From: a virus
Direction: 5' to 3' (one strand)
DNA: 64,000 bases
IMG/VR virus record: IMGVR_UViG_3300045988_010396
Coordinates: 37,395 to 101,394 of that record
The notes under the pieces are model-generated. The model was not told the origin of the DNA. It worked only from the letters and a program-made list of their open reading frames with translations, and searched no databases. The position numbers were made by a program, and so were the translations under genes. How positions within the stretch are numbered: position 1 is the first letter of the stretch; every line of letters begins with the position of its first letter. Positions 1 to 64,000 of this stretch are shown one piece after another.

Positions 1-43
1 GGGACTAACTCTCACCTTGCCTTTGATAACATTCCTATATGAT

Positions 44-226
44 ATGAAGAAGAACATTCTCATTGCGGTATTGGCACTAGTGGTGCTAGTACTTACAGGT
101 GTTACTCTCTACCAAAGTGAGAGACTGAGTGCTGCCAAGGCTTATATCAATGACCTTGAGGCAGACTATCCTGACTACATTGATACCACTTCTGGAGGTG
201 ATGCATACTCAGAGTGGTATAACTAA
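44..226 (+). CDS. Small membrane protein (paralog A1). The track start at 17 is TTG; the ATG at 44 gives MKKNILIAVLALVVLVLTG...
   Basis: N-terminal hydrophobic helix. The C-terminal motif AKAYINDLExDxPxYIDTTSGGDAYSxWY is shared with ORF 1882-2073. Confidence 0.5.
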   Translation: MKKNILIAVLALVVLVLTGVTLYQSERLSAAKAYINDLEADYPDYIDTTSGGDAYSEWYN

Positions 227-293
227 CTCCTTCCTTACTTTTGACATTATTAACTTTGAACCTTATGGTGCTTAGGTCAACCATTATTCAGTT

Positions 294-575
294 ATGAATC
301 TGTTTTCTAATCTTAGGGTGTATGGTGGTAAGTGGTCTGAGAAGTCATCCAGACACTTCACTCAGGAAGAGCGGGCTCTTGTAGAGAAGGCTCAGGTAGT
401 TGAGAGTCAGTATGGCTCATCATGCTGCTTCTTTATGAAGAACGGCACTACCATGTATGTTCCTATGTCTCAGGATGCTAAGTCTGAGGTAGGTGACATG
501 GTAGACCTGTCTTCTGCTGAGATTGTCACTCTGGAGAAGCAGGGTGAGCATGACATTCAGCGCATCAGAGGATAA
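294..575 (+). CDS. Hypothetical protein (paralog B1), 93 aa
   Basis: About 75% identical to ORF 953-1234 (MNLFSxLRVYGGKW...CCFFM.NGTTMYVPMS...EIVTLEKQGExDIQRIRG). Confidence 0.55.
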   Translation: MNLFSNLRVYGGKWSEKSSRHFTQEERALVEKAQVVESQYGSSCCFFMKNGTTMYVPMSQDAKSEVGDMVDLSSAEIVTLEKQGEHDIQRIRG

Positions 576-591
576 TAGTCCTCATAGTCAT

Positions 592-627
592 CAGACCTCA
601 TAGGAGAGTGGGAGTAATCCTGCTCTC
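592..627 (+). terminator. Rho-independent terminator
   Basis: Hairpin GGAGAG...CTCTCC followed by TTTATTTTT immediately after the stop of ORF 294-575. Confidence 0.55.
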
Positions 628-952
628 CTTTATTTTTGAATGAATAATAAACAACAACATATGATTAACAAGCTATTATATCATCCAGACAGTGACTAAC
701 TAGGAAACAACAACATATGATTATATAGCAGAGGCACTAACTCCTCCCTTGATACTGGCTATACTATTTATTAGCTGACAGTAGAAGTAATAGTAGTAAC
801 TAACAACAGCAAGATATGATATATTCAAGTATATCTTTAGAGCAAGGTCACTAACTCCCCCCTTGCCCTTGCCTTGCATAGCTAATGCTAATAGTAGTAG
901 CTGTGCATGTGCACAAATAACATTTATCACATAACATTTAACATTTAGCACT

Positions 953-1234
953 ATGAACTTGTTTTCTAGTCTGAGAGTGTATGGAGGCAAATGGGCTGAA
1001 AAGGCTTCCAGAAAGTTCACACAAGAAGAGCTGGCTCTTGTAACTAAGGCCCAGGTGGTGGATTCCCAGTATGGTAACTCTTGCTGTTTCTTCATGGCAA
1101 ATGGTACAACTATGTATGTACCAATGAGCACTGATGCAAAGAGTGGGGTGGGTGACATCATCAACCTCAATGAGGCAGAGATAGTTACCTTAGAGAAGCA
1201 GGGTGAAAATGACATCCAGAGAATCCGAGGATAA
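953..1234 (+). CDS. Hypothetical protein (paralog B2), 93 aa
   Basis: Paralog of 294-575; preceded by the motif TAACATTTAACATTT 6 nt upstream of the ATG. Confidence 0.55.
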   Translation: MNLFSSLRVYGGKWAEKASRKFTQEELALVTKAQVVDSQYGNSCCFFMANGTTMYVPMSTDAKSGVGDIINLNEAEIVTLEKQGENDIQRIRG

Positions 1235-1502
1235 TCTGTAGTAAAGAGTGTGTACCACACATAGTGGTGCATAACTCTTTTTACTGTCTTTGCAGCAACA
1301 ACAAAGTGGAGTGACTTATATAGTTACTCTACTTTGCTTGTCATTTTTCAAGTCAGTTATTCATTAAAAAGAGTTAAAAATGACACTAGGAGAATGGGTA
1401 GGAGTAATCCTATGTATTGCACTTGTAATAGGTGCAATATGGGATATATGTACAGGATATAGCTCCAAAAATTAACACACAATACACACAAAATTTAAGA
1501 AA

Positions 1503-1889
1503 ATGAAAAAATATGCTGTACAAAGAATTGATAATGGTCAAGTAATTGATTATGTTGATTCGCCAGAACAAGCTTCATACTGGCTACAAATGAGTAATCC
1601 AAAGTTTGAATTGGTAGCTACTAATACCTCTAGTATCATAGTTACTTATACAGAACTTGAAGGACCTAACGGATATGGACACCAAGAAGAATCTTTTGCT
1701 ACTTACGGAGGAATTGTAAGATGTATCATTAATCTATATAAATGGGCAAACCAAGAAGCTTCTGTGTGGGGGCCTAATCCAATGGATATTAAAGGCTACC
1801 TTAAAAAATGCAATGTTATAGTAAATGGGCGAGACAAGACTGAGTGGTTTTTAGCTCAAGTAGATAAATTAAAGATAATGTATGTGTAA
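1503..1889 (+). CDS. Hypothetical protein, 128 aa
   Basis: Intact ORF in tight array; overlaps the next gene by 8 nt. Confidence 0.45.
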   Translation: MKKYAVQRIDNGQVIDYVDSPEQASYWLQMSNPKFELVATNTSSIIVTYTELEGPNGYGHQEESFATYGGIVRCIINLYKWANQEASVWGPNPMDIKGYLKKCNVIVNGRDKTEWFLAQVDKLKIMYV

Positions 1890-2073
1890 GAATATAACCA
1901 TTGTAGTACTCCTACTAATAGTAGGAGTACTTATAGGTATTTGTATCTACCAAAATGATACTATCAGTAGAGCTAAGGCATATATCAATGACTTGGAGAA
2001 TGACTTCCCTGAGTATATTGATACTACCTCAGGTGGTGATGCTTATAGTGACTGGTATGAAAGAGTGAACTAA
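1882..2073 (+). CDS. Small membrane protein (paralog A2)
   Basis: Same C-terminal motif as 44-226 (RAKAYINDLENDFPEYIDTTSGGDAYSDWY); N-terminal transmembrane helix. Confidence 0.5.
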   Translation: MCKNITIVVLLLIVGVLIGICIYQNDTISRAKAYINDLENDFPEYIDTTSGGDAYSDWYERVN

Positions 2074-2713
2074 AGCACTAATATTAAGAGTAATATACCT
2101 CAAGATAGATAGGGACAAATAGGACTCACCTAAACGAAAATCCGCTGTTGAGTGAAAGATTGATGTGAAGGTCAGACAAGTAAACTCATGGAGTTGAAAG
2201 CAGCACCGAGGGACTGGGAATCGAGTAGACAAGACACAGTGCATTAGTAGAAAGGGGACTTGACAGTAAAGGTACTAAAACCTGGTAAGTGTAACGAGTT
2301 GAGGTTTCTATTAGGAGATGATACCAATGGGTGTTGAATAGCATATATTTAGTATCCCTAATAATATTATAATGTATCTATTAAACTCCGTATATCTTAA
2401 AAAGTACTGGAGGTTACTGACTTTAATAATAACAGTGCTTAAGGGGATTAGCATATATTGGTTAATGCAATAGTTATTCTATGCAAATAGGCTCAAATCC
2501 TATATCACCTACTAATAAAATAACCACAAAATATACAACAATGAAAAGAAAGAGATTAAAAGGGGCATTTGTATGTTCCGTGACAGATTCTAGGCTCACT
2601 ATAAGAGTCTGTAAAACTAAGAGGTACTTCATCATGTTCTGGGGTGAGCTTTATGAGATTAAATTCTCTGAAGTCAAGATGTATGAGGCACACAACATTA
2701 AGGTAATAGTGAG

Positions 2714-3040
2714 ATGAGAAAATATGTTGTCTATGACACCACAGGCAATCCTGTTGGTGTGTCATTCAAAACTATTAGAGAGGCTGAAGAGTATAAAGCC
2801 ATCAACAGGAGATTTGATTGGGTTGTGAAGCTGGTAGACATAAACATATGGAGGGAGAGCACTCCTAAACAAAGGAATGCTCTTACCTTCTGTGAGAAGG
2901 TCTTGGATATTCAATTTGAAGGCAACAGGCATGATTTCTATGAAGTGTCTGACTTCTTGTCTGAGTATCTGGAAGAGGCTAAACAAACAGCAATAGAATT
3001 ATCATGTATGTATTCATCTTATATGTGGAACAATGATTAA
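2714..3040 (+). CDS. Hypothetical protein, 108 aa
   Basis: ORF with coding-like composition; no recognisable motif. Confidence 0.4.
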   Translation: MRKYVVYDTTGNPVGVSFKTIREAEEYKAINRRFDWVVKLVDINIWRESTPKQRNALTFCEKVLDIQFEGNRHDFYEVSDFLSEYLEEAKQTAIELSCMYSSYMWNND

Positions 3041-3245
3041 AGTAAGTAAATGCGTGTTACTGTACGCAACAATCATATGCAGCATTCTGTTTATAACAGG
3101 TGGTGACGCAATAATGTCAGTAGGTATTAAATACTTTCTGATATTTGGGTTAGTTTGTGTTGCTCTAATTTATCTATCTTATAAATTAATATCCAAGAAG
3201 GAGTTTGATTCCTTCACGGGATTTAACATTATAGATAAATTGTAG
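3033..3245 (+). CDS. Small membrane protein, 70 aa
   Basis: Two hydrophobic helices; start overlaps the previous ORF. Confidence 0.4.
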   Translation: MIKVSKCVLLYATIICSILFITGGDAIMSVGIKYFLIFGLVCVALIYLSYKLISKKEFDSFTGFNIIDKL

Positions 3246-3319
3246 TTGTAGATTGGGCTTTTCTGGTTCGTGAGAATAGGAAAAGACTTTTATAGTAAAC
3301 AATTAAAAACAGATTAAAT

Positions 3320-3613
3320 ATGAGAATTATAGTAGTTTTTATATTTGCTTGCATTAGTCTTATAGCCAGTGCACAGCAATTCAAGCGTGAGGGTAATACC
3401 TTTGTGCAGGATACCACAAAAACTTTCAGAAAGTCTGAGGGTAAGGAGACCAAATACACCTACAAGGATAAGAATAATAAGGTATATCCTATATTCATTA
3501 CCTCTTCTGGAGCTGTGTATATAAACAAAATATCAGCAAAGACAGGTAAGGAATACAGAATGTACCTTCCCAAGGGTATCAAGGAAGCTATTGCCAAGGA
3601 GATAAAGCAATGA
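3320..3613 (+). CDS. Secreted small protein, 97 aa
   Basis: N-terminal signal peptide MRIIVVFIFACISLIASAQQ; Lys-rich mature part. Confidence 0.45.
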   Translation: MRIIVVFIFACISLIASAQQFKREGNTFVQDTTKTFRKSEGKETKYTYKDKNNKVYPIFITSSGAVYINKISAKTGKEYRMYLPKGIKEAIAKEIKQ

Positions 3614-3705
3614 TTATAACAATATTTGCTTGGCTATTTGTAATAGTTTGGGTATTAAAAATGAAAGACCAATGATAATACTTGGAATTTTAGAGATGAT
3701 ATTCT

Positions 3706-4002
3706 ATGGTTTTGGTACATTCTTGTTTTGTATCTTGCTATGGCATGTCTTTTTTAACGATAAATAAGATGTCTGAGCTTCTTGTTACAATCCTTAACAA
3801 ACTAGGTTTGGGTAAAGGATGTAGAGTATACAACATATCTAACATGAAAAGATACATGTATGATGTGTTTGGAGACTCTATAAAGGTAGATATAATATCT
3901 CCTATATCTGTCAGTCTTGAAGCAGGTAGTAATAAAATCATTATCACTTATGAGATAGTGAACAGTACGATAAAGAGTCTGACTATTAAAGAGGTGTTAT
4001 AA
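3706..4002 (+). CDS. Hypothetical protein, 98 aa
   Basis: ORF only. Confidence 0.3.
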   Translation: MVLVHSCFVSCYGMSFLTINKMSELLVTILNKLGLGKGCRVYNISNMKRYMYDVFGDSIKVDIISPISVSLEAGSNKIIITYEIVNSTIKSLTIKEVL

Positions 4003-4009
4003 ATGGCTC

Positions 4010-4095
4010 ACTCCCTTAGCTCAGTTGGTTCCGCAAGGCTTGAGAGCATCGGACTTTTAATCCGAGGGTCATGGGTTCGAGTCCCATAGGGAGTA
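4010..4095 (+). tRNA. tRNA-Lys(UUU) with a 12-nt insertion in the D-loop
   Basis: Acceptor ACTCCCT/AGGGAGT 7 bp; D-stem GCTC/GAGC; anticodon stem TCGGA/TCCGA with loop CTTTTAA; T-arm ATGGG-TTCGAGT-CCCAT. The extra CCGCAAGGCTTG lies between the D-loop GGTT and the 3' D-stem. Confidence 0.7.
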
Positions 4096-4112
4096 CTATT
4101 CATTTCATTCAA

Positions 4113-4432
4113 GGGGCTGTATTTGGTCTTGACTGGTGGCTACTTGGTATGAGGACATGCAGAGACTGATGGAGAGACATCAAAACTTTAGGTGGCAACA
4201 GAATTTCTGCACCTGTAGCTCTTGCTGCTTAAGCAATCTACTGAGTTAGTCACTGACTTGGAAACAGAATAGTGACAAGACAAGATTTCTTGCATAGATA
4301 AATGCAAGTGGTGGACTATGTTGACAATCCAGTCAACCCCAGCAGAGAACCAACTGCATAATAAAGTGGTAAGCATGTGTAATCCTTATATTGAGAGCTA
4401 TTAGGACAGGGGTTCGACTCCCCTCAGCTCCA
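4113..4432 (+). ncRNA. ssrA: tmRNA (SsrA); tag ORF ...GGNRISAPVALAA*
   Basis: 5' end GGGGCTGTATTTGGTCTTGACTGG against E. coli GGGGCTGATTCTGGATTCGACGGG. 3' end GGACAGGGGTTCGACTCCCCTCAGCTCCA against GGACGCGGGTTCAACTCCCGCCAGCTCCA. Includes the G3:U wobble alanine identity pair. Internal reading frame ggc aac aga att tct gca cct gta gct ctt gct gct taa. Confidence 0.8.
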
Positions 4433-4508
4433 GAGGCACGTTGTTAGATACTTCCACGTAGTGTGCCTTGGGTTAAAAGCTAGATTCTAACAAAAAAAAA
4501 AAGATTAT

Positions 4509-4811
4509 ATGTTAATAACAGAAAGAGCAAAAAGGAAAATAAATACTTTATTAGATAGTACTAATGATTGTATAAACTATCCTAAAACTAATAAAGATGG
4601 TTATGGGGATATTCAAGAGATTGTGGAGGGTAAAAAGCTCCACATGTTAGCTCATAGAGTATCTTATCAGTTATATACAGGAGAAGACATATCACCTGAT
4701 GATATAATATGTCATAGATGTGATAATCCTGCTTGTATTAATCCTAGACATTTGTTCAGAGGCACTCACTCAGATAATATTAAAGATAAGGTTTGTACCC
4801 ATTATTCATAA
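4509..4811 (+). CDS. HNH homing endonuclease
   Basis: Motif [14 protein letters not shown] and downstream HSDN (HNH fold). Confidence 0.7.
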
Positions 4812-5107
4812 GCGGTCGTAGCATAATTAGCGGTGACGCGGTAGTGGAATCCAATTACGACTATATTGTTTTCAAGAACTGGTGGTCATCAGGAAGATAC
4901 TTTACATGGACTAGAAGCAATGATATGTGGTGTGTTGGATGCTTCTACGGCACGGGCAAGGAGCTAATCGCTAAAGCCTACAAGGACAGCAAGGTGAGTG
5001 GTAGAGAGTATGAGAGAATAGTCAAATATGTAGAGCGGATTAAGAGAGACAGCAAGCCATCTTTGTGGCGGAGAATACTGTTTAATCTTAGCAAGCTCTG
5101 CAAATAG
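4793..5107 (+). CDS. Hypothetical protein, 104 aa
   Basis: ORF overlapping the HNH gene end; may be its C-terminal extension in another frame. Confidence 0.3.
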
Positions 5108-5129
5108 TATAAAATTAAACTACATCAGA

Positions 5130-5411
5130 ATGGCAAAGATTGTAAACAATGACAAGGGGTTCAAGGTAATCAGCTTGTCAACAGAGGATGCAGCATCTCT
5201 GGGCTTTGGTATAGATGGCTCAGGTACATGTATATGTATGCATTGTAATAAGGGGTGCCGTAGTGGAGACATCTATTACATTGCAGTGCTTCATGACACT
5301 ATGTGCAAGAAGTGCTATGAGAGGTGGATTAAGTCTGCTACAAGGTATGCAGAAGATATACCCATTGAAAATAGGAACTTCAACCACTATAAGGAGTGGC
5401 TGTGTCTGTGA
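5130..5411 (+). CDS. Cys-rich small protein (zinc-ribbon-like)
   Basis: CICMHCNKGC ... CKKCYERW cysteine pairs. Confidence 0.4.
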   Translation: MAKIVNNDKGFKVISLSTEDAASLGFGIDGSGTCICMHCNKGCRSGDIYYIAVLHDTMCKKCYERWIKSATRYAEDIPIENRNFNHYKEWLCL

Positions 5412-5611
5412 TTATTCTTATATTGTAGTGTACTATGTATTTCAAAGAAGATGAACCAATAAGAGTGCTTATGACAACACCTCTTCCTGACCCCTACTTA
5501 TAAGGGCAGTTATTGGTACTAAAGTTAAATTTATGTTAAAGGTAGGTCATTTGTTTGGTAATATCAAACTTTTGACTTACCTTTGCGGTGTTCAATTAAA
5601 CAACAGAGATT

Positions 5612-7035
5612 ATGTGTTCAAAAGTTAATCCTAACCTAAAGCCTGTACCTAAGTTTGAAAACACTCAACTGGCAGGTGGTTATGGTGCATTAGCTGCCAG
5701 GCAGTCCAATGTAGCATTGCTTAGAAGAGCAGTGCTGGCTAATCTCCTTTGAGAGGATGTAGCATATATGGATGGTGAGAGAGTAGCCAATGAAATACAG
5801 AGGTTAATACCTCTGTGCCCTGCTGAGGATGTATATAATATAGCTCTTGAAGCTAGGTTAATGCAGAAACTGAGGCATACTCCATTGTTTATAGCAGTGG
5901 AAATGTGCAAGTATCCTGAACATAAGTTATTTGTTAAGGACTTGCTACCAAAGATAGTTACAAGAGCTGATATGCTCACTGACTTCTTGGCTATATATAT
6001 ATATATTGGAAGGATGGCAAGCATCCTATCTGTAACCAAGCTAAGAAGGGTCTTGCTCTAGCCTTCCACAACTTCAATGAGTATAAGTTGGCTAAGTATG
6101 ACAGAGATGCTGCTATCAAGCTCAGGGATGTGATGTTCTTGGTACATGCAAAGCCTAGAAACCAGTATGAGCAGGAGTTGTTCAATAAGGTAGCTGAGAG
6201 AACTCTCACACCACCTGAGACATGGGAAGTCATGTTAAGTAGAGGTGATGACAAGAAGGCTACTTGGACTAAGCTCATTACAGAGGGTAAGATTGGAGGT
6301 CTGGCTATGTTGAGAAACATAGCTAATATGCAGAAGGCCAATGTGGATAGAAGGACTATCCAAGATGGCCTTAAGACACTGAGAAGCTCAATGCTATTAC
6401 CTCTTGACTTCTGGAAGGCTGCTAGAATGAACCCAGCATTTGAGAGAGACATTGAGGATGCTATGATAGAGGCATATAAGAACTTACCTAAACTTCCTGG
6501 CAAGACACTATTTATAGTGGATGTATCAGGTTCTATGGGTTTTTTAACCTCTGGTAGCTCTCAGTTCAACAGGATGGACCAAGCTTGTGCTATGGCTATC
6601 TTGGCAGCTAATCAGTGTGAGGACTATGAGCTTGTAGCTACAGCAGGTAATGATGATTCTAAAATAAGTGCCTCAGAGTGGATTGAATATCCAAAGAGAG
6701 GTTTTGCTCTTGCTCCACAGATAATGGATACCAGGCATAGGATTAGTGGTGGAGGTATATTCACCAGGCAGTGCCTAGAGTGGTGTAAGGATAAGTTCAA
6801 AGACAAGAAGTTTGATAGAATTATCATATTCTCAGACTCTCAAGACTGTGACTATCCTGAGAAGAGAGTACCTAAACCATTTGGTACATATAACTATATT
6901 GTAGATGTATCTGCTCATACAAGAGGAGTGAACTACAAGGGTGTATGGACTGCTGAGGTTTCAGGCTGGTCAGAACATTTCTTGACTTATATTGCAGCTC
7001 TTGAGGGATTGCAGAATAAGTTTGAGGAGCAATAA
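5612..7035 (+). pseudogene. rsr: Ro60/Rsr-like protein (TROVE domain plus vWA), interrupted by an in-frame TGA at 5750-5752 and a frameshift at the TA tract 5992-6006
   Basis: N-terminus VNPNLKPVPKFENTQLAGGYG resembles human Ro60 VNQMQPLNEKQIANSQDGY. Other TROVE matches: HTPLFIAVEMC to QEPMLFALAIC; KLRDVMFLVHAKP to KDLLRLSHLKP; GGLAMLRNIANMQKA to MPLTALLRNLGKMTA. The vWA MIDAS motif is FIVDVSGSM. The track ORF 6088 starts at TTG; homology continues upstream to the TA tract. Confidence 0.65.
5992..6006. repeat. (TA)7T dinucleotide tract inside the rsr-like gene
   Basis: tatatatatatatat. Loss of one TA unit fuses the frame-2 ORF 5768-6061 with the frame-1 ORF ending at 7035. Confidence 0.8.
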
Positions 7036-7042
7036 ATAAAAA

Positions 7043-7116
7043 GAGCCTATAAGTGAAAGTCAGAGTTACTTCAATATTGGGATATTTTGACACTCTGACA
7101 AAGTGTTCTATAGGCT
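7043..7116 (+). repeat. Free-standing copy A of the conserved AGTG...TTACTTCAA structured element (nested hairpins)
   Basis: Outer stem AGCCTATA/TATAGGCT and inner stem GTCAGAGT/ACTCTGAC around TACTTCAAT. The same core motif as the tRNA intervening sequences. Confidence 0.5.
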
Positions 7117-7187
7117 TTTAAGCTCTTCTATAGTTAGAAAGAGTTTCGAGACCCGATTGCCTTTGATGCATCTCGGGTCTTGCGATG

Positions 7188-7321
7188 GAGGAGTTAGCTC
7201 AGAGGTTAGAGCAGTTAAACAAGACACTCTACATACTGTTCTCTAGTAATAGTAGTGATTTGTAGAGATACTTCAAGCACTTTCATTGCACAGGTCATAG
7301 GTTCGAGTCCTATACTCCTCC
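7188..7321 (+). tRNA. tRNA-Glu(UUC) gene carrying a 61-nt intervening sequence (about 7216-7276) in the anticodon stem
   Basis: Acceptor GAGGAGT/ACTCCTC; D-arm GCTC-AGAGGTTA-GAGC; T-arm ATAGG-TTCGAGT-CCTAT. The anticodon loop CTTTCAT and 3' stem TGCAC get a perfect 5' stem GTGCA only if 7216-7276 is removed. Confidence 0.65.
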
Positions 7322-7385
7322 CAACTTTGTTGGATTTTGTGTGTTTTACCTCACTGGTATGTGAATATAGGTGAGGTTTTTACAA

Positions 7386-7524
7386 GGCGGAGTAGCTAAA
7401 TGGTTAAAGCAACACCCTTACAGAATTTATCTGGTAAAGCAGTAGTGGGTTGTCAGGGTTACTTCAAGGTTATAGCATTAGTTTTGGGTGCTAAAGAATG
7501 TAAGTTCGAGTCTTACCTCCGCCA
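7386..7524 (+). tRNA. tRNA-Pro(UGG) gene carrying a 66-nt intervening sequence (7407-7472 or 7412-7477) in the D-arm or at the 26/27 junction
   Basis: Acceptor GGCGGAG/CTCCGCC; D-stem GCT(A); intact anticodon arm TTAGT-TTTGGGT-GCTAA at 7478-7494; T-arm GTAAG-TTCGAGT-CTTAC. Confidence 0.65.
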
Positions 7525-7733
7525 CTTATTTACCTACCTCACCTAGCATAGTTATACAGGATAAGACCCATTATGATGGAGCACCGATGAAACTATCCTA
7601 GCCACGCTGGTATTGCTATTCAGTGAGTGAGAAAATGAATAGCCTCGAAGCATAGTGGAGATAACGTCAAGGAGTACCATCCTTAGCAGCTATGTAAAAT
7701 TGGTTGACAATCTGGAAAGACAGATAATAAAAT

Positions 7734-7861
7734 GGGGGAGTAGCTAAATTGGTTACTATACTCTTGCTGTTATTCTCTGGAAGCAGTAGTGTTAGCAAAG
7801 AGTTACTTCAAGCATTCATCTGGTAAATGAAAGTATATTGGTTCGAGTCCAATCTCCCCCG
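7734..7861 (+). tRNA. tRNA-Thr(GGU) gene carrying a 56-nt intervening sequence (about 7755-7810) in the D-loop before the 3' D-stem
   Basis: Acceptor GGGGGAG/CTCCCCC. The D-stem 5' GCTA and D-loop AATTGGTT are separated from the 3' D-stem AGC(A) by the insert. Anticodon arm TTCAT-CTGGTAA-ATGAA; T-arm ATTGG-TTCGAGT-CCAAT. Confidence 0.65.
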
Positions 7862-7865
7862 CAAA

Positions 7866-7999
7866 ATAGAGGTTAGTGAATGTTACAGTTACTTCAATTA
7901 TGATTAGTATATTGGTTTAACATTCAATCAAGAAAGGAGTAGATTTATTCACAACTTTTTTAACTCAACCCAACTGTGGCAGAGTTGTTCTACCTCTAT
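7866..7999 (+). repeat. Decayed copy E of the conserved element plus a degenerate tRNA-Thr 3' half
   Basis: TAGTGAAT...GTTACTTCAAT followed by GTATATTGGTTTAACATTCAAT, which resembles the T-arm of the 7734-7861 tRNA. Flanked by ATAGAGGT/ACCTCTAT. Confidence 0.4.
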
Positions 8000-8063
8000 T
8001 AAGAGGGCTATGGTAGTAATACTATAGTCCTCTTTCTTTTTGAAATTGTGTTAGCTACATATA

Positions 8064-8480
8064 TTGTATTACTTAAAAAAAAAAAGTATGGCAAAAACAA
8101 ATGAAAGTGTCGGGAGAGTCGAGGACTTGAAGGCACAAGTGAAGGACCTTCTAGGCTTAGATGCCATGATGGATGAGAGTGTGACTAAGGAAATGAAGGA
8201 CGAACTTATCGCTCAGGCTAAGAACAAAGGTGATAAGCACATCGAAGAGGTGATGGACACCATTGAGAAGGCACTTGAGAAGGTTAAGGACCCTGAGTTC
8301 AAGGCTATCATCGCCTCTATCATATGGACTAAGTGTCCTATAGGTATGCAGAAGTCCTGCATTGAGTTTCACAACAAGCTGTTGTGTGTTGCGATGGCTG
8401 CTCATATGGATAAGCAGACTAAGGGTAATTCCCTTGCAGGTCTTGCACTGCTGTCAACTGTACTTGGAGATAAGAGATAA
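8064..8480 (+). CDS. Hypothetical protein (likely start at the ATG at 8088, MAKTNES...)
   Basis: ORF following an A11 tract; Lys/Glu-rich. Confidence 0.45.
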   Translation: MYYLKKKSMAKTNESVGRVEDLKAQVKDLLGLDAMMDESVTKEMKDELIAQAKNKGDKHIEEVMDTIEKALEKVKDPEFKAIIASIIWTKCPIGMQKSCIEFHNKLLCVAMAAHMDKQTKGNSLAGLALLSTVLGDKR

Positions 8481-8486
8481 ACTGAA

Positions 8487-8858
8487 ATGAGTGAAATCAA
8501 GGTGAGTGTCAGTATTACACTACAAGGTGGTGTAATGCTGACCCAAGCTGAGGCTGAACAGCTTGAGAAGAACAAAGTAGGCACTGGTTATGACCTGACT
8601 AGAGTCAAGGTTAAGGACAAGGAGGGTAATGCTGATGTCCTCAACGTGAGAACTAGGAAGTCCAGAACTGCCACACAGACCATAAGCATGTACAAAGAGG
8701 CTTATGAGTACATGACAAGTAAGGATAGCTGTCCTACCAGTATCAAGCAGTATGTATGGGCTAAGATGAAGCCAGTACAGAGATTGGAGGTACATCTTAA
8801 CTTGGTATGTAAGCACCTCGGGGGCATCTCCTACACCTATAAGGTATTTGATGATTGA
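8487..8858 (+). CDS. Hypothetical protein, 123 aa
   Basis: ORF 7 nt after the previous stop. Confidence 0.45.
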   Translation: MSEIKVSVSITLQGGVMLTQAEAEQLEKNKVGTGYDLTRVKVKDKEGNADVLNVRTRKSRTATQTISMYKEAYEYMTSKDSCPTSIKQYVWAKMKPVQRLEVHLNLVCKHLGGISYTYKVFDD

Positions 8859-9014
8859 GTAATAACAACATCACTTATACTGTAGAAGTATGAGGTTTCT
8901 TGTGGTATTAGTGTCCTTATTGGGAGTCATACTCCTGATAAGGACATTTAATAGGTATGGCCCTAATCTTGACTTGGCACAGTCAGGCAGGAAGTACGTT
9001 AAACTATTTGAGAT

Positions 9015-9734
9015 ATGATAGAATTTGGACTTAAGAGAGTTACAAATGGTAAGAAATCAAGGTTTCTTAAGAAGTTTCCTCGTAAGAGAATACTCCATAG
9101 GGGGGATGAGAAAGCTGCCTCTTGGTTTAGAAACAACTGGATAGATGATAACTACATATACTTTAAGGGTAACTTGGATAGATTCCTTAAGTCCAATGTA
9201 GGAAGACCAGTTGATAAGGTATTTTCAGAATTCCTTGACAGGTGTAATAAATCTGCCAGTGTATATAATCTGAGGAAGTGGTTCTATGACATGTTTAAGG
9301 AAAAGTCAGAGATTGGCTGGTCAGGTGGTTTCTATATCACCAATGGCATATTGAACTACAAGAAGAGAACCAAGAAACCTAAGTACAAGTCTTACATCAG
9401 CATGTGTGACTATAACAGGCAGTTAATACCTGATATAGGTGCTCTGTGCAGACAATGTGAGTCAAGTCATCTCAAGCAACCTGTTGGAGAGTTCAGGCTT
9501 GCCTATAAGGGCCAGAAGAGGGTTTACTTAGTGGAGAGGGAGATATGGTTATCAGACCTAAAGCTACAGTCTCACTATAGGTTATGCTCTATTTATGGAG
9601 TGGGCAAGGGAGTATCCAAGAGTATATTGGATTATCAAGACAAGATGTACAAGGCTACCTATGTATTATGTGACAATCTGGGTTGGTCTGAACTACCTGA
9701 GTTTGTATTTATTACCAAGATTGAAGAGAAATGA
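9015..9734 (+). CDS. Hypothetical protein, 239 aa
   Basis: Intact ORF; basic N-terminus. Confidence 0.45.
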   Translation: MIEFGLKRVTNGKKSRFLKKFPRKRILHRGDEKAASWFRNNWIDDNYIYFKGNLDRFLKSNVGRPVDKVFSEFLDRCNKSASVYNLRKWFYDMFKEKSEIGWSGGFYITNGILNYKKRTKKPKYKSYISMCDYNRQLIPDIGALCRQCESSHLKQPVGEFRLAYKGQKRVYLVEREIWLSDLKLQSHYRLCSIYGVGKGVSKSILDYQDKMYKATYVLCDNLGWSELPEFVFITKIEEK

Positions 9735-9913
9735 AGAAAGGTCTTATACTAGTAGCATTAGTATTATTGTTCATAGTGTTTATGGCTATACTGACAGGTT
9801 GTCTTAGCCTAATATCAGCACCTAACACTATAGAGAACATATTGGGAGTGGTGATACTAGCTGCCACTATGATAACAACGATAAATCTAATCAAGAGTCA
9901 AATTCAAAAATAA
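9731..9913 (+). CDS. Small membrane protein, 60 aa
   Basis: Two hydrophobic helices; 4-nt overlap with the upstream gene. Confidence 0.4.
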   Translation: MKKGLILVALVLLFIVFMAILTGCLSLISAPNTIENILGVVILAATMITTINLIKSQIQK

Positions 9914-9951
9914 GCTGTAAGTGTTTAACAAATTTAATAATTGAAAGAAAA

Positions 9952-10737
9952 GTGAAAAGTAAATTGATTTTGGGACTTCTGTTCTCGTTTATGATGTTCT
10001 CCATGACATCCTGTATGGAGAAGGTAGATGCTGGTTGTGAGGGCATCAAGGTGAATCTGTATGGTAGCGATAAGGGAGTAGATGATGCTTCCCTAGTAAC
10101 TGGTATTGTATGGTACAACCCCTGGACCACTACAGTATATGAGTACCCCACCTATGTACAGACCATTGACTATGAGCCATTCACTATCAATGCTAAGGAT
10201 GGTTCTGAGTTCACTGTAGACCCTACTGTGTCATTGAAGATTATTGATGGCAAATCACCTGCTGTCTTCAAGAAGTACAGAAAAGAATTGAATGAGGTAA
10301 TCAAGGGTACTCTGTATAACTATGTGAAGGATGCCTTTAGAATCCAGTTGAACAAGTTCACCACTGATGACATTGTGAGCAAGAGGGATAGCATTGAGAG
10401 TGCTATTGAGAGATATTTGACTCAAGCACTTGCCAAAGAGAACTTCCAATTGGAACAGCTCACTTCTGGATTGAAGTACCCCCAAACCATTGTAGAGTCT
10501 GTGAATGCTAAGAATAAGGCTATACAGCAGGCCATGCAGGTAGAGAATGAGGTCAAGGTAGCAGAGGCCCAAGCCAAGAAGCTCATTGTAGCTGCTGAGG
10601 CAGAGAAGAAAGCCAATGAATTAAGACAACAGGCTCTTACTCCAGCTATTCTTGAGAAGATGTGGATTGAGAAATGGGATGGTAAGCTTCCTGTGTATGG
10701 TCAAGTGCCTACTATATTCAAGGATATTAGTAAGTAA
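9952..10737 (+). CDS. SPFH/band-7 (prohibitin/HflC-like) domain lipoprotein
   Basis: Signal peptide with a Cys (..FSMTSC). Central SPFH-like block followed by a coiled coil: VKVAEAQAKKLIVAAEAEKKANELRQQ. Confidence 0.5.
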   Translation: MKSKLILGLLFSFMMFSMTSCMEKVDAGCEGIKVNLYGSDKGVDDASLVTGIVWYNPWTTTVYEYPTYVQTIDYEPFTINAKDGSEFTVDPTVSLKIIDGKSPAVFKKYRKELNEVIKGTLYNYVKDAFRIQLNKFTTDDIVSKRDSIESAIERYLTQALAKENFQLEQLTSGLKYPQTIVESVNAKNKAIQQAMQVENEVKVAEAQAKKLIVAAEAEKKANELRQQALTPAILEKMWIEKWDGKLPVYGQVPTIFKDISK

Positions 10738-10740
10738 GCT

Positions 10741-11061
10741 ATGGGATGGATTATATTAGGTATTATGTTCCTTGCAGTGACTGTATGGTCACTCAAGGGC
10801 ACTACCATTGTTGAGTACTGCTATAAGGACAAAGTGGATGAACACCATGTTCCTGTGTGGGCACTGCTTATAGCTTTTGTACTTTACTGTGTTCCTTTTA
10901 TAGGCATATTGGTATTCATAGCATATCATGTATGGTTCATTGTATTTGCCTGTACAAAACCACATAATGGGTATGAGTACTATATTATGGAACTGTCAAA
11001 CAAGAACATACTGCATAGGATTCTTGGTGCAATAGTACGTGTGCTTAATAAAACAATCTAG
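10741..11061 (+). CDS. Membrane protein, 106 aa
   Basis: Three predicted transmembrane helices. Confidence 0.4.
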   Translation: MGWIILGIMFLAVTVWSLKGTTIVEYCYKDKVDEHHVPVWALLIAFVLYCVPFIGILVFIAYHVWFIVFACTKPHNGYEYYIMELSNKNILHRILGAIVRVLNKTI

Positions 11062-11533
11062 TATGAAACAAAAGATATTTAACTATATACTACTGTCTTG
11101 GATGGTAATCCTTACAGGATATATTGCCTTAGAGAGTGGGAAAGCCCCTCCTGATGCTGAGTTTGAGCTAAAACTCAATGATAGGGAGATTATGAAAGAC
11201 TTGGAAGCTAATGTTACCAATATGCTTGCGGTGTGTGAATACTATGGAGTAAAACATCCTAGGGTAGTCACAGCTCAAGCTATATTGGAGTCAGGTAACT
11301 TTGAGTCCAAATTATTTAAGGAGTATAATAATCCCTTTGGTCTTTACAATAGTAAGAAGAAGGATTACTTCAAGTTCAAGCATTGGACAGATGCTGTAGC
11401 AGCCTATATCTCTATGGTGGAGTATAGGTATGTTGGAGGTGATTATTATAGATTCCTTGAGGAGCTTCCCTATGCCCAAGACAATAGATATATAGATAAA
11501 GTTAGAATAATAGAAAGTAATTTGCCCCCGTAG
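11039..11533 (+). CDS. Peptidoglycan hydrolase (FlgJ-type glucosaminidase family endolysin) with N-terminal membrane anchor
   Basis: Motif AQAILESGNFESKLF...NPFGL matches the AQAALESGWG glucosaminidase signature. Confidence 0.6.
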   Translation: MCLIKQSSMKQKIFNYILLSWMVILTGYIALESGKAPPDAEFELKLNDREIMKDLEANVTNMLAVCEYYGVKHPRVVTAQAILESGNFESKLFKEYNNPFGLYNSKKKDYFKFKHWTDAVAAYISMVEYRYVGGDYYRFLEELPYAQDNRYIDKVRIIESNLPP

Positions 11534-11535
11534 AT

Positions 11536-12720
11536 ATGAATAGAGAAGATGCAAGAGAAGAGATATTAAGATTGACCAATAAGGCAATACTCTTGGAACT
11601 CCCAACTGGCTATGGTAAGTCATTGATGGGTATGGACTTATGCTTGAGAGATAATCCTCAAAGAATTCTTATAGTAGTACCTAGAGTTGTTCTTATACAG
11701 AACTGGAAGAATGAGTTCAAGAAGTGGGGAAATGATGAATATCTGGATAGGGTTACATTCAGTACCTATGCTGGATTACATAAAGTTCCTAATATCCGAA
11801 GGCACTTTAACTGTGTCATACTGGATGAGGCTCATCATGTGACCCCTAGAGTCCAAGACTTGCTCACCTATATAACATATGACAAGATAATCATGTTGTC
11901 AGCTACAGTCAAGAGAGACCTCAAGTATGACTTGAAGGATATGTTTCCTGACTTGTATTGTTATAAGGTGAACATGAAGGAAGCCATAGAGAATGAAGTC
12001 CTTCCTGACCCTATGGTCTATCTGTTACCTCTTACTCTTGATAGCAGATATAATTCAGAAAAGATAGTAAAGCATAGTAGTGGCAGAACCTCAGTAACTT
12101 GCTCCTATAAGGATAGATGGAACTATATAAGGGACAAGAATATCAAATTGACTATTGAGTGTACTCAGCTCCAGAAGAGTATTGAATTAGACAATGAGAT
12201 AAGTTTCTGGAAAGATAAGTACATGAGAACTAGGAATGAGATATTCAAGAACAAGTGGTTACATCTTGCAGGTCAGAGGTTGAAATGGTTATCAAACCTA
12301 AAGAACCCCATTATGCTTAATCTGTTAGCTCTATTCAAGAATGAAAGAGTATTGACTTTCTGTAACTCCATAGACCAGACTATTGAACTGGGAAGGAACT
12401 GTATCAACAGTAAGAACAAGGATGCTGTCAAGGTGCTTGAATCCTTTAATAAGGGAGAAATAAGGCACATCACCGCTTGTAATATGCTCAATGAGGGCAT
12501 GAACTTGTCTAACTGTAGGATAGGTATATATGCCAATCTCAACAGTTCTGAGATAATCATCAAACAGAGACTAGGTAGAATACTTAGACATGAGAAACCA
12601 GTGATAGTGATACCTTTCTATAAGGGTACTAGGGAAGAGGAGTTAGTTGCTAAGATGCTTGAGGATTATAATCCTCAGTTAATTCATACAATAGAAAACA
12701 TAACTGATATAAAGATATGA
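11536..12720 (+). CDS. SF2 DEAD/DEAH-box family helicase
   Basis: Walker A PTGYGKS, motif II ILDEAHH, motif III LSAT. Confidence 0.7.
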   Translation: MNREDAREEILRLTNKAILLELPTGYGKSLMGMDLCLRDNPQRILIVVPRVVLIQNWKNEFKKWGNDEYLDRVTFSTYAGLHKVPNIRRHFNCVILDEAHHVTPRVQDLLTYITYDKIIMLSATVKRDLKYDLKDMFPDLYCYKVNMKEAIENEVLPDPMVYLLPLTLDSRYNSEKIVKHSSGRTSVTCSYKDRWNYIRDKNIKLTIECTQLQKSIELDNEISFWKDKYMRTRNEIFKNKWLHLAGQRLKWLSNLKNPIMLNLLALFKNERVLTFCNSIDQTIELGRNCINSKNKDAVKVLESFNKGEIRHITACNMLNEGMNLSNCRIGIYANLNSSEIIIKQRLGRILRHEKPVIVIPFYKGTREEELVAKMLEDYNPQLIHTIENITDIKI

Positions 12721-13118
12721 GAAATAAAGTTTTGATTCAGAAGTCCAGCTTCCATGTGGATGAGGCAAACAAGGTGGTTGTATGCACACTTGAGTGTGAT
12801 ATGCAGCTTGATAAGCATCCTGCTTGGAATTCTATTGATTGTAGAATGTTCAAGAATATCCCCTACGCAAACTGGTATGGCAAGTTCACTGTCAAAGCTA
12901 AAGCAAGGTGCAATGCCACAGACACATTCAGTGTTGAGACTGGCAAGAGAATTGCTGAGAGCAGGGCTAAAGCCAAGATGTTCAACGTCTCCAGCAGAAT
13001 ATATAAGCTTTGTTCAGATGCTCTGACAAAGTTGGCAAAGGAATGTAGTAACTCATCTGTAGCTTGTGAGCAGGCCATGATGATTGAGAATGACCATGTT
13101 CTTGAGTTAACTAGATAA
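12717..13118 (+). CDS. Hypothetical protein, 133 aa
   Basis: ORF only. Confidence 0.4.
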   Translation: MRNKVLIQKSSFHVDEANKVVVCTLECDMQLDKHPAWNSIDCRMFKNIPYANWYGKFTVKAKARCNATDTFSVETGKRIAESRAKAKMFNVSSRIYKLCSDALTKLAKECSNSSVACEQAMMIENDHVLELTR

Positions 13119-13121
13119 GGT

Positions 13122-13718
13122 ATGACAATAAGCATAAATGAGTCTGTTTGTAAGAAGAATAAGTTGAGCTTGGCAGAGCTTCTATCTATTCTCCTTATTA
13201 AGACTGGTGCTGACATACCTAAGTTATTCAAAAGTCTTGAAGAGAAGGAAATCATAGTCAAGGATGTATTTGGTGGTTATATGATAACTCAGAGATGGGA
13301 TGATGTAGCCTCCACTATACTCCTTGATTCTGACAAGGACAGTCAGCCATCAGAGAGACTTGAGAACTTAGCTGTACAACTGGCTGAAATATTCCCCAAA
13401 GGGAAAAAGGCAGGCACTTGCCATTATTTCAGAGGTAATAAGAAAGATACTATACTCCGATTGAAGAAGTTTTTCAAGAGGTATGGTAATAAGTTCACAG
13501 ATGAACAGATACTAGAGGCTGCTAGAAGCTATGTAGCTTCCTTCAATGGTAACTATCACTATATGAGAGTATTGAAGTACTTTATATGGAAAGATGCCAA
13601 GAAGGAGGATGCAGATGGTAATCTGTATGTGGATGAAACATCTGACTTAGCGACCCTGATTGAAAATGCAGGTGCTATTGATTCCATTAAAGAGGATTGG
13701 ACTACTAGCTTGAATTGA
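13122..13718 (+). CDS. Hypothetical protein, 198 aa
   Basis: ORF only. Confidence 0.4.
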   Translation: MTISINESVCKKNKLSLAELLSILLIKTGADIPKLFKSLEEKEIIVKDVFGGYMITQRWDDVASTILLDSDKDSQPSERLENLAVQLAEIFPKGKKAGTCHYFRGNKKDTILRLKKFFKRYGNKFTDEQILEAARSYVASFNGNYHYMRVLKYFIWKDAKKEDADGNLYVDETSDLATLIENAGAIDSIKEDWTTSLN

Positions 13719-13719
13719 T

Positions 13720-14943
13720 ATGGATGTATTTGACAGGTCAATAGAGAAGCTCAAAGTCAGGAGACAAAGGATATTGGATGGGCAGATTAACTGTATTCCA
13801 TTGCCTTTCCCTAGATTGAGAACCTGGTTGCCAGGTATTGAGAAAAGAAGATATACTATAGTTACTGCAAACCAGAAGATAGGTAAGTCAAAGCTAAGTG
13901 ACTATCTGTATGTCTATGAGCCTTTCTTCTATATGATAGAACATCCTGACCAATTAAGGTTCAAGGTGCTTTACTTCACTCTTGAAATGGGAAAGGAAGA
14001 GAAGTTCTATGAGTTTCTCTGCCACCTGTTATATAGGTTGGATAACATAAGGATAAGTCCTACCAACCTTAAGAGTACAAATGCTGACAATCCTTGTCCT
14101 GAGCATATACTTGAACTCATTGAGAGTGAGAGGTATCAGGAGTATATAAGGAAGTTCAAGGAGACTGTCATCTATATAGATGATATAAGGAATCCTACTG
14201 GTATCTATAAGAGAATCAGGGGGTTTATGCTTGAGAGAGGTCAGTTCCACTACAAGAAAGGTACTATTAAGGATGAGAATGGCCTTCCTATGGAGGTAGA
14301 TGTCATTGATTACTTTGAGCACACTGATGAAGATGAGTATATAGAGGTAATCCTTGATAACTATTCCAATCTTATGCAAGAGCAAGGTATGGATAAGAGA
14401 GCTACCATTGAGAAGATGAGTAAGTATGCCATTGAACTCAGGGATAAGTTTGATATTCATTTCTGTGCTATCCAGCATCAGGCTCAAGCTCAGGAAGGTA
14501 TTGAGAATCAAAAGCTCAATAAGCTATATCCATCATCAGATGGTTTGGCTGACTGTAAGACCACCACTAGAGATGCCAATCTGGTATTAGGTCTGTTCAG
14601 TCCGTTCAAGTATGGACTTACAGAATATGAGAAGTACGACATAACCAGATTCAAGAACAACATCAGGTTCTTGATAGTCATTGAAGATAGGGACAATGGT
14701 GCTGGTGGCCAGGTATGCCCACTACTCTTTGATGGTGAGGTAAGTAACTTCTGTGAATTACCTCTTCCTGACAATAAGAGGGAGATTGAGTCAGCACTAC
14801 AGTATGTAGAGCAAGTCATAAGAAAGAGGGCTACTCTAGTATTTATGATGTTCACAAGAGAGTTCTCAAGAGAAAAAAGAAAAGTAGTTAAAGGCTTGCA
14901 CAGATGGTTCAATAGAAGTATCTTTGCAAGCAGAAACAAGTAA
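13720..14943 (+). CDS. DnaB-family (RecA-fold) replicative helicase domain protein
   Basis: NCIPLPFPRLRTWLPGIEKRRYTIVTANQKIGKS resembles the DnaB GlpTGfxxLD...iiAaRPsmGKT region. Contains Walker A and a DANLVLGL motif. Confidence 0.55.
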   Translation: MDVFDRSIEKLKVRRQRILDGQINCIPLPFPRLRTWLPGIEKRRYTIVTANQKIGKSKLSDYLYVYEPFFYMIEHPDQLRFKVLYFTLEMGKEEKFYEFLCHLLYRLDNIRISPTNLKSTNADNPCPEHILELIESERYQEYIRKFKETVIYIDDIRNPTGIYKRIRGFMLERGQFHYKKGTIKDENGLPMEVDVIDYFEHTDEDEYIEVILDNYSNLMQEQGMDKRATIEKMSKYAIELRDKFDIHFCAIQHQAQAQEGIENQKLNKLYPSSDGLADCKTTTRDANLVLGLFSPFKYGLTEYEKYDITRFKNNIRFLIVIEDRDNGAGGQVCPLLFDGEVSNFCELPLPDNKREIESALQYVEQVIRKRATLVFMMFTREFSREKRKVVKGLHRWFNRSIFASRNK

Positions 14944-14949
14944 AAGCAA

Positions 14950-15480
14950 ATGGCAAAAGCATTGATTTTAGCTAAGACTGGGTTTGGTAAATCCAGTTCA
15001 CTGGTTGGTGTACCCTCTGCTGGTATATTAGGCTTGGACCCTAAGGAGACTTATCTCCTTAGCTGTGTTAATAAGCCTCTGCCTATCAAGGGTGCATCTA
15101 AGATTTATGTGCCTATACCTATGCAGGGTATTACTCCTGCTAACTTAGGTTCAGTCATAGGTAAGGGCAACAGGATTATCACCAAGGATGCCAAGATTGT
15201 AGCTGCTGCTATAGAGTTGCTAATCAATTCACCCTTCAAGAACATAGTAGTTGATGATATGAACTATCTATCGCAGGACTACTATATGAAGAATGCCATG
15301 AAAGGTGGTTGGGACACTCCTAAGCAGATAGGTTACAATATGGGTCTTATCTTTGACCAGATTGACAATGTGCCTGAGGATAAGAACATTATCTGTATGG
15401 CTCACTTTGAGACCTACAAGGATAAGAATGGTGACTCCATCTCTTACAAGTACAAATCAACTGGTAACATGGTAGCATAA
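14950..15480 (+). CDS. AAA_24/Sak4-like P-loop ATPase (possibly exon 1 of an intron-split gene)
   Basis: N-terminal Walker A LAKTGFGKSS; Walker B NIVVDD. Confidence 0.45.
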   Translation: MAKALILAKTGFGKSSSLVGVPSAGILGLDPKETYLLSCVNKPLPIKGASKIYVPIPMQGITPANLGSVIGKGNRIITKDAKIVAAAIELLINSPFKNIVVDDMNYLSQDYYMKNAMKGGWDTPKQIGYNMGLIFDQIDNVPEDKNIICMAHFETYKDKNGDSISYKYKSTGNMVA

Positions 15481-15690
15481 CATCTGCCATTATCTATCTA
15501 ATTGCTGGAACACCCTAAAGACAACTGAACTACAAAGTAATTGGTAACAATAAGCTTGAATGTTTGAAAATCAGTTGTATTCTTAGTGATGGAGAAATGG
15601 GCAATCAGCAGCCAAGGGACTCTACGAGTTCAAGGTTCATCGACTATCCCCTGTTGTGGGGGAGTACATTTATAAAGTAATCAATTATAT

Positions 15691-16305
15691 TTGGAAATGG
15701 TAGACAATAGAGAAGTACACATTTATGCATTAAGACATCCTGATACCTTAGAAATAAGGTATGTCGGTAAAACAGTGAGAAAATTAAGTAGAAGGTTAGG
15801 GAATCATATTGCAAATGCTAAAGGTAACCAGCACAATAAGCATTTAAGTAATTGGATTCTTAATATCTTGAAGGAAAATAAGAAACCTGTAATAGAACTC
15901 TTGGAAACTTGTCAAAGTAATAACTGGCAAGAAAGAGAGCAATATTGGATTTCTCAATTTCCTAATCTGATAAATCTCACTGCTGGAGGAGATGGATGTG
16001 TAGGTTTTATTCATGATTCTAAAGCTATAGAAAAGATTAGACAATCTAAATTTGGTACTAAACATTCTGTAGAATTTAAGGAAGCTATGAGTAAAAGGCT
16101 TAAAGGTGTGCCTCTTAGTGAAGAACATAAAAGTAAAATAGGTTTAGCTAATAAGGGAAGGAAGGCTTCGGAAACTGCAAGAAAGAGGCTATCAGAATCC
16201 CACAAAGGTATTACTCAGAGTGAGGAATCCAAAAGAAAAAGAAGTGAATCTATTAAACTTTGGTGGACTAAGAGAAAGTCTATTGAAGATATAGTCAAAT
16301 CTTAA
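15691..16305 (+). CDS. GIY-YIG homing endonuclease with NUMOD-like repeats
   Basis: IYALRHPDTLEIRYVGKT...R..NH; repeated EEHKSKIG/SESHKG units as in I-TevI-type HEGs. Confidence 0.75.
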   Translation: MEMVDNREVHIYALRHPDTLEIRYVGKTVRKLSRRLGNHIANAKGNQHNKHLSNWILNILKENKKPVIELLETCQSNNWQEREQYWISQFPNLINLTAGGDGCVGFIHDSKAIEKIRQSKFGTKHSVEFKEAMSKRLKGVPLSEEHKSKIGLANKGRKASETARKRLSESHKGITQSEESKRKRSESIKLWWTKRKSIEDIVKS

Positions 16306-16348
16306 TGGAAACATTAAGGAGGTATAGTAGAGTGATTAACTATAATAG

Positions 16349-16582
16349 TTATACCTCATTAAATGGGATGAATACATCACACCTGAAGGTAAGTTTGAGA
16401 CTGTACTCTTTGGAAAGATGTCATGGGATGATACAGCTAAGGTAGCTGTAAGGCAGTTTGTAACCAATAATGATGGTGAATATCCTGCCAAAAGTCCTGT
16501 TGGTATGTTTGAATCCCTGTATATTCCTAATGACTTGGGTATAGTAGCTCAGAAGATGCAGGAGTATTATGAGGGAGAATGA
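16349..16582 (+). other. Candidate exon 2 of the AAA_24 ATPase gene
   Basis: Frame open from 16349 to the TGA at 16580, with no credible upstream start. Encodes ...WDEYITPEGKFETVLFGKMSWDDTAKVAVRQF... Confidence 0.3.
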
Positions 16583-16869
16583 CCAGAGAGGAAGTAATCA
16601 GGTTAAGCTATGCATATGCAGCTAGCAATGGCAACCTGAATAGTAATGATACAAGTGTATTGCTACTATCATATTGCTTGGAAAATGGGAAACCTTATAC
16701 AGAAAGTGCAAGGTTTGTGATGTGCTTGAGCAGAAGACCTGTGCTTCTTGCTTATTGTATATCCTATGCTCTTATGTGGTATGAGAAAAAATATGCCATA
16801 TGTAAGCTGTATTCAGCACCCGACACTAGGGCATTTGGTAATGGGAGAAGAATAATCTTAATATATTAA
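16579..16869 (+). CDS. Hypothetical protein, 96 aa
   Basis: ORF only. Confidence 0.35.
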   Translation: MTREEVIRLSYAYAASNGNLNSNDTSVLLLSYCLENGKPYTESARFVMCLSRRPVLLAYCISYALMWYEKKYAICKLYSAPDTRAFGNGRRIILIY

Positions 16870-16874
16870 GTAAA

Positions 16875-17345
16875 ATGAAAGAGTTAAGCAAATTTGAGAT
16901 TGCAGCCATCAGAAGGACTGCACAGAATGTGAATGCAATGGTCACTAAGAAGACCAAGTTGAAAGAGAAGATTGATGCACTTCAAGCTGAATATGACCAG
17001 CTTGAAGAGGCACAGGAGCAGTTTGAAGTGCCCATCAGAAAGATGACTGGTGGTTATGGTACTGAGGACCTCATAGTGAAGGTGATTGAGGACACTGGTA
17101 AGCTGGATAAGGATGGTAAGCCTGTCAAGCTGGCTAAGTATGTCTTGAAGTACCCCGACACTATCCTTCCTCCTGCTATGGATGGTGGTGATGGTGTAGT
17201 GGATGACACTGAGAAGGCTCCTGAGGTTGAAGTGCCTGCAGAGGATGCAGTAGCTATTGCTGCCTCAGTAGAATCTCCTCTTGCTCCTGCTATGGAGGAC
17301 AAAGAGCAGGGTACAGGCCCCAGTGACCTTCCCTTTATGAACTAA
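16875..17345 (+). CDS. Hypothetical acidic protein, 156 aa
   Basis: Coiled-coil N-terminus; acidic, Pro/Ala-rich C-terminus. Confidence 0.45.
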   Translation: MKELSKFEIAAIRRTAQNVNAMVTKKTKLKEKIDALQAEYDQLEEAQEQFEVPIRKMTGGYGTEDLIVKVIEDTGKLDKDGKPVKLAKYVLKYPDTILPPAMDGGDGVVDDTEKAPEVEVPAEDAVAIAASVESPLAPAMEDKEQGTGPSDLPFMN

Positions 17346-17366
17346 TCAAACAAGAAGTAAGCAAGT

Positions 17367-18311
17367 ATGAAAGAACATAATGCAGTATTTATGGCATTTG
17401 CACAGGGCAGTGAGTCTAGGGAAGTTGTAAGAAAGCTGTACGTTGGTATAGCTCCTGTCTTTGTGTTGGCTGTCAACCCTAGTAAGGAAGAGACAGAGAA
17501 GCTCTATAACACAGAGCTTGATGAAGCTCCTAACTATCTGAGTGAGGCTGAGATTGGCCCAGAAGGTAATAAGTCTAAAGTGCCTCAGGCAAGAATAGAC
17601 TTTGTAGTTAAGTCAGACCCTAAAAATTGTAATGGAATTGAGATGCTCACCAGAGTAACTTTCTTCCTCAACAAGGCTTATAGGTATAACAAGGATAACA
17701 CCAAGGTTGAGGTAATCAATAAGTATGGTGAGACTACTTGGTTGCCTATCAATGCTGCTAAAGGTACTGAACCTATTCCTGACAACATGAAGTGGTATGA
17801 CACTTCCGATATGAGACCTGCCTATATCGGTGAGTCAGAACTTACTGACTTCATCAAGAAGTACCTGAACATTCCAAACAAGTCATTTACTAACCCTAAG
17901 ACCAAGGAGGTTAAGTTTATTCCTAACTTAGCTGATGCTGAGGCTAGACTTGACAAGATTGAGAACTACTTCAAGGGTGACTTCACTGAGTTGAAGAACA
18001 TCATCAAGTTGCAGCCCAACAACAGGGTTAAGGGCATGTTTGGTGTAAGAACTACTGATGATAATAAGCAGTACCAGGCTGTTTATACTCAGAAGTTCCT
18101 GAAACTCAATGTCACAGACTACAGTAAACTTGATGAGGAGATGCAGAACAGAAAGGCTGCTGGAGCATATCCTACAACTGAGTTCAGCATTGAACCTCTG
18201 CATGAGTACAATGTAGCTGCAACTGATTTCAATTCACCTGAGAATGACCCATTGGGTGCAGGTTCAGCACCTACAAGTACTCCTTGGGATGCTTGGGGTG
18301 GTAACAAATAA
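17367..18311 (+). CDS. Hypothetical protein, 314 aa
   Basis: Intact ORF in the replication module. Confidence 0.45.
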   Translation: MKEHNAVFMAFAQGSESREVVRKLYVGIAPVFVLAVNPSKEETEKLYNTELDEAPNYLSEAEIGPEGNKSKVPQARIDFVVKSDPKNCNGIEMLTRVTFFLNKAYRYNKDNTKVEVINKYGETTWLPINAAKGTEPIPDNMKWYDTSDMRPAYIGESELTDFIKKYLNIPNKSFTNPKTKEVKFIPNLADAEARLDKIENYFKGDFTELKNIIKLQPNNRVKGMFGVRTTDDNKQYQAVYTQKFLKLNVTDYSKLDEEMQNRKAAGAYPTTEFSIEPLHEYNVAATDFNSPENDPLGAGSAPTSTPWDAWGGNK

Positions 18312-18343
18312 TGACTGATTAACTCTATAAAACTATTAGACTG

Positions 18344-19345
18344 ATGGCATTTGGTAACGGAGAGCATAGCATTACCCTAGAAGATGTCCTAGCAAGAACT
18401 ACGGAATTTGGCATACTATACCATTATTTCAATGTAAGTGAGCTGCCCACTGTAATACATTCACCTTTAAGGCATGACAGCAGACCTTCATTTGGTCTAT
18501 ATACATTGGATGGTAAGAGGGTACATTACACTGACTTAGCCACTAAGGATAGAGGTGGATTGTTTGATTTGCTTATGAAGTATTGGGGGGAGAGCTACAA
18601 AGATATGCTTAATCATCTTTGGAAGGATTTACCCAGTTTCTCCAATGCCAATGTCCAGTTTAATAGTATGAAGAGTGAGAGGTCTTACCAGTACCAGTCT
18701 CTCAAGTCAAGGAGCATAGACCTTCAATGTAAGGTCAGAGAGTGGAGGGATTATGATATAGAATACTGGGCTTCTTATGGTATATCACTAGAGTGGCTCA
18801 AGTATGCTGACATATATCCCATATCACATAAGATTGTAATTAGGGAGGGCCAAAGATATGTGTTTGGAGCTGATAAATATGCCTATGCCTATATAGAAAG
18901 GAAAGAGGGTAAAGTGACCCTCAAGATATACCAACCTTACAATAAAGGTGGGTACAAGTGGAGCAACAGACATGACAGGAGTGTCATATCACTTTGGACT
19001 AAAGTACCTGAGTATGGAGATAGAATCTGCATATGTTCATCCATGAAGGATGCCTTGTGCTTATGGGCTAACACAGGAATACCTGCGTTAGCTATTCAAG
19101 GGGAGGGCTATGGTATGAGTGATACTGCTATTGGTGAACTCAAAAGGAGATATAGTCATATCTATATACTACTGGACAATGATGAAGCTGGACTGCAAGA
19201 TGCGGTAAAACTGTCAGAGTCTACTGGATTCACCAATATAGTATTACCAAAAGTGAATGATGCTAAAGACATCAGTGATTTATACAAATCCCTTCAAGAC
19301 CCTAATAGGTTTAGAGGTATTATTATGCCCTTATTTAAGAATTAA
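18344..19345 (+). CDS. DNA primase (Toprim domain)
   Basis: Toprim-like ICICSSMKDAL and ILLDNDEAG (DxD) motifs. Confidence 0.55.
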   Translation: MAFGNGEHSITLEDVLARTTEFGILYHYFNVSELPTVIHSPLRHDSRPSFGLYTLDGKRVHYTDLATKDRGGLFDLLMKYWGESYKDMLNHLWKDLPSFSNANVQFNSMKSERSYQYQSLKSRSIDLQCKVREWRDYDIEYWASYGISLEWLKYADIYPISHKIVIREGQRYVFGADKYAYAYIERKEGKVTLKIYQPYNKGGYKWSNRHDRSVISLWTKVPEYGDRICICSSMKDALCLWANTGIPALAIQGEGYGMSDTAIGELKRRYSHIYILLDNDEAGLQDAVKLSESTGFTNIVLPKVNDAKDISDLYKSLQDPNRFRGIIMPLFKN

Positions 19346-19396
19346 GGTTTTTCAAGATAACATTAACAAAAGTTTTAACATTTAACATTTCAAATT

Positions 19397-20074
19397 ATGG
19401 AGACACGTAAAGTAACCATCATCAATTCAAAGACCCAGAGCCAGAAAGTAATTCAGGACTCTAAGGCTACAACTCTCGGTGAACTCAAGCAGGAAATGAG
19501 GGAGAGAGGTATTGACTACACAGGTATGACTTTCTTTGAAGGTCACATGAGAGCTGAACTCAAGGATGATGCAGCTCCCCTGCCTGCTAACATACCCTAT
19601 AAGGGTCAGGTAGTCAATGACTTGACATTCATGTTGACTGCACCTGAGAAGAAGGTTAAGTCAGGTGCTATGTCAAGAGCAGAAGCCTATGCAGAAATCA
19701 AGAAGAAGGGCTTGCAGGGTGCTTGTGTTAGTATGTTCGGTAAGAATTTCACACAGTGTTCCACTGCTGACCTTATCTCTTTGATTGAGAAGAACTCTGC
19801 TAAGGCAGCTCCTGCACCCAAAGCTGAGAAGCCTATAGAGGCAGCAGCTCCTGCAAAGAAGGAGGAAGCTTCTATAGCACCTGAAACTCCTGCTACTGGC
19901 TGTAACTGTTCAAAGGCTATTGCCATTCTCGCAGAAGCACTATATGATAATGATACCATTGAGGGGGAGACCTATGACGCAATCATGGCTACTCTCAAGG
20001 GTGGTTCTTACAGTGCACCTGAGAAGATGAGCAAGAAGGAGATTGATACTATGTTTGACTTTGTGGAAAGATAA
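19397..20074 (+). CDS. Hypothetical protein, 225 aa
   Basis: Preceded by TAACATTTAACATTT 7 nt upstream; Ala/Pro/Lys linker. Confidence 0.45.
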   Translation: METRKVTIINSKTQSQKVIQDSKATTLGELKQEMRERGIDYTGMTFFEGHMRAELKDDAAPLPANIPYKGQVVNDLTFMLTAPEKKVKSGAMSRAEAYAEIKKKGLQGACVSMFGKNFTQCSTADLISLIEKNSAKAAPAPKAEKPIEAAAPAKKEEASIAPETPATGCNCSKAIAILAEALYDNDTIEGETYDAIMATLKGGSYSAPEKMSKKEIDTMFDFVER

Positions 20075-20142
20075 GGTCAGATTGGATAACACAGTGAAGG
20101 GTGAGTAGTATACTTGCCTTTCACTTTTTTTTTTATACAAGT

Positions 20143-21459
20143 ATGAATGAAGAAATGACTAACAAGGCAAGGGAGTTATATGATAATATCATGTACTTTC
20201 CTAATAAGGTTCTTAGTATATTCAATGACTTCTTTGGAGAGCAGAGAATAGATATGCAGGGGTTCTGGAGCTTTGAAGAGTTCCTATATTCAATATCTGA
20301 GAACAGGCTCAGTTTTTTCTTCTCTAACAGAGGTGCTGTACTTAGTAGCCCAGAGTTCCAAAGTACCAGTAAAGAGAATAAAGCTATTATAGAAGATATG
20401 CTTGATAATGGTGCTTTGGATAATACTGTACTCAGTGATGAGGCACTTGCCACATATTTCCTGCCTATAATGACTACTGCTGTATTGCAGCATGTTCCAC
20501 GAGGGTTCATTCTTGTGCATTTCCCTCATGTAAGGGTTACTAATGAGCATGATAAATTTGTGGATATAAGTCACCTATGGGTTAAAGTACATATAAAGGC
20601 AAATGGCGCAGGCACAGGTTACTTTGGTGTGAATAGGAGTGAGTATGAACTCTCTCATATGAAAGCAGACTATATGCATAGTCATGTTCCTGGTATTCCA
20701 TTCGGTGGGTTTACTAGTTTTATGTCTCCTTGTTTAGGCAGTGGACCCATCAGAAATACAGTAGCTACTCTTGCAATGGGATATGATGAAGCTATGTGGC
20801 AGTTGTTCTGTCTTGAACTGGACAAGTATGTTAGAGTTGAGAGTCTCTCTGGAGTACCTCATAGGTATCTGGAGAGGATAGGCAATGGTAGGGGCATGAC
20901 TAATGGAGAAACCCATTTCTCCATGAAATCTAATACATTCAATGACTATAGTAACATATTCTCTAAGGAGGATATGAAAGACTTTGTAGAGCACCTGATA
21001 AGAGGCAAGAAGCTTAAATTTAACTTTATAAGAGGAAGCTATGGTTTTGCAATGTCCTATCTTGACTATAGAATACTCATCAGTAATGAGTTCATCGAGT
21101 GGTATAATCTGAGATATAACTTAGGAAAATCTACTTCAAGTTATGATAACTTTATCAGTAAAGGAATACTGAAAGAATGTATCATCAACAATGGTAAGAT
21201 ACAATATTTTAGGAACAATACTGATAATGGTAGAAACTATTATAGATATGAAGGAGCTAATGTATGTACATTCAAGGGTAAACCCATCAATATACATATA
21301 GTAGACAGTTCCTGTGATACTCTTAACAAGACAGTGTTGGTCAATGCAGGTATTGCTGAGGAAATAGCAAAGGCAGTACTTACAATAGTAAATTACAAGT
21401 ATGGAAGAGAAGAAAGAGGAGAAGAAGCTGGAATTGGTACACCAGCAATCTATCTATAA
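20143..21459 (+). CDS. Hypothetical protein (track start 20101 is GTG; ATG at 20143). First gene of the JAB/E1 operon
   Basis: Large ORF of about 438 aa from MNEEMT; tightly coupled to the downstream JAB gene. Confidence 0.45.
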   Translation: MNEEMTNKARELYDNIMYFPNKVLSIFNDFFGEQRIDMQGFWSFEEFLYSISENRLSFFFSNRGAVLSSPEFQSTSKENKAIIEDMLDNGALDNTVLSDEALATYFLPIMTTAVLQHVPRGFILVHFPHVRVTNEHDKFVDISHLWVKVHIKANGAGTGYFGVNRSEYELSHMKADYMHSHVPGIPFGGFTSFMSPCLGSGPIRNTVATLAMGYDEAMWQLFCLELDKYVRVESLSGVPHRYLERIGNGRGMTNGETHFSMKSNTFNDYSNIFSKEDMKDFVEHLIRGKKLKFNFIRGSYGFAMSYLDYRILISNEFIEWYNLRYNLGKSTSSYDNFISKGILKECIINNGKIQYFRNNTDNGRNYYRYEGANVCTFKGKPINIHIVDSSCDTLNKTVLVNAGIAEEIAKAVLTIVNYKYGREERGEEAGIGTPAIYL

Positions 21460-22591
21460 GATGATAATCCCTCAGGAAGTTGAGAAGAAGATAAGACTTC
21501 TGTGCAGGGAGATACATAGTGTGGAATGGTCTGGAGTGCTATTCTACAAGGTAAGTGGTTCATTTGAGGATAAGTCACTGACAATTACTTGTGTAGACTT
21601 ATTTCAGATGGATGAAGGTACTGGAGGATATACTGAATATGATATGTCTCCAGATGTCTCAGGTTATATGGTAGACCATCCTGAGCTGCTTGATGCTGAT
21701 ATATATCAAGGACTTATCCATAGTCATAACAACATGGCGACGTTTTTCAGTGGTACTGATACAGCCACTCTACAGTCAGAGGGTAGTGACATGAACCACT
21801 TTGTGTCACTGATTGTAAACAATGCTGGTAAATATACAGCAGGGGTGACTAGAAAGGCTAAGCTCAAACAGACAGTCAATGAGGAGTTCACATATCCCAC
21901 ATGGAGGGATGAGAGTGTATCTGGCAATAGAACCTTTATAGTAGAAAAGGAGTACATCCAATGGTTCAATCTTGACATTGAAATTGAAGGAGTCTGCAAT
22001 GACTTTGAAACTGAGATGCTTGAAAGGATTAAGGAGATTAGGACTAATAAAGCCAGCTCTAGGAAAAGTGCTATCAATGTTAGAAGCCCTTATATTAGCT
22101 CAAATTATGGAGGACCAATAGGTTCCTATGGTAGCCCCAGAGGATATACAATACCTGCTGATCCAGCCAACACTACTCCTATCAAGAAAGAGGTTAAGCA
22201 ATCTACACTCTTTGGTGATAGTGATGAGGAGTTTATGGACTATGAGAAGTTCAAGCTCAGTGATGAGATAGTGGACTGGGTGGTCAAGCAGACCATCACT
22301 TGTAGTGTAATCATTCCTAACTCTAGTAATATTGACATAGAGAAGTGGGCTAGGTCTATGGATTCTCTGTATAAAAAGAGATTCACAGACAAGAAGGAGT
22401 TTGAAGCCTTTGCATCAAACTTTGTGGACTTTGTGGTTACCTATACAGAAGACCCAGAGGCTGCTGCCTTCTTGGATTCTACAGAGATGGCTGCTGTATT
22501 GGCTTATCAAGTAAAAGAGAGACTAAGCTCCCTGCCTAAGAATGAGTGGCTGGATGCTTGGATTAAATTGTATGATGATTATATACTATAA
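21401..22591 (+). CDS. JAB/MPN (JAMM) metalloprotease-domain protein
   Basis: Canonical JAMM motif HSHNNMATFFSGTD (HxHx7Sx2D) with an upstream Glu. The actual start may be MIIPQEV at about 21460. Confidence 0.65.
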   Translation: MEEKKEEKKLELVHQQSIYKMIIPQEVEKKIRLLCREIHSVEWSGVLFYKVSGSFEDKSLTITCVDLFQMDEGTGGYTEYDMSPDVSGYMVDHPELLDADIYQGLIHSHNNMATFFSGTDTATLQSEGSDMNHFVSLIVNNAGKYTAGVTRKAKLKQTVNEEFTYPTWRDESVSGNRTFIVEKEYIQWFNLDIEIEGVCNDFETEMLERIKEIRTNKASSRKSAINVRSPYISSNYGGPIGSYGSPRGYTIPADPANTTPIKKEVKQSTLFGDSDEEFMDYEKFKLSDEIVDWVVKQTITCSVIIPNSSNIDIEKWARSMDSLYKKRFTDKKEFEAFASNFVDFVVTYTEDPEAAAFLDSTEMAAVLAYQVKERLSSLPKNEWLDAWIKLYDDYIL

Positions 22592-22593
22592 GT

Positions 22594-23505
22594 ATGGAAG
22601 ATATGGTAAGTGAAGCAAGTGCTCAAGCTCTTAACCAATTAGAGCAGGCTCGTCAAGAGCTTGAAAGAGCTATTACGGATTATGAGATACCTGAGGAAGC
22701 TCAATTGAGTCCAGAAGAGGAAGCAATGTTGTCAGTAGCAATGGATAGTACACATCGTGAAATACCAGTAAACTCACAGACAATCACTATAGATGAGACT
22801 ACAAGCAGGTTCAGTGGAGCTATATGGTATGAGGAGATACAGAAACAGACTGTCACTTTGGCAGGTGTTGGAGGTATTGGCAGCTATGTAGGCTTTTTGT
22901 TAAGTAGATTGAAGCCAAATAGACTTATCATATATGACCCTGACAGAGTTGAGACTGTCAATATGTCAGGTCAGTTGTATGGTCAGACAGATGTAGGTCG
23001 TTATAAGTGTGCAGCTCTTGCCGATATGGTCATGAACTACGCTAACTATTGCAATATAGTGGCATTGGGCCAAAGGTTTGAGGATAACTCTGAGGCTACT
23101 GACATTATGATATGTGGCTTTGATAATATGGCAGCAAGAAGGACATTCTATGAGAAGTGGAAGCAGAGAGTATTGTCCTATCCTGCTGGTAGTGATAATA
23201 GAAAGAAGTGTCTATTCATAGATGGAAGATTGGCAGCAGAAGAGTTCCAAGTATTGTCTATTCAAGGGGATGATGAGAGGGCTATGGCAGCATATGAAGA
23301 CAAGTGGCTGTTCAGTGATGTAGAAGCTGAGGAGACTATATGCTCCTATAAGCAGACTACATTTATGGCTAACATGATTGCATCAGTAATGGTCAATGTC
23401 TTTGTAAACTTCATAGCTAACCAATGTGGTCCTATCATAGATAGGGATGTGCCTTTCTTCATATCCTATGATGCAAGTACAATGTTTACTAAAGTTGAAA
23501 TGTAA
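22594..23505 (+). CDS. E1-like (ThiF/MoeB family) adenylyltransferase
   Basis: Rossmann motif GVGGIGSYVGFLL and the conserved ICGFDNMAARR (DNxxxR) motif of ThiF/E1 enzymes. Confidence 0.65.
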   Translation: MEDMVSEASAQALNQLEQARQELERAITDYEIPEEAQLSPEEEAMLSVAMDSTHREIPVNSQTITIDETTSRFSGAIWYEEIQKQTVTLAGVGGIGSYVGFLLSRLKPNRLIIYDPDRVETVNMSGQLYGQTDVGRYKCAALADMVMNYANYCNIVALGQRFEDNSEATDIMICGFDNMAARRTFYEKWKQRVLSYPAGSDNRKKCLFIDGRLAAEEFQVLSIQGDDERAMAAYEDKWLFSDVEAEETICSYKQTTFMANMIASVMVNVFVNFIANQCGPIIDRDVPFFISYDASTMFTKVEM

Positions 23506-24302
23506 TGCAAAGAGTAAGTGATAGAATGGGTCATACTATTGAATATATGTATAACTCAACAGGAGCTGTAAGTGGCAGCGGAGTTTCAGCTGCATATGTT
23601 AATTACTCCTCGCACACAGTGTTTCCACTATTCTTTAGGGTTTCTTTACAAGGGGATAAGATTGAGCTTCCCATACTTGCCAAGGAGTGCGTGCAAGGTG
23701 ACCTTCTTGCAAGATTAGAGGCTAGGTCAAACCCTCTCAGAAGAAGGGACATCATTATGCCCCTCTCTACTCTAGAGTTTAACCATGCTCCTTATAGAAC
23801 AGCAGATGCCTTAATCAGGAATCTGGTGGAGTTCAACTCCAGTAGGGGGGACATGTATCTGAGGGCCAAGACCAACAAAGGAGAGACATACTATGGATGT
23901 AATGGTACTATATTCAACAAGGATATGGTTCCACTTATCTTCAATGTCATAGAATGTGAGATTGTGGGTAATACTCTTGCCTATAAGAGAGTCAAGAGTT
24001 ATATACATCCATCAGTATTCTATTCTGATGGTATTGTGGAGAAGTGTATAGCCAACAAGATTATCCCATTTGTCATGCAGAATGGTGTAGATGTGAGACC
24101 CTATGACTCAAGGATAGTCAATGACATCAGCTATGTAAATATAGGAGGAGTAAGGAAGACTATACCTGAGCTGTCAGTTGCCAATGTAGCTGACAGGTTC
24201 TTCTGTAAGCCCATTCTTCCTAGTGTGGCATATAGTGATGACAACATCAATGATATGCTTAACAGAAACATTGATGATATATTCAATATCATTGGGGTAT
24301 GA
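23505..24302 (+). CDS. Hypothetical protein, 265 aa (fourth gene of the JAB/E1 operon)
   Basis: Start overlaps the E1 stop. Confidence 0.4.
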   Translation: MQRVSDRMGHTIEYMYNSTGAVSGSGVSAAYVNYSSHTVFPLFFRVSLQGDKIELPILAKECVQGDLLARLEARSNPLRRRDIIMPLSTLEFNHAPYRTADALIRNLVEFNSSRGDMYLRAKTNKGETYYGCNGTIFNKDMVPLIFNVIECEIVGNTLAYKRVKSYIHPSVFYSDGIVEKCIANKIIPFVMQNGVDVRPYDSRIVNDISYVNIGGVRKTIPELSVANVADRFFCKPILPSVAYSDDNINDMLNRNIDDIFNIIGV

Positions 24303-25003
24303 CACTTGAGGAATACTTTGGTGATTGGCTTAGAGTGATTGACAGAGCAGAGTTAGATAAGGTATTGATACTCCTTAACAGGATGTATAAGGTAAAACCT
24401 ATATGTCCTGCACAGGAGAATGTATTCAAGGCATTCAACTTGTGTAAGTACCATGACTGTAAGGTGGTATTCATAGGTCAAGACCCATATCCTCAGAAGG
24501 GTGTGGCTACTGGCATATTGTTTGGAAATGATGCAAGTACTAGAGAAGATGACTGGTCTCCATCGTTAAAAATTGTTAGAGATTCAGTTATAGACTTGCG
24601 TAGACCACATAATTTGATTACCTTTGACCCCACTTTAGAATCATGGGCTAAACAAGGAATCCTTATGATTAACTCTGCTTTGACAGTAGAGATGAATAAG
24701 GTAGGCTCACACACTATGTTGTGGAGGACCTTCATCTCAAAGCTACTAAAGAAGATGTCTGAGTATGATGCTGGTATGATATATGTGCTGTTTGGTGGCA
24801 CTGCCCGTACCTTCAAGCCATATATAGGAAAGTATAATGATGCGATAGAGATAGAGCATCCTGCATACTTTGCAAGAATCAACCAAGACATGCCCTCAGA
24901 TATATTCTATAAGATTAACAGACTATTAAAAGATAGGTGTAACTACCAGATTAACTGGTATAAAGAAGAAAAATATGAACAAATTGAAACTGAAAAAGAG
25001 TAG
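24299..25003 (+). CDS. ung: Uracil-DNA glycosylase (family-1-like)
   Basis: GQDPYPQKG water-activating loop motif; a later HPA motif. Confidence 0.55.
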   Translation: MTLEEYFGDWLRVIDRAELDKVLILLNRMYKVKPICPAQENVFKAFNLCKYHDCKVVFIGQDPYPQKGVATGILFGNDASTREDDWSPSLKIVRDSVIDLRRPHNLITFDPTLESWAKQGILMINSALTVEMNKVGSHTMLWRTFISKLLKKMSEYDAGMIYVLFGGTARTFKPYIGKYNDAIEIEHPAYFARINQDMPSDIFYKINRLLKDRCNYQINWYKEEKYEQIETEKE

Positions 25004-25508
25004 TAAAGAGGTCAAGATGGGTGAGCAACTCATCAAAGTTGTGAATTTATGTGGTATTCCTATACCTATAGCACAGGTTGAGATTAACAAAACTACTCTT
25101 CCTGACCTTATCAAACATGGTATAATAGTGGCAGGAGGCTCTGATAGTGACATTGACATCACTATTGAAGGTGCAATACAGCATCTGGCTAATAGGATTG
25201 GATGGAACAAAGAGAACCTTGAGAAGTACCTCAGCAACCTCTATAAGATTAGCCCTGCTGCTGCCTTTGAGATTGTACTGAAGGAGGTGGCTATCCTGCT
25301 TGATGAGAAGTATCCTGACCACATCAACAACAGCAATGAGATTTGGGTAATCAATAAGGTCAGCGGAGGAGTTCAGAAACTCAAGGACCTGAGTAAAATC
25401 AAGAGTTTCCAGCACTTTGCAGCTTTCAGAAGTCTTGAGGATGCTCTTGTAGCCAGGAGAGTAATGGCCCCTGTATTGAAGAATTTGTATGGAAAACAAA
25501 AGAATTAA
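24975..25508 (+). CDS. Hypothetical protein, 177 aa
   Basis: ORF only. Confidence 0.4.
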   Translation: MNKLKLKKSSKEVKMGEQLIKVVNLCGIPIPIAQVEINKTTLPDLIKHGIIVAGGSDSDIDITIEGAIQHLANRIGWNKENLEKYLSNLYKISPAAAFEIVLKEVAILLDEKYPDHINNSNEIWVINKVSGGVQKLKDLSKIKSFQHFAAFRSLEDALVARRVMAPVLKNLYGKQKN

Positions 25509-25941
25509 AGGTGCTACACCTTTAGTTGTTGAAGACATTAAGTTCAAATCCAAAATTGAAGCAAGTGTGTATAAGCACTTGCTTCAAGCTGGATTTGACC
25601 CAGTGTATGAGGGTATGAAGTTCACTATATGGAGTGGCTTCAAGCCTACAGTCCCATTCTATACAAGTATAGGGCGGAGCAATGGACTTAATATGAAGAA
25701 AACTATAGACATCACTTATACCCCAGACTTCACATTCATGTATAATGGTAAGCTGATTATCATAGAGGTTAAGGGGCTTCAGAATGATGTCTTTCCATAT
25801 AAGTTCAAGATGTTCAGAGGTATGCTTGAGAGAGAACCTTATGTAGGCAATACCCTACTATTTGAAATATTCAACATCAAGCAACTAAAGGAGTGTATAG
25901 AAATCATAAAATCTTATGACTCCAATACAGAGACTAAATAG
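25489..25941 (+). CDS. PD-(D/E)xK nuclease (VRR-NUC/resolvase-like)
   Basis: YTPDFTF...LIIIEVKG matches the D...(D/E)xK core. Confidence 0.4.
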   Translation: MENKRIKGATPLVVEDIKFKSKIEASVYKHLLQAGFDPVYEGMKFTIWSGFKPTVPFYTSIGRSNGLNMKKTIDITYTPDFTFMYNGKLIIIEVKGLQNDVFPYKFKMFRGMLEREPYVGNTLLFEIFNIKQLKECIEIIKSYDSNTETK

Positions 25942-26185
25942 CTTGGTAAAATCATTCCCAGAGAGAGATAGGGGATTGGCGCAGAAGATGTTGGATGAAA
26001 GGAAGTTTGAAGACTTATGGGAACTTGTAAAGTCCTCTATCTATATGGTGAGGAAGTACAAGGACAAGTATGAAGCTGACCTTACTGATATGACTGTGTT
26101 CAAGTCTGAACTATCCTCCTATATGGACCAGTTAGGTCTGGAGGATGATGAGGAAGAATTGATTGACACTTATGAAGAGTATTAG
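25916..26185 (+). CDS. Hypothetical small acidic protein, 89 aa
   Basis: ORF only. Confidence 0.35.
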   Translation: MTPIQRLNSLVKSFPERDRGLAQKMLDERKFEDLWELVKSSIYMVRKYKDKYEADLTDMTVFKSELSSYMDQLGLEDDEEELIDTYEEY

Positions 26186-26194
26186 AGAACTAGC

Positions 26195-26797
26195 ATGGAG
26201 TGTAGTATTTGGATTTATCAAAAATTCTTAGTATCTTTGCACTTTGCAACTAAAGTTTTTGAAGATATGGAAGAAATTTGGAAAGACATTCCTGGATATG
26301 AGGGATTGTACCAAGTTAGTAGTCTTGGAAGGTTCAAAGCTCTGAGTAGAGTAAGAAAGGGAATTTATGGAAATAGAATCTACAAGGAAAAGTTATTATC
26401 TCCTAAAGTGAATTTTGATAGGTACTACTATGTAACCTTAACTAAGGAAGGTAAGAAAACTAGTTATAGAGCACATAGACTAGTAGCTTTAGCTTTTCTT
26501 GGAGATAGCAATCTAGTCATAGACCACATTGACGGTAATCCCTTGAATAATGAGGTTACTAATCTAAGATATGTATCTCAAGCTGAGAATGTTTCTAATC
26601 CTAATACTATATGTAAGCAGTATAAGCCTGTTATACAGTTGTCTATGGATGATACTGTTATAGCTGAGTATCCTTCAGTTATGAGTGCTGCACTAGCAGT
26701 GGGAGCTTATAAATATGGGACTCATATAGGGCAGTGCTGTAATGGAAAGAGGACTACTGCATATAATTATAAATGGAAATGGAAAGAAAAAGTATAA
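26195..26797 (+). CDS. HNH homing endonuclease (NUMOD4 plus HNH_3 type)
   Basis: WKDIPGYEGLYQVSSLGRFKAL (NUMOD4) and IDHIDGNPLNNEVTNLRYVSQAEN. Confidence 0.7.
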   Translation: MECSIWIYQKFLVSLHFATKVFEDMEEIWKDIPGYEGLYQVSSLGRFKALSRVRKGIYGNRIYKEKLLSPKVNFDRYYYVTLTKEGKKTSYRAHRLVALAFLGDSNLVIDHIDGNPLNNEVTNLRYVSQAENVSNPNTICKQYKPVIQLSMDDTVIAEYPSVMSAALAVGAYKYGTHIGQCCNGKRTTAYNYKWKWKEKV

Positions 26798-27822
26798 AAG
26801 ACATCTCATGGCAAGTTTCAGAGCCAACCTATAGGGCTGATAGTGCTATAAGCTATTCAACCCTAAGTAGATTTGAAAGGGAAGGGTGGAGAAAGCTTGG
26901 CTCACTCTTTGATAAGATTGAAACACCCTCACTCACATTTGGAAGTGCTGTTGATACTAAGCTGACTGATGGGGATGAGGCATTCAATGAGAGGTTCATT
27001 GTATGTGACTTCCCACCATTGTCAGATACATTGATAAGCATTACAAAGTTCCTCCACAAGAACTTCCATGAGAGCCATAGGAAACTCAGCATGATAGATG
27101 ATGCTGAGATTAGTAGGGCTGCATTGATGTTCAACTATTATGCTAATCCCAAGTATGAGAACTTTAGGGTAAAGAGTATTAAGGAGAGCTGTAGTGAATA
27201 CTATTCACTTCTTACATTAGCAGGAGACAGGACTGTACTATCACAGAATGACTATGCTGACGTAATGGCTTGTGTGGAAGAGTTAAAGACCAATTCAGCA
27301 ACCAAGTATTTCTTTAGCTCAAATCCTTTTGAGACTCAGATTGAGAAGGTGTTCCAGTTGAAGTTCAGAGCAGAGTTTCAAGGCATACCTGTCAGATGTA
27401 TGTTTGACGAGATTATTGTAGACCATGAGAAGAAGATAATATACCCTATAGACTTAAAGACTACAGGTCACCCTGAGGAAGAGTTTGAGGAGTCTTTCTC
27501 TCAATGGAGATATGATATTCAAGCCAAGCTATATACCTATATATTACAGGAGTGTATCAAGAATGATGAGTACTTCAAAGACTTCAAGATACAGCCCTAT
27601 CAGTTTGTAGTTATAAACAGAAGGACTGTAGCTCCTATTGTATGGGTGTTTGAAGGGAACTTTGGACAAGTAGACCTTAAAGATGACAAAGGTAATATAT
27701 TGAGGGATTGGAGGAAGATACTCAGTGAACTTCATTATTACCTGAGATACTCTGGCAAATATAGTATAAGGGCAATGGAAAATAACTGTGTATTAAAGAT
27801 AAATAATTTGACAATATGTTGA
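26773..27822 (+). CDS. PD-(D/E)xK exonuclease (RecB/Cas4/YqaJ-like)
   Basis: IYPIDLKTTG plus QAKLYTY (QxxxY) motifs. Confidence 0.5.
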   Translation: MEMERKSIKDISWQVSEPTYRADSAISYSTLSRFEREGWRKLGSLFDKIETPSLTFGSAVDTKLTDGDEAFNERFIVCDFPPLSDTLISITKFLHKNFHESHRKLSMIDDAEISRAALMFNYYANPKYENFRVKSIKESCSEYYSLLTLAGDRTVLSQNDYADVMACVEELKTNSATKYFFSSNPFETQIEKVFQLKFRAEFQGIPVRCMFDEIIVDHEKKIIYPIDLKTTGHPEEEFEESFSQWRYDIQAKLYTYILQECIKNDEYFKDFKIQPYQFVVINRRTVAPIVWVFEGNFGQVDLKDDKGNILRDWRKILSELHYYLRYSGKYSIRAMENNCVLKINNLTIC

Positions 27823-29576
27823 AAGTAGTTAAGAGAGACAGAAGTATTGAGGACTTTAATGCCCAAAAGGTAGTCAGTGCAGTCCAGAAGGCATTTGCAT
27901 CAGCGGGATGTGTTTTTTCTGAGTATCTGAACACAATGATACCTGCCTTGTTTGAAGAGGGGGATATTATTGGTGTAGAGGATATACAGGATAGAGTAGA
28001 GCAACTGCTGATGAATGACAAGCACTTCAAGGCTGCTAAGTCATATATCCTATATAGGGAGAAGCACAAGCAAGCCAGGTTTATTAGAGAAAGGATTGAT
28101 TATATGTCCAACTATGCAGATTCTGATGATAATGCTGCTAGTTCTTCAGAGACTGACCCTAATGCTAATGTAACCCAGAAGAATGTTGCCAATCTTGATG
28201 GGGAAGTTTATAAGACAGAGAATAGGATTATTCAGAGGCAAAGGATGAAGGATGAACTTAATATCCTTTATCCAGAGGTAGCAAAGCAGTATGAAGTGGA
28301 TATTGAGAACCATATATTCTACCCTCACGATGAAGCTAGTGTACCTACTTTGAAGTTCTATTGTCAGGCAGATACTCTTTATCCACTTATGACAGAAGGT
28401 GTAGGTAATATAGATGGTGTGACACCAACTCCTCCTAATGATTTACAATCATTTAGTGGACAAATAACTAATCTTACCTTCTTGCTTTCTTCTCAGTGTA
28501 AAGGTGCAGTAGCCTTTGGAGAATATTTCATTGCTCTGAACTATTACATCATTGCAGAGTTTGGGGATAAATGGTATGAGAAGCTTGATTGTGTTGTAAC
28601 GTCTCCTCATTGTAGGATTCAAAGAACAGTCAGAGATTTCATAGAGAAAGCCTTCAAGCAGTTTATCTATGGCATTAATCAACCTGCTGGTAATAGGTCA
28701 TATCAGAGTCCATTTACAAATGTATCTTATTATGACCATACATACTTTAGTTCATTGTTTGGAGAATTTTGTTATCCTGATGGAACTAAGCCTGAGTGGG
28801 CTGCAATTAATGTTCTTCAGAAGATGTTTATGAAGTTCTTCAATAAACTTAGAACCAAGCAGATTTTGACCTTCCCTGTTGAAACACTGGCAATGGTACA
28901 TGATGACAAGGATATTATAGACAGAGAATATAAGGATTTCTGCGCAGAAATGTATGCAGAAGGACACTCATTCTTTACTTATATTTCAGATAGTGCTGAT
29001 AGTCTTGCATCATGCTGTAGATTGAGAAATGAACTTGCAGAGAATACTTTCAATCCTACATCAGGTCTTACTGGTGTTATGACTGGTAGCTGCAATGTTA
29101 TCACTCTTAATATCAATAGGATTATACAGGATTGTGATAAGGCTTATGGGTTGAAGAGAAATGGTGGTTGGAAAGAGAATACCTCATTTATTAAGGATTA
29201 CTTAGTAGATATTCTTCATAGAGTCTATAAGTATCATATTGCTTATAAGACTATGCTCTATGAACAAGAAGAGAAAGGTATGTTTGCAGCTTGCAATGGT
29301 GGATATATCAGGGTGTCAAAGCTATACAGTACCGTAGGTATCAATGGCTTGAATGAGGCTGCTAAGTTCTTAGGTCTTGAAGTATCTAACAACAAGGACT
29401 ATATAGAGTTCTTGCAGTTGGTTCTTGGCACTATTAAGGAACAGAACAAGTTACACTCTATCCATGACAAGAAGAGACCTTTCCTGTTTAATTCTGAGGT
29501 AGTTCCTGCTGAGTCTCTCGGTGGTAAGAATTATAGATGGGATAAAGAGGATGGATTAGAACCAATGTCCATCTAA
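27816..29576 (+). CDS. nrdD: Anaerobic ribonucleoside-triphosphate reductase NrdD, exon 1 (lacks the Zn-ribbon and glycyl-radical C-terminus)
   Basis: Class III RNR-like core. The C-terminal CxxC and RVIGY motifs are absent here but present in ORF 30350-30685. Confidence 0.7.
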   Translation: MLKVVKRDRSIEDFNAQKVVSAVQKAFASAGCVFSEYLNTMIPALFEEGDIIGVEDIQDRVEQLLMNDKHFKAAKSYILYREKHKQARFIRERIDYMSNYADSDDNAASSSETDPNANVTQKNVANLDGEVYKTENRIIQRQRMKDELNILYPEVAKQYEVDIENHIFYPHDEASVPTLKFYCQADTLYPLMTEGVGNIDGVTPTPPNDLQSFSGQITNLTFLLSSQCKGAVAFGEYFIALNYYIIAEFGDKWYEKLDCVVTSPHCRIQRTVRDFIEKAFKQFIYGINQPAGNRSYQSPFTNVSYYDHTYFSSLFGEFCYPDGTKPEWAAINVLQKMFMKFFNKLRTKQILTFPVETLAMVHDDKDIIDREYKDFCAEMYAEGHSFFTYISDSADSLASCCRLRNELAENTFNPTSGLTGVMTGSCNVITLNINRIIQDCDKAYGLKRNGGWKENTSFIKDYLVDILHRVYKYHIAYKTMLYEQEEKGMFAACNGGYIRVSKLYSTVGINGLNEAAKFLGLEVSNNKDYIEFLQLVLGTIKEQNKLHSIHDKKRPFLFNSEVVPAESLGGKNYRWDKEDGLEPMSI

Positions 29577-30265
29577 AACCTCTTTTAATTGACTCAGAAG
29601 TCCCTATGGGATTATGAGGGGCAAGCAAGGGAAACCTGTGCAGCCTGACAGACTAAACAAAGAGGACTTTAATATACAATCTGTGAAGATAGAATATTAA
29701 AGTATGCAATAGTCGGAACTCTATGGTAACATAGAGAGGTTAATAGAAATATTAACCCATTTATTAGAAATATGGTTATAATCTTGCATAATTGGGATAA
29801 AAGTTTTAACTTTGCTCCCAAAATGATTAAGTATGGAGACTAAATTATGTAAGATTTGTGGTAGAGAATTACCATTGGAGATGTTTGATGAAGGAAGACA
29901 TCAATGTAAGGATTGTAGAAGAGCTTATAGGAAGCAAAGGAGATTGGAACATCCTGAGATTCACAGGGCACAAGCTACAAGAAGGCAGGATAGGCAAGGA
30001 GAATGGCTTAATAGCATAAAAACTCCCTGTATTGTCTGTGGAGAAGCAGAACCTGTTTGTATTGACTTTCATCATATCAATCCAGTAGATAAGGAATTTA
30101 CCATAGGTAAGTATAGAAGTAGGAGCAAGGAGTGGCTTCTGCAAGAAGTAAGTAAGTGTGTTTGCTTATGTGCTAATTGTCATAGGAAAGTACATGCTGG
30201 TTTGATAAACTTAAATAACTATATTGCTAATGAATCACCTCTCTGCACAACGGGAGAGGGTGTAA
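29577..30265 (+). mobile_element. Putative group I intron interrupting nrdD; carries an HNH homing endonuclease
   Basis: About 690 nt between the two NrdD-homologous reading frames. Contains HNH ORF 29833-30273. Analogous to the T4 nrdD (sunY) intron. Confidence 0.5.
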
Positions 30266-30273
30266 CAGAATGA
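29833..30273 (+). CDS. HNH endonuclease (intron-encoded)
   Basis: CKICG...C.DC zinc finger and HHINPVDK...CANCHRKVH HNH motif. Confidence 0.7.
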   Translation: METKLCKICGRELPLEMFDEGRHQCKDCRRAYRKQRRLEHPEIHRAQATRRQDRQGEWLNSIKTPCIVCGEAEPVCIDFHHINPVDKEFTIGKYRSRSKEWLLQEVSKCVCLCANCHRKVHAGLINLNNYIANESPLCTTGEGVTE

Positions 30274-30685
30274 TTGGGTCCCTGAAGATGAAAATCTTTA
30301 CAACTCATATTTCTTTGATGCCCATAATGATACTTCAGTACTAGATAAGATGATTCTGCATGGAAGGCAGACAGCACAATATTGTGACGGAGGCTCAGCT
30401 TGTCATATCAATCTTGAAGACCATCTGAGCAAAGAGCAGTATCTCAAGCTGATAGACTTTGCTGTAGCTAATGGAACAAACTACTTCACATTTAATATCC
30501 CTAATAGTAAGTGTGATGATTGTGGTTACATTACTAAGCATCCTATCACTGAGTGTCCTAAGTGTCATAGTAAGAACATTACTCAATATACAAGGGTTAT
30601 AGGATATTTAAGACCTATTAAGTCCTTTGGTAAGGATAGACAAATAGAGGCTAACAAGAGAGTATATAGTAATAATATAGAATAA
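30266..30685 (+). CDS. nrdD: NrdD exon 2: C-terminal Zn-ribbon and glycyl-radical domain
   Basis: Frame open from 30266. Motifs ENLYNSYFFDAH, CDDCGY...CPKCH and the glycyl radical motif TRVIGYLRP. Confidence 0.65.
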   Translation, partial: QNDWVPEDENLYNSYFFDAHNDTSVLDKMILHGRQTAQYCDGGSACHINLEDHLSKEQYLKLIDFAVANGTNYFTFNIPNSKCDDCGYITKHPITECPKCHSKNITQYTRVIGYLRPIKSFGKDRQIEANKRVYSNNIE

Positions 30686-30848
30686 TGGAAGATTATGAAA
30701 TAATTGATTGGCCTGATGTTCAAGCATATATGGAGTTAGAAGGGTTTGAAGAGAATAGTACTCTAATAACCCCTAATGACAGTATGGGAATAGGGTCTTC
30801 TACATATCTTGTAGATAAAGAATGGTATGATTCGGTAAGAGCTGTGAT

Positions 30849-31307
30849 ATGATTAAATATGTAGATACTTTAATTGGGTTTGCAGAAATTCCTAATGAAA
30901 TTTCTCTATGTATTAATATAAGTAATTGCCCCTGTCATTGCGAAGGATGTCACTCATCTTACTTAGCACAAGATATAGGAGAACCTCTTGATTTACAACA
31001 TTTGACTAACCTTATTGATACTAATAAGGGTATAACATGTGTATGTATAATGGGAGGTGATGCTAATCCAAGTGAAGTAGATGATATTGCACAAGACATT
31101 AAGGAATACTATCCAGAATTGAAAGTTGGATGGTATAGTGGAAGGCAAGAGTTAAGTAATGACATTGACCTATTCAACTTTGACTATATAAAACTTGGAC
31201 CATATAAGGAAGAGTTTGGTCCACTTAACAGTAGGACTACTAATCAAAGACTATATCAAATAAAGAATCATAAAATGTTAGATATAACATCTAGATTTTG
31301 GAAATAG
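30849..31307 (+). CDS. nrdG: Anaerobic RNR activating protein NrdG (radical SAM)
   Basis: CPCHCEGCHS cluster motif (Cx3Cx2C) next to nrdD. Confidence 0.7.
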   Translation: MIKYVDTLIGFAEIPNEISLCINISNCPCHCEGCHSSYLAQDIGEPLDLQHLTNLIDTNKGITCVCIMGGDANPSEVDDIAQDIKEYYPELKVGWYSGRQELSNDIDLFNFDYIKLGPYKEEFGPLNSRTTNQRLYQIKNHKMLDITSRFWK

Positions 31308-31422
31308 ATGATAAACATTAAGATTAAGGAATATGGAGAAGAAGATACAGTAACAAGAATAATTACTGTAACTCTTTTCTATATTCCTATTTTTAGTTAT
31401 AAGAAAACTTCAACAAATAGAG

Positions 31423-32034
31423 TTGCAGTTAATCAGTTTAACAAACCAAAAGAAAGAGTTAGAATTAAAGGATTTAACAATGAAACTGAAAATTAAAGTA
31501 AAAGAGATAGTAAAAGGTCTCTATACAGAGGCTAAAGATGAAAAGGGTAACTTGGTTCCTTTCATAAATCCTATTGGTGACTGCATTGACCTTAGAGCAG
31601 CAGCAGACTATAAGTTTGAGGCCCCTCAAGCAGGTATTCTTCATCAGAAGGATGGAGTTAAGACAAGGGATGTAGAGTTTGATGAGAAGCTTGTTAAGCT
31701 TGGAATTGCAATGCAATTGCCAAAGGGATTTAGTGCTAAGATTAAGCAGAGAAGCTCTACTACTAAGAAGCTTAGGCTTGTAATGGCTTCCTCTGGCTTT
31801 ATTGATACAGTGTATTGCGGAGATAATGATGAGTGGGGGTTCTATTGTTATTCAGTAGATAAAACCACTATTCATAAGGGAGAGAGGGTTTGTCAATTTG
31901 AAATTGTGCCTAATCAGTTTGCAACTGTGTGGCAAAAGCTTAAGTGGCTCTTCTCTAGTAAGATAGAGTTTGAGTGGGTTGATAAGCTTGGTAATGCAGA
32001 CAGAGGTGGCCATGGGTCTACTGGCACTAATTAA
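31423..32034 (+). CDS. dut: dUTPase
   Basis: Motif 3 SGFIDTVYCGD and C-terminal motif 5 RGGHGSTG. Confidence 0.7.
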   Translation: MQLISLTNQKKELELKDLTMKLKIKVKEIVKGLYTEAKDEKGNLVPFINPIGDCIDLRAAADYKFEAPQAGILHQKDGVKTRDVEFDEKLVKLGIAMQLPKGFSAKIKQRSSTTKKLRLVMASSGFIDTVYCGDNDEWGFYCYSVDKTTIHKGERVCQFEIVPNQFATVWQKLKWLFSSKIEFEWVDKLGNADRGGHGSTGTN

Positions 32035-32048
32035 AACAAGTATAGAAC

Positions 32049-32549
32049 ATGGAATTTGTATTGAAAATAGTGTTTGTGTTGCTCCTAGCAGGCATTGCTG
32101 TCATAGTAGCACATTTCGTTGATTCTGCTAGGAAGAAAGTTTCTCACAGCAGTATGTCTTTCAGAGAGACTATGGACTTATGTGAGCTTCCTATAGTAAC
32201 ATTTATGAATAATGGAAGGAAATTGAATTTTCTCTTGGACACTGGTGCAAGTAAATCTGTTATTCATAGTGGTGCTCTAGAAGGACTTACATATAAAAGT
32301 ATCAATAAATCTGGTGATGTATATGGTATGGATGGAAAAAGGAAGGATGCCTCTTTTATCAATATGTCTATAGGATATAGAGGTAAAGATTATAATGAGG
32401 AGTTCCAATCTATTGATATGAGTGTCCCATTCAGTAACCTAAAGGCCGACTTTGGTGTTAATCTGCATGGTATTCTATCTAGTACCTTCTTTCAGAAGTA
32501 TAAGTATGTACTGAACTTTGATGAACTGGTAGCCTATTCTATGGTATGA
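32049..32549 (+). CDS. Retropepsin-like aspartic protease with N-terminal transmembrane helix
   Basis: LLDTGASKSVIH (D-T-G-A catalytic motif) after a membrane anchor. Confidence 0.5.
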   Translation: MEFVLKIVFVLLLAGIAVIVAHFVDSARKKVSHSSMSFRETMDLCELPIVTFMNNGRKLNFLLDTGASKSVIHSGALEGLTYKSINKSGDVYGMDGKRKDASFINMSIGYRGKDYNEEFQSIDMSVPFSNLKADFGVNLHGILSSTFFQKYKYVLNFDELVAYSMV

Positions 32550-32815
32550 AAGACTTGATTAAACTAAGGTCAAGAGACTGTGAGGAGAACTACTTGAAGG
32601 GGCTAAAGAAATCTGATGGCTCAGAGTCAAAGACTTATGTACTCAAAGTATCTACTCCATATCTTAGAAGTGGTGAAGTGGAAGGAGGCAGAAAGTTCAT
32701 TGACCCCTCGGGAGGACCTATGATTGTAGTAGGTGGTTATCTTGAGGAGGCAGAAGCAGTAGTCAAATCAATAGACTTTACTGTAGGTTATGGTTACACT
32801 GTAACATTTGAATAA
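32546..32815 (+). CDS. Hypothetical protein, 89 aa
   Basis: ORF translationally coupled to the polymerase gene. Confidence 0.4.
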   Translation: MKDLIKLRSRDCEENYLKGLKKSDGSESKTYVLKVSTPYLRSGEVEGGRKFIDPSGGPMIVVGGYLEEAEAVVKSIDFTVGYGYTVTFE

Positions 32816-35190
32816 TGGATGAGTGGTTTGAAGAAGGAAAGCATGAAGCTATCAAGTACTATGGCAAGCAGATATACTTTGTATCTGGAATCACAAACTT
32901 ATTTAGTGATGCAGAGATAGGATGTCCTTATAAGAATATATCAGTAAGGGAGTCGTTAGAGCTTCTTAGCACATTAAAGGTTGTAGGGTTGGATAGTGAG
33001 ACTAGAGGTACAGAGATATGGCAAGGTCAGTTGCTGCTGCTTCAATTAGGTAATAAGCACTTTGAGGTAGTCATTGACTGTACTACTGTAGATGTCAAAC
33101 TATACAAGGAGTTCCTTGAGAGTGACAGGCTTTTCATAATTCATAATGCCAAGTTTGACCTAAGATGGTTGTATAAGGAAGGTATTGTAATCAGAAATGT
33201 ATATGATACCTTCCTTGCAGAGAAGATATTGTTCCTGGGATTTCCACCAGGAATAGTATCACTTAGCTTGCAAGCTTGTTGTGACAGGTATCTAAATGTC
33301 TATCTTGACAAGACAGTTAGGGGTAAGATTAACTATGGTATCACTGATGAGGTAATAATCTATTCAGCCAATGATGTTGTGTTCCTTGAGGATGTCATGG
33401 AAGCACAGTTAAAGCAGATAGAGGCTAGGGGTCAGAGAGTTGCCTTGGAGATAGAAAATAGGTTTGTGAAGGTATTGGCTTATATTGAGTTCTGTGGTAT
33501 AAGGCTTGACATTGAAAGATGGAAAGCCAAGATGGTTAAGGATGCTGAAAGGCTGAGAGAAGCAGAGCAGAAACTCAATGACTGGGTTGTAGAGTATGTG
33601 ATGTCTAAAGGTGACAGAGATGCTATAGCCTATGATGTTCAGACTAAGAGAGGAAGAGTAAAGAGGGCTGAGGGTACTGTAGGCAAGTATGTTGCTATAG
33701 ACCCACAGCAGAGTCTCTTTGAGGAAAACAAGCCAAGATGTATCATTAACTGGAACAGCAACAAGCAGGTTATACCATTGTTTGAGGAGTTAGGGTTCAA
33801 TGTATGGACTAAAGACAAGAAGACTGGAAAGATGAAGAAGTCAGTGGACTCAAAGCTGCTTAAACAACAGTTGGATAAGAGTCCTCTGGCTAAGTTATAT
33901 CTTGATTACTCTAGTGAGTTTAAGGTAGTTACTTCATTTGGTCAGAACTTCTTGGATGCAGTCAATCCTGTTACTGGGAGAATACACCCTACATTCAATC
34001 AGATGATGGACACTGGCAGATTGAGTTGTGGTAAAGGAGGGAAGAAAGGTGGAGGTAAAACTAAGGATGATGACTTTGCTGAGGAAGAGCAGACTGAACA
34101 GGATGCTGATGTTATTATAGCAGTAGATAAGAGTGTGAATATTCAGCAGCTACCTTCTGATGCAGAGACTAGAGCTTGCTTCATACCTGATAAAGACCAT
34201 ATGTTGGTTGATTGTGATTATGGAGACCAAGAAGGTCATGTTTTTACTGAGCTAAGCCAGGATAAAGCATGGATTGATTTCTATAATGACCCTAATGAGA
34301 GAGATGGTCACTCCTTTGTAGCTAAGATGATATTCTCTGATGAGCTAAAAGATATATCAGAGAAGGAAGTAAAGAAGAAGAGGAAAGACTTGAGGGATGC
34401 TGCCAAGCCAGCTAGGTTCACATTTAATTATAATGGGACAGCCAATGCTTTAGCAGCTAACACAGGTAAGTCTCTTGAGTTCTGTGAATTATGTTTTAAG
34501 AAGTATTTCTCGGCATTCAAAGGCATAGCCAGCTACTTTAGAGTGAGTAAGGCTAATATGTGGAAAAGAGGTTACATCCTAATCTCAAAGTACACGGGAT
34601 TGAGAGCTTACATCTATGACTATCCTATACTGAAAGGCATAGAGAGAAGAATCAATGGAATGGGTCAGGAGTTCTGGGATTCCTACAGGAAAGCCAAAGA
34701 CTCTGGTCAGGTCATTGATGATGTCCCTGCTGCGGTTCTTCAACAGATGGCAAGGAAGTTTGCCAATGGAGAGCCTATGGAGGCTATTGCTATAAGATAT
34801 GAGTATAAAGTCAAGAAGGGTAAGAAAATTGAGACAAAATATATAGACATTAACAGGGAGACTGTATTGATTAAGCTCTGGAAGCATCTGGCAAAGAGAA
34901 GGTCATCATCTGAGAATCAGTCCTGTAATTATCCAAGTCAGGGTACAGCAGCAGCTATGACTAAGATTGCTGGTATAATGTACTTTGATTACTTGGTAGA
35001 GTCAGGATTGATATTCAAAGTATTGATGCCTAATGATGTTCATGATGAGTATCTGATAGAGCCACCCACTGATATAGCTGAACAGGAAGCTAAGAAACTC
35101 AGTGAATGTATGGAAGCATCAGCAGCTATGTTCTGTCAGTCAGTCAAGATTAAGGCAGTTCCCGAAATTGCAACTCATTGGGTTCATTAA
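32815..35190 (+). CDS. DNA polymerase, family A, with 3'-5' exonuclease domain
   Basis: Exo I VVGLDSET, Exo II IIHNAKFD, Exo III YSANDVVFL. Polymerase motif B RDAAKPARFTFNYNG and motif C VHDEY. Confidence 0.85.
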   Translation: MDEWFEEGKHEAIKYYGKQIYFVSGITNLFSDAEIGCPYKNISVRESLELLSTLKVVGLDSETRGTEIWQGQLLLLQLGNKHFEVVIDCTTVDVKLYKEFLESDRLFIIHNAKFDLRWLYKEGIVIRNVYDTFLAEKILFLGFPPGIVSLSLQACCDRYLNVYLDKTVRGKINYGITDEVIIYSANDVVFLEDVMEAQLKQIEARGQRVALEIENRFVKVLAYIEFCGIRLDIERWKAKMVKDAERLREAEQKLNDWVVEYVMSKGDRDAIAYDVQTKRGRVKRAEGTVGKYVAIDPQQSLFEENKPRCIINWNSNKQVIPLFEELGFNVWTKDKKTGKMKKSVDSKLLKQQLDKSPLAKLYLDYSSEFKVVTSFGQNFLDAVNPVTGRIHPTFNQMMDTGRLSCGKGGKKGGGKTKDDDFAEEEQTEQDADVIIAVDKSVNIQQLPSDAETRACFIPDKDHMLVDCDYGDQEGHVFTELSQDKAWIDFYNDPNERDGHSFVAKMIFSDELKDISEKEVKKKRKDLRDAAKPARFTFNYNGTANALAANTGKSLEFCELCFKKYFSAFKGIASYFRVSKANMWKRGYILISKYTGLRAYIYDYPILKGIERRINGMGQEFWDSYRKAKDSGQVIDDVPAAVLQQMARKFANGEPMEAIAIRYEYKVKKGKKIETKYIDINRETVLIKLWKHLAKRRSSSENQSCNYPSQGTAAAMTKIAGIMYFDYLVESGLIFKVLMPNDVHDEYLIEPPTDIAEQEAKKLSECMEASAAMFCQSVKIKAVPEIATHWVH

Positions 35191-35193
35191 GGT

Positions 35194-35517
35194 ATGGAAG
35201 CTTGGAGAATAGCTATCCCCATAGTAGTGCTTATACTAGCCACTATAGGTGCATGGTACACAGTAATACTAAGACGGAAAGAGATAAGAAGCATGATGTA
35301 TGTAAATCCTAAGAATGACTGTCGATACTTACCACTCTATAGGTGCAGGATGAAATGTCCTGCATCTGATGAGTGGTTTGATGCGCTAATCTATCAGGAT
35401 TGTAATACTAAGCAATTGTATATCATGGATATGAAAGACTTCCATGACAAGTTTATTAAACTAATAGAGTATAATAATGGAAACAACAGTAAACAAGGAG
35501 TATCAGAAACTGATTGA
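35194..35517 (+). CDS. Membrane protein, 107 aa
   Basis: N-terminal transmembrane helix; Cys-containing C-terminus. Confidence 0.4.
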   Translation: MEAWRIAIPIVVLILATIGAWYTVILRRKEIRSMMYVNPKNDCRYLPLYRCRMKCPASDEWFDALIYQDCNTKQLYIMDMKDFHDKFIKLIEYNNGNNSKQGVSETD

Positions 35518-35902
35518 TACTATCAAGTCAGTAAGGGATATGGCTAGTCTTAGCCCTGAAATGTGTGCTAGACTCAAGACAGTAGAACAGGGCCTTATAA
35601 ACTTAGGCTCAAGTCCAGTACTATCTGATAAAGTACAGCCCTTTATGGACATAACCATTAATATGGCTAAGACTTATGCAGCTAAGAACCATGACTATGG
35701 TAACTCATTTGAGCAGTCCTGTGATAAGTTTGGTATTATAGCATCGGTAGTAAGACTAGGAGACAAGATGAATAGAATTGAGTCTTTGACTACCAAAGAA
35801 GCTGAGATAAAAGAGGAGTCTATTAAAGATACTCTTCTGGACCTTGCTAATTATGCTATTATGACTGTAATGTGGTTAAATCAGCAACCTAAAGAGGAAT
35901 AA
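35477..35902 (+). CDS. MazG-like all-alpha NTP pyrophosphohydrolase (tentative)
   Basis: KNHDYGNSF...RLGDKMNRIESL...EESIKDTLLDLANYAIMTVMWL resembles the EExxE...D helices of MazG/DR2231-type enzymes. Confidence 0.4.
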   Translation: METTVNKEYQKLIDTIKSVRDMASLSPEMCARLKTVEQGLINLGSSPVLSDKVQPFMDITINMAKTYAAKNHDYGNSFEQSCDKFGIIASVVRLGDKMNRIESLTTKEAEIKEESIKDTLLDLANYAIMTVMWLNQQPKEE

Positions 35903-35904
35903 AC

Positions 35905-36333
35905 ATGGTAATAGCAGTGGACTTTGATGGAACTTGTGTTACACATGAGTTCCCTAAAGTAGGTAAAGATATAGGAGCAGTTCCTGTCTTGAAGAAGTTA
36001 GTAGAGAAAGGGCATAAGATTATTCTTTACACTATGAGAAGTCATCCTGATAAAAATAATCAAGGCAAAACTCTTAGTGGAGAGACTATATCTAATGATA
36101 CTTTACAAGATGCAATTGATTGGTTCAAAGAGAATGGGATACCTTTATGGGGAATAAATGAGAACCCCAAACAAAAGGAATGGACATCATCTCCTAAAAT
36201 ATATGCACATCTTTACATAGATGATGCAGCTTTAGGAGTACCACTTAAATTTGATAGAAATATAAGTGACAGAGCCTTTGTAGATTGGGAAGAAGTAGAG
36301 CAGTTTTTAATTACAAATGGTGTTATATGGTAG
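35905..36333 (+). CDS. HAD-superfamily phosphatase (Pnk 3'-phosphatase-like)
   Basis: Motif I VDFDGT and a late LYIDDAA motif. Confidence 0.55.
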   Translation: MVIAVDFDGTCVTHEFPKVGKDIGAVPVLKKLVEKGHKIILYTMRSHPDKNNQGKTLSGETISNDTLQDAIDWFKENGIPLWGINENPKQKEWTSSPKIYAHLYIDDAALGVPLKFDRNISDRAFVDWEEVEQFLITNGVIW

Positions 36334-36587
36334 ATAATAAATGTGGAACAGCAACTGAAGAATTGAAGCTCTGGATTATTGAGTTTGATATTATTGTTTC
36401 TAATAATAAAGGATGTGCTGTAGTAAAAGCTAATAATCCTCATCAAGCGGAAATTCTGTTGAGAACAGAAGGTATAAGTAATGGTAATCCTGGGAAGTAT
36501 TGTATTACACGTATTGCAGAGATTATACCTTCTCCAGAAGCTATGCTAATATGTGAACAATGGGCACATCCTGTGGATGATTATTGA
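36327..36587 (+). CDS. Hypothetical protein (possible HicB-like partner of HicA)
   Basis: ATG at 36327 in the frame of ORF 36285-36587; sits immediately upstream of the HicA-like gene. Confidence 0.3.
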   Translation: MVDNKCGTATEELKLWIIEFDIIVSNNKGCAVVKANNPHQAEILLRTEGISNGNPGKYCITRIAEIIPSPEAMLICEQWAHPVDDY

Positions 36588-36590
36588 TTT

Positions 36591-36797
36591 ATGAGGCAAT
36601 ATACACAGAGAGAGTTTATCCAGATATGTGTAGCCAATGGTTTCTATTATAGCAGACATAATGGAGGCCATGCTATCTATGTCAATGATAAGGGAGGACA
36701 CATAAGCATCCCACTAAACCTTGAGTGTGTTATTGCTAGGAGGCTCATTAAAGAGAACAATCTTGAAGTTGATATTAAGAAACTGAAAAAGGAGTAA
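36591..36797 (+). CDS. hicA: HicA-like toxin (YcfA family mRNA interferase)
   Basis: TQREFIQICVANGFYYSRHNGGHAIYVNDKGGHISIP...LIKENNL aligns to E. coli HicA KQSEFRRWLESQGVDVANGSNH...GRR...PRHP...ILKQLGL. Confidence 0.55.
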   Translation: MRQYTQREFIQICVANGFYYSRHNGGHAIYVNDKGGHISIPLNLECVIARRLIKENNLEVDIKKLKKE

Positions 36798-36801
36798 GAA
36801 G

Positions 36802-37143
36802 ATGGACAATTATCCAATGGGAGCTAATACTCCTAATGCACCCTGGAATCAGGTTGACAGTCCTGAAAGGGAAATTGAGGTCACAGTGAGTGTTACCCTT
36901 AGTAAAACTGTAAGGATTAGTGTATCTGACTATGAGATTACTGACTCTGGAAAGGATGAAGATGGTGAATACTTTGAGAATATAGACTACTCAAACTGTG
37001 ACCTTAAAGGTGCAGTTGAAGAGCAGATTGTATTGCCTCAGGAGGCTTGGGATTATATAGCCCCTAAATCAAGGAGGGAGGTCAATGCCATCTTTGACTT
37101 AAAGGGCTGGAATGTTGATGACTTTGAAGTTGTAAAGGAATGA
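36802..37143 (+). CDS. Hypothetical acidic protein, 113 aa
   Basis: ORF only. Confidence 0.4.
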   Translation: MDNYPMGANTPNAPWNQVDSPEREIEVTVSVTLSKTVRISVSDYEITDSGKDEDGEYFENIDYSNCDLKGAVEEQIVLPQEAWDYIAPKSRREVNAIFDLKGWNVDDFEVVKE

Positions 37144-37940
37144 TAGATAACTTTGAATTAACCAAGAGTCTCTTCTATTTCAATGAAGCAAATGATATGT
37201 TCTTCCACTTACAGATTGTTCAAAGAGCCAAAGACCATAAGGGCGAGAACAAGAAGGTAAAGGAAGGTGCAATTAAAACTTACTTCATTAAAAGTAGAGA
37301 ACACCTTGATAGGGTAAAAGAGGAAGTCATATTCCTCTGTGAACACTATAGTGCAAGAGCCTACATCAATGTGTCTGGGAAGGACTTCTCAGCTTTACAG
37401 AACCTGATGCTTGCTAAGTTGGCAGAGTATAATCTGAATGGTACTGTCAGAGACCCTAGGAGAATACTTAATAGCGCAGCAGGTGAGTTAAAGTCAAGAA
37501 GTCCTAAATGGGTAGTTGATGTAGATGATGTATCTATGCTTGATAACATAAGAAAGAAGGTGTGTGAACTCTATTATAAGGCACATGGGGAGAAAGGGCA
37601 AGCTATACCCATCGAGGATATTACAGATAGGATGATACCTGCTATAGTGGCAGAATTCCCTACCAAGAGTGGTGTTCATCTTATAGCCAGACCTTTCAAC
37701 TTAAAGGAGTTCCATGATATATTCCCAAATGTAGATGTTCATAAGAACTCTATGGGTACTGTATTGTATATTCCTGATAGCCTAAAGCATAGGTATGTAT
37801 GTAGTGAGTGTGGCAGTCCCAATGTTCAGGTACCAGCATGGGTCAATGCTAATACCAATGAGTATATAGATGACATAACTGATGATACTGAATGTTGGTG
37901 TGAGGATTGTAGGAAACATACTAAACTTAAGGAAGTATGA
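37140..37940 (+). CDS. Hypothetical protein with C-terminal zinc ribbon
   Basis: C-terminal CSECGSPN...CWCEDCRKH. Confidence 0.4.
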   Translation: MIDNFELTKSLFYFNEANDMFFHLQIVQRAKDHKGENKKVKEGAIKTYFIKSREHLDRVKEEVIFLCEHYSARAYINVSGKDFSALQNLMLAKLAEYNLNGTVRDPRRILNSAAGELKSRSPKWVVDVDDVSMLDNIRKKVCELYYKAHGEKGQAIPIEDITDRMIPAIVAEFPTKSGVHLIARPFNLKEFHDIFPNVDVHKNSMGTVLYIPDSLKHRYVCSECGSPNVQVPAWVNANTNEYIDDITDDTECWCEDCRKHTKLKEV

Positions 37941-38143
37941 GATGCGCAGTGATTGATGAGTTTGTAGTAATTTGAATTTATATTATATGACATTTATAAT
38001 TCACCATAAAGATGGTCATAGAGAGACTTATAGTAATACTTATGATGAAGATGATGAGTATGAAAGAGATGCTGCATGGGATGATGTAAGAATGACATTT
38101 CCTGATGCTGATTATATAGAAGCTTTCTAGTATATTTATAAAT

Positions 38144-38326
38144 ATGAGTGGTATTAGAGTAAGTATTAAGACAAAAGCTAAAGAGACTCTGAAATTATCA
38201 AATCATCTAAGAACATATCTTTTTCAAGAGGAGTATGATGAATTAAGTAATTGTACTCCTTCTGAAAAGAAAGTACTTAAAGATGCTTTGTCAGTTCTAA
38301 ATTCCATAATAGTTAAAAGTAAATGA
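38144..38326 (+). CDS. Small hypothetical protein, 60 aa
   Basis: ORF only. Confidence 0.3.
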   Translation: MSGIRVSIKTKAKETLKLSNHLRTYLFQEEYDELSNCTPSEKKVLKDALSVLNSIIVKSK

Positions 38327-38327
38327 T

Positions 38328-38747
38328 ATGCCAAAGATAATTTTATGTAGAGGTATTCAAGGTAGTGGTAAGACTACATGGGCTAAACAATGGGTACTTG
38401 AAGACCCAGAACATAGAGTAAGATTTAACAATGATGATATCAGAAATATGTTAGGTAAGTATTGGGTACCTAGTAGAGAGCCTATAGTTACAATTATGAA
38501 AAACAGCTTTATACAAGGGGCTGCTATTTTCCATCATGACGTTGTAATAGACAATATGAATCTTAATAGTACAGAAGTTGAGTACTGGAAAAGGACAGCC
38601 AAGGTGTTTAATTATGACCTTGAAATCAAGAATTTCTTTACTCCTCTTCAAGAGTGTATAGATAGAGATTCTAAGAGACCTAATCCTATAGGGGAAAAGG
38701 TTATAAGAAATACGTATGAAAGGTATAAAGATATTCTTGAAGCATAA
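38328..38747 (+). CDS. pnk: Polynucleotide 5'-kinase (T4 Pnk kinase-domain-like, stand-alone)
   Basis: MPKIILCRGIQGSGKTTWAKQW...NNDDIRNM...VVIDNMNLN aligns to T4 Pnk [22 protein letters not shown]...NRDDYRQS...VIISDTNLN. Confidence 0.65.
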   Translation: MPKIILCRGIQGSGKTTWAKQWVLEDPEHRVRFNNDDIRNMLGKYWVPSREPIVTIMKNSFIQGAAIFHHDVVIDNMNLNSTEVEYWKRTAKVFNYDLEIKNFFTPLQECIDRDSKRPNPIGEKVIRNTYERYKDILEA

Positions 38748-38753
38748 TATAAT

Positions 38754-39011
38754 ATGAAAATATTAAAATTTTACTCTCCTTGTTGTGGACAATGTAAGGT
38801 TGTAGCAAAGGAGTTTAAGAACCATCCTATTGATGCTCCTATTGAGGACATTAATGTGATGGAGAATCCTGAAGTAGCTGACAAGTATAATGTTAAAGGT
38901 CTTCCTACTATTCTACTTCTTAATGATAAAGAGGAAGTAGTAGAGACTTGGCGTGGCATTGTAAAGTCAGAGGTTATTAACAGTATGATTAAGGAATATG
39001 AAGCTAATTAA
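38754..39011 (+). CDS. Thioredoxin/glutaredoxin-like redoxin (NrdH-like)
   Basis: 85 aa; CxxC motif SPCCGQCK; position between the kinase and thyX in the nucleotide-metabolism cluster. Confidence 0.5.
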   Translation: MKILKFYSPCCGQCKVVAKEFKNHPIDAPIEDINVMENPEVADKYNVKGLPTILLLNDKEEVVETWRGIVKSEVINSMIKEYEAN

Positions 39012-39927
39012 GCCAAGTTTTGAAATATGGGAACAGCCTGCTGGTCTTGAAGGAGTTTATAAACAGATTGAGAGAGTAGGTAGAGTATGTTATAAGTCTG
39101 AGGATAAGATAACAGAAGATTCTGCCAAGCCATTTGTAGATAGGATGATTAAGTCTGGTCATGGTGCTATGTTGGAGCATGGCACAGTGTATTTATATAT
39201 CAGAAGGAAGGGTAATGAATCCTTAGAGGCGGATAGGTATCTTATGAATCCTTATTCAAAAGTGGTATTTAGCCAATCTCCTAATTCAAGGGATATGGAA
39301 ATCTATATTACTACTAATCTCAGAGTGTTAGTAGAGAATGGTTGGCTTGATGACTTAAAGTACATCTGTGAACCTACAGAGTACCATGAGAGAAGAGTTA
39401 CTGTACACTTTGTATGTGATAGAGGTGTATCACATGAGTTTGTAAGGCATAGAGTAATGTCTTTTGCTCAGGAAAGTACAAGGTATTGTAACTATTCTAA
39501 GGATAAGTTTGGCAGTGAGCTTACCTTTATTATTCCTTGTTGGATGGACATGCACGATACTGATGAAGGAAGAGAGGTAACTCGTAATTGGAATTTTGAT
39601 ATTTTAGATGGATGTTCTATTATAGCAGAAGAAGGTGAGTTTGATGATGCTAGAGATGCTTTTCTAACCTCTCTTAATGTGGCAGAGCATTGCTACCTAG
39701 AATTATTACAAAAAGGCTGGACTACTCAACAAGCAAGAGCTGTTTTACCAAACTCCTTAAAGACAGAATTGGTAGTCACAGGATTTATTAAAGACTGGAA
39801 ACACTTCTTTTCATTGAGAAGTGGGATTGCTAAAACAGGTAAACCACACCCACAGGCTCAAGAGTTAGCTGAGCCTCTCATGGATGAATTTGTCAAGAGA
39901 GGTATAATGGAAACACTTATTAAATGA
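38998..39927 (+). CDS. thyX: Flavin-dependent thymidylate synthase ThyX
   Basis: Exact ThyX signature RHRVMSFAQESTRY (RHRxxSxxxxSxRY). Confidence 0.85.
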   Translation: MKLIKPSFEIWEQPAGLEGVYKQIERVGRVCYKSEDKITEDSAKPFVDRMIKSGHGAMLEHGTVYLYIRRKGNESLEADRYLMNPYSKVVFSQSPNSRDMEIYITTNLRVLVENGWLDDLKYICEPTEYHERRVTVHFVCDRGVSHEFVRHRVMSFAQESTRYCNYSKDKFGSELTFIIPCWMDMHDTDEGREVTRNWNFDILDGCSIIAEEGEFDDARDAFLTSLNVAEHCYLELLQKGWTTQQARAVLPNSLKTELVVTGFIKDWKHFFSLRSGIAKTGKPHPQAQELAEPLMDEFVKRGIMETLIK

Positions 39928-39953
39928 GTTTATAACTAATAAATATTTTTAAT

Positions 39954-40574
39954 ATGAGAACGGGTATTAAAGTAGGAGATGTGCTTAGTGAGGCCAGTCA
40001 TTATATAGTGACTGGTCTTAATTTTGGTAGTAGTATCAGATGCAAGCACTTTGAGAGTGGTGAGGAAGTCAATATAGGCAAGTCCTATATAGACAACTAC
40101 ATTAAGTCTGGAGATAACTATGACCAAGAGGTTAAGGTAACTAAGGAAGACAAGAAGGATGGTACTCTTGGTATTAGAAGTATCTGGGAGAACATCCACT
40201 CTGGCCAGGTATTCACTGTGTGCTTTAAGAAGCAGGATAAACCTAAGAGTAAGAGAAAGTTACAGGAAGATATTGATGCTATTGTAGAGCAGTTCTCAAA
40301 TAGTATTGATGCAGTTAAGAACAGTAAGAAAGGTGTTGCAAATGCAGCAAAGAATCTTGTTACTGAGCTGGTCAATAACCCTGTACTTCCTTATGAAGAA
40401 GGAGATGAGAGAGTACTTAGAGGCTACAAGATTCAGTTTGAATCAAGAGATGGCAGGTATGATTGTGTGGATATGGATATTATCAAGACTGACAAAGAGT
40501 CAGGTATTAGACCAGTCAATATTCTGACCATTAAGTGGCTCATTTATAATGGTGTTAAATACATAGTGGAATGA
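39954..40574 (+). CDS. Hypothetical protein, 206 aa
   Basis: ORF only; Lys-rich. Confidence 0.4.
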   Translation: MRTGIKVGDVLSEASHYIVTGLNFGSSIRCKHFESGEEVNIGKSYIDNYIKSGDNYDQEVKVTKEDKKDGTLGIRSIWENIHSGQVFTVCFKKQDKPKSKRKLQEDIDAIVEQFSNSIDAVKNSKKGVANAAKNLVTELVNNPVLPYEEGDERVLRGYKIQFESRDGRYDCVDMDIIKTDKESGIRPVNILTIKWLIYNGVKYIVE

Positions 40575-41149
40575 ATGCGTCAGTAACTAAAGAAGACTTG
40601 ATTGGTCAGATTACCAACTTCCCACTATGGATAGTGAAAGCTATGGTGTCAAACCAAGTGAGGCAAGGTAATCCAGCCAATGTCAAGGTATTCCAAGAGA
40701 AGGTAGATGCCTCCTTTGTTGAAGGTGGATTCAGTTGGAATAAGTCAGCAGAAGGTCAGTTCTTCTGGAGTAAGGTAATCAATGGTAAACAATTTCCTAA
40801 AGAGATTACTCCTCTTGATAAATCCATTGAGCCTGCTGATGAGAGTCCAAAAGAGGCTGTTGTTGAAGCAGTTAAGAAGATACCTGCTTATAAGGTGGGT
40901 GATATAGTTAAGGTAAAGAATGGTAAGAATATTATCACTAGGATAGTTATTGGGTATTTCCCAGAGCTGCCTAATCCTTATATAACTATGACTGTGGATG
41001 GCTTTAACATTTTTAAGGAAGGTAAAGCTACTGAGTGTAATCTTAGAATAGTAGCACTTAAAGAGCCAGAGTATGTATACCTGACTCTTAAAGACATATC
41101 TGAGGGTAAAGGTGTGGGTGTAGACCCTGACCTTATCAGAATAGTATAA
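40571..41149 (+). CDS. Hypothetical protein, 192 aa
   Basis: ORF only. Confidence 0.4.
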   Translation: MNASVTKEDLIGQITNFPLWIVKAMVSNQVRQGNPANVKVFQEKVDASFVEGGFSWNKSAEGQFFWSKVINGKQFPKEITPLDKSIEPADESPKEAVVEAVKKIPAYKVGDIVKVKNGKNIITRIVIGYFPELPNPYITMTVDGFNIFKEGKATECNLRIVALKEPEYVYLTLKDISEGKGVGVDPDLIRIV

Positions 41150-41237
41150 TAGAGCAAGGGTGGGGTGTAGTAATACATCCTACCTTATTGTTATATTATT
41201 AAAGGTGTTAGAGGTGAAGTAAAAACATCCTTAATAC

Positions 41238-41269
41238 CTTGCACAACTACAATTAAATTACTACTTTTG
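41238..41269 (+). promoter_or_regulatory. Candidate Bacteroidetes-type promoter for the giant-gene block
   Basis: TTG at 41239-41241, then about 20 nt, then TACTTTTG (TAnnTTTG -7 consensus) about 20 nt before the ATG at 41290. Confidence 0.35.
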
Positions 41270-41289
41270 CACAAACTAATTAAAGAAAT

Positions 41290-44200
41290 ATGAGTAAGAC
41301 AACTTGTTATAATCCACTCAAAGGAGTAGATGATGTTATAGCAGCTCAAGTACCCTCATGGAATAGTCACTATGTGGCTAACCTTAGAGGCATGTATGAG
41401 GAGGCTAAGGGCAAGTCTACTACAGATGTGAATGAGTTACTGGCATTTAGAAGAAGCTTAAATGATAAAGATGCCAAGGCTCTTACAGAAGCCATCACAA
41501 ACCCAATAGCAGCATATGACCAGTTAAAAGAAGCTTTCTCTACTCAAGAGAGAGTTGATAGAGTTAATATGATAGCTAATACATTCTCAGATGTTGTTGA
41601 TGCTATACAAGAAAGCAATCCTAGTCTTAGCAGAGAGGACATTATTATGGGCTATACAGACCAGAATGGTAAGTTCCAAGGTGGTCCAGCATTCATATAT
41701 AGTGAGGTGTATAAAACCCTCAAAGCCGAGATGGATGAATATGCCGAGAATGGCTATGAGGAAGAGGTAGAGAAGTATAGACGGGTATTTAAGAACTGGG
41801 GAGCTTTAGTGACTTATACTAATACTACTCTTAGAGATACAGAGGGTCTTAAGATAGGCACTAAGCTAACCTTTGCTGATTCTTCTACCATTGCTGACTA
41901 TGATGAGAATACTGCTGTAGAGTCATTTGTAGCTGAGGAAGCTCCTAGAGAATCATGGCAGGAAGTGTCAGAGTCTGTAAGTCCTTTTGGGAGTACTTCT
42001 ATACTAGTAAGAAGGCTGCTAGGGAGACTATCTGGGTATACTTCTAAGAATGAAGAAGATTATGATGACCTTGGTCATCTTAGGAGATTACCTGCCGTAC
42101 AAGTGCACCAAGCACTTATGGAAACCCTTAGAGGTATGCAGAGCGAAAGTGATATGGTGGCTATTCTGAAACAGAATATGAATAGTAAGCCCTACATTAG
42201 TTCTATACTTGAGGAGTTTGCTAAAGACCCTATACTCAGAACTCAGTTCTTTGTAGATTTTAGTAAGGTCTTTCAGTTATACTCAATGCAGAATGAGACA
42301 AGAAAGGGAGGTATTACCACATATAAGAATAGTGTACTCAATATTCTCTCAAGAAAGAGTGCCTATAGGAGGTATTCAGTGGCACTGGCGACTAGGACTC
42401 TCAAGGCTGATAATGCAGTCTTTAGATATGAAGATGAGGGTACTTTGGTAAATGAAGCTAGAGCAAAGCAGCTAGCTGACTTTATAGAGAAGTATTTAGG
42501 TACTGACCAAGACATCTTCAGTAAGTTCAATGAGCAGGGCTTCTCTAATCAGGATAGGATAGACTTCTATAAAGCTGTACTACCTGTACTTGGTATTAAC
42601 CTTACTGAATCTGGCTATGATGTTCTTGTAAAGGACAATAAGAGAGTTATGTCTCTTAATAGAACTCTTAAAGACCTTCCAGCTATTCTTAGAAAAGCTA
42701 AAGATGGTATGAAGTTCCAAGACCTAATTGACTTAAGAATTGGCCAAGGAGCTAGTGAGGGGTATCTAAAGGAGAAGATAGGTAAGATATTTCAAGTTAC
42801 AGAGAGCTTAGATAACAGTAAGAAGGTATTAAGCAGAGTAAGGTTCCAAGACAACACTTATTACAGTGATATACAATCATCTTATCTTGGTAGATTCAGA
42901 GATACTATAGATGCTCTAGCTAGGAAAGGCAACAAAGCAAAGCTACAGTCTTATCTAGAGGAGCATTTCTTGAGAAATGATTTCTTTAGAAACTCTGATG
43001 GCAAGATATATAATAAGTGGCTTCAAGACCTTTACTACAGCAACCTTCAAGACCAGAAGAGCTTTGCTAATATGTTCACTTACAAGAAGTTCTTAGGTGA
43101 TGATAATCAGAAATTTGAGGATTTCACAGGCAAGAAGCAGGCTATAACCTTGATAAATGAGTACTTTGCAGAGTCTAAGGATTATGCTTGGTACCCAGTA
43201 TTTATATTAGGAGATAGTGGTGCTTCAAAGTGGATTAGGGCTAAGAGATACTCATCTGACCAGATAATAACAGGTCTCTATAATGTATATCTTCAAGAGA
43301 AGATATTTCAGAGGGAGATTAAAGAACTCAAGGAGGGACTTAAAAGAGAAGGCAAATCTCTTGGAAGTCTTGCTAAGATTGATGAGACTAAGTTTGGTTT
43401 ACTGCCATTCCTAAATGAGAAGAAGTACAGTGACATGATAGACATGACAAATATTGAACAGTCTGTCAAAGCTGCTATTAAAGCTCATCTAAGAGATGCC
43501 TTCAATGAGTATATGATTAAGTTGGATAGGGCAGGTGTTCTAGGTAAGACCCAGAAAGGTGACTATAAGTACTTGAGTATGCTAACTAAGTACATAACCA
43601 AGGATAAGCAGAAGTTGACTGGTGATGATGCAGTCAGAGCTAACCTTATGGATTACTTCTACAATAGTAAGTTTGCTACTGTAATGCAGATGCAACTTAT
43701 GACTGTAAATCCTATATTCTATAAAAATGGAGATAGCACAGATGTTCAGAAAAGATATAAAGAAATTCATGCCTCAGGCAATAGAGTAAGTGTAGAGGCT
43801 GTAAATCCTTTCACAGGTGAAAGATTCAGTGATAGAGACTATCAGACTACTGTATATTTTGATGATGTTGAAGTGAACCCAGAAGATACTAATCCTGAGT
43901 TTATGGAGGTCATAGCCAAAGTATATGGTAAAGATAGTGAAGTCTATAAGACCTATAGGGATAAGACATCTTTCACTGATGGCCAAGGTTATAGAACTCT
44001 TAAATCTTATAGAGCTGTGATGGGTATGGCTGGAAAGTGGAATAAGAAATGTGAAGATGCTTACAATGAGATTGAAAGTATTAGAGCAGATATTAGGTCA
44101 CAAGGTGGAGAGATAACTGATGAGCAAGCCCAAAGAATAACTAGCTTAATGGTTACATTCCAACCTATCAAGCCATTCACCTATACACTTGAAAGATGGA

Positions 44201-47200
44201 AACTTGGCAATAGTGTATTCCAGATACCTGTGCAAATGAAGTATGCTGAAACAGTTATGATACCTGAACTGATGCAGAAGGGCAGTAAGTTAAGAGATAT
44301 GCTTGAGTGGGCTGAACAGAAGAATGTAGATGTGGTTGCGGCTACTACTGCTGTAAAAGTAGGTTCATTTGGTGCTGTAAATGTGAAGGATGCTACTAAT
44401 AAGGATGAACTGAATGCTTCTTTAGATAATGCTATCATTCACAATCTGAGCTATGATGACTATGTTATTCAGAATAACATTCCTGAGCATATCCAAGGCT
44501 CACAGCTGTTCGCTACTCAAAGCAGAAAGCTGATATTTGCTGGTTTACAGCAGGTTGATGCTAATGGAAACACTATGTACTATGACCATTATACTGATGG
44601 TAACAGAGTTAATCTTGGTAATGGTATGGTCAGGCTCAATGCTTATAACCTCAACAGGTTCTATATAAGTCTTATAGCAGCTAACATGCTTGAGGACTTT
44701 GAAGAGTTTTCTTCTACTATAAAGGACCCCGAGAAAGTTAGACAAGCCCTAGTTCAGATGACTGTTAATAACAGCAGGGAGACTAGGGATAACCTTAGAG
44801 GCTATGGCAAAGGCATGGAGCATGACTTCCTTCTAGCATTATTTGAAGGGGGTATTGAACATGATACAGCAGCATTGTTGCTGAGTATGTTCAAGAAGCA
44901 AGTCAACAAGCAAAAGATAAATGGAGGAAGTGCAGTTCAGGTATCAGCATTTGGTATAACTGGCTATACTGAGGACGATAATCTTAGGTTTGTCAAAGAC
45001 CCTAATAATGATGCTAATATCCTATATGCTGAGTGTGAGATACCTTGGGACTTAAGCTATACTGATAGCAATGGCAATAAGGTTGAGTTACAATTCAGTG
45101 ATTGGTGTAATGCTGATGGTACATTAAAGATGGGTAAGAATGGAGTTTCTCTACTAGAGACTAAATTCCCAGGAATCACCTCTTTTATAGCATATAGAAT
45201 ACCTACAGAGGATAAGTACTCCATGTTGAACTTAAGAGTAAAGAGATTTACTCAGAAGGTCAATGGTGGTGGTACTATTAAAGTTCCTGCTCAAGGTACT
45301 ACTATTGCTGGATTTGACTTTGATATTGACAAGCTCTACTTTATGAGAAGGGAATATAAGGTCAAGAAGAGTGATAAAGCTGGAGAGTTAGGAAGTCAAA
45401 TAATCAAAGCACTGTTTGGTGAGTCTGAGCATACAGATATAGCTGACGTGTTTGATGTACATGACTTTGAGGAATTTGATTATTCTAAGCCTGCATGGGA
45501 TAAAAGTCAGAGCAGAGTGGCTAGGAACAATATGCTAATCACTCTTATGCAGAAGAGACTTGAAGACCCTCAGACTATAAAGGATAGAACCACTCCTGGT
45601 GGATTTACTCATGCAAGTGCTGCTGCTAAGTATATCAGAACTCTTATGGGTATAGATAATCTGAATTATGATTATTCTGACCCTTGGACTATGGTAGTAT
45701 ATAATCAGCAGAACCAAGTAGCAGGTAAGCTAATTGGTATATTTGCTAATCAGAATACCAATAATGCTATTGCTTCATTGATGAAGGAGTTCAGCTTGGT
45801 GCAACCTATAGCATTTGGTAATCATCCTAATGGACTAAGTAATCTTCTTAATCCTAACACCCTGACTAAGGAGTTATTGGCAGCATCTGTGGATGCTGTT
45901 AAAGACCCTGTGCTTAACTTCCTGAACTTAAATACTATCACAGCAGACAGTGCAGGTATGTTATGTAGATTGGGATACAGCTTTGAGGAGATTGGTCTGT
46001 TAATGAACCAACCTATAATAAGAGAACTCTGTGAGTACTGTATGGACAACAATATGTCTGATATAGATACTGCAATAGATAATCTGTTACAGGATTATGG
46101 TGCAAGAGGTAATTATGCTGATATGTCATTCTCAGAACTGACCGTAGATGTACTGGCTAAGAATATAACTGACTTCAGGGACAACCCAGACATTATGCAC
46201 AATAGTAACTATGTGTTCAATCAAGCCCAGGTGTTAGAACTATTCAGAAGTATCTATGCCACAGCTAAAGAGGTAGGAGCTTTTGTTACTAATACTAAGT
46301 TTACTGCATCGAATGCTGTTAAGTCTACTTTCGGTGGTATGTATGCTCAGCAAGACAGAGTGATTAGATATGTGAATAACCTTAAGTCCTCAAAGAATCC
46401 TAGATTGAGTATTGTAGTGAGTGACTATGTTGATAGTCCAATTACATTAGGTCTTGATATGAGTAATATTGAGGAATATATGGCACAGATACTCAACAAT
46501 CCTTTTGGATATGAGCAAGTGATGTATGATGCTAATGTTCAAGCTGTAAAGGAACTTGGCAAGTACTATCCTTATGGCAAGCCAACGTATACTAAAATTA
46601 GGAACTTCATGACTGATTTGACTAAATCAGGGCTTGATGAGACTACTATAGACCAGATACATGAGTATATGCTAAGGTATATGATTGGTCTGGATGAACA
46701 AAGTAAGTTCAATCCTGAATATCCTATTAACCTTGATAATGGAGAGACAGTAAGGGCAGAAGACTATTATACTAAATATGTCCCTTTGAAGGTAAGTAAC
46801 CTTTTAAGGACAAATAAAGAGTTAAAGAGTCTACCTATCTTTAGTCTACTCACATTTGAGGAAGGCAATGATGGTAATGTGCAAATGAAGATAGCTGATA
46901 GTGGTGCTTTAACACCTACCCAGAAAGATGAAGTAAGGGATAGCTGGGAGGTACTATTAACTAATCCTGAGTTATCTCAGGTAGCTAAAGACCTTTATAT
47001 GTACTCTTACTACCAGTCAGGATTTGGGTTTGGAGTTATAGGGTTCAATCACTTAGCTCCGTTAGAGTTGAAGCTGCAATTAGACCTCAATGGCGAGACT
47101 AGTTATACTAGTTTCTTGGATAATGTGTTGGATGACAACATACCTGTTGACGAGGTTAGGTTTGCTCAAATGTTCTTAAGCACTCATAGGGATAACAACA

Positions 47201-47769
47201 GGCTAGTATATGAGCCTAAATCCAAGCAATATACTTACATTAAGAATTATGTGTATCAGAATGGTATGCCAGTAGATAGTTTCATATTAGATGTAACTAC
47301 TGACAAGAATAAGGTTAAGCCTTTCATACTAAGGTCTACCAAAGAGGAGGTACACTATAGACCTGCTATATTGGTTGATGGACTCTTGTATGTTGCCAAT
47401 GGTAGTACATTTAATAGAAGCACTTCTGGAGCTATGGAGTATAGGCTTGTTAAAGGCAAGAACAATAAAAAGGTAAGTTTATCTGATATAGGAGTTCAAG
47501 ATGACAAGTCAAGTACTGTTATAGATGGTGAACCTATTGTTGATATTGACACTATGTCTGTTGATAATCTAGTGGATGAATTAGTTAAGAGTCAAGTTAA
47601 GACTGGTACTTTGATGGCTGAGGAAGCAGAAGAAGCTTCTAGAGGTATAAGAAGCAACATCTTACAGACTACTAAGGAAGATGCAAGAGAACAATTGATT
47701 GGGGCTTTACTCGAGGAGTATAGAAAACTTGGTGTATCATGTAAGTTAAATGGTGAAAAGATTTGTTAA
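41290..47769 (+). CDS. Giant protein 1 (2159 aa); possibly a virion-packaged multidomain protein
   Basis: Uninterrupted 6.5-kb ORF. Contains AGFDFDIDK, reminiscent of the DxDGD aspartate triad of double-psi beta-barrel RNA polymerases. Confidence 0.5.
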   Translation: MSKTTCYNPLKGVDDVIAAQVPSWNSHYVANLRGMYEEAKGKSTTDVNELLAFRRSLNDKDAKALTEAITNPIAAYDQLKEAFSTQERVDRVNMIANTFSDVVDAIQESNPSLSREDIIMGYTDQNGKFQGGPAFIYSEVYKTLKAEMDEYAENGYEEEVEKYRRVFKNWGALVTYTNTTLRDTEGLKIGTKLTFADSSTIADYDENTAVESFVAEEAPRESWQEVSESVSPFGSTSILVRRLLGRLSGYTSKNEEDYDDLGHLRRLPAVQVHQALMETLRGMQSESDMVAILKQNMNSKPYISSILEEFAKDPILRTQFFVDFSKVFQLYSMQNETRKGGITTYKNSVLNILSRKSAYRRYSVALATRTLKADNAVFRYEDEGTLVNEARAKQLADFIEKYLGTDQDIFSKFNEQGFSNQDRIDFYKAVLPVLGINLTESGYDVLVKDNKRVMSLNRTLKDLPAILRKAKDGMKFQDLIDLRIGQGASEGYLKEKIGKIFQVTESLDNSKKVLSRVRFQDNTYYSDIQSSYLGRFRDTIDALARKGNKAKLQSYLEEHFLRNDFFRNSDGKIYNKWLQDLYYSNLQDQKSFANMFTYKKFLGDDNQKFEDFTGKKQAITLINEYFAESKDYAWYPVFILGDSGASKWIRAKRYSSDQIITGLYNVYLQEKIFQREIKELKEGLKREGKSLGSLAKIDETKFGLLPFLNEKKYSDMIDMTNIEQSVKAAIKAHLRDAFNEYMIKLDRAGVLGKTQKGDYKYLSMLTKYITKDKQKLTGDDAVRANLMDYFYNSKFATVMQMQLMTVNPIFYKNGDSTDVQKRYKEIHASGNRVSVEAVNPFTGERFSDRDYQTTVYFDDVEVNPEDTNPEFMEVIAKVYGKDSEVYKTYRDKTSFTDGQGYRTLKSYRAVMGMAGKWNKKCEDAYNEIESIRADIRSQGGEITDEQAQRITSLMVTFQPIKPFTYTLERWKLGNSVFQIPVQMKYAETVMIPELMQKGSKLRDMLEWAEQKNVDVVAATTAVKVGSFGAVNVKDATNKDELNASLDNAIIHNLSYDDYVIQNNIPEHIQGSQLFATQSRKLIFAGLQQVDANGNTMYYDHYTDGNRVNLGNGMVRLNAYNLNRFYISLIAANMLEDFEEFSSTIKDPEKVRQALVQMTVNNSRETRDNLRGYGKGMEHDFLLALFEGGIEHDTAALLLSMFKKQVNKQKINGGSAVQVSAFGITGYTEDDNLRFVKDPNNDANILYAECEIPWDLSYTDSNGNKVELQFSDWCNADGTLKMGKNGVSLLETKFPGITSFIAYRIPTEDKYSMLNLRVKRFTQKVNGGGTIKVPAQGTTIAGFDFDIDKLYFMRREYKVKKSDKAGELGSQIIKALFGESEHTDIADVFDVHDFEEFDYSKPAWDKSQSRVARNNMLITLMQKRLEDPQTIKDRTTPGGFTHASAAAKYIRTLMGIDNLNYDYSDPWTMVVYNQQNQVAGKLIGIFANQNTNNAIASLMKEFSLVQPIAFGNHPNGLSNLLNPNTLTKELLAASVDAVKDPVLNFLNLNTITADSAGMLCRLGYSFEEIGLLMNQPIIRELCEYCMDNNMSDIDTAIDNLLQDYGARGNYADMSFSELTVDVLAKNITDFRDNPDIMHNSNYVFNQAQVLELFRSIYATAKEVGAFVTNTKFTASNAVKSTFGGMYAQQDRVIRYVNNLKSSKNPRLSIVVSDYVDSPITLGLDMSNIEEYMAQILNNPFGYEQVMYDANVQAVKELGKYYPYGKPTYTKIRNFMTDLTKSGLDETTIDQIHEYMLRYMIGLDEQSKFNPEYPINLDNGETVRAEDYYTKYVPLKVSNLLRTNKELKSLPIFSLLTFEEGNDGNVQMKIADSGALTPTQKDEVRDSWEVLLTNPELSQVAKDLYMYSYYQSGFGFGVIGFNHLAPLELKLQLDLNGETSYTSFLDNVLDDNIPVDEVRFAQMFLSTHRDNNRLVYEPKSKQYTYIKNYVYQNGMPVDSFILDVTTDKNKVKPFILRSTKEEVHYRPAILVDGLLYVANGSTFNRSTSGAMEYRLVKGKNNKKVSLSDIGVQDDKSSTVIDGEPIVDIDTMSVDNLVDELVKSQVKTGTLMAEEAEEASRGIRSNILQTTKEDAREQLIGALLEEYRKLGVSCKLNGEKIC

Positions 47770-50700
47770 GTATGGGAGAAAGTTGTGTATTTAAGCCAGC
47801 TGTCAGAAACAAAGAAGGTAAGGAAGTGAATAGTAGGTTGTTTGACGACCTACTTCACTTCTCTTCAAATGACAGAGAGTTTGCTAAAAAATATTATTTT
47901 ATAGGTACTAGTGATGAGTTCCTAAGAGCCAATGCTAGGCATGTAGAGTATGATGAGAATGGAGAGATTACATTCAAGTCACTTAAGAACCTAGTATCAC
48001 TGGATATACCTTCTGAGAAGATTATCAATCAGTTAAACAAAGACATAGGCTCTGGAGAGCATGAGTATGGAGAGGCAGTATCACTAATGACCAGCTTCAA
48101 CAATAATAGCCCATATAACGATGAGTATATGGCTACTATAAGTACAGTTGAAGGCGGTAAAGCAAATTTACAGGTTACTAGAAAGACTACAGCTAATCAG
48201 ACAGCTCTTGAAGAGACATTGACTAATAAGGGTTTGTTTGATAGAATAAAGCAAGCTGTTGAAAGATTAGGAGGAAGCATATCCTTTATAGATGAGGACT
48301 ACAGTAAGTATGATACTGTTAATGCCAGAAAAGCAGAGTCTGGCCTATACAATGTAATATTCCTCTCAAAGAAAGGCAATCTTACTGCTGATATGGCAGA
48401 GGAGGCAGGTCACTTTGCTGTGGGGGCACTTGGCAATAATCCCTTAGTAAAGAGATTGGAATCATTATGCACACCAGAAGTACAAGAAAGTATATTAAAA
48501 GACCACTATAGAGATGTACAAGGAAGAAAGAATCCTAGAAGAGAAACTGCTGGATATTTAGTTGGTCAATATATAATGAATGAAGTAGACCAAGAGTCTA
48601 CACTTGGCAGACTTGCAGGTAGGATAGTAAACTTAGCAAAAAGAATGTTCTACAGACTTACTCTTGATGATGTAAGTAGAATGAGAGAAGAAGCTAAGGC
48701 TATAGCTAAGAATATAGCCAGAGGATTTATGTCTGGGGATAATGCTGGCAGTATTGAGAATGCTTTAGAGAATAAGGAAATCCTGTACTCATCTGTAGAC
48801 TCTGTACAAGTTAGTGCCTTCAAGGATGTTATTCAGCAGCTAGACTTACTAGCTTCTGAAATGTCAGCAGTAGATAAGACATTATATAGGAAGTGGAAGG
48901 ATATTGAGGCTAACACTGCTATAGGCAGATTGTTTGAGAACCCGTCATTCTTTGCTGATATGGCTGCTATAGATGGTTTGTCTGTAGCATTAACACAATT
49001 GGCAGATAGTGTTCCTGAAATGATTGATATGCTAGACTCTGTTAATTACAATTCTGATGAAGTTCCTGCTAATGCCAAGAAGCTAAGACAAGTAAAGCTA
49101 TTTGTTCAAGAGTCTATTGCTATCATGGGCATCATAGATAATATGCTTGCCAGTGGTGAGGTACAACTGAAAGAAAATGTAAGAGATGCTTTGAATAGGG
49201 CATATAAGAACTTAAGCTCTCTTATTAAAGGAGCAGACAGACTAGAGGTAAATCTACTAAAGAAAGAAAAAAAGTTATATCTGTCTTTCTTAAAGGATAT
49301 ATATGGGGGTGAGTATGTTGAAAGAGCAGCCAGGGTTGTCTTTAACTTTAATAAGAGAGGGCTTGAAAGGGTGGCTGAAAGCAGGGAGTATCTATCAAAA
49401 GCTATTGAATCTCTTGATAGAGATGACAACTTTATGAATAGATATATAGCATCTATGGCTAATAGCAGTGATATAATCAATCAGTTAGCCTATAAAGCTA
49501 AAGCTTCTGCCAACAAGTTTGCTGATGATAATACCATTAAAGCATGGAATGATATAAGGGCTTTGGAACAGAGAGTCAAGAAGGCTAAGGTTGATACGAG
49601 GAAGTTGTTGGAAGTATCTGCTCGGGATGGTAAGTTAACTGGTAACTACATATCCAAGTATAATTGGGGTGATTGGGAGAATGACTGGTATGAGTTTAAG
49701 AACAAATGCAAGGAAAATTTCCTTAGTGACCCATCTATTGAGGGTAAGACTCAGATAGAAAGGGAATACTTATGGGATGTCTACTTTAGACCTTTAGCTA
49801 AAGACTGGCATAAGTCTCACTCTACATATGACCAAACTACTCAAAGACCTATGCCTAATGATGGCTATAGAAACCATAACTATGATAGATTAACAGATAC
49901 TGAGAAGGCAGCTCTAGATGATATATTGGAGTTGAAGGGGAGCCTTGATGACCTTCTAATCTATCAGTCTTATAATGGTGAAATGGTTGAGGCAGCTCAT
50001 ACTCATCTATATAGAATGCCTCAGTTCAGGGGAAGTACCCAGAATAGAATTGAAAACTTAAAGATGACTAACCCTCTTGGTAGAGCTGTAAGTGGTGCTA
50101 TAAGACAGAATCTAATCAATACTTTCACTATTACTAGTGAGGATAGGGATTATGGTAGTGCGATGACACATAATACTATAGATGAGGATGTATTCTCAGA
50201 TAGGCTTGATTTTGAGAAGGAGAAAGTAAAGAGAGTCCCTCTATATGGTATAAATAAGCTGAAAGATATGTCAGAGTTAAGTACTGATATATTTAATGGT
50301 TTATTACAATATGCAGCTATGGCTAATACTTATGTAGCTACATCTAGTGTTGTAGATATACTGGAGACAGGTGTGGATGTACTAGCTAATAGAAGAGTAA
50401 AAGGTCTAAAGAGGGAAGTAGAGAGGAAAAATAAGTCAAACGTATTTGAAAGATATTGTGATTTCCTTGATGCTCAGGTATATAACTTATATGCAAACAG
50501 TAAGTTAAAGTTTGGTCAGATAGCTCTTACTAAGGTGATAGGCTTCTTAGGAAGCTTGGCATCTAAGGTGTTCTTGGGTGGTAACGTGGCTGGTGGTATG
50601 GTCAATGTTATGACTGGCTTTAATGAAATCACTAAGGAAGCTATAGCAGGAGAAGTATATACACTGGCTGACCTTACTAAAGCTAATGCTTTATACTTTA

Positions 50701-51881
50701 AGCATCTACCAGAGAACTGGTTGGAGGCAGGTATGGGTGTGAAGAATAATAAAGTATCACTCTTTATGAAGAAGTTCAATGTTCAGAACAACCTAGATAC
50801 TGAAGTTAGAAACTGGAGTACAAGAGAGAGCAGGCTAACTAGACTTAACCCATTTGGTAATAATCTAATGTTGCCCTATAAGAGTGGGGACCACTATATG
50901 CAGGCTATGTCCTACTTGGCAGCAGCTAACCACTATAAGTTCTTGGATACTAATGGTGAGACTATATCATTATGGGATGCTCTAGAAGTGAAGAACATAG
51001 ATGATAGTAATCCCAAAGCTGGTAAGACGTTAGAGCTTAAAGAAGGAGTACTATACATAGACCCTAAAACTAATCAAACTAGAGAATGGAATCTTGATGA
51101 TGAAGTTAAATTCCAGAACCTATGTAGAGAAACCAACAATAGAATGCATGGTATCTACAATAGAATGGATAAGACAGCCTTCCATAATACTTGGTATGGT
51201 CAAGCTGCTTTAGCCATGAGAGGCTATGCACTTGGTCTATTGTATAGAAGATTCTCTTCTAATCAATATAGTGTGTCTTTAGGTAGAGAGTCCGAGGGAA
51301 GCTTAGTTACAGCATCAAAGGTATTTATTAACATGTTTGGAGGTACTAAGAACTTTATTCCATCCCTTAGGGCATTGGTATGCCCATTTGGTGATAGTGT
51401 AAAGAACTCATTACTTGAGATGGGCTTCTCAGTGGAGCAGTATAGGAATATGAGAAGAAACTGGGCTGACTTTGCTTTTATAGGTATGTTATGGATACTC
51501 AAGGCACTTACAGCTAAATCTGGGGATGATGACGACGATGATGACGATGATACAACATCTGGACTCATATACTACTTTGCAAGTAGGTTATACAAGGAGC
51601 AAAATGCCTACAATACTCCTTGGGGTATATGGGATGAGCAAAAGAGTGTGTTAGATTGGATGCCCAGTGGTGTATCAGTGGTAGGTCAAATACTTGATAT
51701 AAGTAGGCTTATGATTACTCAAGAGGAGTATAAGACTGGTTCAGCTACCCATGAGAAAGGAGATAAGAAATGGGAATATAAGATTGGCTCATATATACCT
51801 TACTACAGAAGTACAAGGGTATTAGAGCATCCTTATGAATCAGCTAAGTCATATGAATATGGTAGAGCTACTTATAAGTAA
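47763..51881 (+). CDS. Giant protein 2 (1372 aa) with a poly-Asp run
   Basis: Overlaps the giant 1 stop by 7 nt (operon). D9 run encoded at about 51528-51554. Confidence 0.5.
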   Translation: MLSMGESCVFKPAVRNKEGKEVNSRLFDDLLHFSSNDREFAKKYYFIGTSDEFLRANARHVEYDENGEITFKSLKNLVSLDIPSEKIINQLNKDIGSGEHEYGEAVSLMTSFNNNSPYNDEYMATISTVEGGKANLQVTRKTTANQTALEETLTNKGLFDRIKQAVERLGGSISFIDEDYSKYDTVNARKAESGLYNVIFLSKKGNLTADMAEEAGHFAVGALGNNPLVKRLESLCTPEVQESILKDHYRDVQGRKNPRRETAGYLVGQYIMNEVDQESTLGRLAGRIVNLAKRMFYRLTLDDVSRMREEAKAIAKNIARGFMSGDNAGSIENALENKEILYSSVDSVQVSAFKDVIQQLDLLASEMSAVDKTLYRKWKDIEANTAIGRLFENPSFFADMAAIDGLSVALTQLADSVPEMIDMLDSVNYNSDEVPANAKKLRQVKLFVQESIAIMGIIDNMLASGEVQLKENVRDALNRAYKNLSSLIKGADRLEVNLLKKEKKLYLSFLKDIYGGEYVERAARVVFNFNKRGLERVAESREYLSKAIESLDRDDNFMNRYIASMANSSDIINQLAYKAKASANKFADDNTIKAWNDIRALEQRVKKAKVDTRKLLEVSARDGKLTGNYISKYNWGDWENDWYEFKNKCKENFLSDPSIEGKTQIEREYLWDVYFRPLAKDWHKSHSTYDQTTQRPMPNDGYRNHNYDRLTDTEKAALDDILELKGSLDDLLIYQSYNGEMVEAAHTHLYRMPQFRGSTQNRIENLKMTNPLGRAVSGAIRQNLINTFTITSEDRDYGSAMTHNTIDEDVFSDRLDFEKEKVKRVPLYGINKLKDMSELSTDIFNGLLQYAAMANTYVATSSVVDILETGVDVLANRRVKGLKREVERKNKSNVFERYCDFLDAQVYNLYANSKLKFGQIALTKVIGFLGSLASKVFLGGNVAGGMVNVMTGFNEITKEAIAGEVYTLADLTKANALYFKHLPENWLEAGMGVKNNKVSLFMKKFNVQNNLDTEVRNWSTRESRLTRLNPFGNNLMLPYKSGDHYMQAMSYLAAANHYKFLDTNGETISLWDALEVKNIDDSNPKAGKTLELKEGVLYIDPKTNQTREWNLDDEVKFQNLCRETNNRMHGIYNRMDKTAFHNTWYGQAALAMRGYALGLLYRRFSSNQYSVSLGRESEGSLVTASKVFINMFGGTKNFIPSLRALVCPFGDSVKNSLLEMGFSVEQYRNMRRNWADFAFIGMLWILKALTAKSGDDDDDDDDDTTSGLIYYFASRLYKEQNAYNTPWGIWDEQKSVLDWMPSGVSVVGQILDISRLMITQEEYKTGSATHEKGDKKWEYKIGSYIPYYRSTRVLEHPYESAKSYEYGRATYK

Positions 51882-51898
51882 TTCCTATAAAAACAATA

Positions 51899-51936
51899 AA
51901 GGCAAGAGAGGTTATCCTCCCTTGCCTTTTTTTTTT
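51899..51936. terminator. Bidirectional rho-independent terminator between convergent giant genes
   Basis: Hairpin AAGGCAAGAGAGG-TTAT-CCTCCCTTGCCTT followed by T10; A-rich on the other side. Confidence 0.65.
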
Positions 51937-54900
51937 ATCCTAAGCAGTCAAGCTCATGTTGCTTCTCCTGTTCAGTCCAACTATTGAAAAACTCTTCAAT
52001 GTTTATTGTTTCTCTATACTTAGTTCTAAGTGCTTCTTGCTGTTCGGAGGATAAACTACTAAAGCTTATGCCTGTTGGGTTACTTTCTACCTTTATGGGC
52101 TTAGCTCCAGGTTTCTTAACTATAGGCTTTCTCTTAGTTTTAACCTTACCTATAGTAAGCTCACCATCCCTCTTTACTTGAGGCTCTGGCTTAGCTTCTG
52201 CGCTTTCAACCTTACTCTCTGTAGGAGTAATCTCTCCTACTAGTGCTTTCTCAGATGCAGATAACTTGTCATACTGTATTGATATAGGAGATTCAGGTAT
52301 CTGTCCTACTTCTCCTAGAACAGGATTAGCCTGCTTGTACTCTTTATCATTTAATAGTAACTGATTACCTTTGGCTACTGAGTAAGTATTATTGCTGTTA
52401 GGTGCAGGATATTCTACATGTATAGGTATGATATTTAATGATTTAACCTTAATCCCATATTTACCTTCCAAGAACTGCTTATATAAAGATAGCTGTCTTG
52501 AGTACTTAGCCGCTTTTTCTTCACTTATATTCTTGGCTCTGTGGGTCTTCATATCAAAGATATAGAAGTTGCCCTCCCTATCATAAGCCAGTAAGTCAAG
52601 TGTTCCAGCAACTGCTATCTCATGTACCCCTCCATTACTGTCAGTAACCTGTAGAGTACCTGTAGCTACTATATCTCTAGGTATAACTGTAAGACCTTGA
52701 GCAACAAGATAATTCTTGAATTTCTGTAACTGTTCAGCAAATCTACTAAGAGCCTCTTTTGAAGCATTGGGGTAAACCATCTCCACTGACTTACCATCAC
52801 TTAACCAACCTACTGGACTAGGGGTGATATACCCATTAAAGAAATCCCTTACAAATTCATCAACACCAGTACCTATATTAGTAGATGGTGTAACCCAGGG
52901 GCTGTTAGGGTCAAATCTCTCGCCAGCCTGCTCATCAGCTTGTATGATTGAAGTAACTCTGACATATGTTTTACCTGTTCTTGTGTTGACATAAGTAAGA
53001 CCATCTTCTGATAGTTGTACTACCCTAGAGTCTGCCATTATCTTTTCACTGACTTCTTGAGCTTTCTCCATAGCAGTAGTAACTTTATTTCTAACTTCTG
53101 TGCCTTGTTCAGTAAGGCCAGTATCAGTATCCACCTTCTCTCCTGATTGAGTAACAGCTGTTCCTGTATCTTGACTACTGGTAGAAGTAGAATTATCTGC
53201 ATTAACTACTACAGAAGTAGGATTAGCAGGTACAGGCTCTCTTAGAGCTACTGGGCTTGATACCTCAACTCCACTAATATCTCTCTCAAGTCTGTCAATT
53301 CCTACTCTCAAGATGTTGTCATATATAAGGTTAGTTACATTCTCCTCCTTATAATGCTTAGTATTAGGAGTATAGTAGCTGGGGTCTTTATCAACTTGCC
53401 AATTTACACCCTGCCTAAAAGAACCACTAGGCATAAGCAGATTAGACAGTATTACCGCCATATTCTTAGCAGTTACCTCTTTCTCTGTTACACTGTTCAC
53501 TATTCTTCCTAAGTTCTCATCACCTAAGTATAGGTCTAGTCCTAGACTTCCATCTACATTAGCAGGTCTTATAGAGTATTCAGCACTTGTTGAGTATATA
53601 TGTCTCCTCAACTTATTATTTATATTCTCTATTATGGATATAGCCTTACTTTCACCAGTGAAACTAGTACCATCAGAAGTTAATTCTGTTAGGTCATTAT
53701 TCTTAACCAGACTATTAAGTACTCTTATAAAGTCTCTAGTTCTGCTGTTAAAATAAACTATATCAGTAGCACTGCCTGTTGATAGCACCTCTGCAAGTGA
53801 TTTTCCATTTCTAGGGCTGGTAGTCTCATCCAGAGTCTTAGTCAAGACTGGTATCTCAGATACAGACTCATCTCCCTTCATAGTGGGCAACCTATAGTAT
53901 AATGTAGGTTTGCCATTCTTATCCTTTTTAGCAAAGAGTCTGCTTGCAACCTTTCTAACATATTTGTTATATGCTGCATTCCTTCTTATAGGGTCTTGGG
54001 TTGCATCCTCAATTATAGCTTTGTCTTCTGGAGAAAGGTCTTCACTTATAAGTGAAGCAAAGTCCCTGTCAGTTTCTCTTGATGTACTTATATTGAGAGG
54101 AGGGCTAGCCACTATTACACTTGAGGTTACTTTTTTGTTGCCTGCTGATATAATCTTATTAGGTTGCTCAATAGCAAGTTGTCTTATCTGCCCTGCTCTG
54201 CTATCTAGTTCAGTTCTTGGTAGTACCCCAATAGGCTGGTATCTCTTATTGCCAATCACTATAGGACCATCACCATCCTCAACTATAGCTAACACTGGCA
54301 GATGCTGCTCATCAGTATAAGCAGTAGAACCATTCTTCATACTCTCCTTGACTCCTGTAGTTACATCATCAAGAGCAGCATAGAATACTACTGACCTATT
54401 TCCTGACTTTCTGCTAAGCTTACCACTTCTAAGATACTCATCAACTCTCCATTCTCTAAACTTTCTACTTAGGAAGCTACTAAGATTACTGTTTATTCTA
54501 GCTAATGATATAGTGGGCTTCTGTTGTGGAACTTCTGTAGGTGAGGTAGTCTTTTCAGCTTCTTTCTTCCCCACTTTAATAGTATGACTTGCCTGTTGTA
54601 GTAGAGAACCAGACCTCTCATTTATATCACCCCCCTGAGTAGCACTACCTAACAGCCTTACTGCTTCTTTAGCTATAGCTTCCTGTAGCTCTTCTGTAGA
54701 GTTATAGTGCTTACTTCCTAGTTTGTTTATTGCACTTATAGCTGCTTGCTTTGCATCCTCATCATATATAGCACTGGCATTCCTGACCACATTTATGGCT
54801 TGCTCTGCTGCTGTAAGTACCTCTCCATCATTATTATTGATGAAGTCATCTGATAATACAGTAACACCTTCACCCCCAGTTTCACTAGGTTGAGTAGGTG

Positions 54901-57900
54901 TAGTAACAGTTTCAGGGGCTTTCTCAGCTTCCTTCGCAGCAGCTATCTGTCTACCAGACTCTTCAAGATTTGAAGTAGCATCATTAGATGCAAATATACC
55001 TGTTAGGGGTGCTGGCTTATCAGCAGCTACTGGCTTCTCTTCAGCCTCTTTTGTAATTTCCTCTTTTACTTCCTCATTCTTCTTGTAACTCTCCAAGGCT
55101 CTCTTATATGAGTTCACCACAGCACCTATATTCTCCAGAGAGATTTTCATATTATCTTTTAACTTCTGGTTGAAAGCTTCAATCCAAGTTACTAAGTTTG
55201 ACTTACCACTGTCATCTGCTGATGTAAGAGCAGCCACAGCATCATCATAGTTACTTATATCTATACCCCTCCTAGACAAGAACTTAGTCATTGCAGCTAC
55301 TAAGTCTTTATCTTGCTCTGAAATATCATTGAAAGCCTCATTCTTGATTAACTGGTTGTATATTCCCTCAGCAACCTCATCATCTTTCTTATATCTTTGG
55401 TATAGAGGATTGTCCTTTAGAGTCTGGTCAAGTACTGCTGCTTCATAATCATCAGCCTCATATAGAGCATTATCTACAGCTTCTGCAAATGCAGAGTAGT
55501 CTTGTATCTCATTGAGCTTCTTATAGGACTTCTCAGCACCTTCAAGCCTCTTGATTAGTCTTAATCTATTCTCTATATTAGATAATATGTTTGGATTTTT
55601 AAGAGCTGCATTATACTGACCTAAGAATGTCATCTGAGCATCATTTATCCTAGCAGCATCCTCTACTTTGTTCATAAAGTCAGATGTAGCTGCTGTACCC
55701 TTCTCCACTAGTCTTGCAATAACATCCTGCTGCTCTTGACTATACTTTCCCCTATTCTCTGGATTAAGCATTCTATACCTGTCAACAGGACTAAGTGACA
55801 TAATATCTGACTCACTCAATACAGGGGTAGCTCCTTCTTCAAGCCCCTTAGATAGTTTCTTGTAAGCTGCCATAGCTTTCTTCTTACTGTCCTGAAGGAC
55901 CTTTAGCTGTTTATTGAGGGTGGATAGTTCACTCTTTTGCTTATCTGATAATATTGACTTATTCTTCTCTAAGTTACTTATCTTAGTTTGATAAGTCTCA
56001 ATATCCTTATCAAATGCAGTGGGTTCTGATATAGAACCATACCTGGCTATATACTTCTTCTGCTCATCTGTTAATGTGGTTGCAACACCTCCACCATAAC
56101 TAGAGAGTAACTCATTTTCAAGCTGAGTAGCTCTTTCTCTCCAGTCACCCATACTGAGCTTACCATATATAAGAGCCTCCTTAGTTTCTTGTGGAATGCT
56201 ATTACCTAAGCTCTTCTCAAGGTCAGCAGTAGCCTCTTGAACTTTTTGCATAACATCGAGCATACTCTGGGCATCTTTCTTAATATCCTCAAGAGGTCTA
56301 TCATCATATTGGGCTATCTGCTGAGCCATTTTATCTCCCTCTTGAGCATTAAGTATATCTGTATATCTTTGAATATAAGCATCATATAATGGAGTGCCTT
56401 TCAATTGCTCAAGCATGAAGTAGTCCTGTACTTGCTTACCTAGTCTACTATTTCTATAGCTGAACTCATCACCCTCATCAGAAGCTTGTTGCATACTTCT
56501 AGCCCATCCTAATGAACCTCTTAAAGAAGTAAGTCTTTCTCTGTTATTGCCTTGAGCTAGCCACTCATTAAGTGCTTTAGCTGACTCTCTTCTATCTTGA
56601 TTCTCCTGCTTGTCGTTATAATAACTCTCTATGAATGGATTTCTCCAAAGGTTTCTAGCTATGGCACCTGCCTTACCTAAAGTACTCTTGCCTTCTAATG
56701 ATGCCCTATCACCTTTAGACAGCCAGGCATTGACATTAGGAGTACCCATAGCTTGACCTAATGCACCATATATACCAGATTGAATAGCATCCTTGCTTAT
56801 AGCTTTCCTACCTACTGCTGCAAATGCTGCACCTAAGTTATCAGACATGCTATCTACTATAGCATCATCTGCCACACCATCATATCTCTGTGCTATATAA
56901 TTAGCTAAGTCATTCTCAGCAGCACCTCTAGAGAAAGCATCAGATACATCTTGGCTATACTCTTCAAGACCTTCGCCAATCATTTCCTTAGCCATATTCC
57001 AAGCCATCTGCTTCTTTGTAAGTTCTCTAGCTACTACGTTACCAGCATCATCAAGAGAATATCTATTTCCTGCAAACAACTTTCCTACCTTACTTCTACT
57101 AAGTGCCTCTCTTGTTTTACCATTAAACATAGAAGCCTTTAGAGTCATATTAGCCGCTCCATTGATAAAGGAGTTAATAGTAAAGTTAGTTAGGGCTGCT
57201 TTATCTGCATTCTCTTCTGCTCTCTTTAGGGCATCCTCATACATTGGTTGAAACTCATCCCATACCTCTTGCCTTATTCTTTGTTCCGCAGCCTTATAGT
57301 CTCTGGAATAGGAAGTACCATCCTTGGTATCTTTAGTCAGTGGGGCAGTCTTCCACCACTCCTGCATTCTTTTCTGTACTTCTTCCTCCATTCTCTTGGC
57401 TTGCTCCTCTCCTATCATCTTCTTAGCATCCTCAAGATAGTCCTGCTTTGTATTAAGGGCATTCAAAGCACCCTCACCCTGACCTACCAATGCAGGGATT
57501 ACATAAGCATTATATCTCCTCTGCCAAGCACTTATATTTTGAAGGGCCTTATTGACATTACTAGCGGTCTCTGCTGTAGCAGCCAGTTTGCTACCCATAG
57601 TAGCATACTTCATAGTATTGAAGACCCTATTACCTATAGCAGAAAGACCACAACCTTCAAGCATCGAAGCAACTGTAAAACCAGACTGCTGCATTAGTTC
57701 TGGAATAGTATTTACACTAAAGATATTATCCCATAGGTTCTCCTGTTCCTCAGTAGTTCTTATAACCTCAAGCCTGTTGTATGCCTTCTCAGGGTCATTC
57801 TCTGTAAACAGAACTCCTTGCTTCATTACTTGGTCTCCATACCTAGTCCAAGAATTATCTAAGAACTGAGACCATAGGTTATCTAGATAACCCTCTTTCT

Positions 57901-58582
57901 GACTTCCACCAATTAATCTATCAAAACCTGTTAAGGCAGCAAGACCTCCAGTGATATTACCAACAAATGATATAGTACCACCAACTATATTAGCACCCAT
58001 ACCAGCCAGACCCTTCCATAGCTTATCTATTAGTGGTTGATTCTCAGATACTTCATCCTGTACTCTAGCAGCCATCTTCTTAGCTGCTGCCTCTGGGCCA
58101 AAAGCTTCTGACTCAGTTTGATAAGTGGACATAAGTTCTATCTTCTTATTACCATCCAGAGGAAAGTACTCAGTACCTTTGAATCTCTTATAGTATGGAG
58201 AAACCTCATCTAACATCTTGTCAAAGTCCCCCCACTGTCTTCTAGTACTTCCTATAAGATTACCATTATTAGCAACACCAGTATTGTACTCCTCCTCATG
58301 GGCCTGCTTAGTATTCTGATATACTTGCAGGTTCTCTATGTCATCATCTGGGGAAGAGAGGTATATACTATCTCTCTTCTCAGGTGACATACCTTTCAGA
58401 ATGTTATAGTCTTCTCTATTCCCAAACTTATTCTTAAAGGAGCTGTTTCTAAAGTATCTATCCTTTCTGTTATCATCCCAGTTAGTGTACCCTAGCTTAT
58501 TAAGTTCCTCTATATTATCTTTCTCCCACTGTGCCCTATCTTGAGCTGTGAGACCTTTAACATTAAATACAAAGTCTGACAT
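51935..58582 (-). CDS. Giant protein 3 (2215 aa), likely a virion, tail or internal protein
   Basis: 6.6-kb ORF with long coiled-coil-like, Glu/Lys/Ala-rich stretches. Convergent with the plus-strand block. Confidence 0.5.
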   Translation of the reverse strand: MSDFVFNVKGLTAQDRAQWEKDNIEELNKLGYTNWDDNRKDRYFRNSSFKNKFGNREDYNILKGMSPEKRDSIYLSSPDDDIENLQVYQNTKQAHEEEYNTGVANNGNLIGSTRRQWGDFDKMLDEVSPYYKRFKGTEYFPLDGNKKIELMSTYQTESEAFGPEAAAKKMAARVQDEVSENQPLIDKLWKGLAGMGANIVGGTISFVGNITGGLAALTGFDRLIGGSQKEGYLDNLWSQFLDNSWTRYGDQVMKQGVLFTENDPEKAYNRLEVIRTTEEQENLWDNIFSVNTIPELMQQSGFTVASMLEGCGLSAIGNRVFNTMKYATMGSKLAATAETASNVNKALQNISAWQRRYNAYVIPALVGQGEGALNALNTKQDYLEDAKKMIGEEQAKRMEEEVQKRMQEWWKTAPLTKDTKDGTSYSRDYKAAEQRIRQEVWDEFQPMYEDALKRAEENADKAALTNFTINSFINGAANMTLKASMFNGKTREALSRSKVGKLFAGNRYSLDDAGNVVARELTKKQMAWNMAKEMIGEGLEEYSQDVSDAFSRGAAENDLANYIAQRYDGVADDAIVDSMSDNLGAAFAAVGRKAISKDAIQSGIYGALGQAMGTPNVNAWLSKGDRASLEGKSTLGKAGAIARNLWRNPFIESYYNDKQENQDRRESAKALNEWLAQGNNRERLTSLRGSLGWARSMQQASDEGDEFSYRNSRLGKQVQDYFMLEQLKGTPLYDAYIQRYTDILNAQEGDKMAQQIAQYDDRPLEDIKKDAQSMLDVMQKVQEATADLEKSLGNSIPQETKEALIYGKLSMGDWRERATQLENELLSSYGGGVATTLTDEQKKYIARYGSISEPTAFDKDIETYQTKISNLEKNKSILSDKQKSELSTLNKQLKVLQDSKKKAMAAYKKLSKGLEEGATPVLSESDIMSLSPVDRYRMLNPENRGKYSQEQQDVIARLVEKGTAATSDFMNKVEDAARINDAQMTFLGQYNAALKNPNILSNIENRLRLIKRLEGAEKSYKKLNEIQDYSAFAEAVDNALYEADDYEAAVLDQTLKDNPLYQRYKKDDEVAEGIYNQLIKNEAFNDISEQDKDLVAAMTKFLSRRGIDISNYDDAVAALTSADDSGKSNLVTWIEAFNQKLKDNMKISLENIGAVVNSYKRALESYKKNEEVKEEITKEAEEKPVAADKPAPLTGIFASNDATSNLEESGRQIAAAKEAEKAPETVTTPTQPSETGGEGVTVLSDDFINNNDGEVLTAAEQAINVVRNASAIYDEDAKQAAISAINKLGSKHYNSTEELQEAIAKEAVRLLGSATQGGDINERSGSLLQQASHTIKVGKKEAEKTTSPTEVPQQKPTISLARINSNLSSFLSRKFREWRVDEYLRSGKLSRKSGNRSVVFYAALDDVTTGVKESMKNGSTAYTDEQHLPVLAIVEDGDGPIVIGNKRYQPIGVLPRTELDSRAGQIRQLAIEQPNKIISAGNKKVTSSVIVASPPLNISTSRETDRDFASLISEDLSPEDKAIIEDATQDPIRRNAAYNKYVRKVASRLFAKKDKNGKPTLYYRLPTMKGDESVSEIPVLTKTLDETTSPRNGKSLAEVLSTGSATDIVYFNSRTRDFIRVLNSLVKNNDLTELTSDGTSFTGESKAISIIENINNKLRRHIYSTSAEYSIRPANVDGSLGLDLYLGDENLGRIVNSVTEKEVTAKNMAVILSNLLMPSGSFRQGVNWQVDKDPSYYTPNTKHYKEENVTNLIYDNILRVGIDRLERDISGVEVSSPVALREPVPANPTSVVVNADNSTSTSSQDTGTAVTQSGEKVDTDTGLTEQGTEVRNKVTTAMEKAQEVSEKIMADSRVVQLSEDGLTYVNTRTGKTYVRVTSIIQADEQAGERFDPNSPWVTPSTNIGTGVDEFVRDFFNGYITPSPVGWLSDGKSVEMVYPNASKEALSRFAEQLQKFKNYLVAQGLTVIPRDIVATGTLQVTDSNGGVHEIAVAGTLDLLAYDREGNFYIFDMKTHRAKNISEEKAAKYSRQLSLYKQFLEGKYGIKVKSLNIIPIHVEYPAPNSNNTYSVAKGNQLLLNDKEYKQANPVLGEVGQIPESPISIQYDKLSASEKALVGEITPTESKVESAEAKPEPQVKRDGELTIGKVKTKRKPIVKKPGAKPIKVESNPTGISFSSLSSEQQEALRTKYRETINIEEFFNSWTEQEKQHELDCLG

Positions 58583-59919
58583 TATAATCCCTCATTTTGT
58601 TGTTGTTCTGGAGTAGTTACATCTATTCCATATACTCCTGCACCCTTCCTTACTACTCTATAGTGGTTCCTTGTGAAGTAGTCGTGGTCTTCATATATAT
58701 CTACATCGGCTACAGATAATCCATACTCCTTCAAGTCATCTTGCAACTTCTTTCTAGCTTTAGGACTTAACTTACCAAAATCTATCAGCTCAGCATCACT
58801 TACATTGAACTTATCACTCCATCCTGGGGTATTAAAGCTACCTCCAGTATATTCTAGTGTTGTGAATGTAGATTTCTTTTCAGCAGCACTCCTAGATACT
58901 CCTCCTGCTGTAGTAGAGCTAGATGGGAATGCTACAGGCTTATAAGTACCATCAGGTGCTATTTCAACAGCTCTTCCAGCACCTATAACCTTTAGCCTAT
59001 TCCCATTAGGAAGCAATATACCCTTTGTAGCATCCTCCTTCTGTTCTTTAGCCCATTGTTGCTGCTCTTTAGCCATTTCAAGTCTATCCCTCTCCATATC
59101 TAACCTTTCTCTCTCTGCTGGGCTTATGTAGCCTCTGTTACTCATAGCATCATACTTGGCTGTACCTATACCTTCATATAAACCAGAGTTAATGAATCCT
59201 CTGGCTCTGTCCTGAATATCTTGGCTATACTTACTTAATCCTGCATCATTGAATACTGTCTCTGCTATCTGTCTTAATTCAACAGGGGCATTATCATCAT
59301 TGAGCACAGTTTGCATTATCTGAGTGGGAGTATATCCCATCTGTGTCATCTGTTGGAAGTATTGACCATTAAGTATAGATTGATACTTAGGATTACCTTG
59401 GACCACCTTAGCAAGATTACCCGCCATTTGAGCCGCTCTTTTGGTTAACTCATTGCCGCTTATAGGATTATAGGTAGCATTAGGATTGTCCAGAAGATAA
59501 TCTAATTGAGTTTTTGAGTAGTCAACATCGAACATAAGAGATGGGTCTCTTAACAGAGCCTCTCTCTGTTCTTTAGTAAGAGCTTCCCTTCTAGCTACAG
59601 CAGTCTCTATTGGAACTACTTCAGAACTATATCTTCTCTTCATATTAAGGAGTCCTTGCCTACTTGCAGGTGTAAGACCATGCTTAGCTAACATACTAGC
59701 TTGATTCTCCAAGTCTTTAGCATAGGAGTTATACATATTAGCTGTCTTACTGTCAGGTACTTCATTAGCATACATCTTCATTAAGTCAGCCTTAGCCCCT
59801 AGTTCCTCTATACCACTTTGTACAGCATTATAAGCATCTGATGCCATAGCAAGAGGCTTGAGCATCTCATCAAAGGTGTAGGGGTTGAATTTTGCACTAT
59901 TAGTCAATACTATCTTCAT
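58582..59919 (-). CDS. Hypothetical structural protein, 445 aa
   Basis: Start overlaps the giant 3 gene end (ATGA overlap). Confidence 0.45.
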   Translation of the reverse strand: MKIVLTNSAKFNPYTFDEMLKPLAMASDAYNAVQSGIEELGAKADLMKMYANEVPDSKTANMYNSYAKDLENQASMLAKHGLTPASRQGLLNMKRRYSSEVVPIETAVARREALTKEQREALLRDPSLMFDVDYSKTQLDYLLDNPNATYNPISGNELTKRAAQMAGNLAKVVQGNPKYQSILNGQYFQQMTQMGYTPTQIMQTVLNDDNAPVELRQIAETVFNDAGLSKYSQDIQDRARGFINSGLYEGIGTAKYDAMSNRGYISPAERERLDMERDRLEMAKEQQQWAKEQKEDATKGILLPNGNRLKVIGAGRAVEIAPDGTYKPVAFPSSSTTAGGVSRSAAEKKSTFTTLEYTGGSFNTPGWSDKFNVSDAELIDFGKLSPKARKKLQDDLKEYGLSVADVDIYEDHDYFTRNHYRVVRKGAGVYGIDVTTPEQQQNEGL

Positions 59920-62462
59920 ATTGTGTACCCTTTCTTTTTATTTCTCCTAATTTTACCACTCTTACTCTTCTTAGGAGCAGCGGTATTATTACCTCCAGTG
60001 TACTGACCTCTAGTATTATAAGGCAATGCCCCTATATCTGCTAACCATCTTAGGGTATCTCTATCAGTAAGCTCTCTTCCTAAATCTCCTAATCCTTGGA
60101 GGAAGTTAGTAAGATTAGCACTCTTCTCAGCTCTATTACCTTCAAGTATTCTCTGCCTCATGTCAGCTAGTTGGCCATATAGGCTAGCTTGCTTACCAAG
60201 CAACTCTGAGTTAAACATATCAACTTTAGTACCTTGTTCAGAGTTAAACATGTTAGTCTGTCTGTTGAATTCTGTAACTTTCTCCTTAAGTGCTTGATTA
60301 TACTCCTCTGCTTGTCTAGCCAGCTTACCTAAGTTCTCACCATAGTTATAGTCTGCCGCCAATATGCCAGCTAGAGCTGCTGCTCTATTACCACCAGAAG
60401 TATTCTGTACAGCTCTTCTACCAGCAGCAGTATTTCTATTCAACTGATTGATATAGAACATTCTATCCAAAGGCTTGTATGCCAAATATTCTCCTATAGG
60501 TCTAGTACCTATTGGTCTATTAGCACTACTAATAGCACTGGCAAACATATCTGCATTTGAATAGTCAGGGTCATTACCACCAAATATGTCATTCAATACA
60601 GCTGTACCTGAACCTATAAGAGGTGCATATCTTAAAGGACTCTGTCTTATTCCTTTAACCTCAGTAACATCACCTGTCAACTCTTCTGGCAGTTCTTCTG
60701 GAATAACATCATAATATATGTCCTTATCTCCTCTATCAGAAGTTACAGTGTTGCCCTCTTTAAGATTAGGATTTCTCATTAGATATGTTCTACCTGCTGG
60801 AGCTGAGTTCCACTCCGCATCAGTTATCTGTTGAGTTCTCCATTCCCCATCTGCACCTTTTTCTCTTATCCATCTCTTAGTATAAGGAGTGTAGGGGTCT
60901 TCTTTAGGATTCTCTACAGTATATTGTTTAGCTGCTGCTGCAAAGGCATTATGTACTGGACCTTTCTTATAATCATGGGATAACCTTATAATGTCCTGTG
61001 GAGCAAATGTATTACCACCAATAGGCCCGAACTCCCCACTATTTATCCTCTTTAACCAAGTTTGACCTCTTGGAGTATCCTGGTTAGTATTATACCAGTT
61101 CCAGAAGTTCATATATTCTGGAGTATAGAATGAGTCATCAGTAAGAGGTACAAAGTTGGAATAGGGGTTTAACCTATTGGACTTATTTCCTGTACCATCA
61201 AACAGATTACCCAACCTTCCACCTTTAGCATACCTATTCATTTGCCTACCCTTGTTCTTAATTCTTACCTCTTCCTGACCATTAGCCAAAGCACTCATAA
61301 AAGCCTGTAATCCTCTTTTACTTATGGGGTCATTAGGTCTTTCCTCACTCTCTCTACTTAGTTCTTTAGCTGCATCAGCAAAGGTCTCACCCTTAATATT
61401 ATACTTCTCTTTGAGCTTCTTGGGTAACTTCATTCTATCACTGAATACATAGTCATTGAAGATTACCTCTCCTTCCTCTACCAGATTAGGTACTCCTTGT
61501 GGGTCAATACCCATCTGTACTCCCTCAAATGGATTAGCCTCATGTGAGCCACCATTATCTATATATGTAAGACCATTAGTAAAGTCTCCGCCTTGAGTAT
61601 GTAATTCACCGCCATCTGCATGTTTCCACTTAGCAGCATTTAATGCAAAGGTAGCCATTTTCTTTTGTGCAGGAGTACCATGCTCCTTGTACCATGTTGA
61701 TGACTTTCCTGTTCTTTCTTTAAGTGCAGTAAACTTGCCTCTATTCTCTGGTTTAATGAATATTCCTCCATCTCCAAATGTATTACCAAAAGGAGACATT
61801 ACTCCAGTATATCTCATAGTTATTGGGCCACCATCATTAAAGAAGTTACTTTCTATGTTAAGGTCATTCTGTGTATCTACATCAGAGGCTCTATTTTCAA
61901 AAGACAATAAAGCTCTTTCATTAGCATCAGAAGCCTGCTGATTTAATCTTCTGGCTCTTCTCTTAGCCTTTTTATTACCAGTTATCCAACCAGCTATACC
62001 ACTACCTAAGCCTATAACAGCACCAGCAATAGCTCCTATAGGACCACCAACAGTAGCTCCTGCCATGACTCCCTGGGTAGCTCCTCCTATGGTATTCATA
62101 GCTCTATTGGCATTACTCCCACCTCTAATATCTTTCCAACTATAGTTATCCTTTAGCATGGATAGATTAGACCATTCATTAAGTAAGCTGGCATTATCTG
62201 ATGCCCCTACTACCATATTGTTCTGTGCCTTAATCTGGTCTTGAATACTAGAAGTGTCTGCTATCTGGGCATTGTTCATCCCAGCTTGGACAATAGAAGT
62301 TACCCCACTACCTATACTACCAATAGTGCCTCCTAGCTTTGAGCTATCAAAGGCATCATTAGCTACAGCACCTGACTTCTGTATCATATTCATAGATTCT
62401 CCTTCCCCACCAAACCTATTATAAGGAAGTCCTATCTTATTTTTAACTTTTCTCTTAGCCAT
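59916..62462 (-). CDS. Hypothetical Gly-rich structural protein, 848 aa
   Basis: Gly-rich N-terminal region (GGTIGSIGSGV...GATVGGPIGAIAGAVIGLGSGIAG); 4-nt overlap with the downstream gene. Confidence 0.45.
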   Translation of the reverse strand: MAKRKVKNKIGLPYNRFGGEGESMNMIQKSGAVANDAFDSSKLGGTIGSIGSGVTSIVQAGMNNAQIADTSSIQDQIKAQNNMVVGASDNASLLNEWSNLSMLKDNYSWKDIRGGSNANRAMNTIGGATQGVMAGATVGGPIGAIAGAVIGLGSGIAGWITGNKKAKRRARRLNQQASDANERALLSFENRASDVDTQNDLNIESNFFNDGGPITMRYTGVMSPFGNTFGDGGIFIKPENRGKFTALKERTGKSSTWYKEHGTPAQKKMATFALNAAKWKHADGGELHTQGGDFTNGLTYIDNGGSHEANPFEGVQMGIDPQGVPNLVEEGEVIFNDYVFSDRMKLPKKLKEKYNIKGETFADAAKELSRESEERPNDPISKRGLQAFMSALANGQEEVRIKNKGRQMNRYAKGGRLGNLFDGTGNKSNRLNPYSNFVPLTDDSFYTPEYMNFWNWYNTNQDTPRGQTWLKRINSGEFGPIGGNTFAPQDIIRLSHDYKKGPVHNAFAAAAKQYTVENPKEDPYTPYTKRWIREKGADGEWRTQQITDAEWNSAPAGRTYLMRNPNLKEGNTVTSDRGDKDIYYDVIPEELPEELTGDVTEVKGIRQSPLRYAPLIGSGTAVLNDIFGGNDPDYSNADMFASAISSANRPIGTRPIGEYLAYKPLDRMFYINQLNRNTAAGRRAVQNTSGGNRAAALAGILAADYNYGENLGKLARQAEEYNQALKEKVTEFNRQTNMFNSEQGTKVDMFNSELLGKQASLYGQLADMRQRILEGNRAEKSANLTNFLQGLGDLGRELTDRDTLRWLADIGALPYNTRGQYTGGNNTAAPKKSKSGKIRRNKKKGYTI

Positions 62463-62526
62463 AGTATAAACTCTATATTTATTGCAAAGGTAGCTAATCT
62501 ACTTAATATAAACAAGCTTATAATTA

Positions 62527-62569
62527 AAAAAGAAAGGTCAGCCTAATTGAATTAGTTAGACTGACCTTA
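62527..62569 (-). terminator. Rho-independent terminator after the 390-aa gene (coordinates ±1)
   Basis: Nested hairpin AAGGTCAGCCTAATTGAATTAGTTAGACTGACCTT followed on the minus strand by a T-run. Confidence 0.5.
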
Positions 62570-62573
62570 TATA

Positions 62574-63746
62574 TTAGACAAAGTAGTGTACTATCATGTC
62601 GTGGAATTCCATTCTATCAGTATTCTCCTTGTTCATTGATAGCTTGACATAGGCCCAGGTGTTCCTTATTCTATCCATCTTGTTGGCTTTGATACCATTC
62701 CAGTCTTTATTAGCTCTAGGAACATTAGCTCTCCATATTCTGAACTTCTTCTTCAATGGTGATGGCTTAGCTGCCAGACTGGTCAAGCTGGATACCCCCT
62801 TCTGATATTCATTCCATACCTCAAGAGTATCAAAAGTATGACCACTTGCAAGTACTTCATTTCCTGAGGTATTCTTAGTCCAACAGTCAGCTCTGAACTC
62901 TATAGTATTGAATATCTTATCATAAGGCTCATCAGAATTAGATACAAAGGTTACACTATATGGATGGTAATGACCAAAGAACATATTGTAGTCTCCTGCA
63001 AACTGTTCCCATATATTATTATCTTTTATAGCATAGAAATCATTGTTAATATTGAACATTGCAGGTACTTGACCATAACTCATAAATGATGTAAACTGGC
63101 CCAGCAACTCTGAATAAACCAATGCTGTATCTTTATTTACAAAGTATACATCATTATTATTCTTATCATAGAAGGTAACAAAGTTATTGAAACCTACAGG
63201 ATTCCATATATCAAGGCTATTATTTTCACCTAACCATTGTCTGAATCCTAATCCATCAGAAAGAGATTCTATTTTACTATTAAACAGATATATACTATTG
63301 GTTATATTATCTATAAAATATAATCCAGAAGGAGTTTCTGTTATAGACCATTTGTTGTTACATCCTATACTATTGCTTATATACCTCTTACCACTTACTT
63401 TGAGTCCATTTGATATTTCAATAGGGACACCATCAGAAGTAGGAATCTGTACTCTGGAATTAAACAATATATTACTTAGCCCCTGTTTCTGAAAACAGTA
63501 TATCTCATTATTAAATGTATTTAATGATACTACTTCTCCCTTATCACCATCTAAATCAAGAGTTGAGGCCATAGTAATATTAGTCCAAGTATCTACTAAA
63601 GATGCTGCCTGTTTCTCTTTAGTCCAAGTTATAGTATTAGGAAAACTATTCAAGCTAAACTTATTATAGTCAAGTGCTTTGGCTGTAAAGAAGTTATTAC
63701 TCTGATTATATACAGGATTAAATTTATTGAAGTTTGACCTGTTCAT
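62574..63746 (-). CDS. Hypothetical structural or tail protein, 390 aa
   Basis: ORF. The same frame appears open up to an ATG near 63884, so the true start may be further upstream. Confidence 0.45.
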   Translation of the reverse strand: MNRSNFNKFNPVYNQSNNFFTAKALDYNKFSLNSFPNTITWTKEKQAASLVDTWTNITMASTLDLDGDKGEVVSLNTFNNEIYCFQKQGLSNILFNSRVQIPTSDGVPIEISNGLKVSGKRYISNSIGCNNKWSITETPSGLYFIDNITNSIYLFNSKIESLSDGLGFRQWLGENNSLDIWNPVGFNNFVTFYDKNNNDVYFVNKDTALVYSELLGQFTSFMSYGQVPAMFNINNDFYAIKDNNIWEQFAGDYNMFFGHYHPYSVTFVSNSDEPYDKIFNTIEFRADCWTKNTSGNEVLASGHTFDTLEVWNEYQKGVSSLTSLAAKPSPLKKKFRIWRANVPRANKDWNGIKANKMDRIRNTWAYVKLSMNKENTDRMEFHDMIVHYFV

Positions 63747-64000
63747 AGCCAGATTACTTGTCTGGCCTCTGTTTCTATCATACCTGCCATCAATGTTTAT
63801 TCTTGTTTCACAATAGAATGAAGGTATTTCAACTATACTATTCTTGTCTTCAAGGGTATAAGGATAAGTTTTGAGACAGTCATATCTCTGATAATAAGTA
63901 TCTCCTTCAGTATAATATACATTTATAGGCTCTGCAACTGGTATTGGAGTATCTCCATTATATCCTGTAATTAATGATATTGGTTTTCCTGCTGGTATCC

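Follow-up and report, generated by a model that had tools for sequence, protein, structure and literature searches.

Phage tRNA-Lys(UUU) genes with a conserved GNRA-capped hairpin in the D-loop

tRNA-Lys(UUU) is a recurrent target of the defense nucleases PrrC, RloC and AriB (the Toprim nuclease of PARIS), to which phages respond with tRNA copies of their own (PMC10264068, PMC12409363). The main targets of AriB are Lys(UUU) and Thr(UGU); its second monomer was modelled on D-loop bases U16-U17, a U16C change impairs cleavage, and the extra Lys(UUU) copy encoded by phage T5, which neutralizes PARIS, owes its resistance in part to positions elsewhere than in the anticodon loop, among them C16 in the D-loop (PMC12409363). 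These data make the D-loop face of the tRNA a demonstrated recognition determinant. Other phage tRNAs carry substitutions in the anticodon loop and have been proposed to evade nucleases through these changes (PMC10264068).

Here we describe a phage tRNA-Lys(UUU) gene that is altered in a different way, by a small stem-loop inserted in the D-loop. It was identified in a 64,000-nt stretch of viral DNA, hereafter the window, from a crAss-like gut phage of the Crassvirales, Steigviridae type, whose relatives include cr106_1, cr126_1, cr116_1 and the Bacteroides phages DAC15 and DAC17. Like the T5 gene, this is a phage-encoded extra copy of Lys(UUU); unlike the T5 tRNA, which is of normal size and differs by point substitutions, it adds a structured 12-14 nt and keeps U16 and U17, and resistance itself is conjectural here (PMC12409363). 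It also resembles the phage tRNAs with modified anticodon loops in being an altered copy of a targeted species, although its own anticodon loop matches the CUUUUAA consensus, which is invariant, and what sets it apart is an appendage on the elbow (PMC10264068). Outside of the phage world, a parallel exists with archaeal D-loop introns, in which a short insert likewise occupies the D-loop and its exact removal restores a canonical tRNA. The insert differs from these introns in that it has no bulge-helix-bulge, is found in a bacterial phage without known splicing endonuclease, and has a GNRA stem conserved as structure. A precedent for a retained stem-loop that projects from the tRNA core and has a role in recognition is offered by class II tRNAs (Leu, Ser and bacterial Tyr) with their long variable arm, and the Lys hairpin can be likened to this arm if, as we infer, it too is retained; however, the class II arm stands at positions 44-48, whereas the hairpin stands at D-loop position 20a/21 of a class I Lys tRNA and is found in phages only. 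In the searchable literature, no phage tRNA was described as having a D-loop hairpin or insertion, and we class the hairpin as a new structural variant among phage copies of nuclease-targeted tRNAs.

The gene occupies positions 4010-4095 of the window on the plus strand, spans 86 nt with no encoded CCA, and matched the Rfam tRNA model (RF00005) at 66.3 bits (E = 3e-12; threshold, 29 bits), with a 14-nt D-loop insertion as its sole departure from the model (cmscan). Direct reading of this strand gave a 7-bp acceptor stem (ACTCCCT, 4010-4016, with AGGGAGT, 4088-4094), U8 and A9 (4017-4018), a 4-bp D-stem (GCTC, 4019-4022, with GAGC, 4044-4047), an anticodon arm with a 5-bp stem (TCGGA-CTTTTAA-TCCGA, 4049-4065; anticodon UUU at 4056-4058), the variable loop GGGTC (4066-4070), a T-arm with a 5-bp stem (ATGGG-TTCGAGT-CCCAT, 4071-4087, also consistent with pairing across the family) and the discriminator A73 (A4095). 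The D-loop (4023-4043) reads AGTTGGTT-CCGCAAGGCTTG-A and measures 21 nt, as opposed to the canonical ~7-11 nt, yet keeps A14, G15, U16, U17, G18, G19, U20, U20a and A21. The tertiary-contact set (U8, A14, R15-Y48, G18, G19, A21 and T54-Psi55-C56) is complete, and the identity elements of bacterial class II LysRS (U34, U35, U36 and A73) are present. Comparison across the family placed the 12-nt insert CCGCAAGGCTTG at 4031-4042, between U20a and A21, where C4031-C4032 can pair with G4037-G4038 around a GCAA tetraloop (4033-4036), followed by a CUUG 3' linker (4039-4042). An earlier reading made from the sequence only, which had described an otherwise intact tRNA-Lys(UUU) with a 12-nt insertion and a 21-nt D-loop, was therefore correct on each of these points.

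ARAGORN could not type this gene. The intron-permissive ARAGORN run proposed as a check by the sequence-only reading still returned ‘tRNA-???’, as did the default mode, but the gene minus the 12 nt was typed as a clean, standard 74-nt tRNA-Lys(ttt). Phage tRNA censuses and recoding analyses will thus miss such genes, since standard tRNA finders mis-type them. The body of the tRNA looks host-like (GCTCAGTTGG...GAGC, GGTTCGAGTCC). Taken in isolation, the insert folds at -0.5 kcal/mol, the 2-bp stem alone being marginally stable, and the D-stem is missing from the minimum-free-energy fold of the whole molecule and present in the centroid fold. Between positions 3500 and 9000, Rfam searches at a relaxed threshold matched no ribozyme, Y RNA or YrlA within tRNA-Lys or in its vicinity. 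The identical gene and insert were recovered from at least four other, independent assemblies (L001, L015, L042 and L065), along with a version that differs by one substitution (L040), which excludes the assembly insertion that the sequence-only reading had raised against its own interpretation.

To delineate the distribution of the hairpin, public collections were scanned with a pattern combining a Lys-type D-arm, a gap of 9-30 nt and a UUU anticodon arm, which yielded 12 loci in viral contigs and 54 in metagenome contigs. The same scan of 185,579 bacterial and archaeal species genomes returned two loci, one of which is an assembly duplication (L026); the sole real match (L025) lies on a contig binned with a Cytophagales genome. 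This contig is probably phage, given that it carries a 13-tRNA array adjoining NAD-salvage and homing-endonuclease genes. Two additional scans for the D-arm and hairpin, in which the anticodon was ignored, detected 19 viral loci, including 7 new ones, and all 19 are Lys(UUU). Among 50,697 GenBank phage records queried by BLAST with two hairpin subtypes, only normal-length tRNA-Lys was found, aligned with a gap. In total, the comparison with related phages suggested by the sequence-only reading led to 48 distinct hairpin-bearing tRNA-Lys(UUU) genes from 68 phage and metagenome loci, with the insert at one shared site, and to relatives that carry a normal-length copy as well. These counts leave out five assembly duplications (L026, L027, L036, L052 and L062), which were rejected as insert carriers. 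The carrier contigs belong to Crassvirales and other phages; where long, they range from 100 to 380 kb, and they originate from human gut, other IMG and ENA samples, marine samples (TARA) and activated sludge. The distribution of the D-loop hairpin is restricted to phages and almost never bacterial.

The 48 inserts all lie between U20a (or U20b) and A21, and all follow one plan, namely a linker, a stem of 2-3 bp closed by a tetraloop, and a second linker. Stems are CC/GG in 26 genes, GC/GC in 17, GGC/GCC in 3, and GGG/CCC and UC/GA in one each. A GNRA tetraloop is present in 43 of the 48 genes (GUAA in 16, GAAA in 14, GCAA in 11, GGAA in 2), with all four bases occurring at N, while the other five carry GUAU (two genes), AUAU, GUUAA or a 6-nt loop. 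Because MAFFT (alignment A1) did not bring hairpins from different subtypes into register, covariation was tabulated by hand from 22 insert types. For instance, the ATCC-GAAA-GGTGT subtype has a Cytophagales counterpart, ATTC-GTAA-GATGT, in which the inner C-G pair is replaced by U-A, and in both of these types outer A-U and U·G pairs can lengthen the stem around a bulged U. Linkers are U-rich, with a conserved UU...CUWG-A in the crAss type. A UU/AA pairing proposed within the insert by an automatic hairpin finder was spurious and was discarded.

The genes that carry these hairpins are under the normal constraints of a tRNA. Cloverleaf pairing reaches 99.2% in 31 diverse members, with compensatory double changes at 15 of 21 pairs; this score was reached by none of 500 shuffles, and no slid register came near the observed values. 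U8, A14, G15, G18, G19, U20, A21, the D-stem and the CUUUUAA anticodon loop are invariant in the same 31-member alignment (A1). By this pattern of substitution, the hairpin carriers are independently evolving functional tRNAs, and the insert is thus maintained within constrained genes. The D-loop hairpin is a selected feature. The varying N of the GNRA loop and the changes in the stem suggest that selection favors a compact, stable protrusion, as opposed to a ligand site recognized by sequence or a fit to one tetraloop receptor.

The hairpin is specific to Lys(UUU), in part as a matter of ascertainment because the scan patterns were anchored on a Lys-type D-arm, and given exceptions in two contigs. 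Within arrays of 10-23 tRNA genes (L002, L007, L010, L019 and L021), the long D-loop is found in Lys(UUU) alone, and the hairpin tRNAs of L054 and L072 are Lys(UUU) as well. The exceptions are a Gly(UCC) in L037, which has the same hairpin as the Lys of that contig, and a Gly(UCC) and a Thr(UGU) in the marine contig L055. Two close relatives of the window phage (L042 and L065), both with the identical hairpin-Lys and a tmRNA, also encode an array of 17-18 ordinary tRNAs ~5 kb from the hairpin gene, among which are a Lys(CUU) and a 74-nt Lys(UUU) whose sequence diverges strongly (D-arm GCAT/ATGC). Three other contigs (L023, L046 and L073) similarly carry both a hairpin and a normal-length Lys(UUU). 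Judging from this co-occurrence in relatives, the hairpin gene is a second, specialized Lys(UUU) copy; the corresponding region of the window phage would lie upstream of the window start.

The immediate neighborhood of the gene is as the sequence-only reading had reported. A phage tmRNA (4113-4435, plus strand; Rfam RF00023, 83.1 bits) starts 17 nt downstream of tRNA-Lys and is probably co-transcribed with it, and the same pairing was observed in L001 and L015. A free-standing HNH endonuclease ORF follows on the plus strand (4509-4811; Pfam HNH_3, E = 4.8e-7; PHROG endonuclease, E = 3e-20), for which no link to the D-loop insert was found. Further away, the window encodes a polynucleotide-kinase-like (PNK-like) ORF (38328-38747; PHROG 505, E = 6e-31), while tblastn detected no homologue of the cr116_1 RNA ligase within the 64 kb. 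By its tmRNA, cr106_1 is the nearest deposited relative, and upstream of the tmRNA it has a tRNA-Arg and an odd 88-nt ‘tRNA-Ile’ but no hairpin Lys. This ‘tRNA-Ile’ (3904-3991 of L081) has an irregular anticodon and variable region and scores just 46 bits. The tag peptide ASGGLC that ARAGORN assigned to the tmRNA of the window (4190-4231) is probably wrong, as the frame in the Rfam alignment register is GGNRISAPVALAA-stop, with a canonical ...ALAA ending. Elsewhere in the window, the nrdD gene (anaerobic ribonucleotide reductase) seems to be split into an N-terminal part (27816-29576) and a C-terminal fragment (30350-30685) with an HNH ORF in between (29833-30273), which suggests an intron or homing-endonuclease insertion, and the only Rfam group I intron match (15380-15761) is barely over threshold (51 vs 50 bits).

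We propose that the hairpin shields the phage tRNA-Lys from nucleases. The gene product would be a tRNA-Lys(UUU) that works in elongation, in which the hairpin is grafted between U20a and A21 of a host-like body. The mature, functional tRNA is likely to retain the hairpin, and the L-shaped core and the G18/G19 contacts with the T-loop should then be left intact, since every tertiary-contact nucleotide is conserved. In established tRNA structure, nucleotides 20a and 20b sit on the outside of the elbow, and the hairpin would project outward from its D-loop face. Its role there would be steric, namely to stop a Lys(UUU)-targeting nuclease, for example of the PARIS AriB type, PrrC/RloC-like, or a Bacteroidota equivalent, from docking productively on the D-loop face; alternatively, it may turn tRNA-Lys into a non-cleavable decoy or competitor. 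LysRS reads the anticodon and A73, hence the hairpin tRNA should still be charged, and its use by EF-Tu and the ribosome should also persist. The phage could then keep decoding AAA while the host tRNA-Lys is destroyed, and the tmRNA encoded 17 nt downstream may help clear ribosomes stalled at Lys codons. To this account as a whole, in which the hairpin is kept and blocks or decoys a tRNA-Lys-directed nuclease, we assign a probability of roughly 40%.

Nuclease evasion is plausible in that the hairpin is specific to Lys(UUU), that it is distributed among phages only, and that close relatives encode a second Lys(UUU). The gene shares some features with the nuclease-resistant tRNA of T5 in that it is phage-encoded, has a UUU anticodon, and is joined by a second Lys(UUU) in L042, L065, L023, L046 and L073. 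Two of the three hairpin-bearing species of L055, Lys(UUU) and Thr(UGU), are also the main targets of AriB, an overlap that supports the account circumstantially. Further circumstantial support comes from the adjacent tmRNA and from L039, in which the hairpin-Lys gene (3104-3147) is flanked by a PNK-like gene (1174-1602) and a T4 Rnl1-like RNA ligase gene (4945-6018); phage T4 repairs cleaved tRNA-Lys with a PNK and RNA ligase pair. The two bases read by AriB in E. coli tRNA-Lys, U16 and U17, are unchanged in the hairpin tRNA, so that any protection would have to be steric. A hairpin on the elbow could also clash with RNase P, the L1 stalk or the A-site finger.

To our knowledge, phage counter-defense tRNAs described so far rely on point substitutions. 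If the proposed shielding is true, a conserved, phage-specific hairpin on tRNA-Lys(UUU), which nucleases attack more often than any other tRNA species, would represent a new form of nuclease escape, by steric masking as opposed to point mutation. It would also point to elbow-reading nucleases, possibly undiscovered ones, in gut Bacteroidota. The tolerance of the D-loop 20a/21 site to an added helix would be useful for tRNA engineering. More tentatively, these genes may define a class of ‘armoured’ elongator tRNAs in phages of Bacteroidota and other bacteria, in which a retained GNRA-capped hairpin would make Lys(UUU), and occasionally Thr(UGU) or Gly(UCC), immune to tRNA-cleaving defenses that read the elbow or D-loop face, and which would include the first class I tRNA in nature to work on the ribosome with an added D-loop helix; we regard this generalization as doubtful.

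The window contains other tRNA genes with inserts, which have to be considered alongside the hairpin. Three tRNA scaffolds carry inserts of 55-65 nt: tRNA-Glu(UUC) (7188-7322), where the insert separates positions 28 and 29 of the anticodon stem; tRNA-Pro(UGG) (7386-7524), with the insert in the D-loop; and tRNA-Thr(GGU) (7734-7861), with the insert in the D-loop after GGTTA. All three were missed or shortened by ARAGORN and at the Rfam gathering threshold, and ARAGORN in intron mode mis-typed them as Ser, Cys and Asn. The large inserts share a common plan (alignment A2) composed of a covarying outer P1 stem (ACUCU.../...AGAGU), a core with an invariant CUCU/AG(U)AG helix and its bulged U, a variable but covarying apical hairpin, and a 3' tail (GUUACUUC, (G/A)UUACUUC). 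A pattern scan identified this module in ~18 further distinct tRNA or tRNA-like genes of viral contigs, nearly all of which are at most ~2 kb from a TROVE/Ro60 gene, whereas chance matches within coding sequence lack a TROVE neighbor. In the window, the array begins 150 nt past the end of a TROVE ORF (7035). The insert is probably a Y-RNA-like, Ro60-binding module housed in a tRNA scaffold, as suggested by its sequence and genomic context. YrlA-type bacterial and phage Y RNAs, which are bound by Ro60/TROVE proteins, are likewise tRNA-related RNAs encoded near TROVE, and the module looks like a relative in spirit, albeit with a different architecture that is not recognized by Rfam (PMC4201824). 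The tRNA-Lys, unlike YrlA-type RNAs, is complete with its anticodon, lacks the TROVE-linked module, and has no Rfam Y RNA or YrlA match.

Several additional features of this region were recorded. Homologous module tRNAs of close relatives have the same acceptor and T-arms but a switched anticodon, which is unusual for decoding tRNAs: the anticodon set is GGU/CAU/UUU for 7734-7861 of the window vs L111, L092/L099/L107 and L097, UGG/UGU/UUA for 7386-7524 vs L040, L101 and L120, and UUC/UUU for 7188-7322 vs L040 and L105. Two stand-alone hairpins (7040-7119 and 7876-7927), each with AGUUACUUCAAU in the loop, flank the tRNA array, and TACTTCAA occurs 15 times in the window vs 4.6 expected. The ~190 nt between the Pro and Thr scaffolds (7540-7730) are non-coding, with no Rfam match, and may be another small RNA. 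The TROVE/Ro60 gene itself (~5640-7035) appears broken. Its N-terminal part is interrupted by an in-frame TGA (position 5750, context NLL*EDVAY, compatible with Trp), and the frame changes between ~6061 and 6088, which leaves 6088-7035 as the sole stretch with a clean ORF; recoding of TGA, a frameshift and a pseudogene are all possible.

The proximity of TROVE genes raises an alternative in which the hairpin, also kept in the mature RNA, would be a docking handle or tuning element bound by a phage or host factor, such as the TROVE/Ro60 protein, a modification enzyme (e.g., for U20/U20a) or a ribosomal contact, and would mark, stabilize, sequester or regulate tRNA-Lys. Hairpin-Lys and a TROVE gene are at most 10 kb apart in the window, L040, L002, L070, L030 and L050, the linkers (UU...CUWG-A in the crAss type) are conserved beyond the needs of a spacer, and bacterial Y RNAs bound by Ro60 are known to mimic tRNA (PMC4201824). 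However, most hairpin-Lys loci have no TROVE gene in the ~7 kb examined on each side, and no motif of the TROVE-linked module recurs in the hairpin. The free N of the tetraloop (A, C, G or U) and the lineage-dependent stem sequence further argue against sequence-specific recognition. Hence, we consider a docking role somewhat unlikely.

A different reading, in which the 12-13 nt are a miniature intron removed after transcription to give a normal 9-nt D-loop, seems improbable. Archaeal tRNAs bear short introns at D-loop positions, exact deletion of the insert here yields a perfect canonical tRNA-Lys, and this phage lineage has RNA-processing genes, including the PNK-like ORF of the window and the RNA ligase of cr116_1, although the latter has no homologue in the 64-kb window. 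Yet an archaeal bulge-helix-bulge requires a 4-bp helix and two 3-nt bulges, whereas the insert forms a 2-3-bp stem and a tetraloop, with no such bulges on either side. Twelve nucleotides in a D-loop are also far below the size of a group I or group II intron; a group I intron has a P1-P9 catalytic core of ~200 nt or more and usually occupies the anticodon loop. We know of no bacterial or phage splicing machinery for this D-loop position, and selection for a GNRA cap is what would be expected of a retained structure.

The sequence-only reading had also entertained the idea that the hairpin derives from the large element at 7188-7861, as a remnant or in miniature, based on a shared insertion point with tRNA-Thr. 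Both inserts do lie in the same genome and on the 3' side of the D-loop, at nearly the same site after GGTTA, so that the positional claim holds as a close correspondence and not as a stated identity, and this D-loop site seems to tolerate insertions. The proposed descent did not withstand comparison. The CUCU/AG(U)AG helix, P1 stem and GUUACUUC tail are all absent from 4023-4043, so that the hairpin shares no motif with an element defined by its invariant UUCUCU...AGUAGUG core and its tail. In addition, the large element is not confined to this site, since it is also inserted at position 28/29 of the anticodon stem and in the D-loop on its 5' side, and it was not seen in most hairpin loci, while the GNRA hairpin shows covariation of its own in 48 genes from many lineages. 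Judged by their motifs, the large inserts and the Lys hairpin are different entities, and derivation of one from the other is very improbable. Least credible is a neutral insertion, pseudogene or assembly artefact, which would account for the failure of ARAGORN to type the gene but runs against the identical insert in independent assemblies, the conserved and covarying structure in 48 distinct genes, and the fully intact tRNA core positions.

Two other types of unusual RNA were noted on large phage contigs from the same searches. A tRNA-Trp(CCA) in L010 (2915-3005) and L073 (1234-1324) and a tRNA-Pro(UGG) in L019 (6050-6138) measure 89-91 nt, and those of L010 and L019 have an apparent long variable arm, that of L073 being judged by length alone. 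Matches to the abiF RNA motif or to the RAGATH-1 hammerhead, the latter barely under threshold, are located at 507-544 of L006 and at 3985-4088 and 13403-13440 of L007, and in these two large gut phage contigs the abiF motif (RF03085, 50 bits) adjoins the tRNA arrays.

Follow-up and report, generated by a model that had tools for sequence, protein, structure and literature searches.

A one-piece tmRNA gene with a hairpin at the PK1 position in a phage assigned to the crAss-like gut phages

Phages have been known to encode tmRNAs for two decades. In the human gut, crAss-like phages rank among the most abundant viruses. To our knowledge, the takeover of Bacteroides translation by crAss-like phages is poorly understood. 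Complete ssrA genes have been found in lytic-type phages of unrelated lineages (Streptomyces phages, Enterococcus phages, Melnitz-like marine myophages and huge phages), usually beside tRNAs, and each of these RNAs resembles the tmRNA of its own host phylum. The role proposed for them is the maintenance of translation. Streptomyces phages have the annotated tag ANSNFALAA. Some of the huge phages that carry tmRNA also encode SmpB (PMC7162821), and the tmRNA of Melnitz is two-piece and riboswitch-linked (PMC9004378). The original prediction for the locus described here called tmRNA genes uncommon in phages, which agrees with their presence in 402 of 18,146 phage genomes (2.3%, PMC9004378) and in 7 of 788 viral genomes from the gut (PMC12291355).

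Here we describe a tmRNA gene in a 64-kb stretch of viral DNA (the window), which covers about two thirds of a ~100-kb genome. Like the genes of the phages above, it is complete and lies beside a tRNA. It differs from the Melnitz gene in being one-piece, and our search of the 64-kb window revealed no SmpB, whereas some huge phages have one. BLAST of the gene against 50,697 phage records also matched the annotated tmRNAs of Streptomyces and Enterococcus phages. Our literature search found no paper describing a tmRNA in crAss-like phages and returned only software mentions. Since phage tmRNAs have long been known and one GenBank record already annotates a member of this family, the general picture is unaltered.

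The window phage and its tmRNA gene

The window was assigned by its sequence to a crAss-like gut phage of the Steigviridae. Its large ORFs match crAss structural proteins, a family A DNA polymerase, NrdD, helicases and a portal-vertex auxiliary protein, and one structural protein is 69% identical to its counterpart in Bacteroides phage crAss001. The best nucleotide match among GenBank phages was IAS virus (88.6% over 12% of a 20-kb query), and the window genome itself was absent from the GenBank phage collection. The GC skew reverses near 52 kb, where the large ORFs turn from the plus to the minus strand.

Two detectors concurred on the tmRNA. ARAGORN called a one-piece tmRNA with exact ends at 4113..4432 (+), and the Rfam covariance model RF00023 matched 4113..4435 over its full length (model positions 1-374) and scored 83.1 bits where the gathering threshold is 47 (E 9.6e-31), far above chance. 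A two-piece (permuted) tmRNA was rejected, for RF04321 gave only 24.0 and 19.2 bits against a gathering threshold of 47. The original prediction of a phage tmRNA whose tag ends in ALAA was therefore borne out, and the gene is full-length and one-piece: the covariance model scores the region, and a tRNA-like domain fold was found in it. The features of the locus are as follows.

4010..4096, + strand: tRNA with anticodon loop CUUUUAA (Lys, UUU), 16 nt upstream of the tmRNA; Rfam tRNA model, 66.3 bits
4113..4432, + strand: complete one-piece tmRNA (ssrA), 320 nt; ARAGORN and RF00023
4113..4119, + strand: 5' strand of the acceptor stem, GGGGCUG, forming 7 bp with CAGCUCC at 4425..4431
4120..4133, + strand: D-loop analogue UAUUUGGUCUUGAC; Rfam alignment and homolog alignments
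4134..4160, + strand: 5' strand of helix 2, in three segments (H2a 4134..4141, H2b 4144..4155, H2c 4156..4160)
4167..4182, + strand: hairpin UGAUG-GAGAGA-CAUCA at the PK1 position; one A:U pair becomes U:A in 7 sequences
4194..4232, + strand: tag frame GGC…UAA, 12 codons reading GNRISAPVALAA; resume codon GGC 4194..4196, stop codon 4230..4232
4222..4236, + strand: helix 5, UUGC/GCAA, whose loop contains the stop codon
4243..4276, + strand: pseudoknot after the tag, labelled PK2 here, with the invariant loop GAAACAGAA
4289..4308, + strand: hairpin A, CUUGCAU/AUGCAAG with loop AGAUAA; four compensatory pairs
4312..4337, + strand: pseudoknot labelled PK3 here; stem 1 4312..4315/4328..4331, stem 2 4320..4325/4332..4337
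4342..4370, + strand: pseudoknot labelled PK4 here; stem 1 4342..4345/4354..4357, stem 2 4349..4352/4367..4370
4396..4403, 4383..4394 and 4373..4377, + strand: helix 2 partners of H2a, H2b and H2c
4408..4424, + strand: canonical T-arm with stem AGGGG/CCCCU and loop UUCGACU, 98% paired

G3:U70 is the alanine identity pair. In the window tmRNA, G3 (4115) faces U (4429) in the acceptor stem, and the discriminator A is 4432. Together with the acceptor stem and a GGUUCRANUCC-type T-loop, and with no anticodon arm, these make up the tRNA-like domain. The two ends noted originally, GGGGCTGTATTTGGTCTTGAC at 4113..4133 and GGACAGGGGTTCGACTCCCCTCAGCTCCA at 4404..4432, were found in place, as was the G3:U pair. 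This pair is present in 34 of 35 distinct homologs, and acceptor pairs 6 and 7 change in a compensatory manner. The outer two pairs of the T-stem occur in four standard combinations among homologs (AG/CU, AA/UU, UU/AA and GA/UC). CCA is not encoded, the next bases being GAG; an encoded CCA is also missing from the Bacteroides chromosomal tmRNA genes that were retrieved. The C at 4128 (tmRNA position 16) occurs only in the window copy, and all other homologs and the Rfam consensus have U there.

The internal frame noted originally, ending in SAPVALAA-TAA, is present and reads GGC AAC AGA ATT TCT GCA CCT GTA GCT CTT GCT GCT TAA. ARAGORN itself reported a different tag, ASGGLC* (4304..4324; tmRNA positions 192-212), which we consider a miscall. 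Four observations show that the frame at 4194..4232 is the correct one. The consensus resume codon of the Rfam alignment falls on GGC 4194..4196. The resume context UUUAGGU|GGC AAC has UA at -5/-4 (4189..4190) and an A-rich +2 codon (AAC), both among the known features that set the frame (PMC4236655). In the sister subfamily of homologs, ARAGORN selects a site aligned with the 4194 frame (DNTYRVAA*). The ASGGLC* ORF overlies the 3' strand of the covarying hairpin A and two pseudoknot strands. In addition, the spacer between the PK1-position hairpin and the resume codon is 11 nt, equal to the Rfam consensus, and the tag has a hydrophobic C-terminus that ends in AA.

Homologs and conservation of the folded RNA

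BLAST found full-length homologs in phage cr106_1 and in Kehishuvirus 'tikkala', and a partial one in cr128_1. Pattern scans found homologs in 20 IMG/VR contigs and 32 human-gut metagenome contigs, mostly ~100-kb assemblies; the first metagenome scan, with a pattern in the PK1 region, returned zero loci, and a second pattern gave the 32. About 50 homologs were found in all, in ~100-kb crAss-like contigs and GenBank phages. The nearest relative, L010, differs from the window at 2 of 320 positions and scores 95.8 bits with the Rfam model, so that the window copy lies 12.7 bits lower. Among scorable homologs, all but one (tikkala) have an acceptor stem of 7/7 pairs, G3:U70 and a T-stem of 5/5 pairs.

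The cr106_1 tmRNA (MT774378 / NC_055871; Steigviridae, Mahstovirus) is 73-75% identical to that of the window over 99% of its length, and its GenBank record already annotates a 'transfer-messenger RNA, SsrA'. It shares with the window the PK1-position hairpin, the downstream pseudoknots, G3:U and the T-arm. However, its tag is DNTYRVAA (8 codons, resume codon GAC), in contrast to the 12 codons and GGC of the window; its acceptor strand is GGGGCAU rather than GGGGCUG, and several helices differ in a compensatory manner. For the subfamily of the window we found no close match among GenBank phages; it occurred only in IMG/VR and ENA gut contigs. The sequences thus place the window tmRNA in a distinct subfamily with its own tag, within an already annotated phage tmRNA family. 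Four tag types were found among the homologs: GNRISAPVALAA in the window and 10 others, DNTYRVAA in 36, GNTYRAAA in 2 and GNTSYRVAA in 1. The tags of 8, 9 and 12 codons differ by in-frame indels, and every type ends in AA with the stop codon in helix 5.

Kehishuvirus 'tikkala', cultured on Bacteroides cellulosilyticus, is the only cultured phage in which a homolog was found. Its copy has G3:C, 4/7 acceptor pairs and 2/5 T-stem pairs, and fails the Rfam model; it looks like a decaying copy. This suggests that, in laboratory culture at least, the phage can do without the gene. No tmRNA gene occurs in crAss001 or in most of the cultured relatives.

Some relatives carry a group I intron in the T-loop, whose excision restores a perfect T-arm and acceptor stem. 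A T-loop that is split by an intron and restored by its removal fits a gene obliged to stay functional.

A full secondary structure was written on the window sequence and tested on two MAFFT alignments, one of 16 distinct sequences and the other of 35. A standard pair was formed in 96.1% of cells with 16 sequences and in 95.1% with 35, against 33-46% in controls with slid partners. Pairs changed on both sides numbered 19 and 20, respectively, against 2-6 in the slid controls. Column shuffles were scored by the cells paired, the pairs and cells changed on both sides, and a covariation score; 0 of 500 equalled the observed values in each alignment. Compensatory support was found for the acceptor, the three segments of helix 2, the PK1-position hairpin, hairpin A, PK3 stem 2, PK4 stem 1 and the T-stem. 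This pattern of compensatory pairing indicates that the tmRNA has been selected as a folded RNA and is not a relic, and that structural selection has been strong across the phage family.

Helix 2 comprises 25 pairs, 6 of them with compensatory change, and 99-100% of its cells are paired. The outer three pairs of helix 5 are 100% paired with one-sided variation, and its innermost pair is peculiar to the window subfamily. Downstream of the tag there are three H-type pseudoknots and one extra hairpin. In PK2, stem 2 (4249..4253/4272..4276) is 100% paired; stem 1 (4243..4248/4254..4259) is less clear in the alignment, where an indel affects gap placement. Read directly, the sister subfamily forms AAGCA/UGCUU and GCAC/GUGC here, and U:A replaces G:C in cr128_1. 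Hairpin A of cr128_1 is CUCUAUU/AAUAGAG. PK3 has 98-100% of cells paired, with two compensatory pairs in stem 2 and one-sided variation in stem 1. PK4 stem 1 is 100% paired, and two of its four pairs show compensatory change, in 8 and in 11 sequences. PK4 stem 2 is paired in ~80% of cells, a value limited by gap placement, and the sister subfamily forms an equivalent stem when read directly. Outside these stems, positions 50 and 62 covary as G,G or A,A, possibly through a tertiary contact.

Bacteroidota features and the PK1 position

To compare the phage RNA with bacterial ones, one genome per species from 185,579 bacterial and archaeal species was scanned for CAAAACTTTANNTGGC, a gap of 12-42 nt and GCNGCNTAA, a pattern drawn from the phage sequence and the Bacteroides sequence. 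The CAAAACUUUANNUGGC…GCNGCNUAA signature occurred at 41 loci, 31 of which carry an ARAGORN tmRNA, almost all in Bacteroidota. Matches include Bacteroides faecis, B. xylanisolvens and B. reticulotermitis. The Bacteroidota matches encode the tag GETNYALAA or GENNYALAA in RNAs of ~395 nt.

Three features mark the window tmRNA as Bacteroidota-type: it resumes at GGC, it has the CAAAACUUUA..UGGC context, and its ALAA-stop block is identical. Bacteroides and phage tmRNAs are both one-piece, resume at GGC and do not encode CCA; they share the upstream block AUCAAAACUUUA..UGGC and the GG.UUUGAC D-loop analogue, and the ALAA-stop block GCUCUUGCUGCUUAA is identical. In contrast, the phage RNA is 75 nt shorter (320 against ~395 nt), and its tag body is GNRISAPV- where Bacteroides has GETNY- or GENNY-, three residues shorter. 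The comparison of tags with candidate hosts that the original prediction proposed thus gave an identical ALAA-stop and a different body. The bacterial host it proposed is in keeping both with these signatures and with the crAss-like assignment of the window, whose relatives infect Bacteroides. With nhmmer against the 31 Bacteroidota tmRNAs, no bacterial donor emerged: the scores were at most 33 bits (Chryseobacterium) and ~14 bits for Bacteroides. At ~14 bits against Bacteroides ssrA, no recent donor can be named, and the origin of the phage tmRNA appears from these comparisons to be Bacteroidota-type but old. The single strong nhmmer match (L056, 99.7 bits) lies on a crAss-like contig binned in a 'Clostridium' MAG and was rejected as a bacterial donor.

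PK1 is typical of the tmRNA family and is the pseudoknot classically needed for tagging. Throughout the crAss-like tmRNA family, PK1 is reduced to a hairpin, in the window a plain one of 5 bp with a 6-nt purine loop. Bacteroides has a true PK1, with a stem GUGG/CCAC in three species and the compensatory GUGC/GCAC in a fourth. The phage hairpin is homologous to one Bacteroides PK1 stem; in the phage RNA the other stem has no partner, since a 15-nt gap takes the place of its 3' strand. A residual pseudoknot was rejected, as the 5' flank, like the loop, consists of purines only and offers no complement. An alternative stem, which would join positions 61-64 to 74-77, can form in the window subfamily; it is broken in the cr106_1 subfamily and was therefore rejected as well. 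A check for PK1-PK4 had been suggested with the original prediction. Equivalents of PK2-PK4 were found; PK1 failed as a pseudoknot, only its UGAUG/CAUCA stem being present.

As summarised in review passages (PMC3968760; PMC4236655), E. coli tmRNA in which PK1 was swapped for a hairpin still tags proteins (constructs of Tanner et al. 2006). These constructs and the phage RNA alike have a single stable hairpin at the PK1 site at a normal distance from the resume codon. The E. coli RNA is an engineered laboratory construct, whereas the phage reduction is natural, family-wide and known here from sequence. The phage tmRNA may therefore offer a natural example that dispenses with PK1 and that allows a direct comparison with the RNA of the host.

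Gene neighbourhood, proposed function and alternatives

An ORF, the tRNA and the tmRNA follow one another in one orientation, separated by 8 and 16 nt. The tRNA-Lys(UUU)-like gene has a 14-nt D-loop insertion and is called 'tRNA-???' by ARAGORN; the pair of tRNA-Lys and tmRNA recurs in L004 and L010. The short gaps on one strand make co-transcription and tRNA-type processing likely, and the upstream tRNA is probably co-transcribed with the tmRNA. A scan for sigma-70 promoters and intrinsic terminators around the tmRNA gave nothing relevant. The Bacteroides -7 motif TAnnTTTG gave a few regular-expression matches upstream (3340, 3397 and 3803), which are indistinguishable from chance.

Pfam families were searched with 64 of the 70 window ORFs of at least 60 aa, the six largest being left out. 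Neither SmpB nor an integrase is among the 25 families listed of the 30 matched. As the window thus yielded no SmpB, that of the host is presumably used, although a phage gene for it may lie in the remaining third of the genome. The neighbourhood of the tmRNA is rich in RNA-related functions, which would fit a role in coping with RNA damage or host shutoff, in line with the ribosome rescue during shutoff or counter-defence that the original prediction suggested as possible roles.

Several other genes and RNAs were observed around the tmRNA. A Ro60/TROVE gene, split into two ORFs in the window genome, has an adjacent covarying tRNA-like RNA, a candidate Y-like RNA. Further tRNAs lie nearby, and a polynucleotide-kinase-like ORF lies further along. 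Both cr106_1 and the window have tRNA(s) directly upstream of the tmRNA and a TROVE-domain gene 1.7-2.3 kb downstream.

We consider it probable that the locus encodes a functional one-piece phage tmRNA of Bacteroidota ancestry. Expression, charging, use of host SmpB, tagging and a benefit for the phage are proposed as follows. The tmRNA would be transcribed from the plus strand jointly with the tRNA 16 nt upstream, and host enzymes would trim it and add CCA. The host alanyl-tRNA synthetase would load alanine via G3:U70. The charged RNA would bind host SmpB and EF-Tu and enter ribosomes that have stalled on mRNAs which are broken or lack a stop codon. Such a ribosome would then move to the internal frame at GGC, append Ala-GNRISAPVALAA and stop at UAA. 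In this way the ribosome would be released, and the unfinished protein would be marked by its C-terminal LAA for the host proteases that recognise this ending. The phage may benefit because ribosomes would be kept available late in infection, possibly when expression of host ssrA is switched off or when mRNAs and tRNAs are being cleaved by host nucleases. If the tmRNA does depend on host SmpB, a subset of crAss-like phages would invest in ribosome rescue. Points against function are the unique U16C, the 12.7 bits by which the window copy falls below L010, the PK1 that is not a pseudoknot, and the dependence on compatibility with host SmpB.

The first two of these points would also be expected if the gene family were functional and the window copy had recently been inactivated and no longer supported trans-translation. 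The substitution is at an otherwise invariant D-loop position, the lower Rfam score (83.1 against 95.8 bits) is set against a near-identical relative, the TROVE gene nearby is split in two ORFs, and tikkala gives a precedent for decay. However, the helices, G3:U, T-arm, resume context and tag frame of the window copy are all intact, and it has just the 2 differences from L010 in 320 positions. We know of no single D-loop substitution that inactivates a tmRNA, and we regard recent inactivation as unlikely. The reduced PK1 and the tag body, which is unlike that of Bacteroides and three residues longer, could instead point to an RNA that is chiefly a decoy or modulator, titrating SmpB, AlaRS or EF-Tu or swapping the host tag for a phage tag. 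Since no phage SmpB was found in the window, such an RNA and the host tmRNA must be competitors for SmpB. On the other hand, a pure decoy has no need for a conserved, in-frame, stop-terminated tag with a correct resume context, and the C-terminal ALAA, identical to the host's down to the codons, implies the same proteolytic fate. This role seems quite improbable to us.

Two further explanations concern the DNA rather than the RNA. tmRNA genes are often integration sites, and ssrA fragments are frequent in phages (PMC9004378). The last 8 nt, CAGCUCCA, are common to phage and Bacteroides ssrA, as would be expected of host ssrA DNA acquired as, or used as, an attP site. However, the phage has a full-length gene and not a 3' fragment, ~5 of its last 29 nt differ from Bacteroides ssrA, and it scores only ~14 bits against it with nhmmer. 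No integrase is among the Pfam families listed for the window ORFs, and compensatory evolution has taken place within a family of ~100-kb crAss-like genomes. An attP origin is thus highly improbable and effectively already refuted. The chance that the region codes for protein is negligible. There is a 62-aa ORF on the minus strand (4188..4376), and the tikkala record OQ198717 annotates two small hypothetical CDS over the homolog; yet the variation follows RNA helices and not codons, the covariance model match has an E of 1e-30, and the covariation already refutes a coding region.

A broader role for the functional tmRNA that we favour is conceivable, although we hold it to be doubtful: the tmRNA might be part of a conserved RNA-damage-tolerance island in a crAss-like subgroup, sustaining translation under nuclease attack in Bacteroides. 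Such an island might consist of tRNA-Lys(UUU), the PK1-less tmRNA, TROVE with its Y-RNA-like transcript, tRNAs and the polynucleotide-kinase-like protein. The reduced, longer-tagged tmRNA would then be adapted to host SmpB when nucleases cut tRNAs and mRNAs.

For annotation, our results showed that at least one GenBank record labels a homolog of this tmRNA as hypothetical proteins, and that annotation based on ARAGORN mis-tags or misses tmRNAs of crAss-like phages, with three loci uncalled and two wrongly tagged.

Length classes and covariation in the tmRNA family

Our comparison showed that the tmRNA family falls into length classes of about 301, 307, 316, 320, 335, 385, 403 and 444 nt, and the tmRNA of the window is one of the compact forms. 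The length classes come from differing structured insertions between the pseudoknot PK2 and hairpin A, which were found in the homologous loci L006, L007, L015, L059, L060, L063, L064, L066, L073 and others. Members of the 335-nt class have even hairpin A replaced. The site is as follows.

Window about 4282..4284 (between tmRNA positions about 170 and 172): insertion site for the length differences among relatives

A second kind of variation was detected at tmRNA positions 50 and 62 (window 4162 and 4174). These positions covaried perfectly, being G,G in 21 sequences and A,A in 14, and the exception was one partial copy (L070). Their mutual information reached 0.97 bit, whereas the next column gave 0.44, and G,G and A,A were each observed inside the same length classes. 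The two positions represent the same G within two copies of an AGAGAC motif; the first copy precedes the PK1-position hairpin on its 5' side, and the second is located in the hairpin loop. The two positions do not form a Watson-Crick pair. Linkage could explain the covariation, and so could a homopurine tertiary contact or a binding site that occurs twice.

The sole cultured phage having a homolog is Kehishuvirus 'tikkala' (L011, OQ198717), whose copy at 5001..5303 is decayed. It exhibited G3:C, an acceptor stem of 4/7 and a T-stem of 2/5, and the Rfam search of this homolog gave no match. Two hypothetical proteins are annotated over it in GenBank OQ198717; both are probably spurious.

Group I introns and homing endonucleases

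In three relatives, the T-loop of the tmRNA gene was split by a group I intron (Rfam 86 bits).

L012 (crAss-like phage cr128_1), 3001..4317: intron-split tmRNA
L056 (CALEBD010000052.1): intron-split tmRNA
L064 (homologous locus), 13157..14362: intron-split tmRNA

The intron is inserted between GGGUU and CGA.UCCC, is about 870 nt long and contains an ORF on the opposite strand. When the exons were joined, a perfect T-arm and acceptor stem were obtained again. The intron is present in two different tag subfamilies, and therefore it is probably mobile.

The window itself contains the following elements.

4509..4811 (+): HNH_3 endonuclease ORF (Pfam E 4.8e-07)
15380..15761 (+): group I intron (Rfam 51 bits, versus a gathering score of 50)
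15691..16305 (+): GIY-YIG/NUMOD3 homing-endonuclease ORF

The HNH_3 ORF lies immediately 3' of the tmRNA and is possibly a free-standing homing endonuclease. The group I intron overlaps the start of the GIY-YIG/NUMOD3 ORF.

tRNAs, a Ro60/TROVE gene and other RNA-related functions

The following features were identified on both sides of the tmRNA.

4010..4096 (+): tRNA with anticodon loop CUUUUAA (Lys, UUU), Rfam 66.3 bits
5768..6061 and 6088..7035 (+): Ro60/TROVE-vWA gene in two ORFs, matching the TROVE protein of the uncultured crAss-like phage cr106_1
7188..7321 (+): tRNA-like RNA of 134 nt, Rfam tRNA 43.4 bits
7452..7525 (+): tRNA-Pro(UGG) called by ARAGORN, just 26.5 bits with the Rfam tRNA model
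7793..7853 (+): weak tRNA-like match, 27.9 bits, slightly below the gathering score of 29

The upstream tRNA is separated from the tmRNA by 16 nt, and the same tRNA gene precedes the tmRNA in L010, the locus nearest to the window in tmRNA sequence, and in the homologous locus L004. In cr106_1, the equivalent site is occupied by an 88-nt 'tRNA-Ile'. The end pair of the window tRNA is A1:U72, and its D-loop carries a 14-nt insertion, UCCGCAAGGCUUGA, which possibly forms a CC-GCAA-GG mini-hairpin. Despite its Rfam score, ARAGORN labeled this tRNA 'tRNA-???' and gave no identity.

The two TROVE ORFs aligned to residues 53-134 (5768..6061, 72% identity) and residues 158-473 (6088..7035, 69% identity) of the cr106_1 protein. 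That protein is a single 473-aa chain, whereas its counterpart in the window is split; a frameshift could be the cause, or the gene could be a pseudogene or wrongly assembled in this genome. Directly 3' of this gene, the 134-nt RNA retains an intact acceptor stem, D-arm and T-arm, with about 74 nt in place of the anticodon arm. With homologs from four related phages, its consensus fold showed compensatory changes in 16 of the 30 pairs, together with a conserved single-stranded UUACUUCAA. This RNA is a candidate for a YrlA-like Y-RNA that partners the TROVE protein; alternatively, it may be an intron-containing tRNA. The two weaker matches further downstream may be divergent phage tRNAs.

One window ORF was matched by a HicA-toxin-like family, and a polynucleotide-kinase-like ORF lies further along the window.

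38328..38747 (+): polynucleotide-kinase-like ORF (phrog_505 E 5.8e-31; Pfam AAA_33)

In the related phages (IAS virus), an RNA ligase and an 'mRNAse' are annotated nearby. Taken together, these matches and annotations give a hint that RNA repair or RNA cleavage is encoded in other parts of the genome.

Annotation and binning of the tmRNA loci

ARAGORN made no tmRNA call on the homologous loci L004, L006 and L007, though Rfam gave 89-91 bits there, and the tag that it assigned was wrong for the tmRNAs of the window and L010. These three misses and two wrong tags indicate that pipelines using ARAGORN only will under-annotate the crAss-like tmRNA family. Two contigs of public MAGs also look mis-binned: L056, with its crAss-like phage tmRNA and intron, was assigned to a 'Clostridium sp.' bin, whereas L028 (CAVGYO010000040.1), from an 'Erysipelotrichaceae' bin, contains a tmRNA of Bacteroides type (GETNYALAA).

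What the first reader, a model, noticed from the sequence alone, without database searches (positions are those of the whole stretch)
5612..7035. Phage-encoded Ro60/Rsr (TROVE plus vWA) gene, broken by an in-frame TGA and a (TA)7 slippage-prone frameshift, directly upstream of the tRNA and tRNA-like RNA array
Three consecutive reading frames are all homologous to Ro60. These are 5612-5752 (47 aa, MCSKVNPNLKP...), 5768-6061 and 6001/6088-7035. The last holds the TROVE C-terminus and the vWA MIDAS motif FIVDVSGSM. They are separated by a TGA at 5750-5752 and by a -1/+2 frameshift that maps onto the tatatatatatatat tract at 5992-6006. Deleting one TA unit joins ...DFLAIYIYI to WKDGKHPICNQAKKGLALAF..., which matches the Ro60 WYNEKGGMALALAV region. 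In bacteria and mycobacteriophages rsr is typically followed by Y RNAs or tRNA-like YrlA RNAs. Here the gene is followed by tRNA-shaped RNAs with unusual structured inserts. The gene may be phase-variable, pseudogenised, or miscalled by homopolymer or dinucleotide sequencing error. The genomic context, Ro60 next to tRNA-mimic RNAs in a phage with its own tmRNA, is rare.
Basis: partly seen in the sequence, partly recalled or inferred. Interest (0 to 1): 0.78.

Follow-up and report, generated by a model that had tools for sequence, protein, structure and literature searches.

The report
Dead Ro60 gene beside tRNA mimics
A crAss-like gut phage carries a recently broken copy of its Ro60-type RNA-binding gene, and just downstream are three conserved tRNA look-alikes, each with an extra folded module, that are probably the protein's so far undescribed RNA partners.

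Summary
Window 5612-7035 is the Ro60/TROVE+vWA gene of a crAss001-like Bacteroides phage (the crAss001 gp96 family). It is split by TGG->TGA at codon 47 and by +8 nt in a TA tract: (TA)3T in intact relatives, (TA)7T here.

It is a real, recent pseudogene. It is not recoding, phase variation or a sequencing error:
- The same allele occurs in ENA, Logan and IMG assemblies.
- It is the only disrupted gene among about 40 compared with crAss001.
- TGA is a normal stop in this genome.
- No relative varies in TA number.
- The window lineage has only six private substitutions, although the family has dN/dS of about 0.1.

At least six independent knock-outs occur in relatives: two further point lesions (Q63*, a 1-nt frameshift) and three deletions. 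One more relative shares TGA47. The gene is therefore conditionally dispensable.

Downstream (7041-7926) are three true cloverleaf RNAs. Each carries a covarying two-helix module ending in GUUACUUCAA. Two stand-alone copies of the AGUG...GUUACUUCAA sequence motif flank them. The module occurs only next to TROVE, both in this window and in crAss001. The array does not meet the YrlA definition. Its anticodons differ among near-identical strains. I read it as a new variant of a Ro60-Y RNA system, with binding untested.

The parts
5550..5585 (+). Candidate Bacteroides-type promoter of the TROVE gene: TTTG (-33) and TACCTTTG (TAnnTTTG, -7), 20 nt apart
   Evidence: Read directly from the sequence. 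Consensus recalled from established knowledge of Bacteroides promoters. Inferred, not tested.
5612..5752 (+). TROVE fragment 1: codons 1-46, then the nonsense codon TGA (5750-5752). Intact relatives have TGG (Trp47), which is invariant.
   Evidence: G5752A is private to the window lineage among the seven genes compared; L068 shares it.
5753..6061 (+). TROVE fragment 2, same frame as fragment 1. It runs out of frame after the TA tract and ends at TAG 6059-6061.
   Evidence: The 97-aa product with its out-of-frame tail is on record from ENA, Logan and JGI/IMG.
5992..6006 (+). (TA)7T tract. Eight bases (four TA units) are extra relative to (TA)3T in all intact relatives, giving a +2/-1 frameshift.
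6007..7035 (+). TROVE fragment 3 in the shifted frame (open from 5983): C-terminal HEAT repeats plus the vWA domain. MIDAS motif DVSGS at 6520-6534.
7041..7119 (+). Stand-alone hairpin carrying the conserved AGUG-N-GUUACUUCAA sequence motif (7052-7074). It lies directly after the TROVE stop and is followed by a U run.
   Evidence: The 5' half is removed by the deletion allele in L070-L074.
7148..7181 (+). Stable hairpin just upstream of unit A (in the fold of 7140-7187: z = -3.6, -19.6 kcal/mol)
7188..7321 (+). Unit A: a tRNA-like RNA with a normal acceptor stem, D arm and T arm. The 5-bp anticodon stem is interrupted after two pairs by the module (7222-7278). Anticodon loop CUUUCAU at 7280-7286.
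   Evidence: Rfam tRNA 43.4 bits. Module model 66.2 bits..
7349..7381 (+). Hairpin with conserved loop GGUAUGUGAAUAUA plus U5, terminator-like, between units A and B
   Evidence: The same loop with different stems is seen in other loci in the output.
7386..7524 (+). Unit B: a tRNA-Pro(UGG)-like cloverleaf with the module (7410-7469) inserted in the D-loop region. Anticodon arm 7478-7494.
   Evidence: ARAGORN, Rfam, module model 53.7 bits, covariation.
7525..7733 (+). Conserved non-coding spacer with several hairpins. A sigma70-like promoter match (TTGACA-18-TAAAAT) lies at 7704-7733.
7734..7861 (+). Unit C: a tRNA-Thr(GGU)-like cloverleaf with the module (7756-7813) in the D loop. Anticodon arm 7815-7831.
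   Evidence: (68.4 bits).
7877..7926 (+). Second stand-alone hairpin carrying the AGUG-N-GUUACUUCAA sequence motif (7875-7897)
8001..8034 (+). Intrinsic terminator (15-bp stem plus T run) that closes the RNA array

Best explanation
Window 5612-7035 is the early-expressed Ro60/TROVE+vWA gene of a crAss001-like Bacteroides phage (orthologue of crAss001 gp96). In this genome it is a genuine, recently formed pseudogene.

A TGG->TGA nonsense mutation at codon 47 most likely came first. The same TGA sits on a second haplotype that still has the normal TA tract. A four-unit expansion of a TA tract near codon 130 then added a frameshift.

The gene is under strong purifying selection in most relatives, yet it is knocked out repeatedly and independently in natural populations. 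It therefore behaves as a conditionally dispensable accessory gene. I infer that it is useful in some hosts and costly in others, for example as a trigger of a host defence.

In intact genomes the protein most likely works as other Ro60 proteins do: as a ring-shaped RNA-binding protein in a ribonucleoprotein. Its RNA partners would be the three tRNA-like RNAs encoded immediately downstream, with the conserved two-helix module plus GUUACUUCAA tail serving as the protein-binding platform.

Shown: gene identity, the lesions, that the allele is real, recurrent loss, RNA structure, and co-location of the module with TROVE.
Inferred: protein-RNA binding, the biological role, and the reason for recurrent loss.
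For: Identity of the gene:
- Full-length matches to PHROG 850 and to Thermus phage Ro60 9KOP/9L5Y.
- Pfam TROVE above its cutoff.
- An AF2 model of the 95%-identical intact homologue P0001 (pLDDT 82) has all 13 best PDB matches among Ro60 structures, E 7e-16 to 5e-9.
- More than 1600 homologues were found, the best 120 mostly 469-472 aa. crAss001 gp96 is annotated 'TROVE domain-containing protein'.

The allele is real:
- Window 1-16062 equals ENA scaffold L059 (99.99%) and overlaps Logan contig L060 at 100%.
- The frameshift-specific 97-aa product is recorded from JGI/IMG, Logan and ENA.

The lesions are specific to this gene:
- Of about 40 crAss001 proteins with a homologue here, only gp96 is disrupted. 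gp84 is split, but by a group I intron.
- TGA ends 11 of 43 long ORFs.

The inactivation is recent:
- Pairwise dN/dS is mostly 0.08-0.15 (0.23 between the two broken alleles).
- The window lineage has six private substitutions: A12V, W47* and four synonymous.

Order of events:
- L068 has TGA47 with a wild-type (TA)3T tract.

Recurrent loss in relatives:
- Q63* in L063.
- About 1.2 kb deleted in L065.
- 1361 nt deleted (window 5728-7088) in L070-L074, eight contigs in total.
- 101 nt deleted in L041 and a 1-nt frameshift in L030.

The RNAs:
- Module: 95% of cells paired, against 27-53% when the partners are slid; 68 double-change cells against 22 in shuffles (0 of 500 shuffles reach the observed value).
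- Whole cloverleaf plus module: 97.7% paired, 18 of 30 pairs with compensatory changes.
- The module model hits only 7222-7278, 7410-7469 and 7756-7813 in the 64-kb window, and only the gp95-gp96 gap in the 100 kb of crAss001 searched.
Against: - No reads were inspected, so heterogeneity within the sample is unknown. The ENA, Logan and IMG assemblies may derive from one sample.
- Nothing here shows that the protein binds these RNAs.
- The RNAs lack the GNCGAA motif of bacterial Y RNAs.
- The RNAs are retained essentially intact in genomes where TROVE is dead or deleted, so they may function without it.
- TROVE homologues at about 63% identity on other viral contigs have no such module nearby.
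- TM-scores of the model to solved Ro60 structures are only 0.35-0.45.
Confidence: 0.8

Rival explanations
1. Assembly or sequencing artefact: the gene is intact in the real phage, and the TGA and the extra TA units are errors.
For: Dinucleotide tracts can be miscalled, and no reads were available. The ENA, Logan and IMG assemblies may share one read set.
Against: - Three assemblies made by different pipelines give the identical allele.
- ORFs of 2159, 1372 and 2215 aa are uninterrupted, as are the other crAss001 homologues compared.
- An 8-nt gain is not a typical short-read error.
- TGA47 is seen independently in SRR31227379.
Confidence: 0.05
2. The gene is still expressed, through TGA read as Trp (stop-codon reassignment, as in some crAss-like phages) plus a programmed frameshift or slippage on the TA tract.
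For: TGA replaces an invariant Trp codon. The phage encodes unusual tRNA-like RNAs. Stop-codon reassignment is known in some Crassvirales (established knowledge).
Against: - TGA terminates 11 of 43 long ORFs, and reading TGA as sense hardly lengthens the large genes.
- No tRNA or tRNA-like unit has anticodon UCA.
- UAUAUAU is not an X XXY YYZ slippery site.
- Every relative has the short in-frame tract.
- Relatives lose the gene by plain deletions.
Confidence: 0.03
3. Phase-variable contingency gene: the TA tract switches the gene on and off by slippage.
For: Seven TA units is a length at which slippage becomes appreciable.
Against: - All other loci examined carry a fixed-length tract; those with the TATATAT sequence all have three units, and others have diverged sequences of the same length.
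- A collection-wide pattern scan allowing 0-24 extra bases found only wild-type length.
- The upstream TGA keeps the gene off whatever the tract length.
Confidence: 0.04
4. The downstream RNAs are ordinary phage tRNAs that have acquired an insertion element or an unusual expansion. They function in translation or as substitutes for cleaved host tRNAs, independently of TROVE. Co-location only reflects a shared early transcription unit.
For: - Units B and C have canonical anticodon arms, T arms and acceptor stems with covariation.
- Anticodons change between strains as if different decoding or decoy specificities were selected.
- The array persists when TROVE is dead or deleted.
- The phage has Pnkp-like RNA-repair genes.
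Against: - The module is found nowhere else in the window, and none of the strong matches in the searched crAss001 sequence lie outside the gp95-gp96 gap, although crAss001 has a separate array of 24 normal tRNAs.
- Two stand-alone copies of the AGUG...GUUACUUCAA motif lie outside any tRNA.
- The inserts sit at three different positions of the tRNA body, yet all keep the same module.
- Removing the module does not restore a canonical D loop in unit B.
- tRNA-like partners encoded next to Ro60 genes are the rule in bacteria and other phages.
Confidence: 0.3

Closest known systems
crAss001 gp96 (TROVE domain-containing protein, early gene of Kehishuvirus primarius, Steigviridae)
   Same: Orthologue: about 79% amino-acid identity, the same neighbours, and the same ~900-nt non-coding gap downstream. 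Reported as an early transcript and 'a possible ribonucleoprotein component' (PMC8375218).
   Different: The window copy is inactivated by a nonsense codon and a frameshift. The downstream RNAs are not annotated in the crAss001 record, and I found no paper describing them.
Bacterial and mycobacteriophage Ro60 (Rsr) with YrlA/Y RNAs (Chen et al. 2014, PMC4201824)
   Same: A Ro60-type protein gene with tRNA-mimicking ncRNAs encoded next to it on the same strand. The RNAs have tRNA-like D and T arms.
   Different: In YrlA the 5' and 3' ends form the Ro-binding stem, which carries a GNCGAAN0-1G motif, and the tRNA-like part is internal. Here the ends form a true acceptor stem, an anticodon arm is present, the extra module is inserted near the D arm or anticodon stem, and the GNCGAA motif is absent.
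Thermus phage phiLo phiRo60 with Yrl1/Yrl2 (PDB 9KOP, 9L5Y; PMC12135203)
   Same: The closest solved structure by sequence (E 4e-13, full length) and by fold (E 7e-16). It is a phage Ro60 with adjacent ncRNAs. It binds host PNPase and attenuates it.
   Different: 22% identity. Its Yrl RNAs lie upstream of the gene, are stem-bulge-stem Y-like RNAs with a CGAA motif, and are not cloverleaf tRNAs.
Phage tRNA arrays that offset host anticodon nucleases
   Same: Phage-encoded tRNA-shaped RNAs whose anticodon region evolves quickly. Pnkp-type RNA-repair genes are in the same genome.
   Different: Known cases are ordinary-length tRNAs. None carries a conserved 55-60-nt structured insert or sits next to a Ro60 gene. 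This comparison rests on my own knowledge and was not tested here.

Membership tests
Ro60 / TROVE family (protein) | Match to the TROVE profile above the curated threshold | tested here: met
   PF05731, 41.6 bits (cutoff 23) on the conceptually joined protein; 39.2 bits on fragment 3 alone. Only profile positions 273-331 and 273-348 of 442 are matched. PHROG 850 matches over the full length, E 5e-33.
Ro60 / TROVE family (protein) | HEAT-repeat ring closed by a C-terminal vWA domain (Ro60 fold) | tested here: met
   AF2 model of the intact homologue P0001 (95% identical): pLDDT 82, helical repeats followed by an alpha/beta domain. The 13 best PDB matches are all Ro60 (phage, Xenopus, Deinococcus, human), probability 1.00, about 490-520 aligned columns. 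TM-scores are only 0.35-0.45.
Ro60 / TROVE family (protein) | MIDAS motif DxSxS in the vWA domain | tested here: met
   DVSGS at 6520-6534. D, S and S are invariant in 13 and in 35 homologues. The vWA_Ro60 profile hit is below its cutoff (19-20 bits against 27.7).
Ro60 / TROVE family (protein) | Uninterrupted reading frame able to give the full protein | tested here: not met
   TGA at codon 47 and a +8-nt frameshift. The window copy is a pseudogene of this family.
Ro60 / TROVE family (protein) | Binds Y-type ncRNA or misfolded RNA | not testable with these tools
   Needs a pull-down or EMSA with crAss001 gp96.
YrlA / bacterial Y RNA (downstream RNAs) | Encoded close to a Ro60 gene on the same strand | tested here: met
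   The array at 7041-7926 starts 6 nt after the stop codon, on the same strand. The arrangement is conserved in about 50 related loci.
YrlA / bacterial Y RNA (downstream RNAs) | GNCGAAN0-1G motif near the 5' end (presumed Rsr-binding site) | tested here: not met
   By reading the sequence, the only CGAA I noted in 7036-8060 is CCUCGAAG in the spacer, and it fails the pattern. It is CAAA in L007.
YrlA / bacterial Y RNA (downstream RNAs) | 5' and 3' ends pair to form the protein-binding stem, with the tRNA-like D/T module internal | tested here: not met
   The ends form a 7-bp acceptor stem with compensatory changes (100% paired), and an anticodon arm is present.
YrlA / bacterial Y RNA (downstream RNAs) | tRNA-like D and T arms | tested here: met
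   Rfam tRNA alignments. The T stem is 100% paired, with four of five pairs covarying.
tRNA (downstream RNAs) | Cloverleaf with acceptor, D, anticodon and T stems supported by covariation | tested here: met
   Units B and C: 97.7% of cells paired, 18 of 30 pairs with changes on both sides, slid controls 40-51%.
tRNA (downstream RNAs) | Canonical size (about 70-90 nt) and a score above the Rfam gathering threshold | tested here: inconclusive
   The units are 128-139 nt. Unit A scores 43.4 bits (above the threshold of 29) only by skipping a 74-nt insert. Units B and C score 26.5 and 27.9, just below it. ARAGORN finds only a partial tRNA-Pro in unit B.
tRNA (downstream RNAs) | Aminoacylated and used in translation | not testable with these tools
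   Needs charged-tRNA sequencing from infected cells.
Phase-variable contingency locus | Repeat-number polymorphism of the tract among relatives | tested here: not met
   All other loci with the tract have (TA)3T or diverged sequences of the same length. The metagenome scan found only wild-type length.
Stop-codon reassignment (TGA=Trp) | Many in-frame TGA codons in conserved genes and a suppressor tRNA(UCA) | tested here: not met
   TGA ends 11 of 43 long ORFs. Large ORFs hardly extend under code 4. No UCA anticodon was found.

The most novel reading that the evidence does not exclude
crAss001-like phages, among the most abundant viruses of the human gut, run a Ro60 ribonucleoprotein whose RNA subunits are a new class. 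These are genuine cloverleaf tRNAs carrying an inserted, covarying two-helix 'handle' (ending in GUUACUUCAA) that docks the Ro60 ring. Their anticodons are under diversifying selection because the particle engages anticodon-specific host factors, such as tRNA-cleaving defence nucleases. Recurrent natural knock-outs of the Ro60 gene, as in this window, would then be escape events in hosts that sense or exploit the protein.
Probability: 0.25. Interest if true: 0.85.

Novelty: new variant of a known kind. Interest (0 to 1): 0.6.

Why it matters
Ro60-Y RNA particles are conserved from bacteria to humans, where Ro60 is a lupus and Sjogren autoantigen. Their roles in phages are barely known. Only one phage Ro60 has been characterised, in 2025, and it blunts host PNPase.

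If the RNAs described here are the partners of the crAss Ro60, three things follow:
- They show a second, independent way of fusing a tRNA shape to a Ro60-binding element.
- crAss001 grows in culture, so the idea can be tested directly.
- The function of an early gene in a dominant family of gut phages would be linked to tRNA biology.

The population pattern is also informative. Strong purifying selection combined with repeated independent knock-outs marks the gene as a conditionally costly accessory. That is the signature expected of genes involved in phage-host conflict.

The window's own copy, taken alone, is simply a young pseudogene.

Tried and rejected
- Global recoding: compared ORF content under alternative stop sets and counted stop usage. 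Rejected.
- Rfam at permissive E-value over 6950-8100: only tRNA matches. No Y RNA, ribozyme or intron family.
- TA-length variants: the first viral-contig pattern was too strict, giving 1 hit. The metagenome scan gave 2 hits, both wild type.
- Genome-contig scan with AGTGN{7,12}GTTACTTCAA: only scattered single hits in unrelated taxa.
- Viral scan for unit C with a free anticodon loop: returned only contigs already known.
- L064's N-terminally short TROVE looked like an HNH insertion, but the cause is a scaffold gap of Ns. Discarded.
- The crAss001 gp55 homologue seemed to contain a stop. It is a normal 68-aa HicA-like ORF.
- Module as an intron: excising it does not restore a canonical D loop in unit B or in the crAss001-type units, and the insertion sites differ between units. 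Not favoured.
- Module as a promoter: its upstream helices covary, so it is transcribed and acts as RNA.
- AGUG/UACU pseudoknot: considered, but both strands are invariant, so it cannot be tested.
- Distant TROVE loci (about 63% identity, L045-L050, L054): no module and no tRNA-like RNA nearby.
- Literature searches for crAss + TROVE/Ro60/Y RNA/tRNA-like found only the annotation-level mentions.
Full report
WHAT THE WINDOW IS. The window has 38% G+C and standard-code ORFs. Its nearest named relatives are Bacteroides phage crAss001 and the PhiCrAssBcn phages (Steigviridae), at about 74% DNA identity over the region. Window 1-16062 matches a 103,245-bp ENA metagenome scaffold (L059) at 99.99%. 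It also overlaps a Logan contig (L060) at 100% identity over that contig's 11.5 kb.

CHECK OF THE OBSERVATION. The three reading frames are as described:
- 5612-5752: 46 codons, then TGA.
- 5768-6061: same frame as the first piece.
- A frame open from 5983 that runs to 7035.
The tract at 5992-6006 is (TA)7T.

The conceptually joined protein matches known families over its full length:
- PHROG 850 'RNA-binding protein' (E 5e-33).
- The Ro60 homologue of Thermus phage phiLo, PDB 9KOP/9L5Y (residues 25-464, E 4e-13).
- Pfam TROVE above its threshold, plus sub-threshold vWA hits.

A database search found more than 1600 homologues. The best are 95-98% identical, and most of those listed are 469-472 aa. 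In alignments the TGA replaces an invariant Trp47. The intact proteins read ...DFLAIYWKDGK....

At DNA level the window differs from intact relatives (L001, L002, L044) by G->A at 5752 and by eight extra bases in the tract: (TA)3T in them, (TA)7T here.

An AlphaFold model of the 95%-identical intact homologue (pLDDT 82) has all 13 top PDB matches among Ro60 proteins from phage, frog, Deinococcus and human (E 7e-16 to 5e-9). TM-scores are modest at 0.35-0.45. The MIDAS residues of DVSGS (6520-6534) are invariant.

IS THE BROKEN ALLELE REAL, AND WHAT KIND OF LESION IS IT? The 97-aa product has an out-of-frame tail that exists only in the frameshifted allele. It is on record from JGI/IMG, Logan and ENA, on four to five contigs.

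The assembly is otherwise clean. Of about 40 crAss001 proteins with a homologue in the window, only gp96 is disrupted. gp84 is split by a group I intron carrying an endonuclease ORF. The ORFs of 2159, 1372 and 2215 aa are uninterrupted.

TGA is not reassigned. It ends 11 of 43 long ORFs, and no UCA anticodon was found.

The TA tract is not a contingency repeat. All other loci examined have the short tract or diverged sequences of the same length, and a metagenome-wide scan allowing 0-24 extra bases found only the wild-type length.

The gene family evolves under strong purifying selection. Pairwise dN/dS is mostly 0.08-0.15, and 0.23 between the two broken alleles. The window lineage has only six private substitutions: A12V, W47* and four synonymous. 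The inactivation is therefore recent.

A second haplotype (L068, SRR31227379) carries the same TGA47 with a normal TA tract. The nonsense mutation therefore most likely came first, and the TA expansion followed in a gene that was already silent.

RECURRENT LOSS. Relatives carry other, independent knock-outs:
- Q63* in L063, the window's closest relative, which has Trp47 and the TA tract intact.
- A deletion of about 1.2 kb from codon 65 in a 104-kb genome, L065.
- A 1361-nt deletion equivalent to window 5728-7088, on eight contigs from at least two run series (SRR268446xx and SRR7619049), L070-L074.
- A 101-nt deletion in L041 and a 1-nt frameshift in L030. These are two of the 51 IMG/VR loci.
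Further short N-terminal fragments (P0123, P0125) were not verified. One apparent case, L064, is a scaffold gap.

The gene is therefore maintained in most genomes but is repeatedly dispensable. All verified lesions fall in the first 130 codons or start there, but part of the sampling was biased toward N-terminal fragments.

THE DOWNSTREAM RNAS. Between the stop codon (7035) and a strong terminator (8001-8034) there is no credible ORF.

Three units have 7-bp acceptor stems, T arms and anticodon arms: 7188-7321, 7386-7524 and 7734-7861. Each carries a 55-60-nt insert. In unit A it sits inside the anticodon stem. In units B and C it sits in the D-loop region.

The inserts share one design:
- helix P1 (CUCU.../...AGAG);
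- a UUCU linker;
- helix P2, five pairs with a bulged U and often a GNRA-like loop;
- UG;
- the 3' strand of P1;
- the invariant tail UUACUUCAA.

On 26 distinct inserts from related phages, 95% of cells are paired, against 27-53% when the partners are slid. There are 68 double-change cells against 22 in shuffles, and none of 500 shuffles reaches the observed value.

On 23 whole units, all six helices (acceptor, D, P1, P2, anticodon, T) are supported. 97.7% of cells are paired, and 18 of 30 pairs show compensatory changes.

A covariance model of the module hits exactly the three inserts and nothing else in the 64-kb window. In the 100 kb of crAss001 sequence searched, its only strong matches are in the unannotated gap between gp95 and gp96.

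Two further copies of the AGUG-N-GUUACUUCAA sequence motif sit in stand-alone hairpins directly after the TROVE stop (7041-7119) and after unit C (7877-7926). These were found by pattern and folding. The structural model does not match them.

The sequence TACTTCAA occurs five times in these 830 nt and four times on the same strand in the other 63 kb.

COMPARISON WITH KNOWN SYSTEMS. Ro60 genes of bacteria and mycobacteriophages are flanked by YrlA-type Y RNAs. Those RNAs mimic tRNA and carry a GNCGAAN0-1G motif in a stem formed by their ends (PMC4201824). The Thermus phage Ro60 binds two adjacent Y-like RNAs and host PNPase (PMC12135203).

The crAss array shares the logic: tRNA mimicry, adjacency to the gene, and the same strand. 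It fails the defining YrlA features. There is no GNCGAA motif, the ends form a real acceptor stem, and an anticodon arm is present.

No Rfam family other than tRNA matches. The full-text searches I ran returned no paper that links crAss-like phages to Y-like or tRNA-like RNAs. The crAss001 literature mentions gp96 only as an early gene and 'a possible ribonucleoprotein component'.

MOST LIKELY MECHANISM.
- Shown: the gene is a Ro60-family member. It is dead in this genome because of two real lesions. Such losses recur. The adjacent RNAs are structured tRNA chimeras whose module is confined to the TROVE neighbourhood.
- Inferred: in intact phages the Ro60 ring binds the module, and the tRNA body provides mimicry or tethering, as in Ro60-Y RNA particles. 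The particle acts early in infection on host RNA or tRNA metabolism.
- More speculative: the gene is lost where it is costly, for instance where a host defence senses it.

Three facts argue for caution. The RNAs persist when TROVE is deleted. Their anticodons vary as if they had a tRNA-type function of their own. More distant TROVE genes lack the module.

VERDICT. The gene family and its presence in crAss001 are known, and the window's copy is a young pseudogene. The more interesting parts appear to be undescribed: the recurrent natural knock-outs, and the conserved module-bearing tRNA-like array with hypervariable anticodons. Taken together this is a new variant of the Ro60-Y RNA theme, pending a binding experiment.

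Noticed in passing
window 7280-7286, 7483-7489, 7820-7826, with the same units in L001-L074: The anticodon loops of the module-bearing tRNA-like units differ between near-identical strains. Unit C has GGU here and AGU, CAU, GAU, GGA or UUU elsewhere. The other ~50 positions of the 3' part compared have only three variable sites across 10 distinct sequences. Unit B shows UGG, GUA, AGG, CAU and UGU, with covarying anticodon stems.
   Followed up: partly
window 7525-7733: A conserved ~205-nt non-coding spacer lies between units B and C. It has several hairpins, and four predicted pairs show compensatory changes in six relatives. It may be a further ncRNA. It contains the pyrimidine-rich run UACCUACCUCACCUAGC.
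   Followed up: partly
window 7349-7381: A hairpin plus U5 has the conserved loop GGUAUGUGAAUAUA. The same loop appears on different, complementary stems upstream of tRNA genes in other crAss001-like loci. It could be a terminator or a processing signal.
   Followed up: partly
window 7429 (unit B); L068 unit C D loop: A window-private C->A at 7429 breaks a C-G pair of helix P2 in unit B. That pair is intact in the other 22 aligned sequences. L068, the other TGA47 haplotype, has G18->A in the GG of unit C's D loop. These are anecdotal hints that the RNAs start to decay once TROVE is dead.
   Followed up: partly
window 4010-4095 and 4113-4435: A tRNA-Lys(UUU) (anticodon read from the Rfam alignment; ARAGORN could not assign it) with a 14-nt insert in its D loop (Rfam 66 bits), apparently a small hairpin by eye, is followed directly by a phage tmRNA (83 bits; ARAGORN tag peptide ASGGLC).
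   Followed up: no
window 14950-16570: A group I intron (Rfam 51 bits, 15380-15761) splits the homologue of crAss001 gp84. The exons lie at 14956-15474 and 16367-16570. The intron region holds a 204-aa ORF (15691-16305). The identical scaffold L059 has weak GIY-YIG and faint NUMOD3 hits for the corresponding ORF.
   Followed up: partly
window 35905-36333 and 38328-38747: The homologues of crAss001 gp60 and gp61 are separate HAD-phosphatase-like and P-loop kinase (AAA_33) genes. They form a split Pnkp-type RNA-end repair pair, which fits a phage involved in tRNA damage and repair.
   Followed up: no
L068 3116-3616; L064 and L065 upstream of TROVE: The TROVE neighbourhood is a hot spot for insertions. 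L068 has an extra 166-aa ORF between TROVE and the RNA array. L064 and L065 have NUMOD4/HNH endonuclease genes immediately upstream.
   Followed up: no
L056 4652-4760 and 4921-5078: Another crAss001-like phage has tRNA-like genes downstream of TROVE with different inserts placed after the D arm, and only a weak match to the module model (29.5 bits, at 4479-4549). Insert-bearing tRNA look-alikes next to TROVE may be more diverse than the module described here.
   Followed up: no

What the first reader, a model, noticed from the sequence alone, without database searches (positions are those of the whole stretch)
7043..7999. Free-standing and decayed copies of the AGTG...TTACTTCAA element flank the tRNA array
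The same core occurs outside the tRNA genes. Copy A at 7043-7116, right after the rsr stop, is AAGTGAAA-GTCAGAG-TTACTTCAAT. It folds as nested hairpins: outer stem AGCCTATA/TATAGGCT and inner stem GTCAGAGT/ACTCTGAC. Copy E at 7874-7898 is TAGTGAAT...GTTACTTCAAT, fused to a degenerate tRNA-Thr T-arm. A weaker match, CATAGTGGAGATAACGTCAAGG, lies at about 7645-7670. This indicates either repeated tandem duplication and decay of intron-bearing tRNA units, or independent insertion of a small mobile structured element. Either way the element is a distinct module under selection, not random filler.
Basis: seen in the sequence. Interest (0 to 1): 0.6.

Follow-up and report, generated by a model that had tools for sequence, protein, structure and literature searches.

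The report
Phage Y-RNA genes beside Ro60

Summary
The AGTG-N-TTACTTCAA pattern occurs 5 times in 850 nt against 0.3 expected in 64 kb. The window is a crAss001-like phage, and the element lies just downstream of its TROVE/Ro60 gene.

The element is one structured module: outer stem P2, a bulged irregular helix (UAGUG opposite GUUCU), inner stem P1, then single-stranded UUACUUC. Across 60 distinct copies, 96.5% of pair cells are paired and 12 of 14 pairs show double changes.

- Copy A (7041-7119) is a complete minimal RNA.
- Copy E is not decayed. It is the 5' end of a complete 136-nt RNA (7865-8000).
- The weak match at 7645-7670 is not a copy.
- The three tRNA "introns" are the same module circularly permuted.

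The same module flanks YrlA-like Y RNAs beside TROVE genes in Xanthomonas, Caulobacter, Rhizobium, Arthrobacter, Bacillus and gut phages.

Best reading: this is an unannotated array of Y-RNA-type partners of the phage Ro60, and the module is the Ro-binding handle. Binding is inferred, not shown.

What appears new is the topology: a handle inserted into intact tRNAs, plus tRNA-less mini forms. I rate it a new variant of a known kind.

The parts
5612..7035 (+). TROVE/Ro60 (rsr-like) gene. In this genome it is disrupted by TGG->TGA at 5750-5752 and a +8 nt (TA)n expansion at 5992-5999.
   Evidence: Frames. Pfam TROVE and vWA_Ro60. About 75% amino-acid identity to crAss001 gp96. Both lesions are absent from L047 and other relatives.
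7041..7119 (+). Copy A, a minimal free-standing Y-like RNA. Segments: P2a 7041-7050; AAGTGAAA 7051-7058; P1b 7059-7065; TTACTTC 7066-7072; short apical hairpin; P1a 7093-7099; AAAGTGTTCT 7100-7109; P2b 7110-7119.
   Evidence: (59 bits). No differences from L047.
7188..7321 (+). tRNA #1 (anticodon loop CUUUCAU, UUC), with G-1/C73. It carries the permuted handle as a 61-nt insert at 7216-7276, between tRNA positions 28 and 29. Insert segments: P1a 7227-7233; TACTGTTCT; P2 hairpin 7243-7252; TAGTGATT; P1b 7261-7267; ATACTTC 7268-7274.
   Evidence: Rfam tRNA 43 bits across the insert. Removing the block gives 21/21 cloverleaf pairs and 7/7 conserved nucleotides. Coordinates.
7386..7524 (+). tRNA #2 (UGG) with the permuted handle. 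Segments: P1a 7415-7422; hairpin 7431-7442; TAGTG 7443-7447; P1b 7451-7458; TTACTTC 7459-7465. The conserved C of UUCU is mutated to A at 7429 in this genome only.
   Evidence: ARAGORN calls only the 3' part, 7452-7525.
7526..7733 (+). It is not a copy of the module.
7734..7861 (+). tRNA #3 (GGU) with the permuted handle inside the D arm. Segments: P1a 7761-7768; GTTATTCT; hairpin 7777-7786; TAGTGTT; P1b 7794-7802; TTACTTC 7803-7809.
   Evidence: z = -3.1; the MFE holds both the tRNA arms and the handle.
7865..8000 (+). Copy E, a complete long free-standing Y-like RNA. Segments: P2a 7865-7873; TAGTGAA 7874-7880; P1b 7881-7888; TTACTTC 7889-7895; 78-nt apical domain with a degenerate T-arm (7906-7929) and the invariant AAGAAAGGAGTAGATTT; P1a 7974-7981; GAGTTGTTCT 7982-7991; P2b 7992-8000.
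   Evidence: (39 bits). Compensatory changes in crAss001 and other clades.
8001..8044 (+). Intrinsic terminator closing the TROVE plus ncRNA unit.
   Evidence: 15-bp stem followed by TCTTTTTG. A syntenic hairpin is present in crAss001.

Best explanation
The 1 kb between the TROVE/Ro60 gene and the terminator at 8001-8044 is an array of Y-RNA-type non-coding RNA genes. The AGTG...TTACTTCAA element is their shared protein-binding handle.

The handle, in free-standing order:
- P2, the outer stem.
- A bulged nucleotide, then a short irregular helix in which 5'-RGUG faces 5'-UUCY. This gives an R-Y pair, a G-C pair, a U.U mismatch and a G.U wobble.
- P1, an inner stem of about 8 bp.
- The invariant single-stranded heptamer UUACUUC.
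- A variable apical domain.

Three versions occur in this window:
- Copy A is a minimal RNA with only a small apical hairpin.
- Copy E is a long RNA whose apical domain is a degenerate, re-ordered remnant of a tRNA.
- In the three tRNA genes the same handle is circularly permuted. P2 is capped by a small hairpin loop (4-6 nt, e.g. GUAA), and P1 opens into the tRNA between the D loop and the 5' strand of the anticodon stem. The result is a complete tRNA carrying a side arm.

Inferred mechanism: the phage Ro60 ring binds the handle, as Ro60 binds the conserved bulged stem of Y RNAs. The variable or tRNA part then presents a second ligand, as the effector-binding domains of known Y RNAs do: D. 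radiodurans Yrn1 tethers Rsr to PNPase, and YrlA carries a tRNA-like effector-binding domain whose partner is unknown.

Shown here: the structure, its conservation, its linkage to TROVE across phage lineages, and the permutation. Inferred: Ro60 binding, the effector, and that the handle stays in the mature tRNAs.
For: 1. Non-random clustering. Five motif hits against 0.3 expected. A structural descriptor finds only 7041-7119 and 7865-8000 in the 64 kb, and nothing in 50 shuffles.
2. Covariation on 60 distinct copies, free-standing plus re-ordered embedded. 96.5% of cells are paired against 67.5% in shuffles and 31-59% when partners are slid. 12 of 14 pairs have double changes, in 228 cells. 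The A of UAGUG and the last U of UUCU switch together to G and C in 8 sequences.
3. TROVE linkage. All 49 crAss001-like loci carry 1-5 copies only downstream of TROVE.
4. The same module in distant TROVE-encoding phages, on the TROVE strand: Xanthomonas (UGGUGUA...UUACUUC...GUUCC), Caulobacter (UGGCGUA), gut phage csAssE-Sib, Rhizobium (UUGCGAA), Arthrobacter (AGUG/AGCGC) and Bacillus G (AGCGG). In four of them (Xanthomonas, Caulobacter, csAssE-Sib, Rhizobium) Rfam YrlA (RF02553) hits at E = 1e-8 to 0.09 overlap module instances; in Arthrobacter one module instance encloses a YrlA hit; Bacillus G has no YrlA hit.
5. A covariance model trained only on crAss copies finds mini Y-like RNAs beside TROVE in the Xanthomonas phage (27.6 bits, E = 8e-4) and the Arthrobacter phage (22.8 bits, E = 0.013).
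6. The motif series GGCGAA (Rfam YrlA consensus), UGCGAA, GGCGUA, GGUGUA, AGUGUA/AGUGAA places AGUG at the position of the published Ro-binding GNCGAA motif (PMC4201824).
7. The ncRNA block is the most conserved stretch locally.
8. The protein is a Ro60 homologue: Pfam TROVE and vWA_Ro60. The best PDB match is Thermus phage phiRo60, solved with its Y-like RNA (9L5Y), E = 2.6e-12 (PMC12135203).
Against: - No binding or expression data exist.
- Rfam YrlA gives no hit in 6950-8100, even at E <= 10.
- The literal GNCGAA motif is absent.
- The Rfam model aligns P1/UUACU, not AGUG, to its stem A/AUGCU. Which motif corresponds to the canonical Ro site is therefore ambiguous.
- P1 and P2 were located by a parser that searched for complementarity. 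This inflates the percentage paired, though not the number of pair types or the slid controls.
- The embedded tRNAs become perfect cloverleaves once the handle is removed, and they keep canonical anticodon loops. That is also what a spliced intron would predict.
- The TROVE gene of this particular genome is broken.
Confidence: 0.75

Rival explanations
1. The module is a small intron or insertion element that invaded tRNA genes and is removed from the pre-tRNA, either by itself or by a protein (possibly with Ro60 or a host ligase). The free-standing copies would be solo elements.
For: - Removing one block of 53-67 nt restores 21/21 cloverleaf pairs and all 7 conserved nucleotides in all three window tRNAs, and 20-21/21 in most of the 71 distinct relatives scanned (lowest genuine case 18/21).
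- The insertion point varies: anticodon-stem 5' strand, D-stem 3' strand, D loop.
- tRNA #2 has a duplicated D-arm segment flanking the insert (AATGGTTAAAGCA and AAGGTTATAGCA).
- Anticodon loops stay canonical while the anticodons change.
Against: - The free-standing copies are circular permutations with different ends, not copies of the insert.
- No ribozyme or group I family matches the region, and 53-67 nt is too small for a group I or group II intron.
- The 5' junction lies 2-16 nt from P1, at no fixed distance.
- The same module flanks YrlA-like RNAs in phages that have no interrupted tRNAs.
- One tRNA body (G-1/C73) carries Glu, Lys, Ser or His anticodons in different relatives. That is odd for decoding tRNAs.
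Confidence: 0.12
2. Copies A and E are non-functional leftovers from tandem duplication and decay of handle-bearing tRNA units.
For: - Copy E's apical domain contains a degenerate T-arm (a 12-nt identity with tRNA #3) and a GGAGTAG... piece resembling a tRNA 5' end.
- The array is recombinogenic. Hybrids joined at the TTACTTC motif occur in L033 and L026.
Against: - Copies A and E are syntenic across the genus.
- Both stems are kept by compensatory changes.
- They have no differences from L047, while neighbouring coding DNA differs by 3-6%.
- Both score as full-length matches to the model.
Confidence: 0.08
3. The similarity arises by chance in AT-rich DNA, or the hairpins are ordinary terminators or attenuators.
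For: Copy A directly follows the TROVE stop codon, and the 3' strand of its outer stem ends in TTTT.
Against. The internal motifs are conserved from Bacteroides to Arthrobacter phages. The real terminator is at 8001-8044.
Confidence: 0.02

Closest known systems
YrlA (Rfam RF02553), bacterial and phage Y RNAs with a tRNA-like domain (Chen et al. 2014, PMC4201824; Wang et al. 2018, bioRxiv 10.1101/312249)
   Same: - Encoded next to the Ro60/TROVE gene and on the same strand.
- Terminal stem, internal loop, stem architecture that carries conserved nucleotides.
- A tRNA or tRNA-like part attached to it.
- Arrays of several copies.
- Phage relatives that do hit RF02553 carry the same UUACUUC and RGYG/UUCY handle.
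   Different: - No RF02553 hit in this window.
- The literal GNCGAAN0-1G motif is replaced by AGUG(A/U)A and UUACUUC.
- There is an extra outer stem, P2.
- YrlA is a circularly permuted tRNA with a closed acceptor stem and no anticodon loop. Here the tRNAs keep open acceptor ends and full anticodon arms, and it is the handle that is permuted and inserted.
- Copy A has no tRNA-like domain at all.
Thermus phage phiLo Yrl1/Yrl2 with phiRo60 (PMC12135203; PDB 9KOP, 9L5Y)
   Same: - A phage Ro60 with Y-like RNAs found beside the gene.
- 5'-3' stem, bulge, stem layout.
- The protein is the best solved-structure match to the crAss001 TROVE protein.
   Different: - Those RNAs carry the CGAA motif and lie upstream of the gene.
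- No tRNA grafts are described there.
Metazoan Y RNAs and D. radiodurans Yrn1
   Same: Ro60 binds a conserved bulged helix formed by the 5' and 3' ends, and the loop recruits other factors (summarised in PMC4201824 and PMC12135203).
   Different: No detectable sequence homology was tested here. From memory only, human Y1 also reads UAGUG-A-GUUAUCUC. That is a lead, not a test.
tRNA introns (bacterial/phage group I; archaeal bulge-helix-bulge) and permuted tRNA genes
   Same: They interrupt otherwise canonical tRNAs, and archaeal introns also occur at non-canonical positions (own knowledge).
   Different: - No group I core is present.
- The size is 53-67 nt.
- No fixed junction geometry is seen.
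- The element also exists as stand-alone, permuted RNAs linked to TROVE.

Membership tests
YrlA / Y RNA-like (RF02553) | Encoded within about 4 kb of a Ro60/TROVE gene, on the same strand | tested here: met
   The TROVE stop codon is at 7033-7035. The RNAs span 7041-8000 on the + strand. The same layout is seen in 49 relatives.
YrlA / Y RNA-like (RF02553) | Match to the Rfam covariance model at its gathering score (69 bits) | tested here: not met
   No YrlA hit in 6950-8100 at E <= 10, and none in L036. Related phage RNAs with the same handle reach only 25-50 bits.
YrlA / Y RNA-like (RF02553) | GNCGAAN0-1G motif in the Ro-binding stem | tested here: inconclusive
   The literal motif is absent. 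AGUGAAAG (copy A) and AGUGUA sit at the equivalent place, and intermediates link them to the motif: UGCGAA, GGCGUA, GGUGUA. However, the Rfam model instead aligns UUACU to its AUGCU loop.
YrlA / Y RNA-like (RF02553) | 5' and 3' ends pair, giving stem, internal loop, stem | tested here: met
   Copies A and E.
YrlA / Y RNA-like (RF02553) | Permuted tRNA-like domain: T arm, closed acceptor-like stem-loop, D arm | tested here: not met
   Copy A has only a 19-nt apical hairpin. Copy E has a degenerate T-arm and no tRNA or YrlA model hit. The embedded forms are non-permuted full tRNAs.
YrlA / Y RNA-like (RF02553) | Bound by the Ro60 protein | not testable with these tools
   Requires co-immunoprecipitation or gel-shift with crAss001 gp96.
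tRNA (RF00005), for the three host genes | Cloverleaf with conserved tertiary nucleotides | tested here: met
   #1 scores 43 bits across the insert. All three give 21/21 pairs and 7/7 conserved nucleotides after one deletion.
Group I intron in tRNA | Conserved catalytic core (P3-P9), usually more than 200 nt, inserted in the anticodon loop | tested here: not met
   No Intron_gpI hit in the region. The inserts are 53-67 nt and lie in the D arm or the 5' strand of the anticodon stem.
Archaeal-type tRNA intron | Bulge-helix-bulge motif at both exon-intron junctions | not tested
   No formal search for the motif was run. The variable 5' junction distance (2-16 nt from P1) argues against it.
Small mobile element (MITE-like insertion) | All copies share the same termini, often with target-site duplications | tested here: not met
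   Free-standing and inserted forms are circular permutations with different ends. Only tRNA #2 shows a duplication-like flank.

The most novel reading that the evidence does not exclude
crAss001-like phages convert genuine tRNAs into Ro60-tethered tRNAs by grafting the Y-RNA handle into the D-arm/anticodon-stem hinge.

- The handle would stay in the mature RNA. The phage Ro60 ring would then be coupled to specific, rapidly exchanged anticodon stem-loops (Lys-UUU, Glu-UUC, Gln-UUG, His, Thr, Pro and others, on constant bodies).
- One possible use is as decoys or sensors for host anticodon nucleases or tRNA enzymes.
- The co-existing forms would be living intermediates showing how YrlA-type Y RNAs arose from tRNAs by circular permutation. 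The forms are: handle inside a tRNA; tRNA nested inside the handle (L036, csAssE-Sib); a permuted tRNA remnant (copy E); and no tRNA at all (copy A).
Probability: 0.3. Interest if true: 0.85.

Novelty: new variant of a known kind. Interest (0 to 1): 0.66.

Why it matters
- Ro60 and Y RNAs are conserved from bacteria to humans, where Ro60 is a lupus and Sjogren autoantigen. What the tRNA-like Y RNAs do is still unknown.
- crAss-like phages are among the most abundant human gut viruses, and crAss001 is cultivable. Its TROVE gene is an early gene (PMC8375218).
- This locus offers a tractable system with several natural topologies of one handle: alone, wrapped around a tRNA, and inserted in a tRNA.
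- It provides an explicit conserved motif set (RGYG/UUCY plus UUACUUC) for mutagenesis. It also provides natural material on the proposed tRNA origin of Y RNAs.
- Practically, about 1 kb that is unannotated in crAss001, cr112_1 and dozens of related genomes can now be annotated. tRNA finders miss or mis-call these genes.

Tried and rejected
- An exact-pattern scan of IMG/VR with TAGTG-N(9-12)-GTTACTTCA returned mostly single chance matches. It was uninformative and wasted one scan.
- A protein homologue search returned only relatives at 77% identity or more among the rows shown. It did not reach distant TROVE proteins. tblastn against the phage collection solved this.
- I considered an H-type pseudoknot pairing AGUG with UUACU. 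I dropped it once AGUG was found to covary with UUCY.
- I considered known self-cleaving ribozymes and group I introns. There are no Rfam hits.
- I considered a small ORF behind the Shine-Dalgarno-like AAGAAAGGAG in copy E. crAss001 has an 11-codon ATG frame there, but the window has none.
- I looked for uninterrupted orthologues of the three interrupted tRNAs, to test for insert presence/absence. None were found. Only unrelated normal tRNAs lie in some arrays, for example L040 2927-3000.
- Single-sequence MFE folding of copy E recovers the outer stem but not P1. P1 rests on comparative evidence.
Full report
**What the window is.** DNA from 5600-8100 matches Bacteroides phage crAss001 and its relatives (Kehishuvirus, Steigviridae) at about 74% identity. 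The match covers their "TROVE domain-containing / RNA-binding protein" gene. The ORF ending at 7035 carries Pfam TROVE and Ro60-type vWA domains. The crAss001 orthologue's best solved-structure match is the Ro60 of Thermus phage phiLo (9KOP, and 9L5Y with its Y-like RNA), E = 2.6e-12. In crAss001 and cr112_1 the 0.8-0.9 kb between this gene and the next CDS is unannotated.

**Checking the observation.**
- AGTG-N(3-14)-TACTTCAA occurs five times between 7052 and 7897, all on the + strand. Only 0.30 matches are expected in the whole 64 kb.
- Copy E was under-read. The motif at 7874-7895 is the 5' half of a 136-nt element. Its partner strands lie about 80 nt downstream: P1a at 7974-7981, GAGTTGTTCT at 7982-7991 and P2b at 7992-8000.
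- The weak match at 7645-7670 lacks the P1 strand and has the wrong spacing. It lies in the loop of a small hairpin with its own compensatory change, inside a separate conserved 200-nt spacer. It is not a copy.

**Anatomy of the module.** I compared the window with 49 related loci: crAss001, cr112_1 and 47 IMG/VR contigs. The module has these parts:
- P2, an outer stem of 5-13 bp.
- A bulged nucleotide followed by RGUG on the 5' strand, facing UUCY on the 3' strand.
- P1, an inner stem of about 8 bp.
- The heptamer (U/A)UAC(U/A)UC directly 3' of P1b.
- A variable apical domain of 9-92 nt.

The tRNA inserts contain the same parts in circularly permuted order: P1a, GUUCU, a 3-bp P2 capped by a small 4-6 nt loop (GUAA, GAAG, GUAAAG), UAGUG, P1b, UUACUUC.

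I built 60 distinct fixed-register constructs, with the embedded copies re-ordered to match the free-standing ones. On these:
- 96.5% of pair cells are standard pairs, against 67.5% in shuffles and 31-59% when partners are slid.
- 12 of 14 pairs have double changes, in 228 cells.
- The A of UAGUG pairs with the last U of UUCU, and the two switch together to G-C in eight sequences from both topologies.

One caveat applies. P1 and P2 were located by a complementarity-seeking parser, which inflates the percentage paired. The diversity of pair types and the motif-anchored A-U/G-C switch are not affected by this.

**The host tRNAs.**
- Deleting one block from each gene gives a perfect cloverleaf: 21/21 pairs plus U8, A14, GG, U33, R37 and the TTCRA T-loop. 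The block is 61 nt (7216-7276) in #1 and 53-67 nt in #2 and #3. The anticodons are UUC, UGG and GGU.
- The insertion points all fall within tRNA positions of about 17-29, from the D loop to the 5' strand of the anticodon stem.
- Most of the 71 distinct scanned sequences from relatives behave the same way, at 20-21/21 pairs (lowest genuine case 18/21); the list also includes nested-type and a few spurious parses.
- On a constant body, the anticodon arm is exchanged. The GAGGAGT...ACTCCTC family, with G-1 and C73, carries CUUUCAU, CUUUUAA (on three different compensated stems), UUGCUAA or AUGUGGA. Family #3 carries GGU, GAU, CAU or AUU.
- MFE folds of #2 and #3 hold the tRNA arms and the handle together.

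**Link to Y RNAs.** A tblastn search shows that the nearest TROVE proteins outside this genus come from other phages. Caulobacter, Brevundimonas, Xanthomonas and Ralstonia phages are at about 36% identity, Rhizobium phages at 31%, and several others at 23-27%.
- In eight of the nine TROVE loci I fetched (Ralstonia is the exception), the heptamer (U/C/A)UACUUC lies beside the TROVE gene on its strand. The full module, with long P2 stems and lineage-specific versions of the two loop strands, was parsed in six lineages:
  - Xanthomonas: UGGUGUA...GUUCC
  - Caulobacter: UGGCGUA...GUUCC
  - csAssE-Sib: UGGUGA...UUUCC
  - Rhizobium: UUGCGAA...AUCU
  - Arthrobacter: AGUG or AGCGC...GUUC/UUUC
  - Bacillus G: AGCGG...AUC
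  - In the archaeal virus HGTV-1, AUACUUC preceded by GUGCGAGG lies just upstream of the TROVE gene, but no long-P2 module was parsed. Vibrio Va1 gave only weak parses. Ralstonia has no heptamer in the intergenic flanks I printed and only background-level parses elsewhere.
- In four of them (Xanthomonas, Caulobacter, csAssE-Sib, Rhizobium) module instances overlap sub-threshold but significant Rfam YrlA hits (25-50 bits, E down to 1e-8); in Arthrobacter one module instance (L177 4266-4408) encloses a YrlA hit at 4309-4367; Bacillus G has none.
- In csAssE-Sib, and in one crAss sub-clade (L036-L041, L007), a complete tRNA is nested inside the handle. The tRNA model scores 59 bits at L036 3979-4050.
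- A covariance model built only from 25 crAss free-standing copies finds:
  - window 7044-7116 (59 bits);
  - window 7868-7997 (39 bits);
  - a mini RNA beside TROVE in the Xanthomonas phage (27.6 bits, E = 8e-4);
  - a mini RNA beside TROVE in the Arthrobacter phage (22.8 bits, E = 0.013);
  - nothing else credible in the 64 kb.
- The permuted, tRNA-inserted form was found 77 times in the crAss001-like loci. It was not found in the other phage lineages sampled.

**Relation to the published Ro-binding motif.** Chen et al. (PMC4201824) define GNCGAAN0-1G in the terminal stem of YrlA.
- The series GGCGAA (Rfam consensus), UGCGAA, GGCGUA, GGUGUA, AGUGUA/AGUGAA suggests that the crAss AGUG block is the diverged form of that motif. 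Copy A reads AGUGAAAG.
- The heptamer follows the next stem, just as the conserved CUAC does in the Rfam consensus.
- The Rfam model itself aligns P1 to its stem A and UUACU to AUGCU. The exact correspondence is therefore unresolved. Either way, the module covers the Ro-binding end of YrlA.

**Selection.** Against L047, the closest relative:
- 7036-8100 has 5 substitutions (0.5%), and none fall in copy A, tRNA #1 or copy E.
- The TROVE gene differs by about 3%, and the flanks by 4-6%.
- One of the five substitutions (7429, C to A) hits the conserved C of UUCU in tRNA #2.
- The window's TROVE gene carries TGG->TGA (5750-5752) and a +8 nt (TA)n expansion (5992-5999). Both are absent from all relatives. 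The protein partner may therefore be inactive in this genome, or these may be sequence errors.

**Interpretation.**
- Best supported: an array of Y-RNA-type genes co-transcribed with, or just after, the early TROVE gene, ending at the terminator at 8001-8044. The module would be the Ro60-binding handle. I put this at about 0.75.
- Main rival: a spliced small intron, at about 0.12. It is kept alive by the perfect exon cloverleaves. It is weakened by the permutation, by the absence of any ribozyme signature, and by the presence of the handle on YrlA-like RNAs in phages without interrupted tRNAs.
- Decay remnants (about 0.08) and chance (about 0.02) fit poorly.

**Novelty.** Y RNAs beside phage Ro60 genes have been known since 2014 (PMC4201824; PMC12135203). 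I found no paper in the held library describing them in crAss-like phages. I also found none describing a handle inserted into intact tRNAs, or the UUACUUC heptamer. I therefore rate this a new variant of a known kind.

Noticed in passing
window 5750-5752 and 5992-5999: The TROVE/Ro60 gene of this genome has an in-frame TGA where all relatives have TGG (Trp). It also has an 8-nt (TA)n expansion that shifts the frame. This is either a pseudogene or sequence errors, while the RNA array downstream is intact.
   Followed up: partly
window 4113-4435: A tmRNA gene in the phage (Rfam 83 bits; also called by ARAGORN). Relatives carry tmRNA-like genes with different tag peptides at the syntenic place (L010, L013, L038, L046).
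   Followed up: no
window 4010-4096: An 86-nt tRNA (66 bits) with anticodon loop CUUUUAA. It has an extra hairpin of about 13 nt (CCGCAAGG) in the D loop, at the same position where the handle sits in tRNA #3. ARAGORN cannot assign it. cr112_1 has a 91-nt 'tRNA-Ile' at the matching place.
   Followed up: no
window 7526-7733: A conserved, multi-hairpin spacer of about 200 nt between tRNA #2 and tRNA #3. It is present only in the window's sub-clade (84-98% identity) and shows a few compensatory changes. No Rfam match; function unknown.
   Followed up: partly
window 7929-7945 (and L001 about 4603-4619): The invariant AAGAAAGGAGTAGATTT in the apical domain of copy E is an extended Shine-Dalgarno-like purine tract with no ORF behind it in the window. 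It is partly complementary to the CTCTTTCTT on the descending arm and tail of the terminator.
   Followed up: no
L033 about 4787-4900; L026 about 4150-4230: Hybrid units in which the 5' half of one handle-bearing tRNA or free-standing RNA is joined to the 3' half of another, exactly at the TTACTTC motif. The repeated handle appears to drive recombination and copy-number change in the array.
   Followed up: partly
window 7187 and 7321; L038 4101-4231; L041 4097-4225: tRNA family #1 has G-1 opposite C73. From my own knowledge this is the bacterial tRNA-His identity mark. It carries a His (GUG) anticodon only in some relatives, and Glu, Lys or Ser anticodons in others.
   Followed up: partly
window 15380-15761: A borderline group I intron hit (51 bits against a gathering score of 50).
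   Followed up: no
window 7122-7184: A 63-nt stretch after copy A, containing an 8-bp GC-rich hairpin (AGACCCGA/TCGGGTCT). It matches an unannotated human faecal phage contig (MT837866) at 90%. In other relatives a second free-standing Y-like RNA occupies this position.
   Followed up: no
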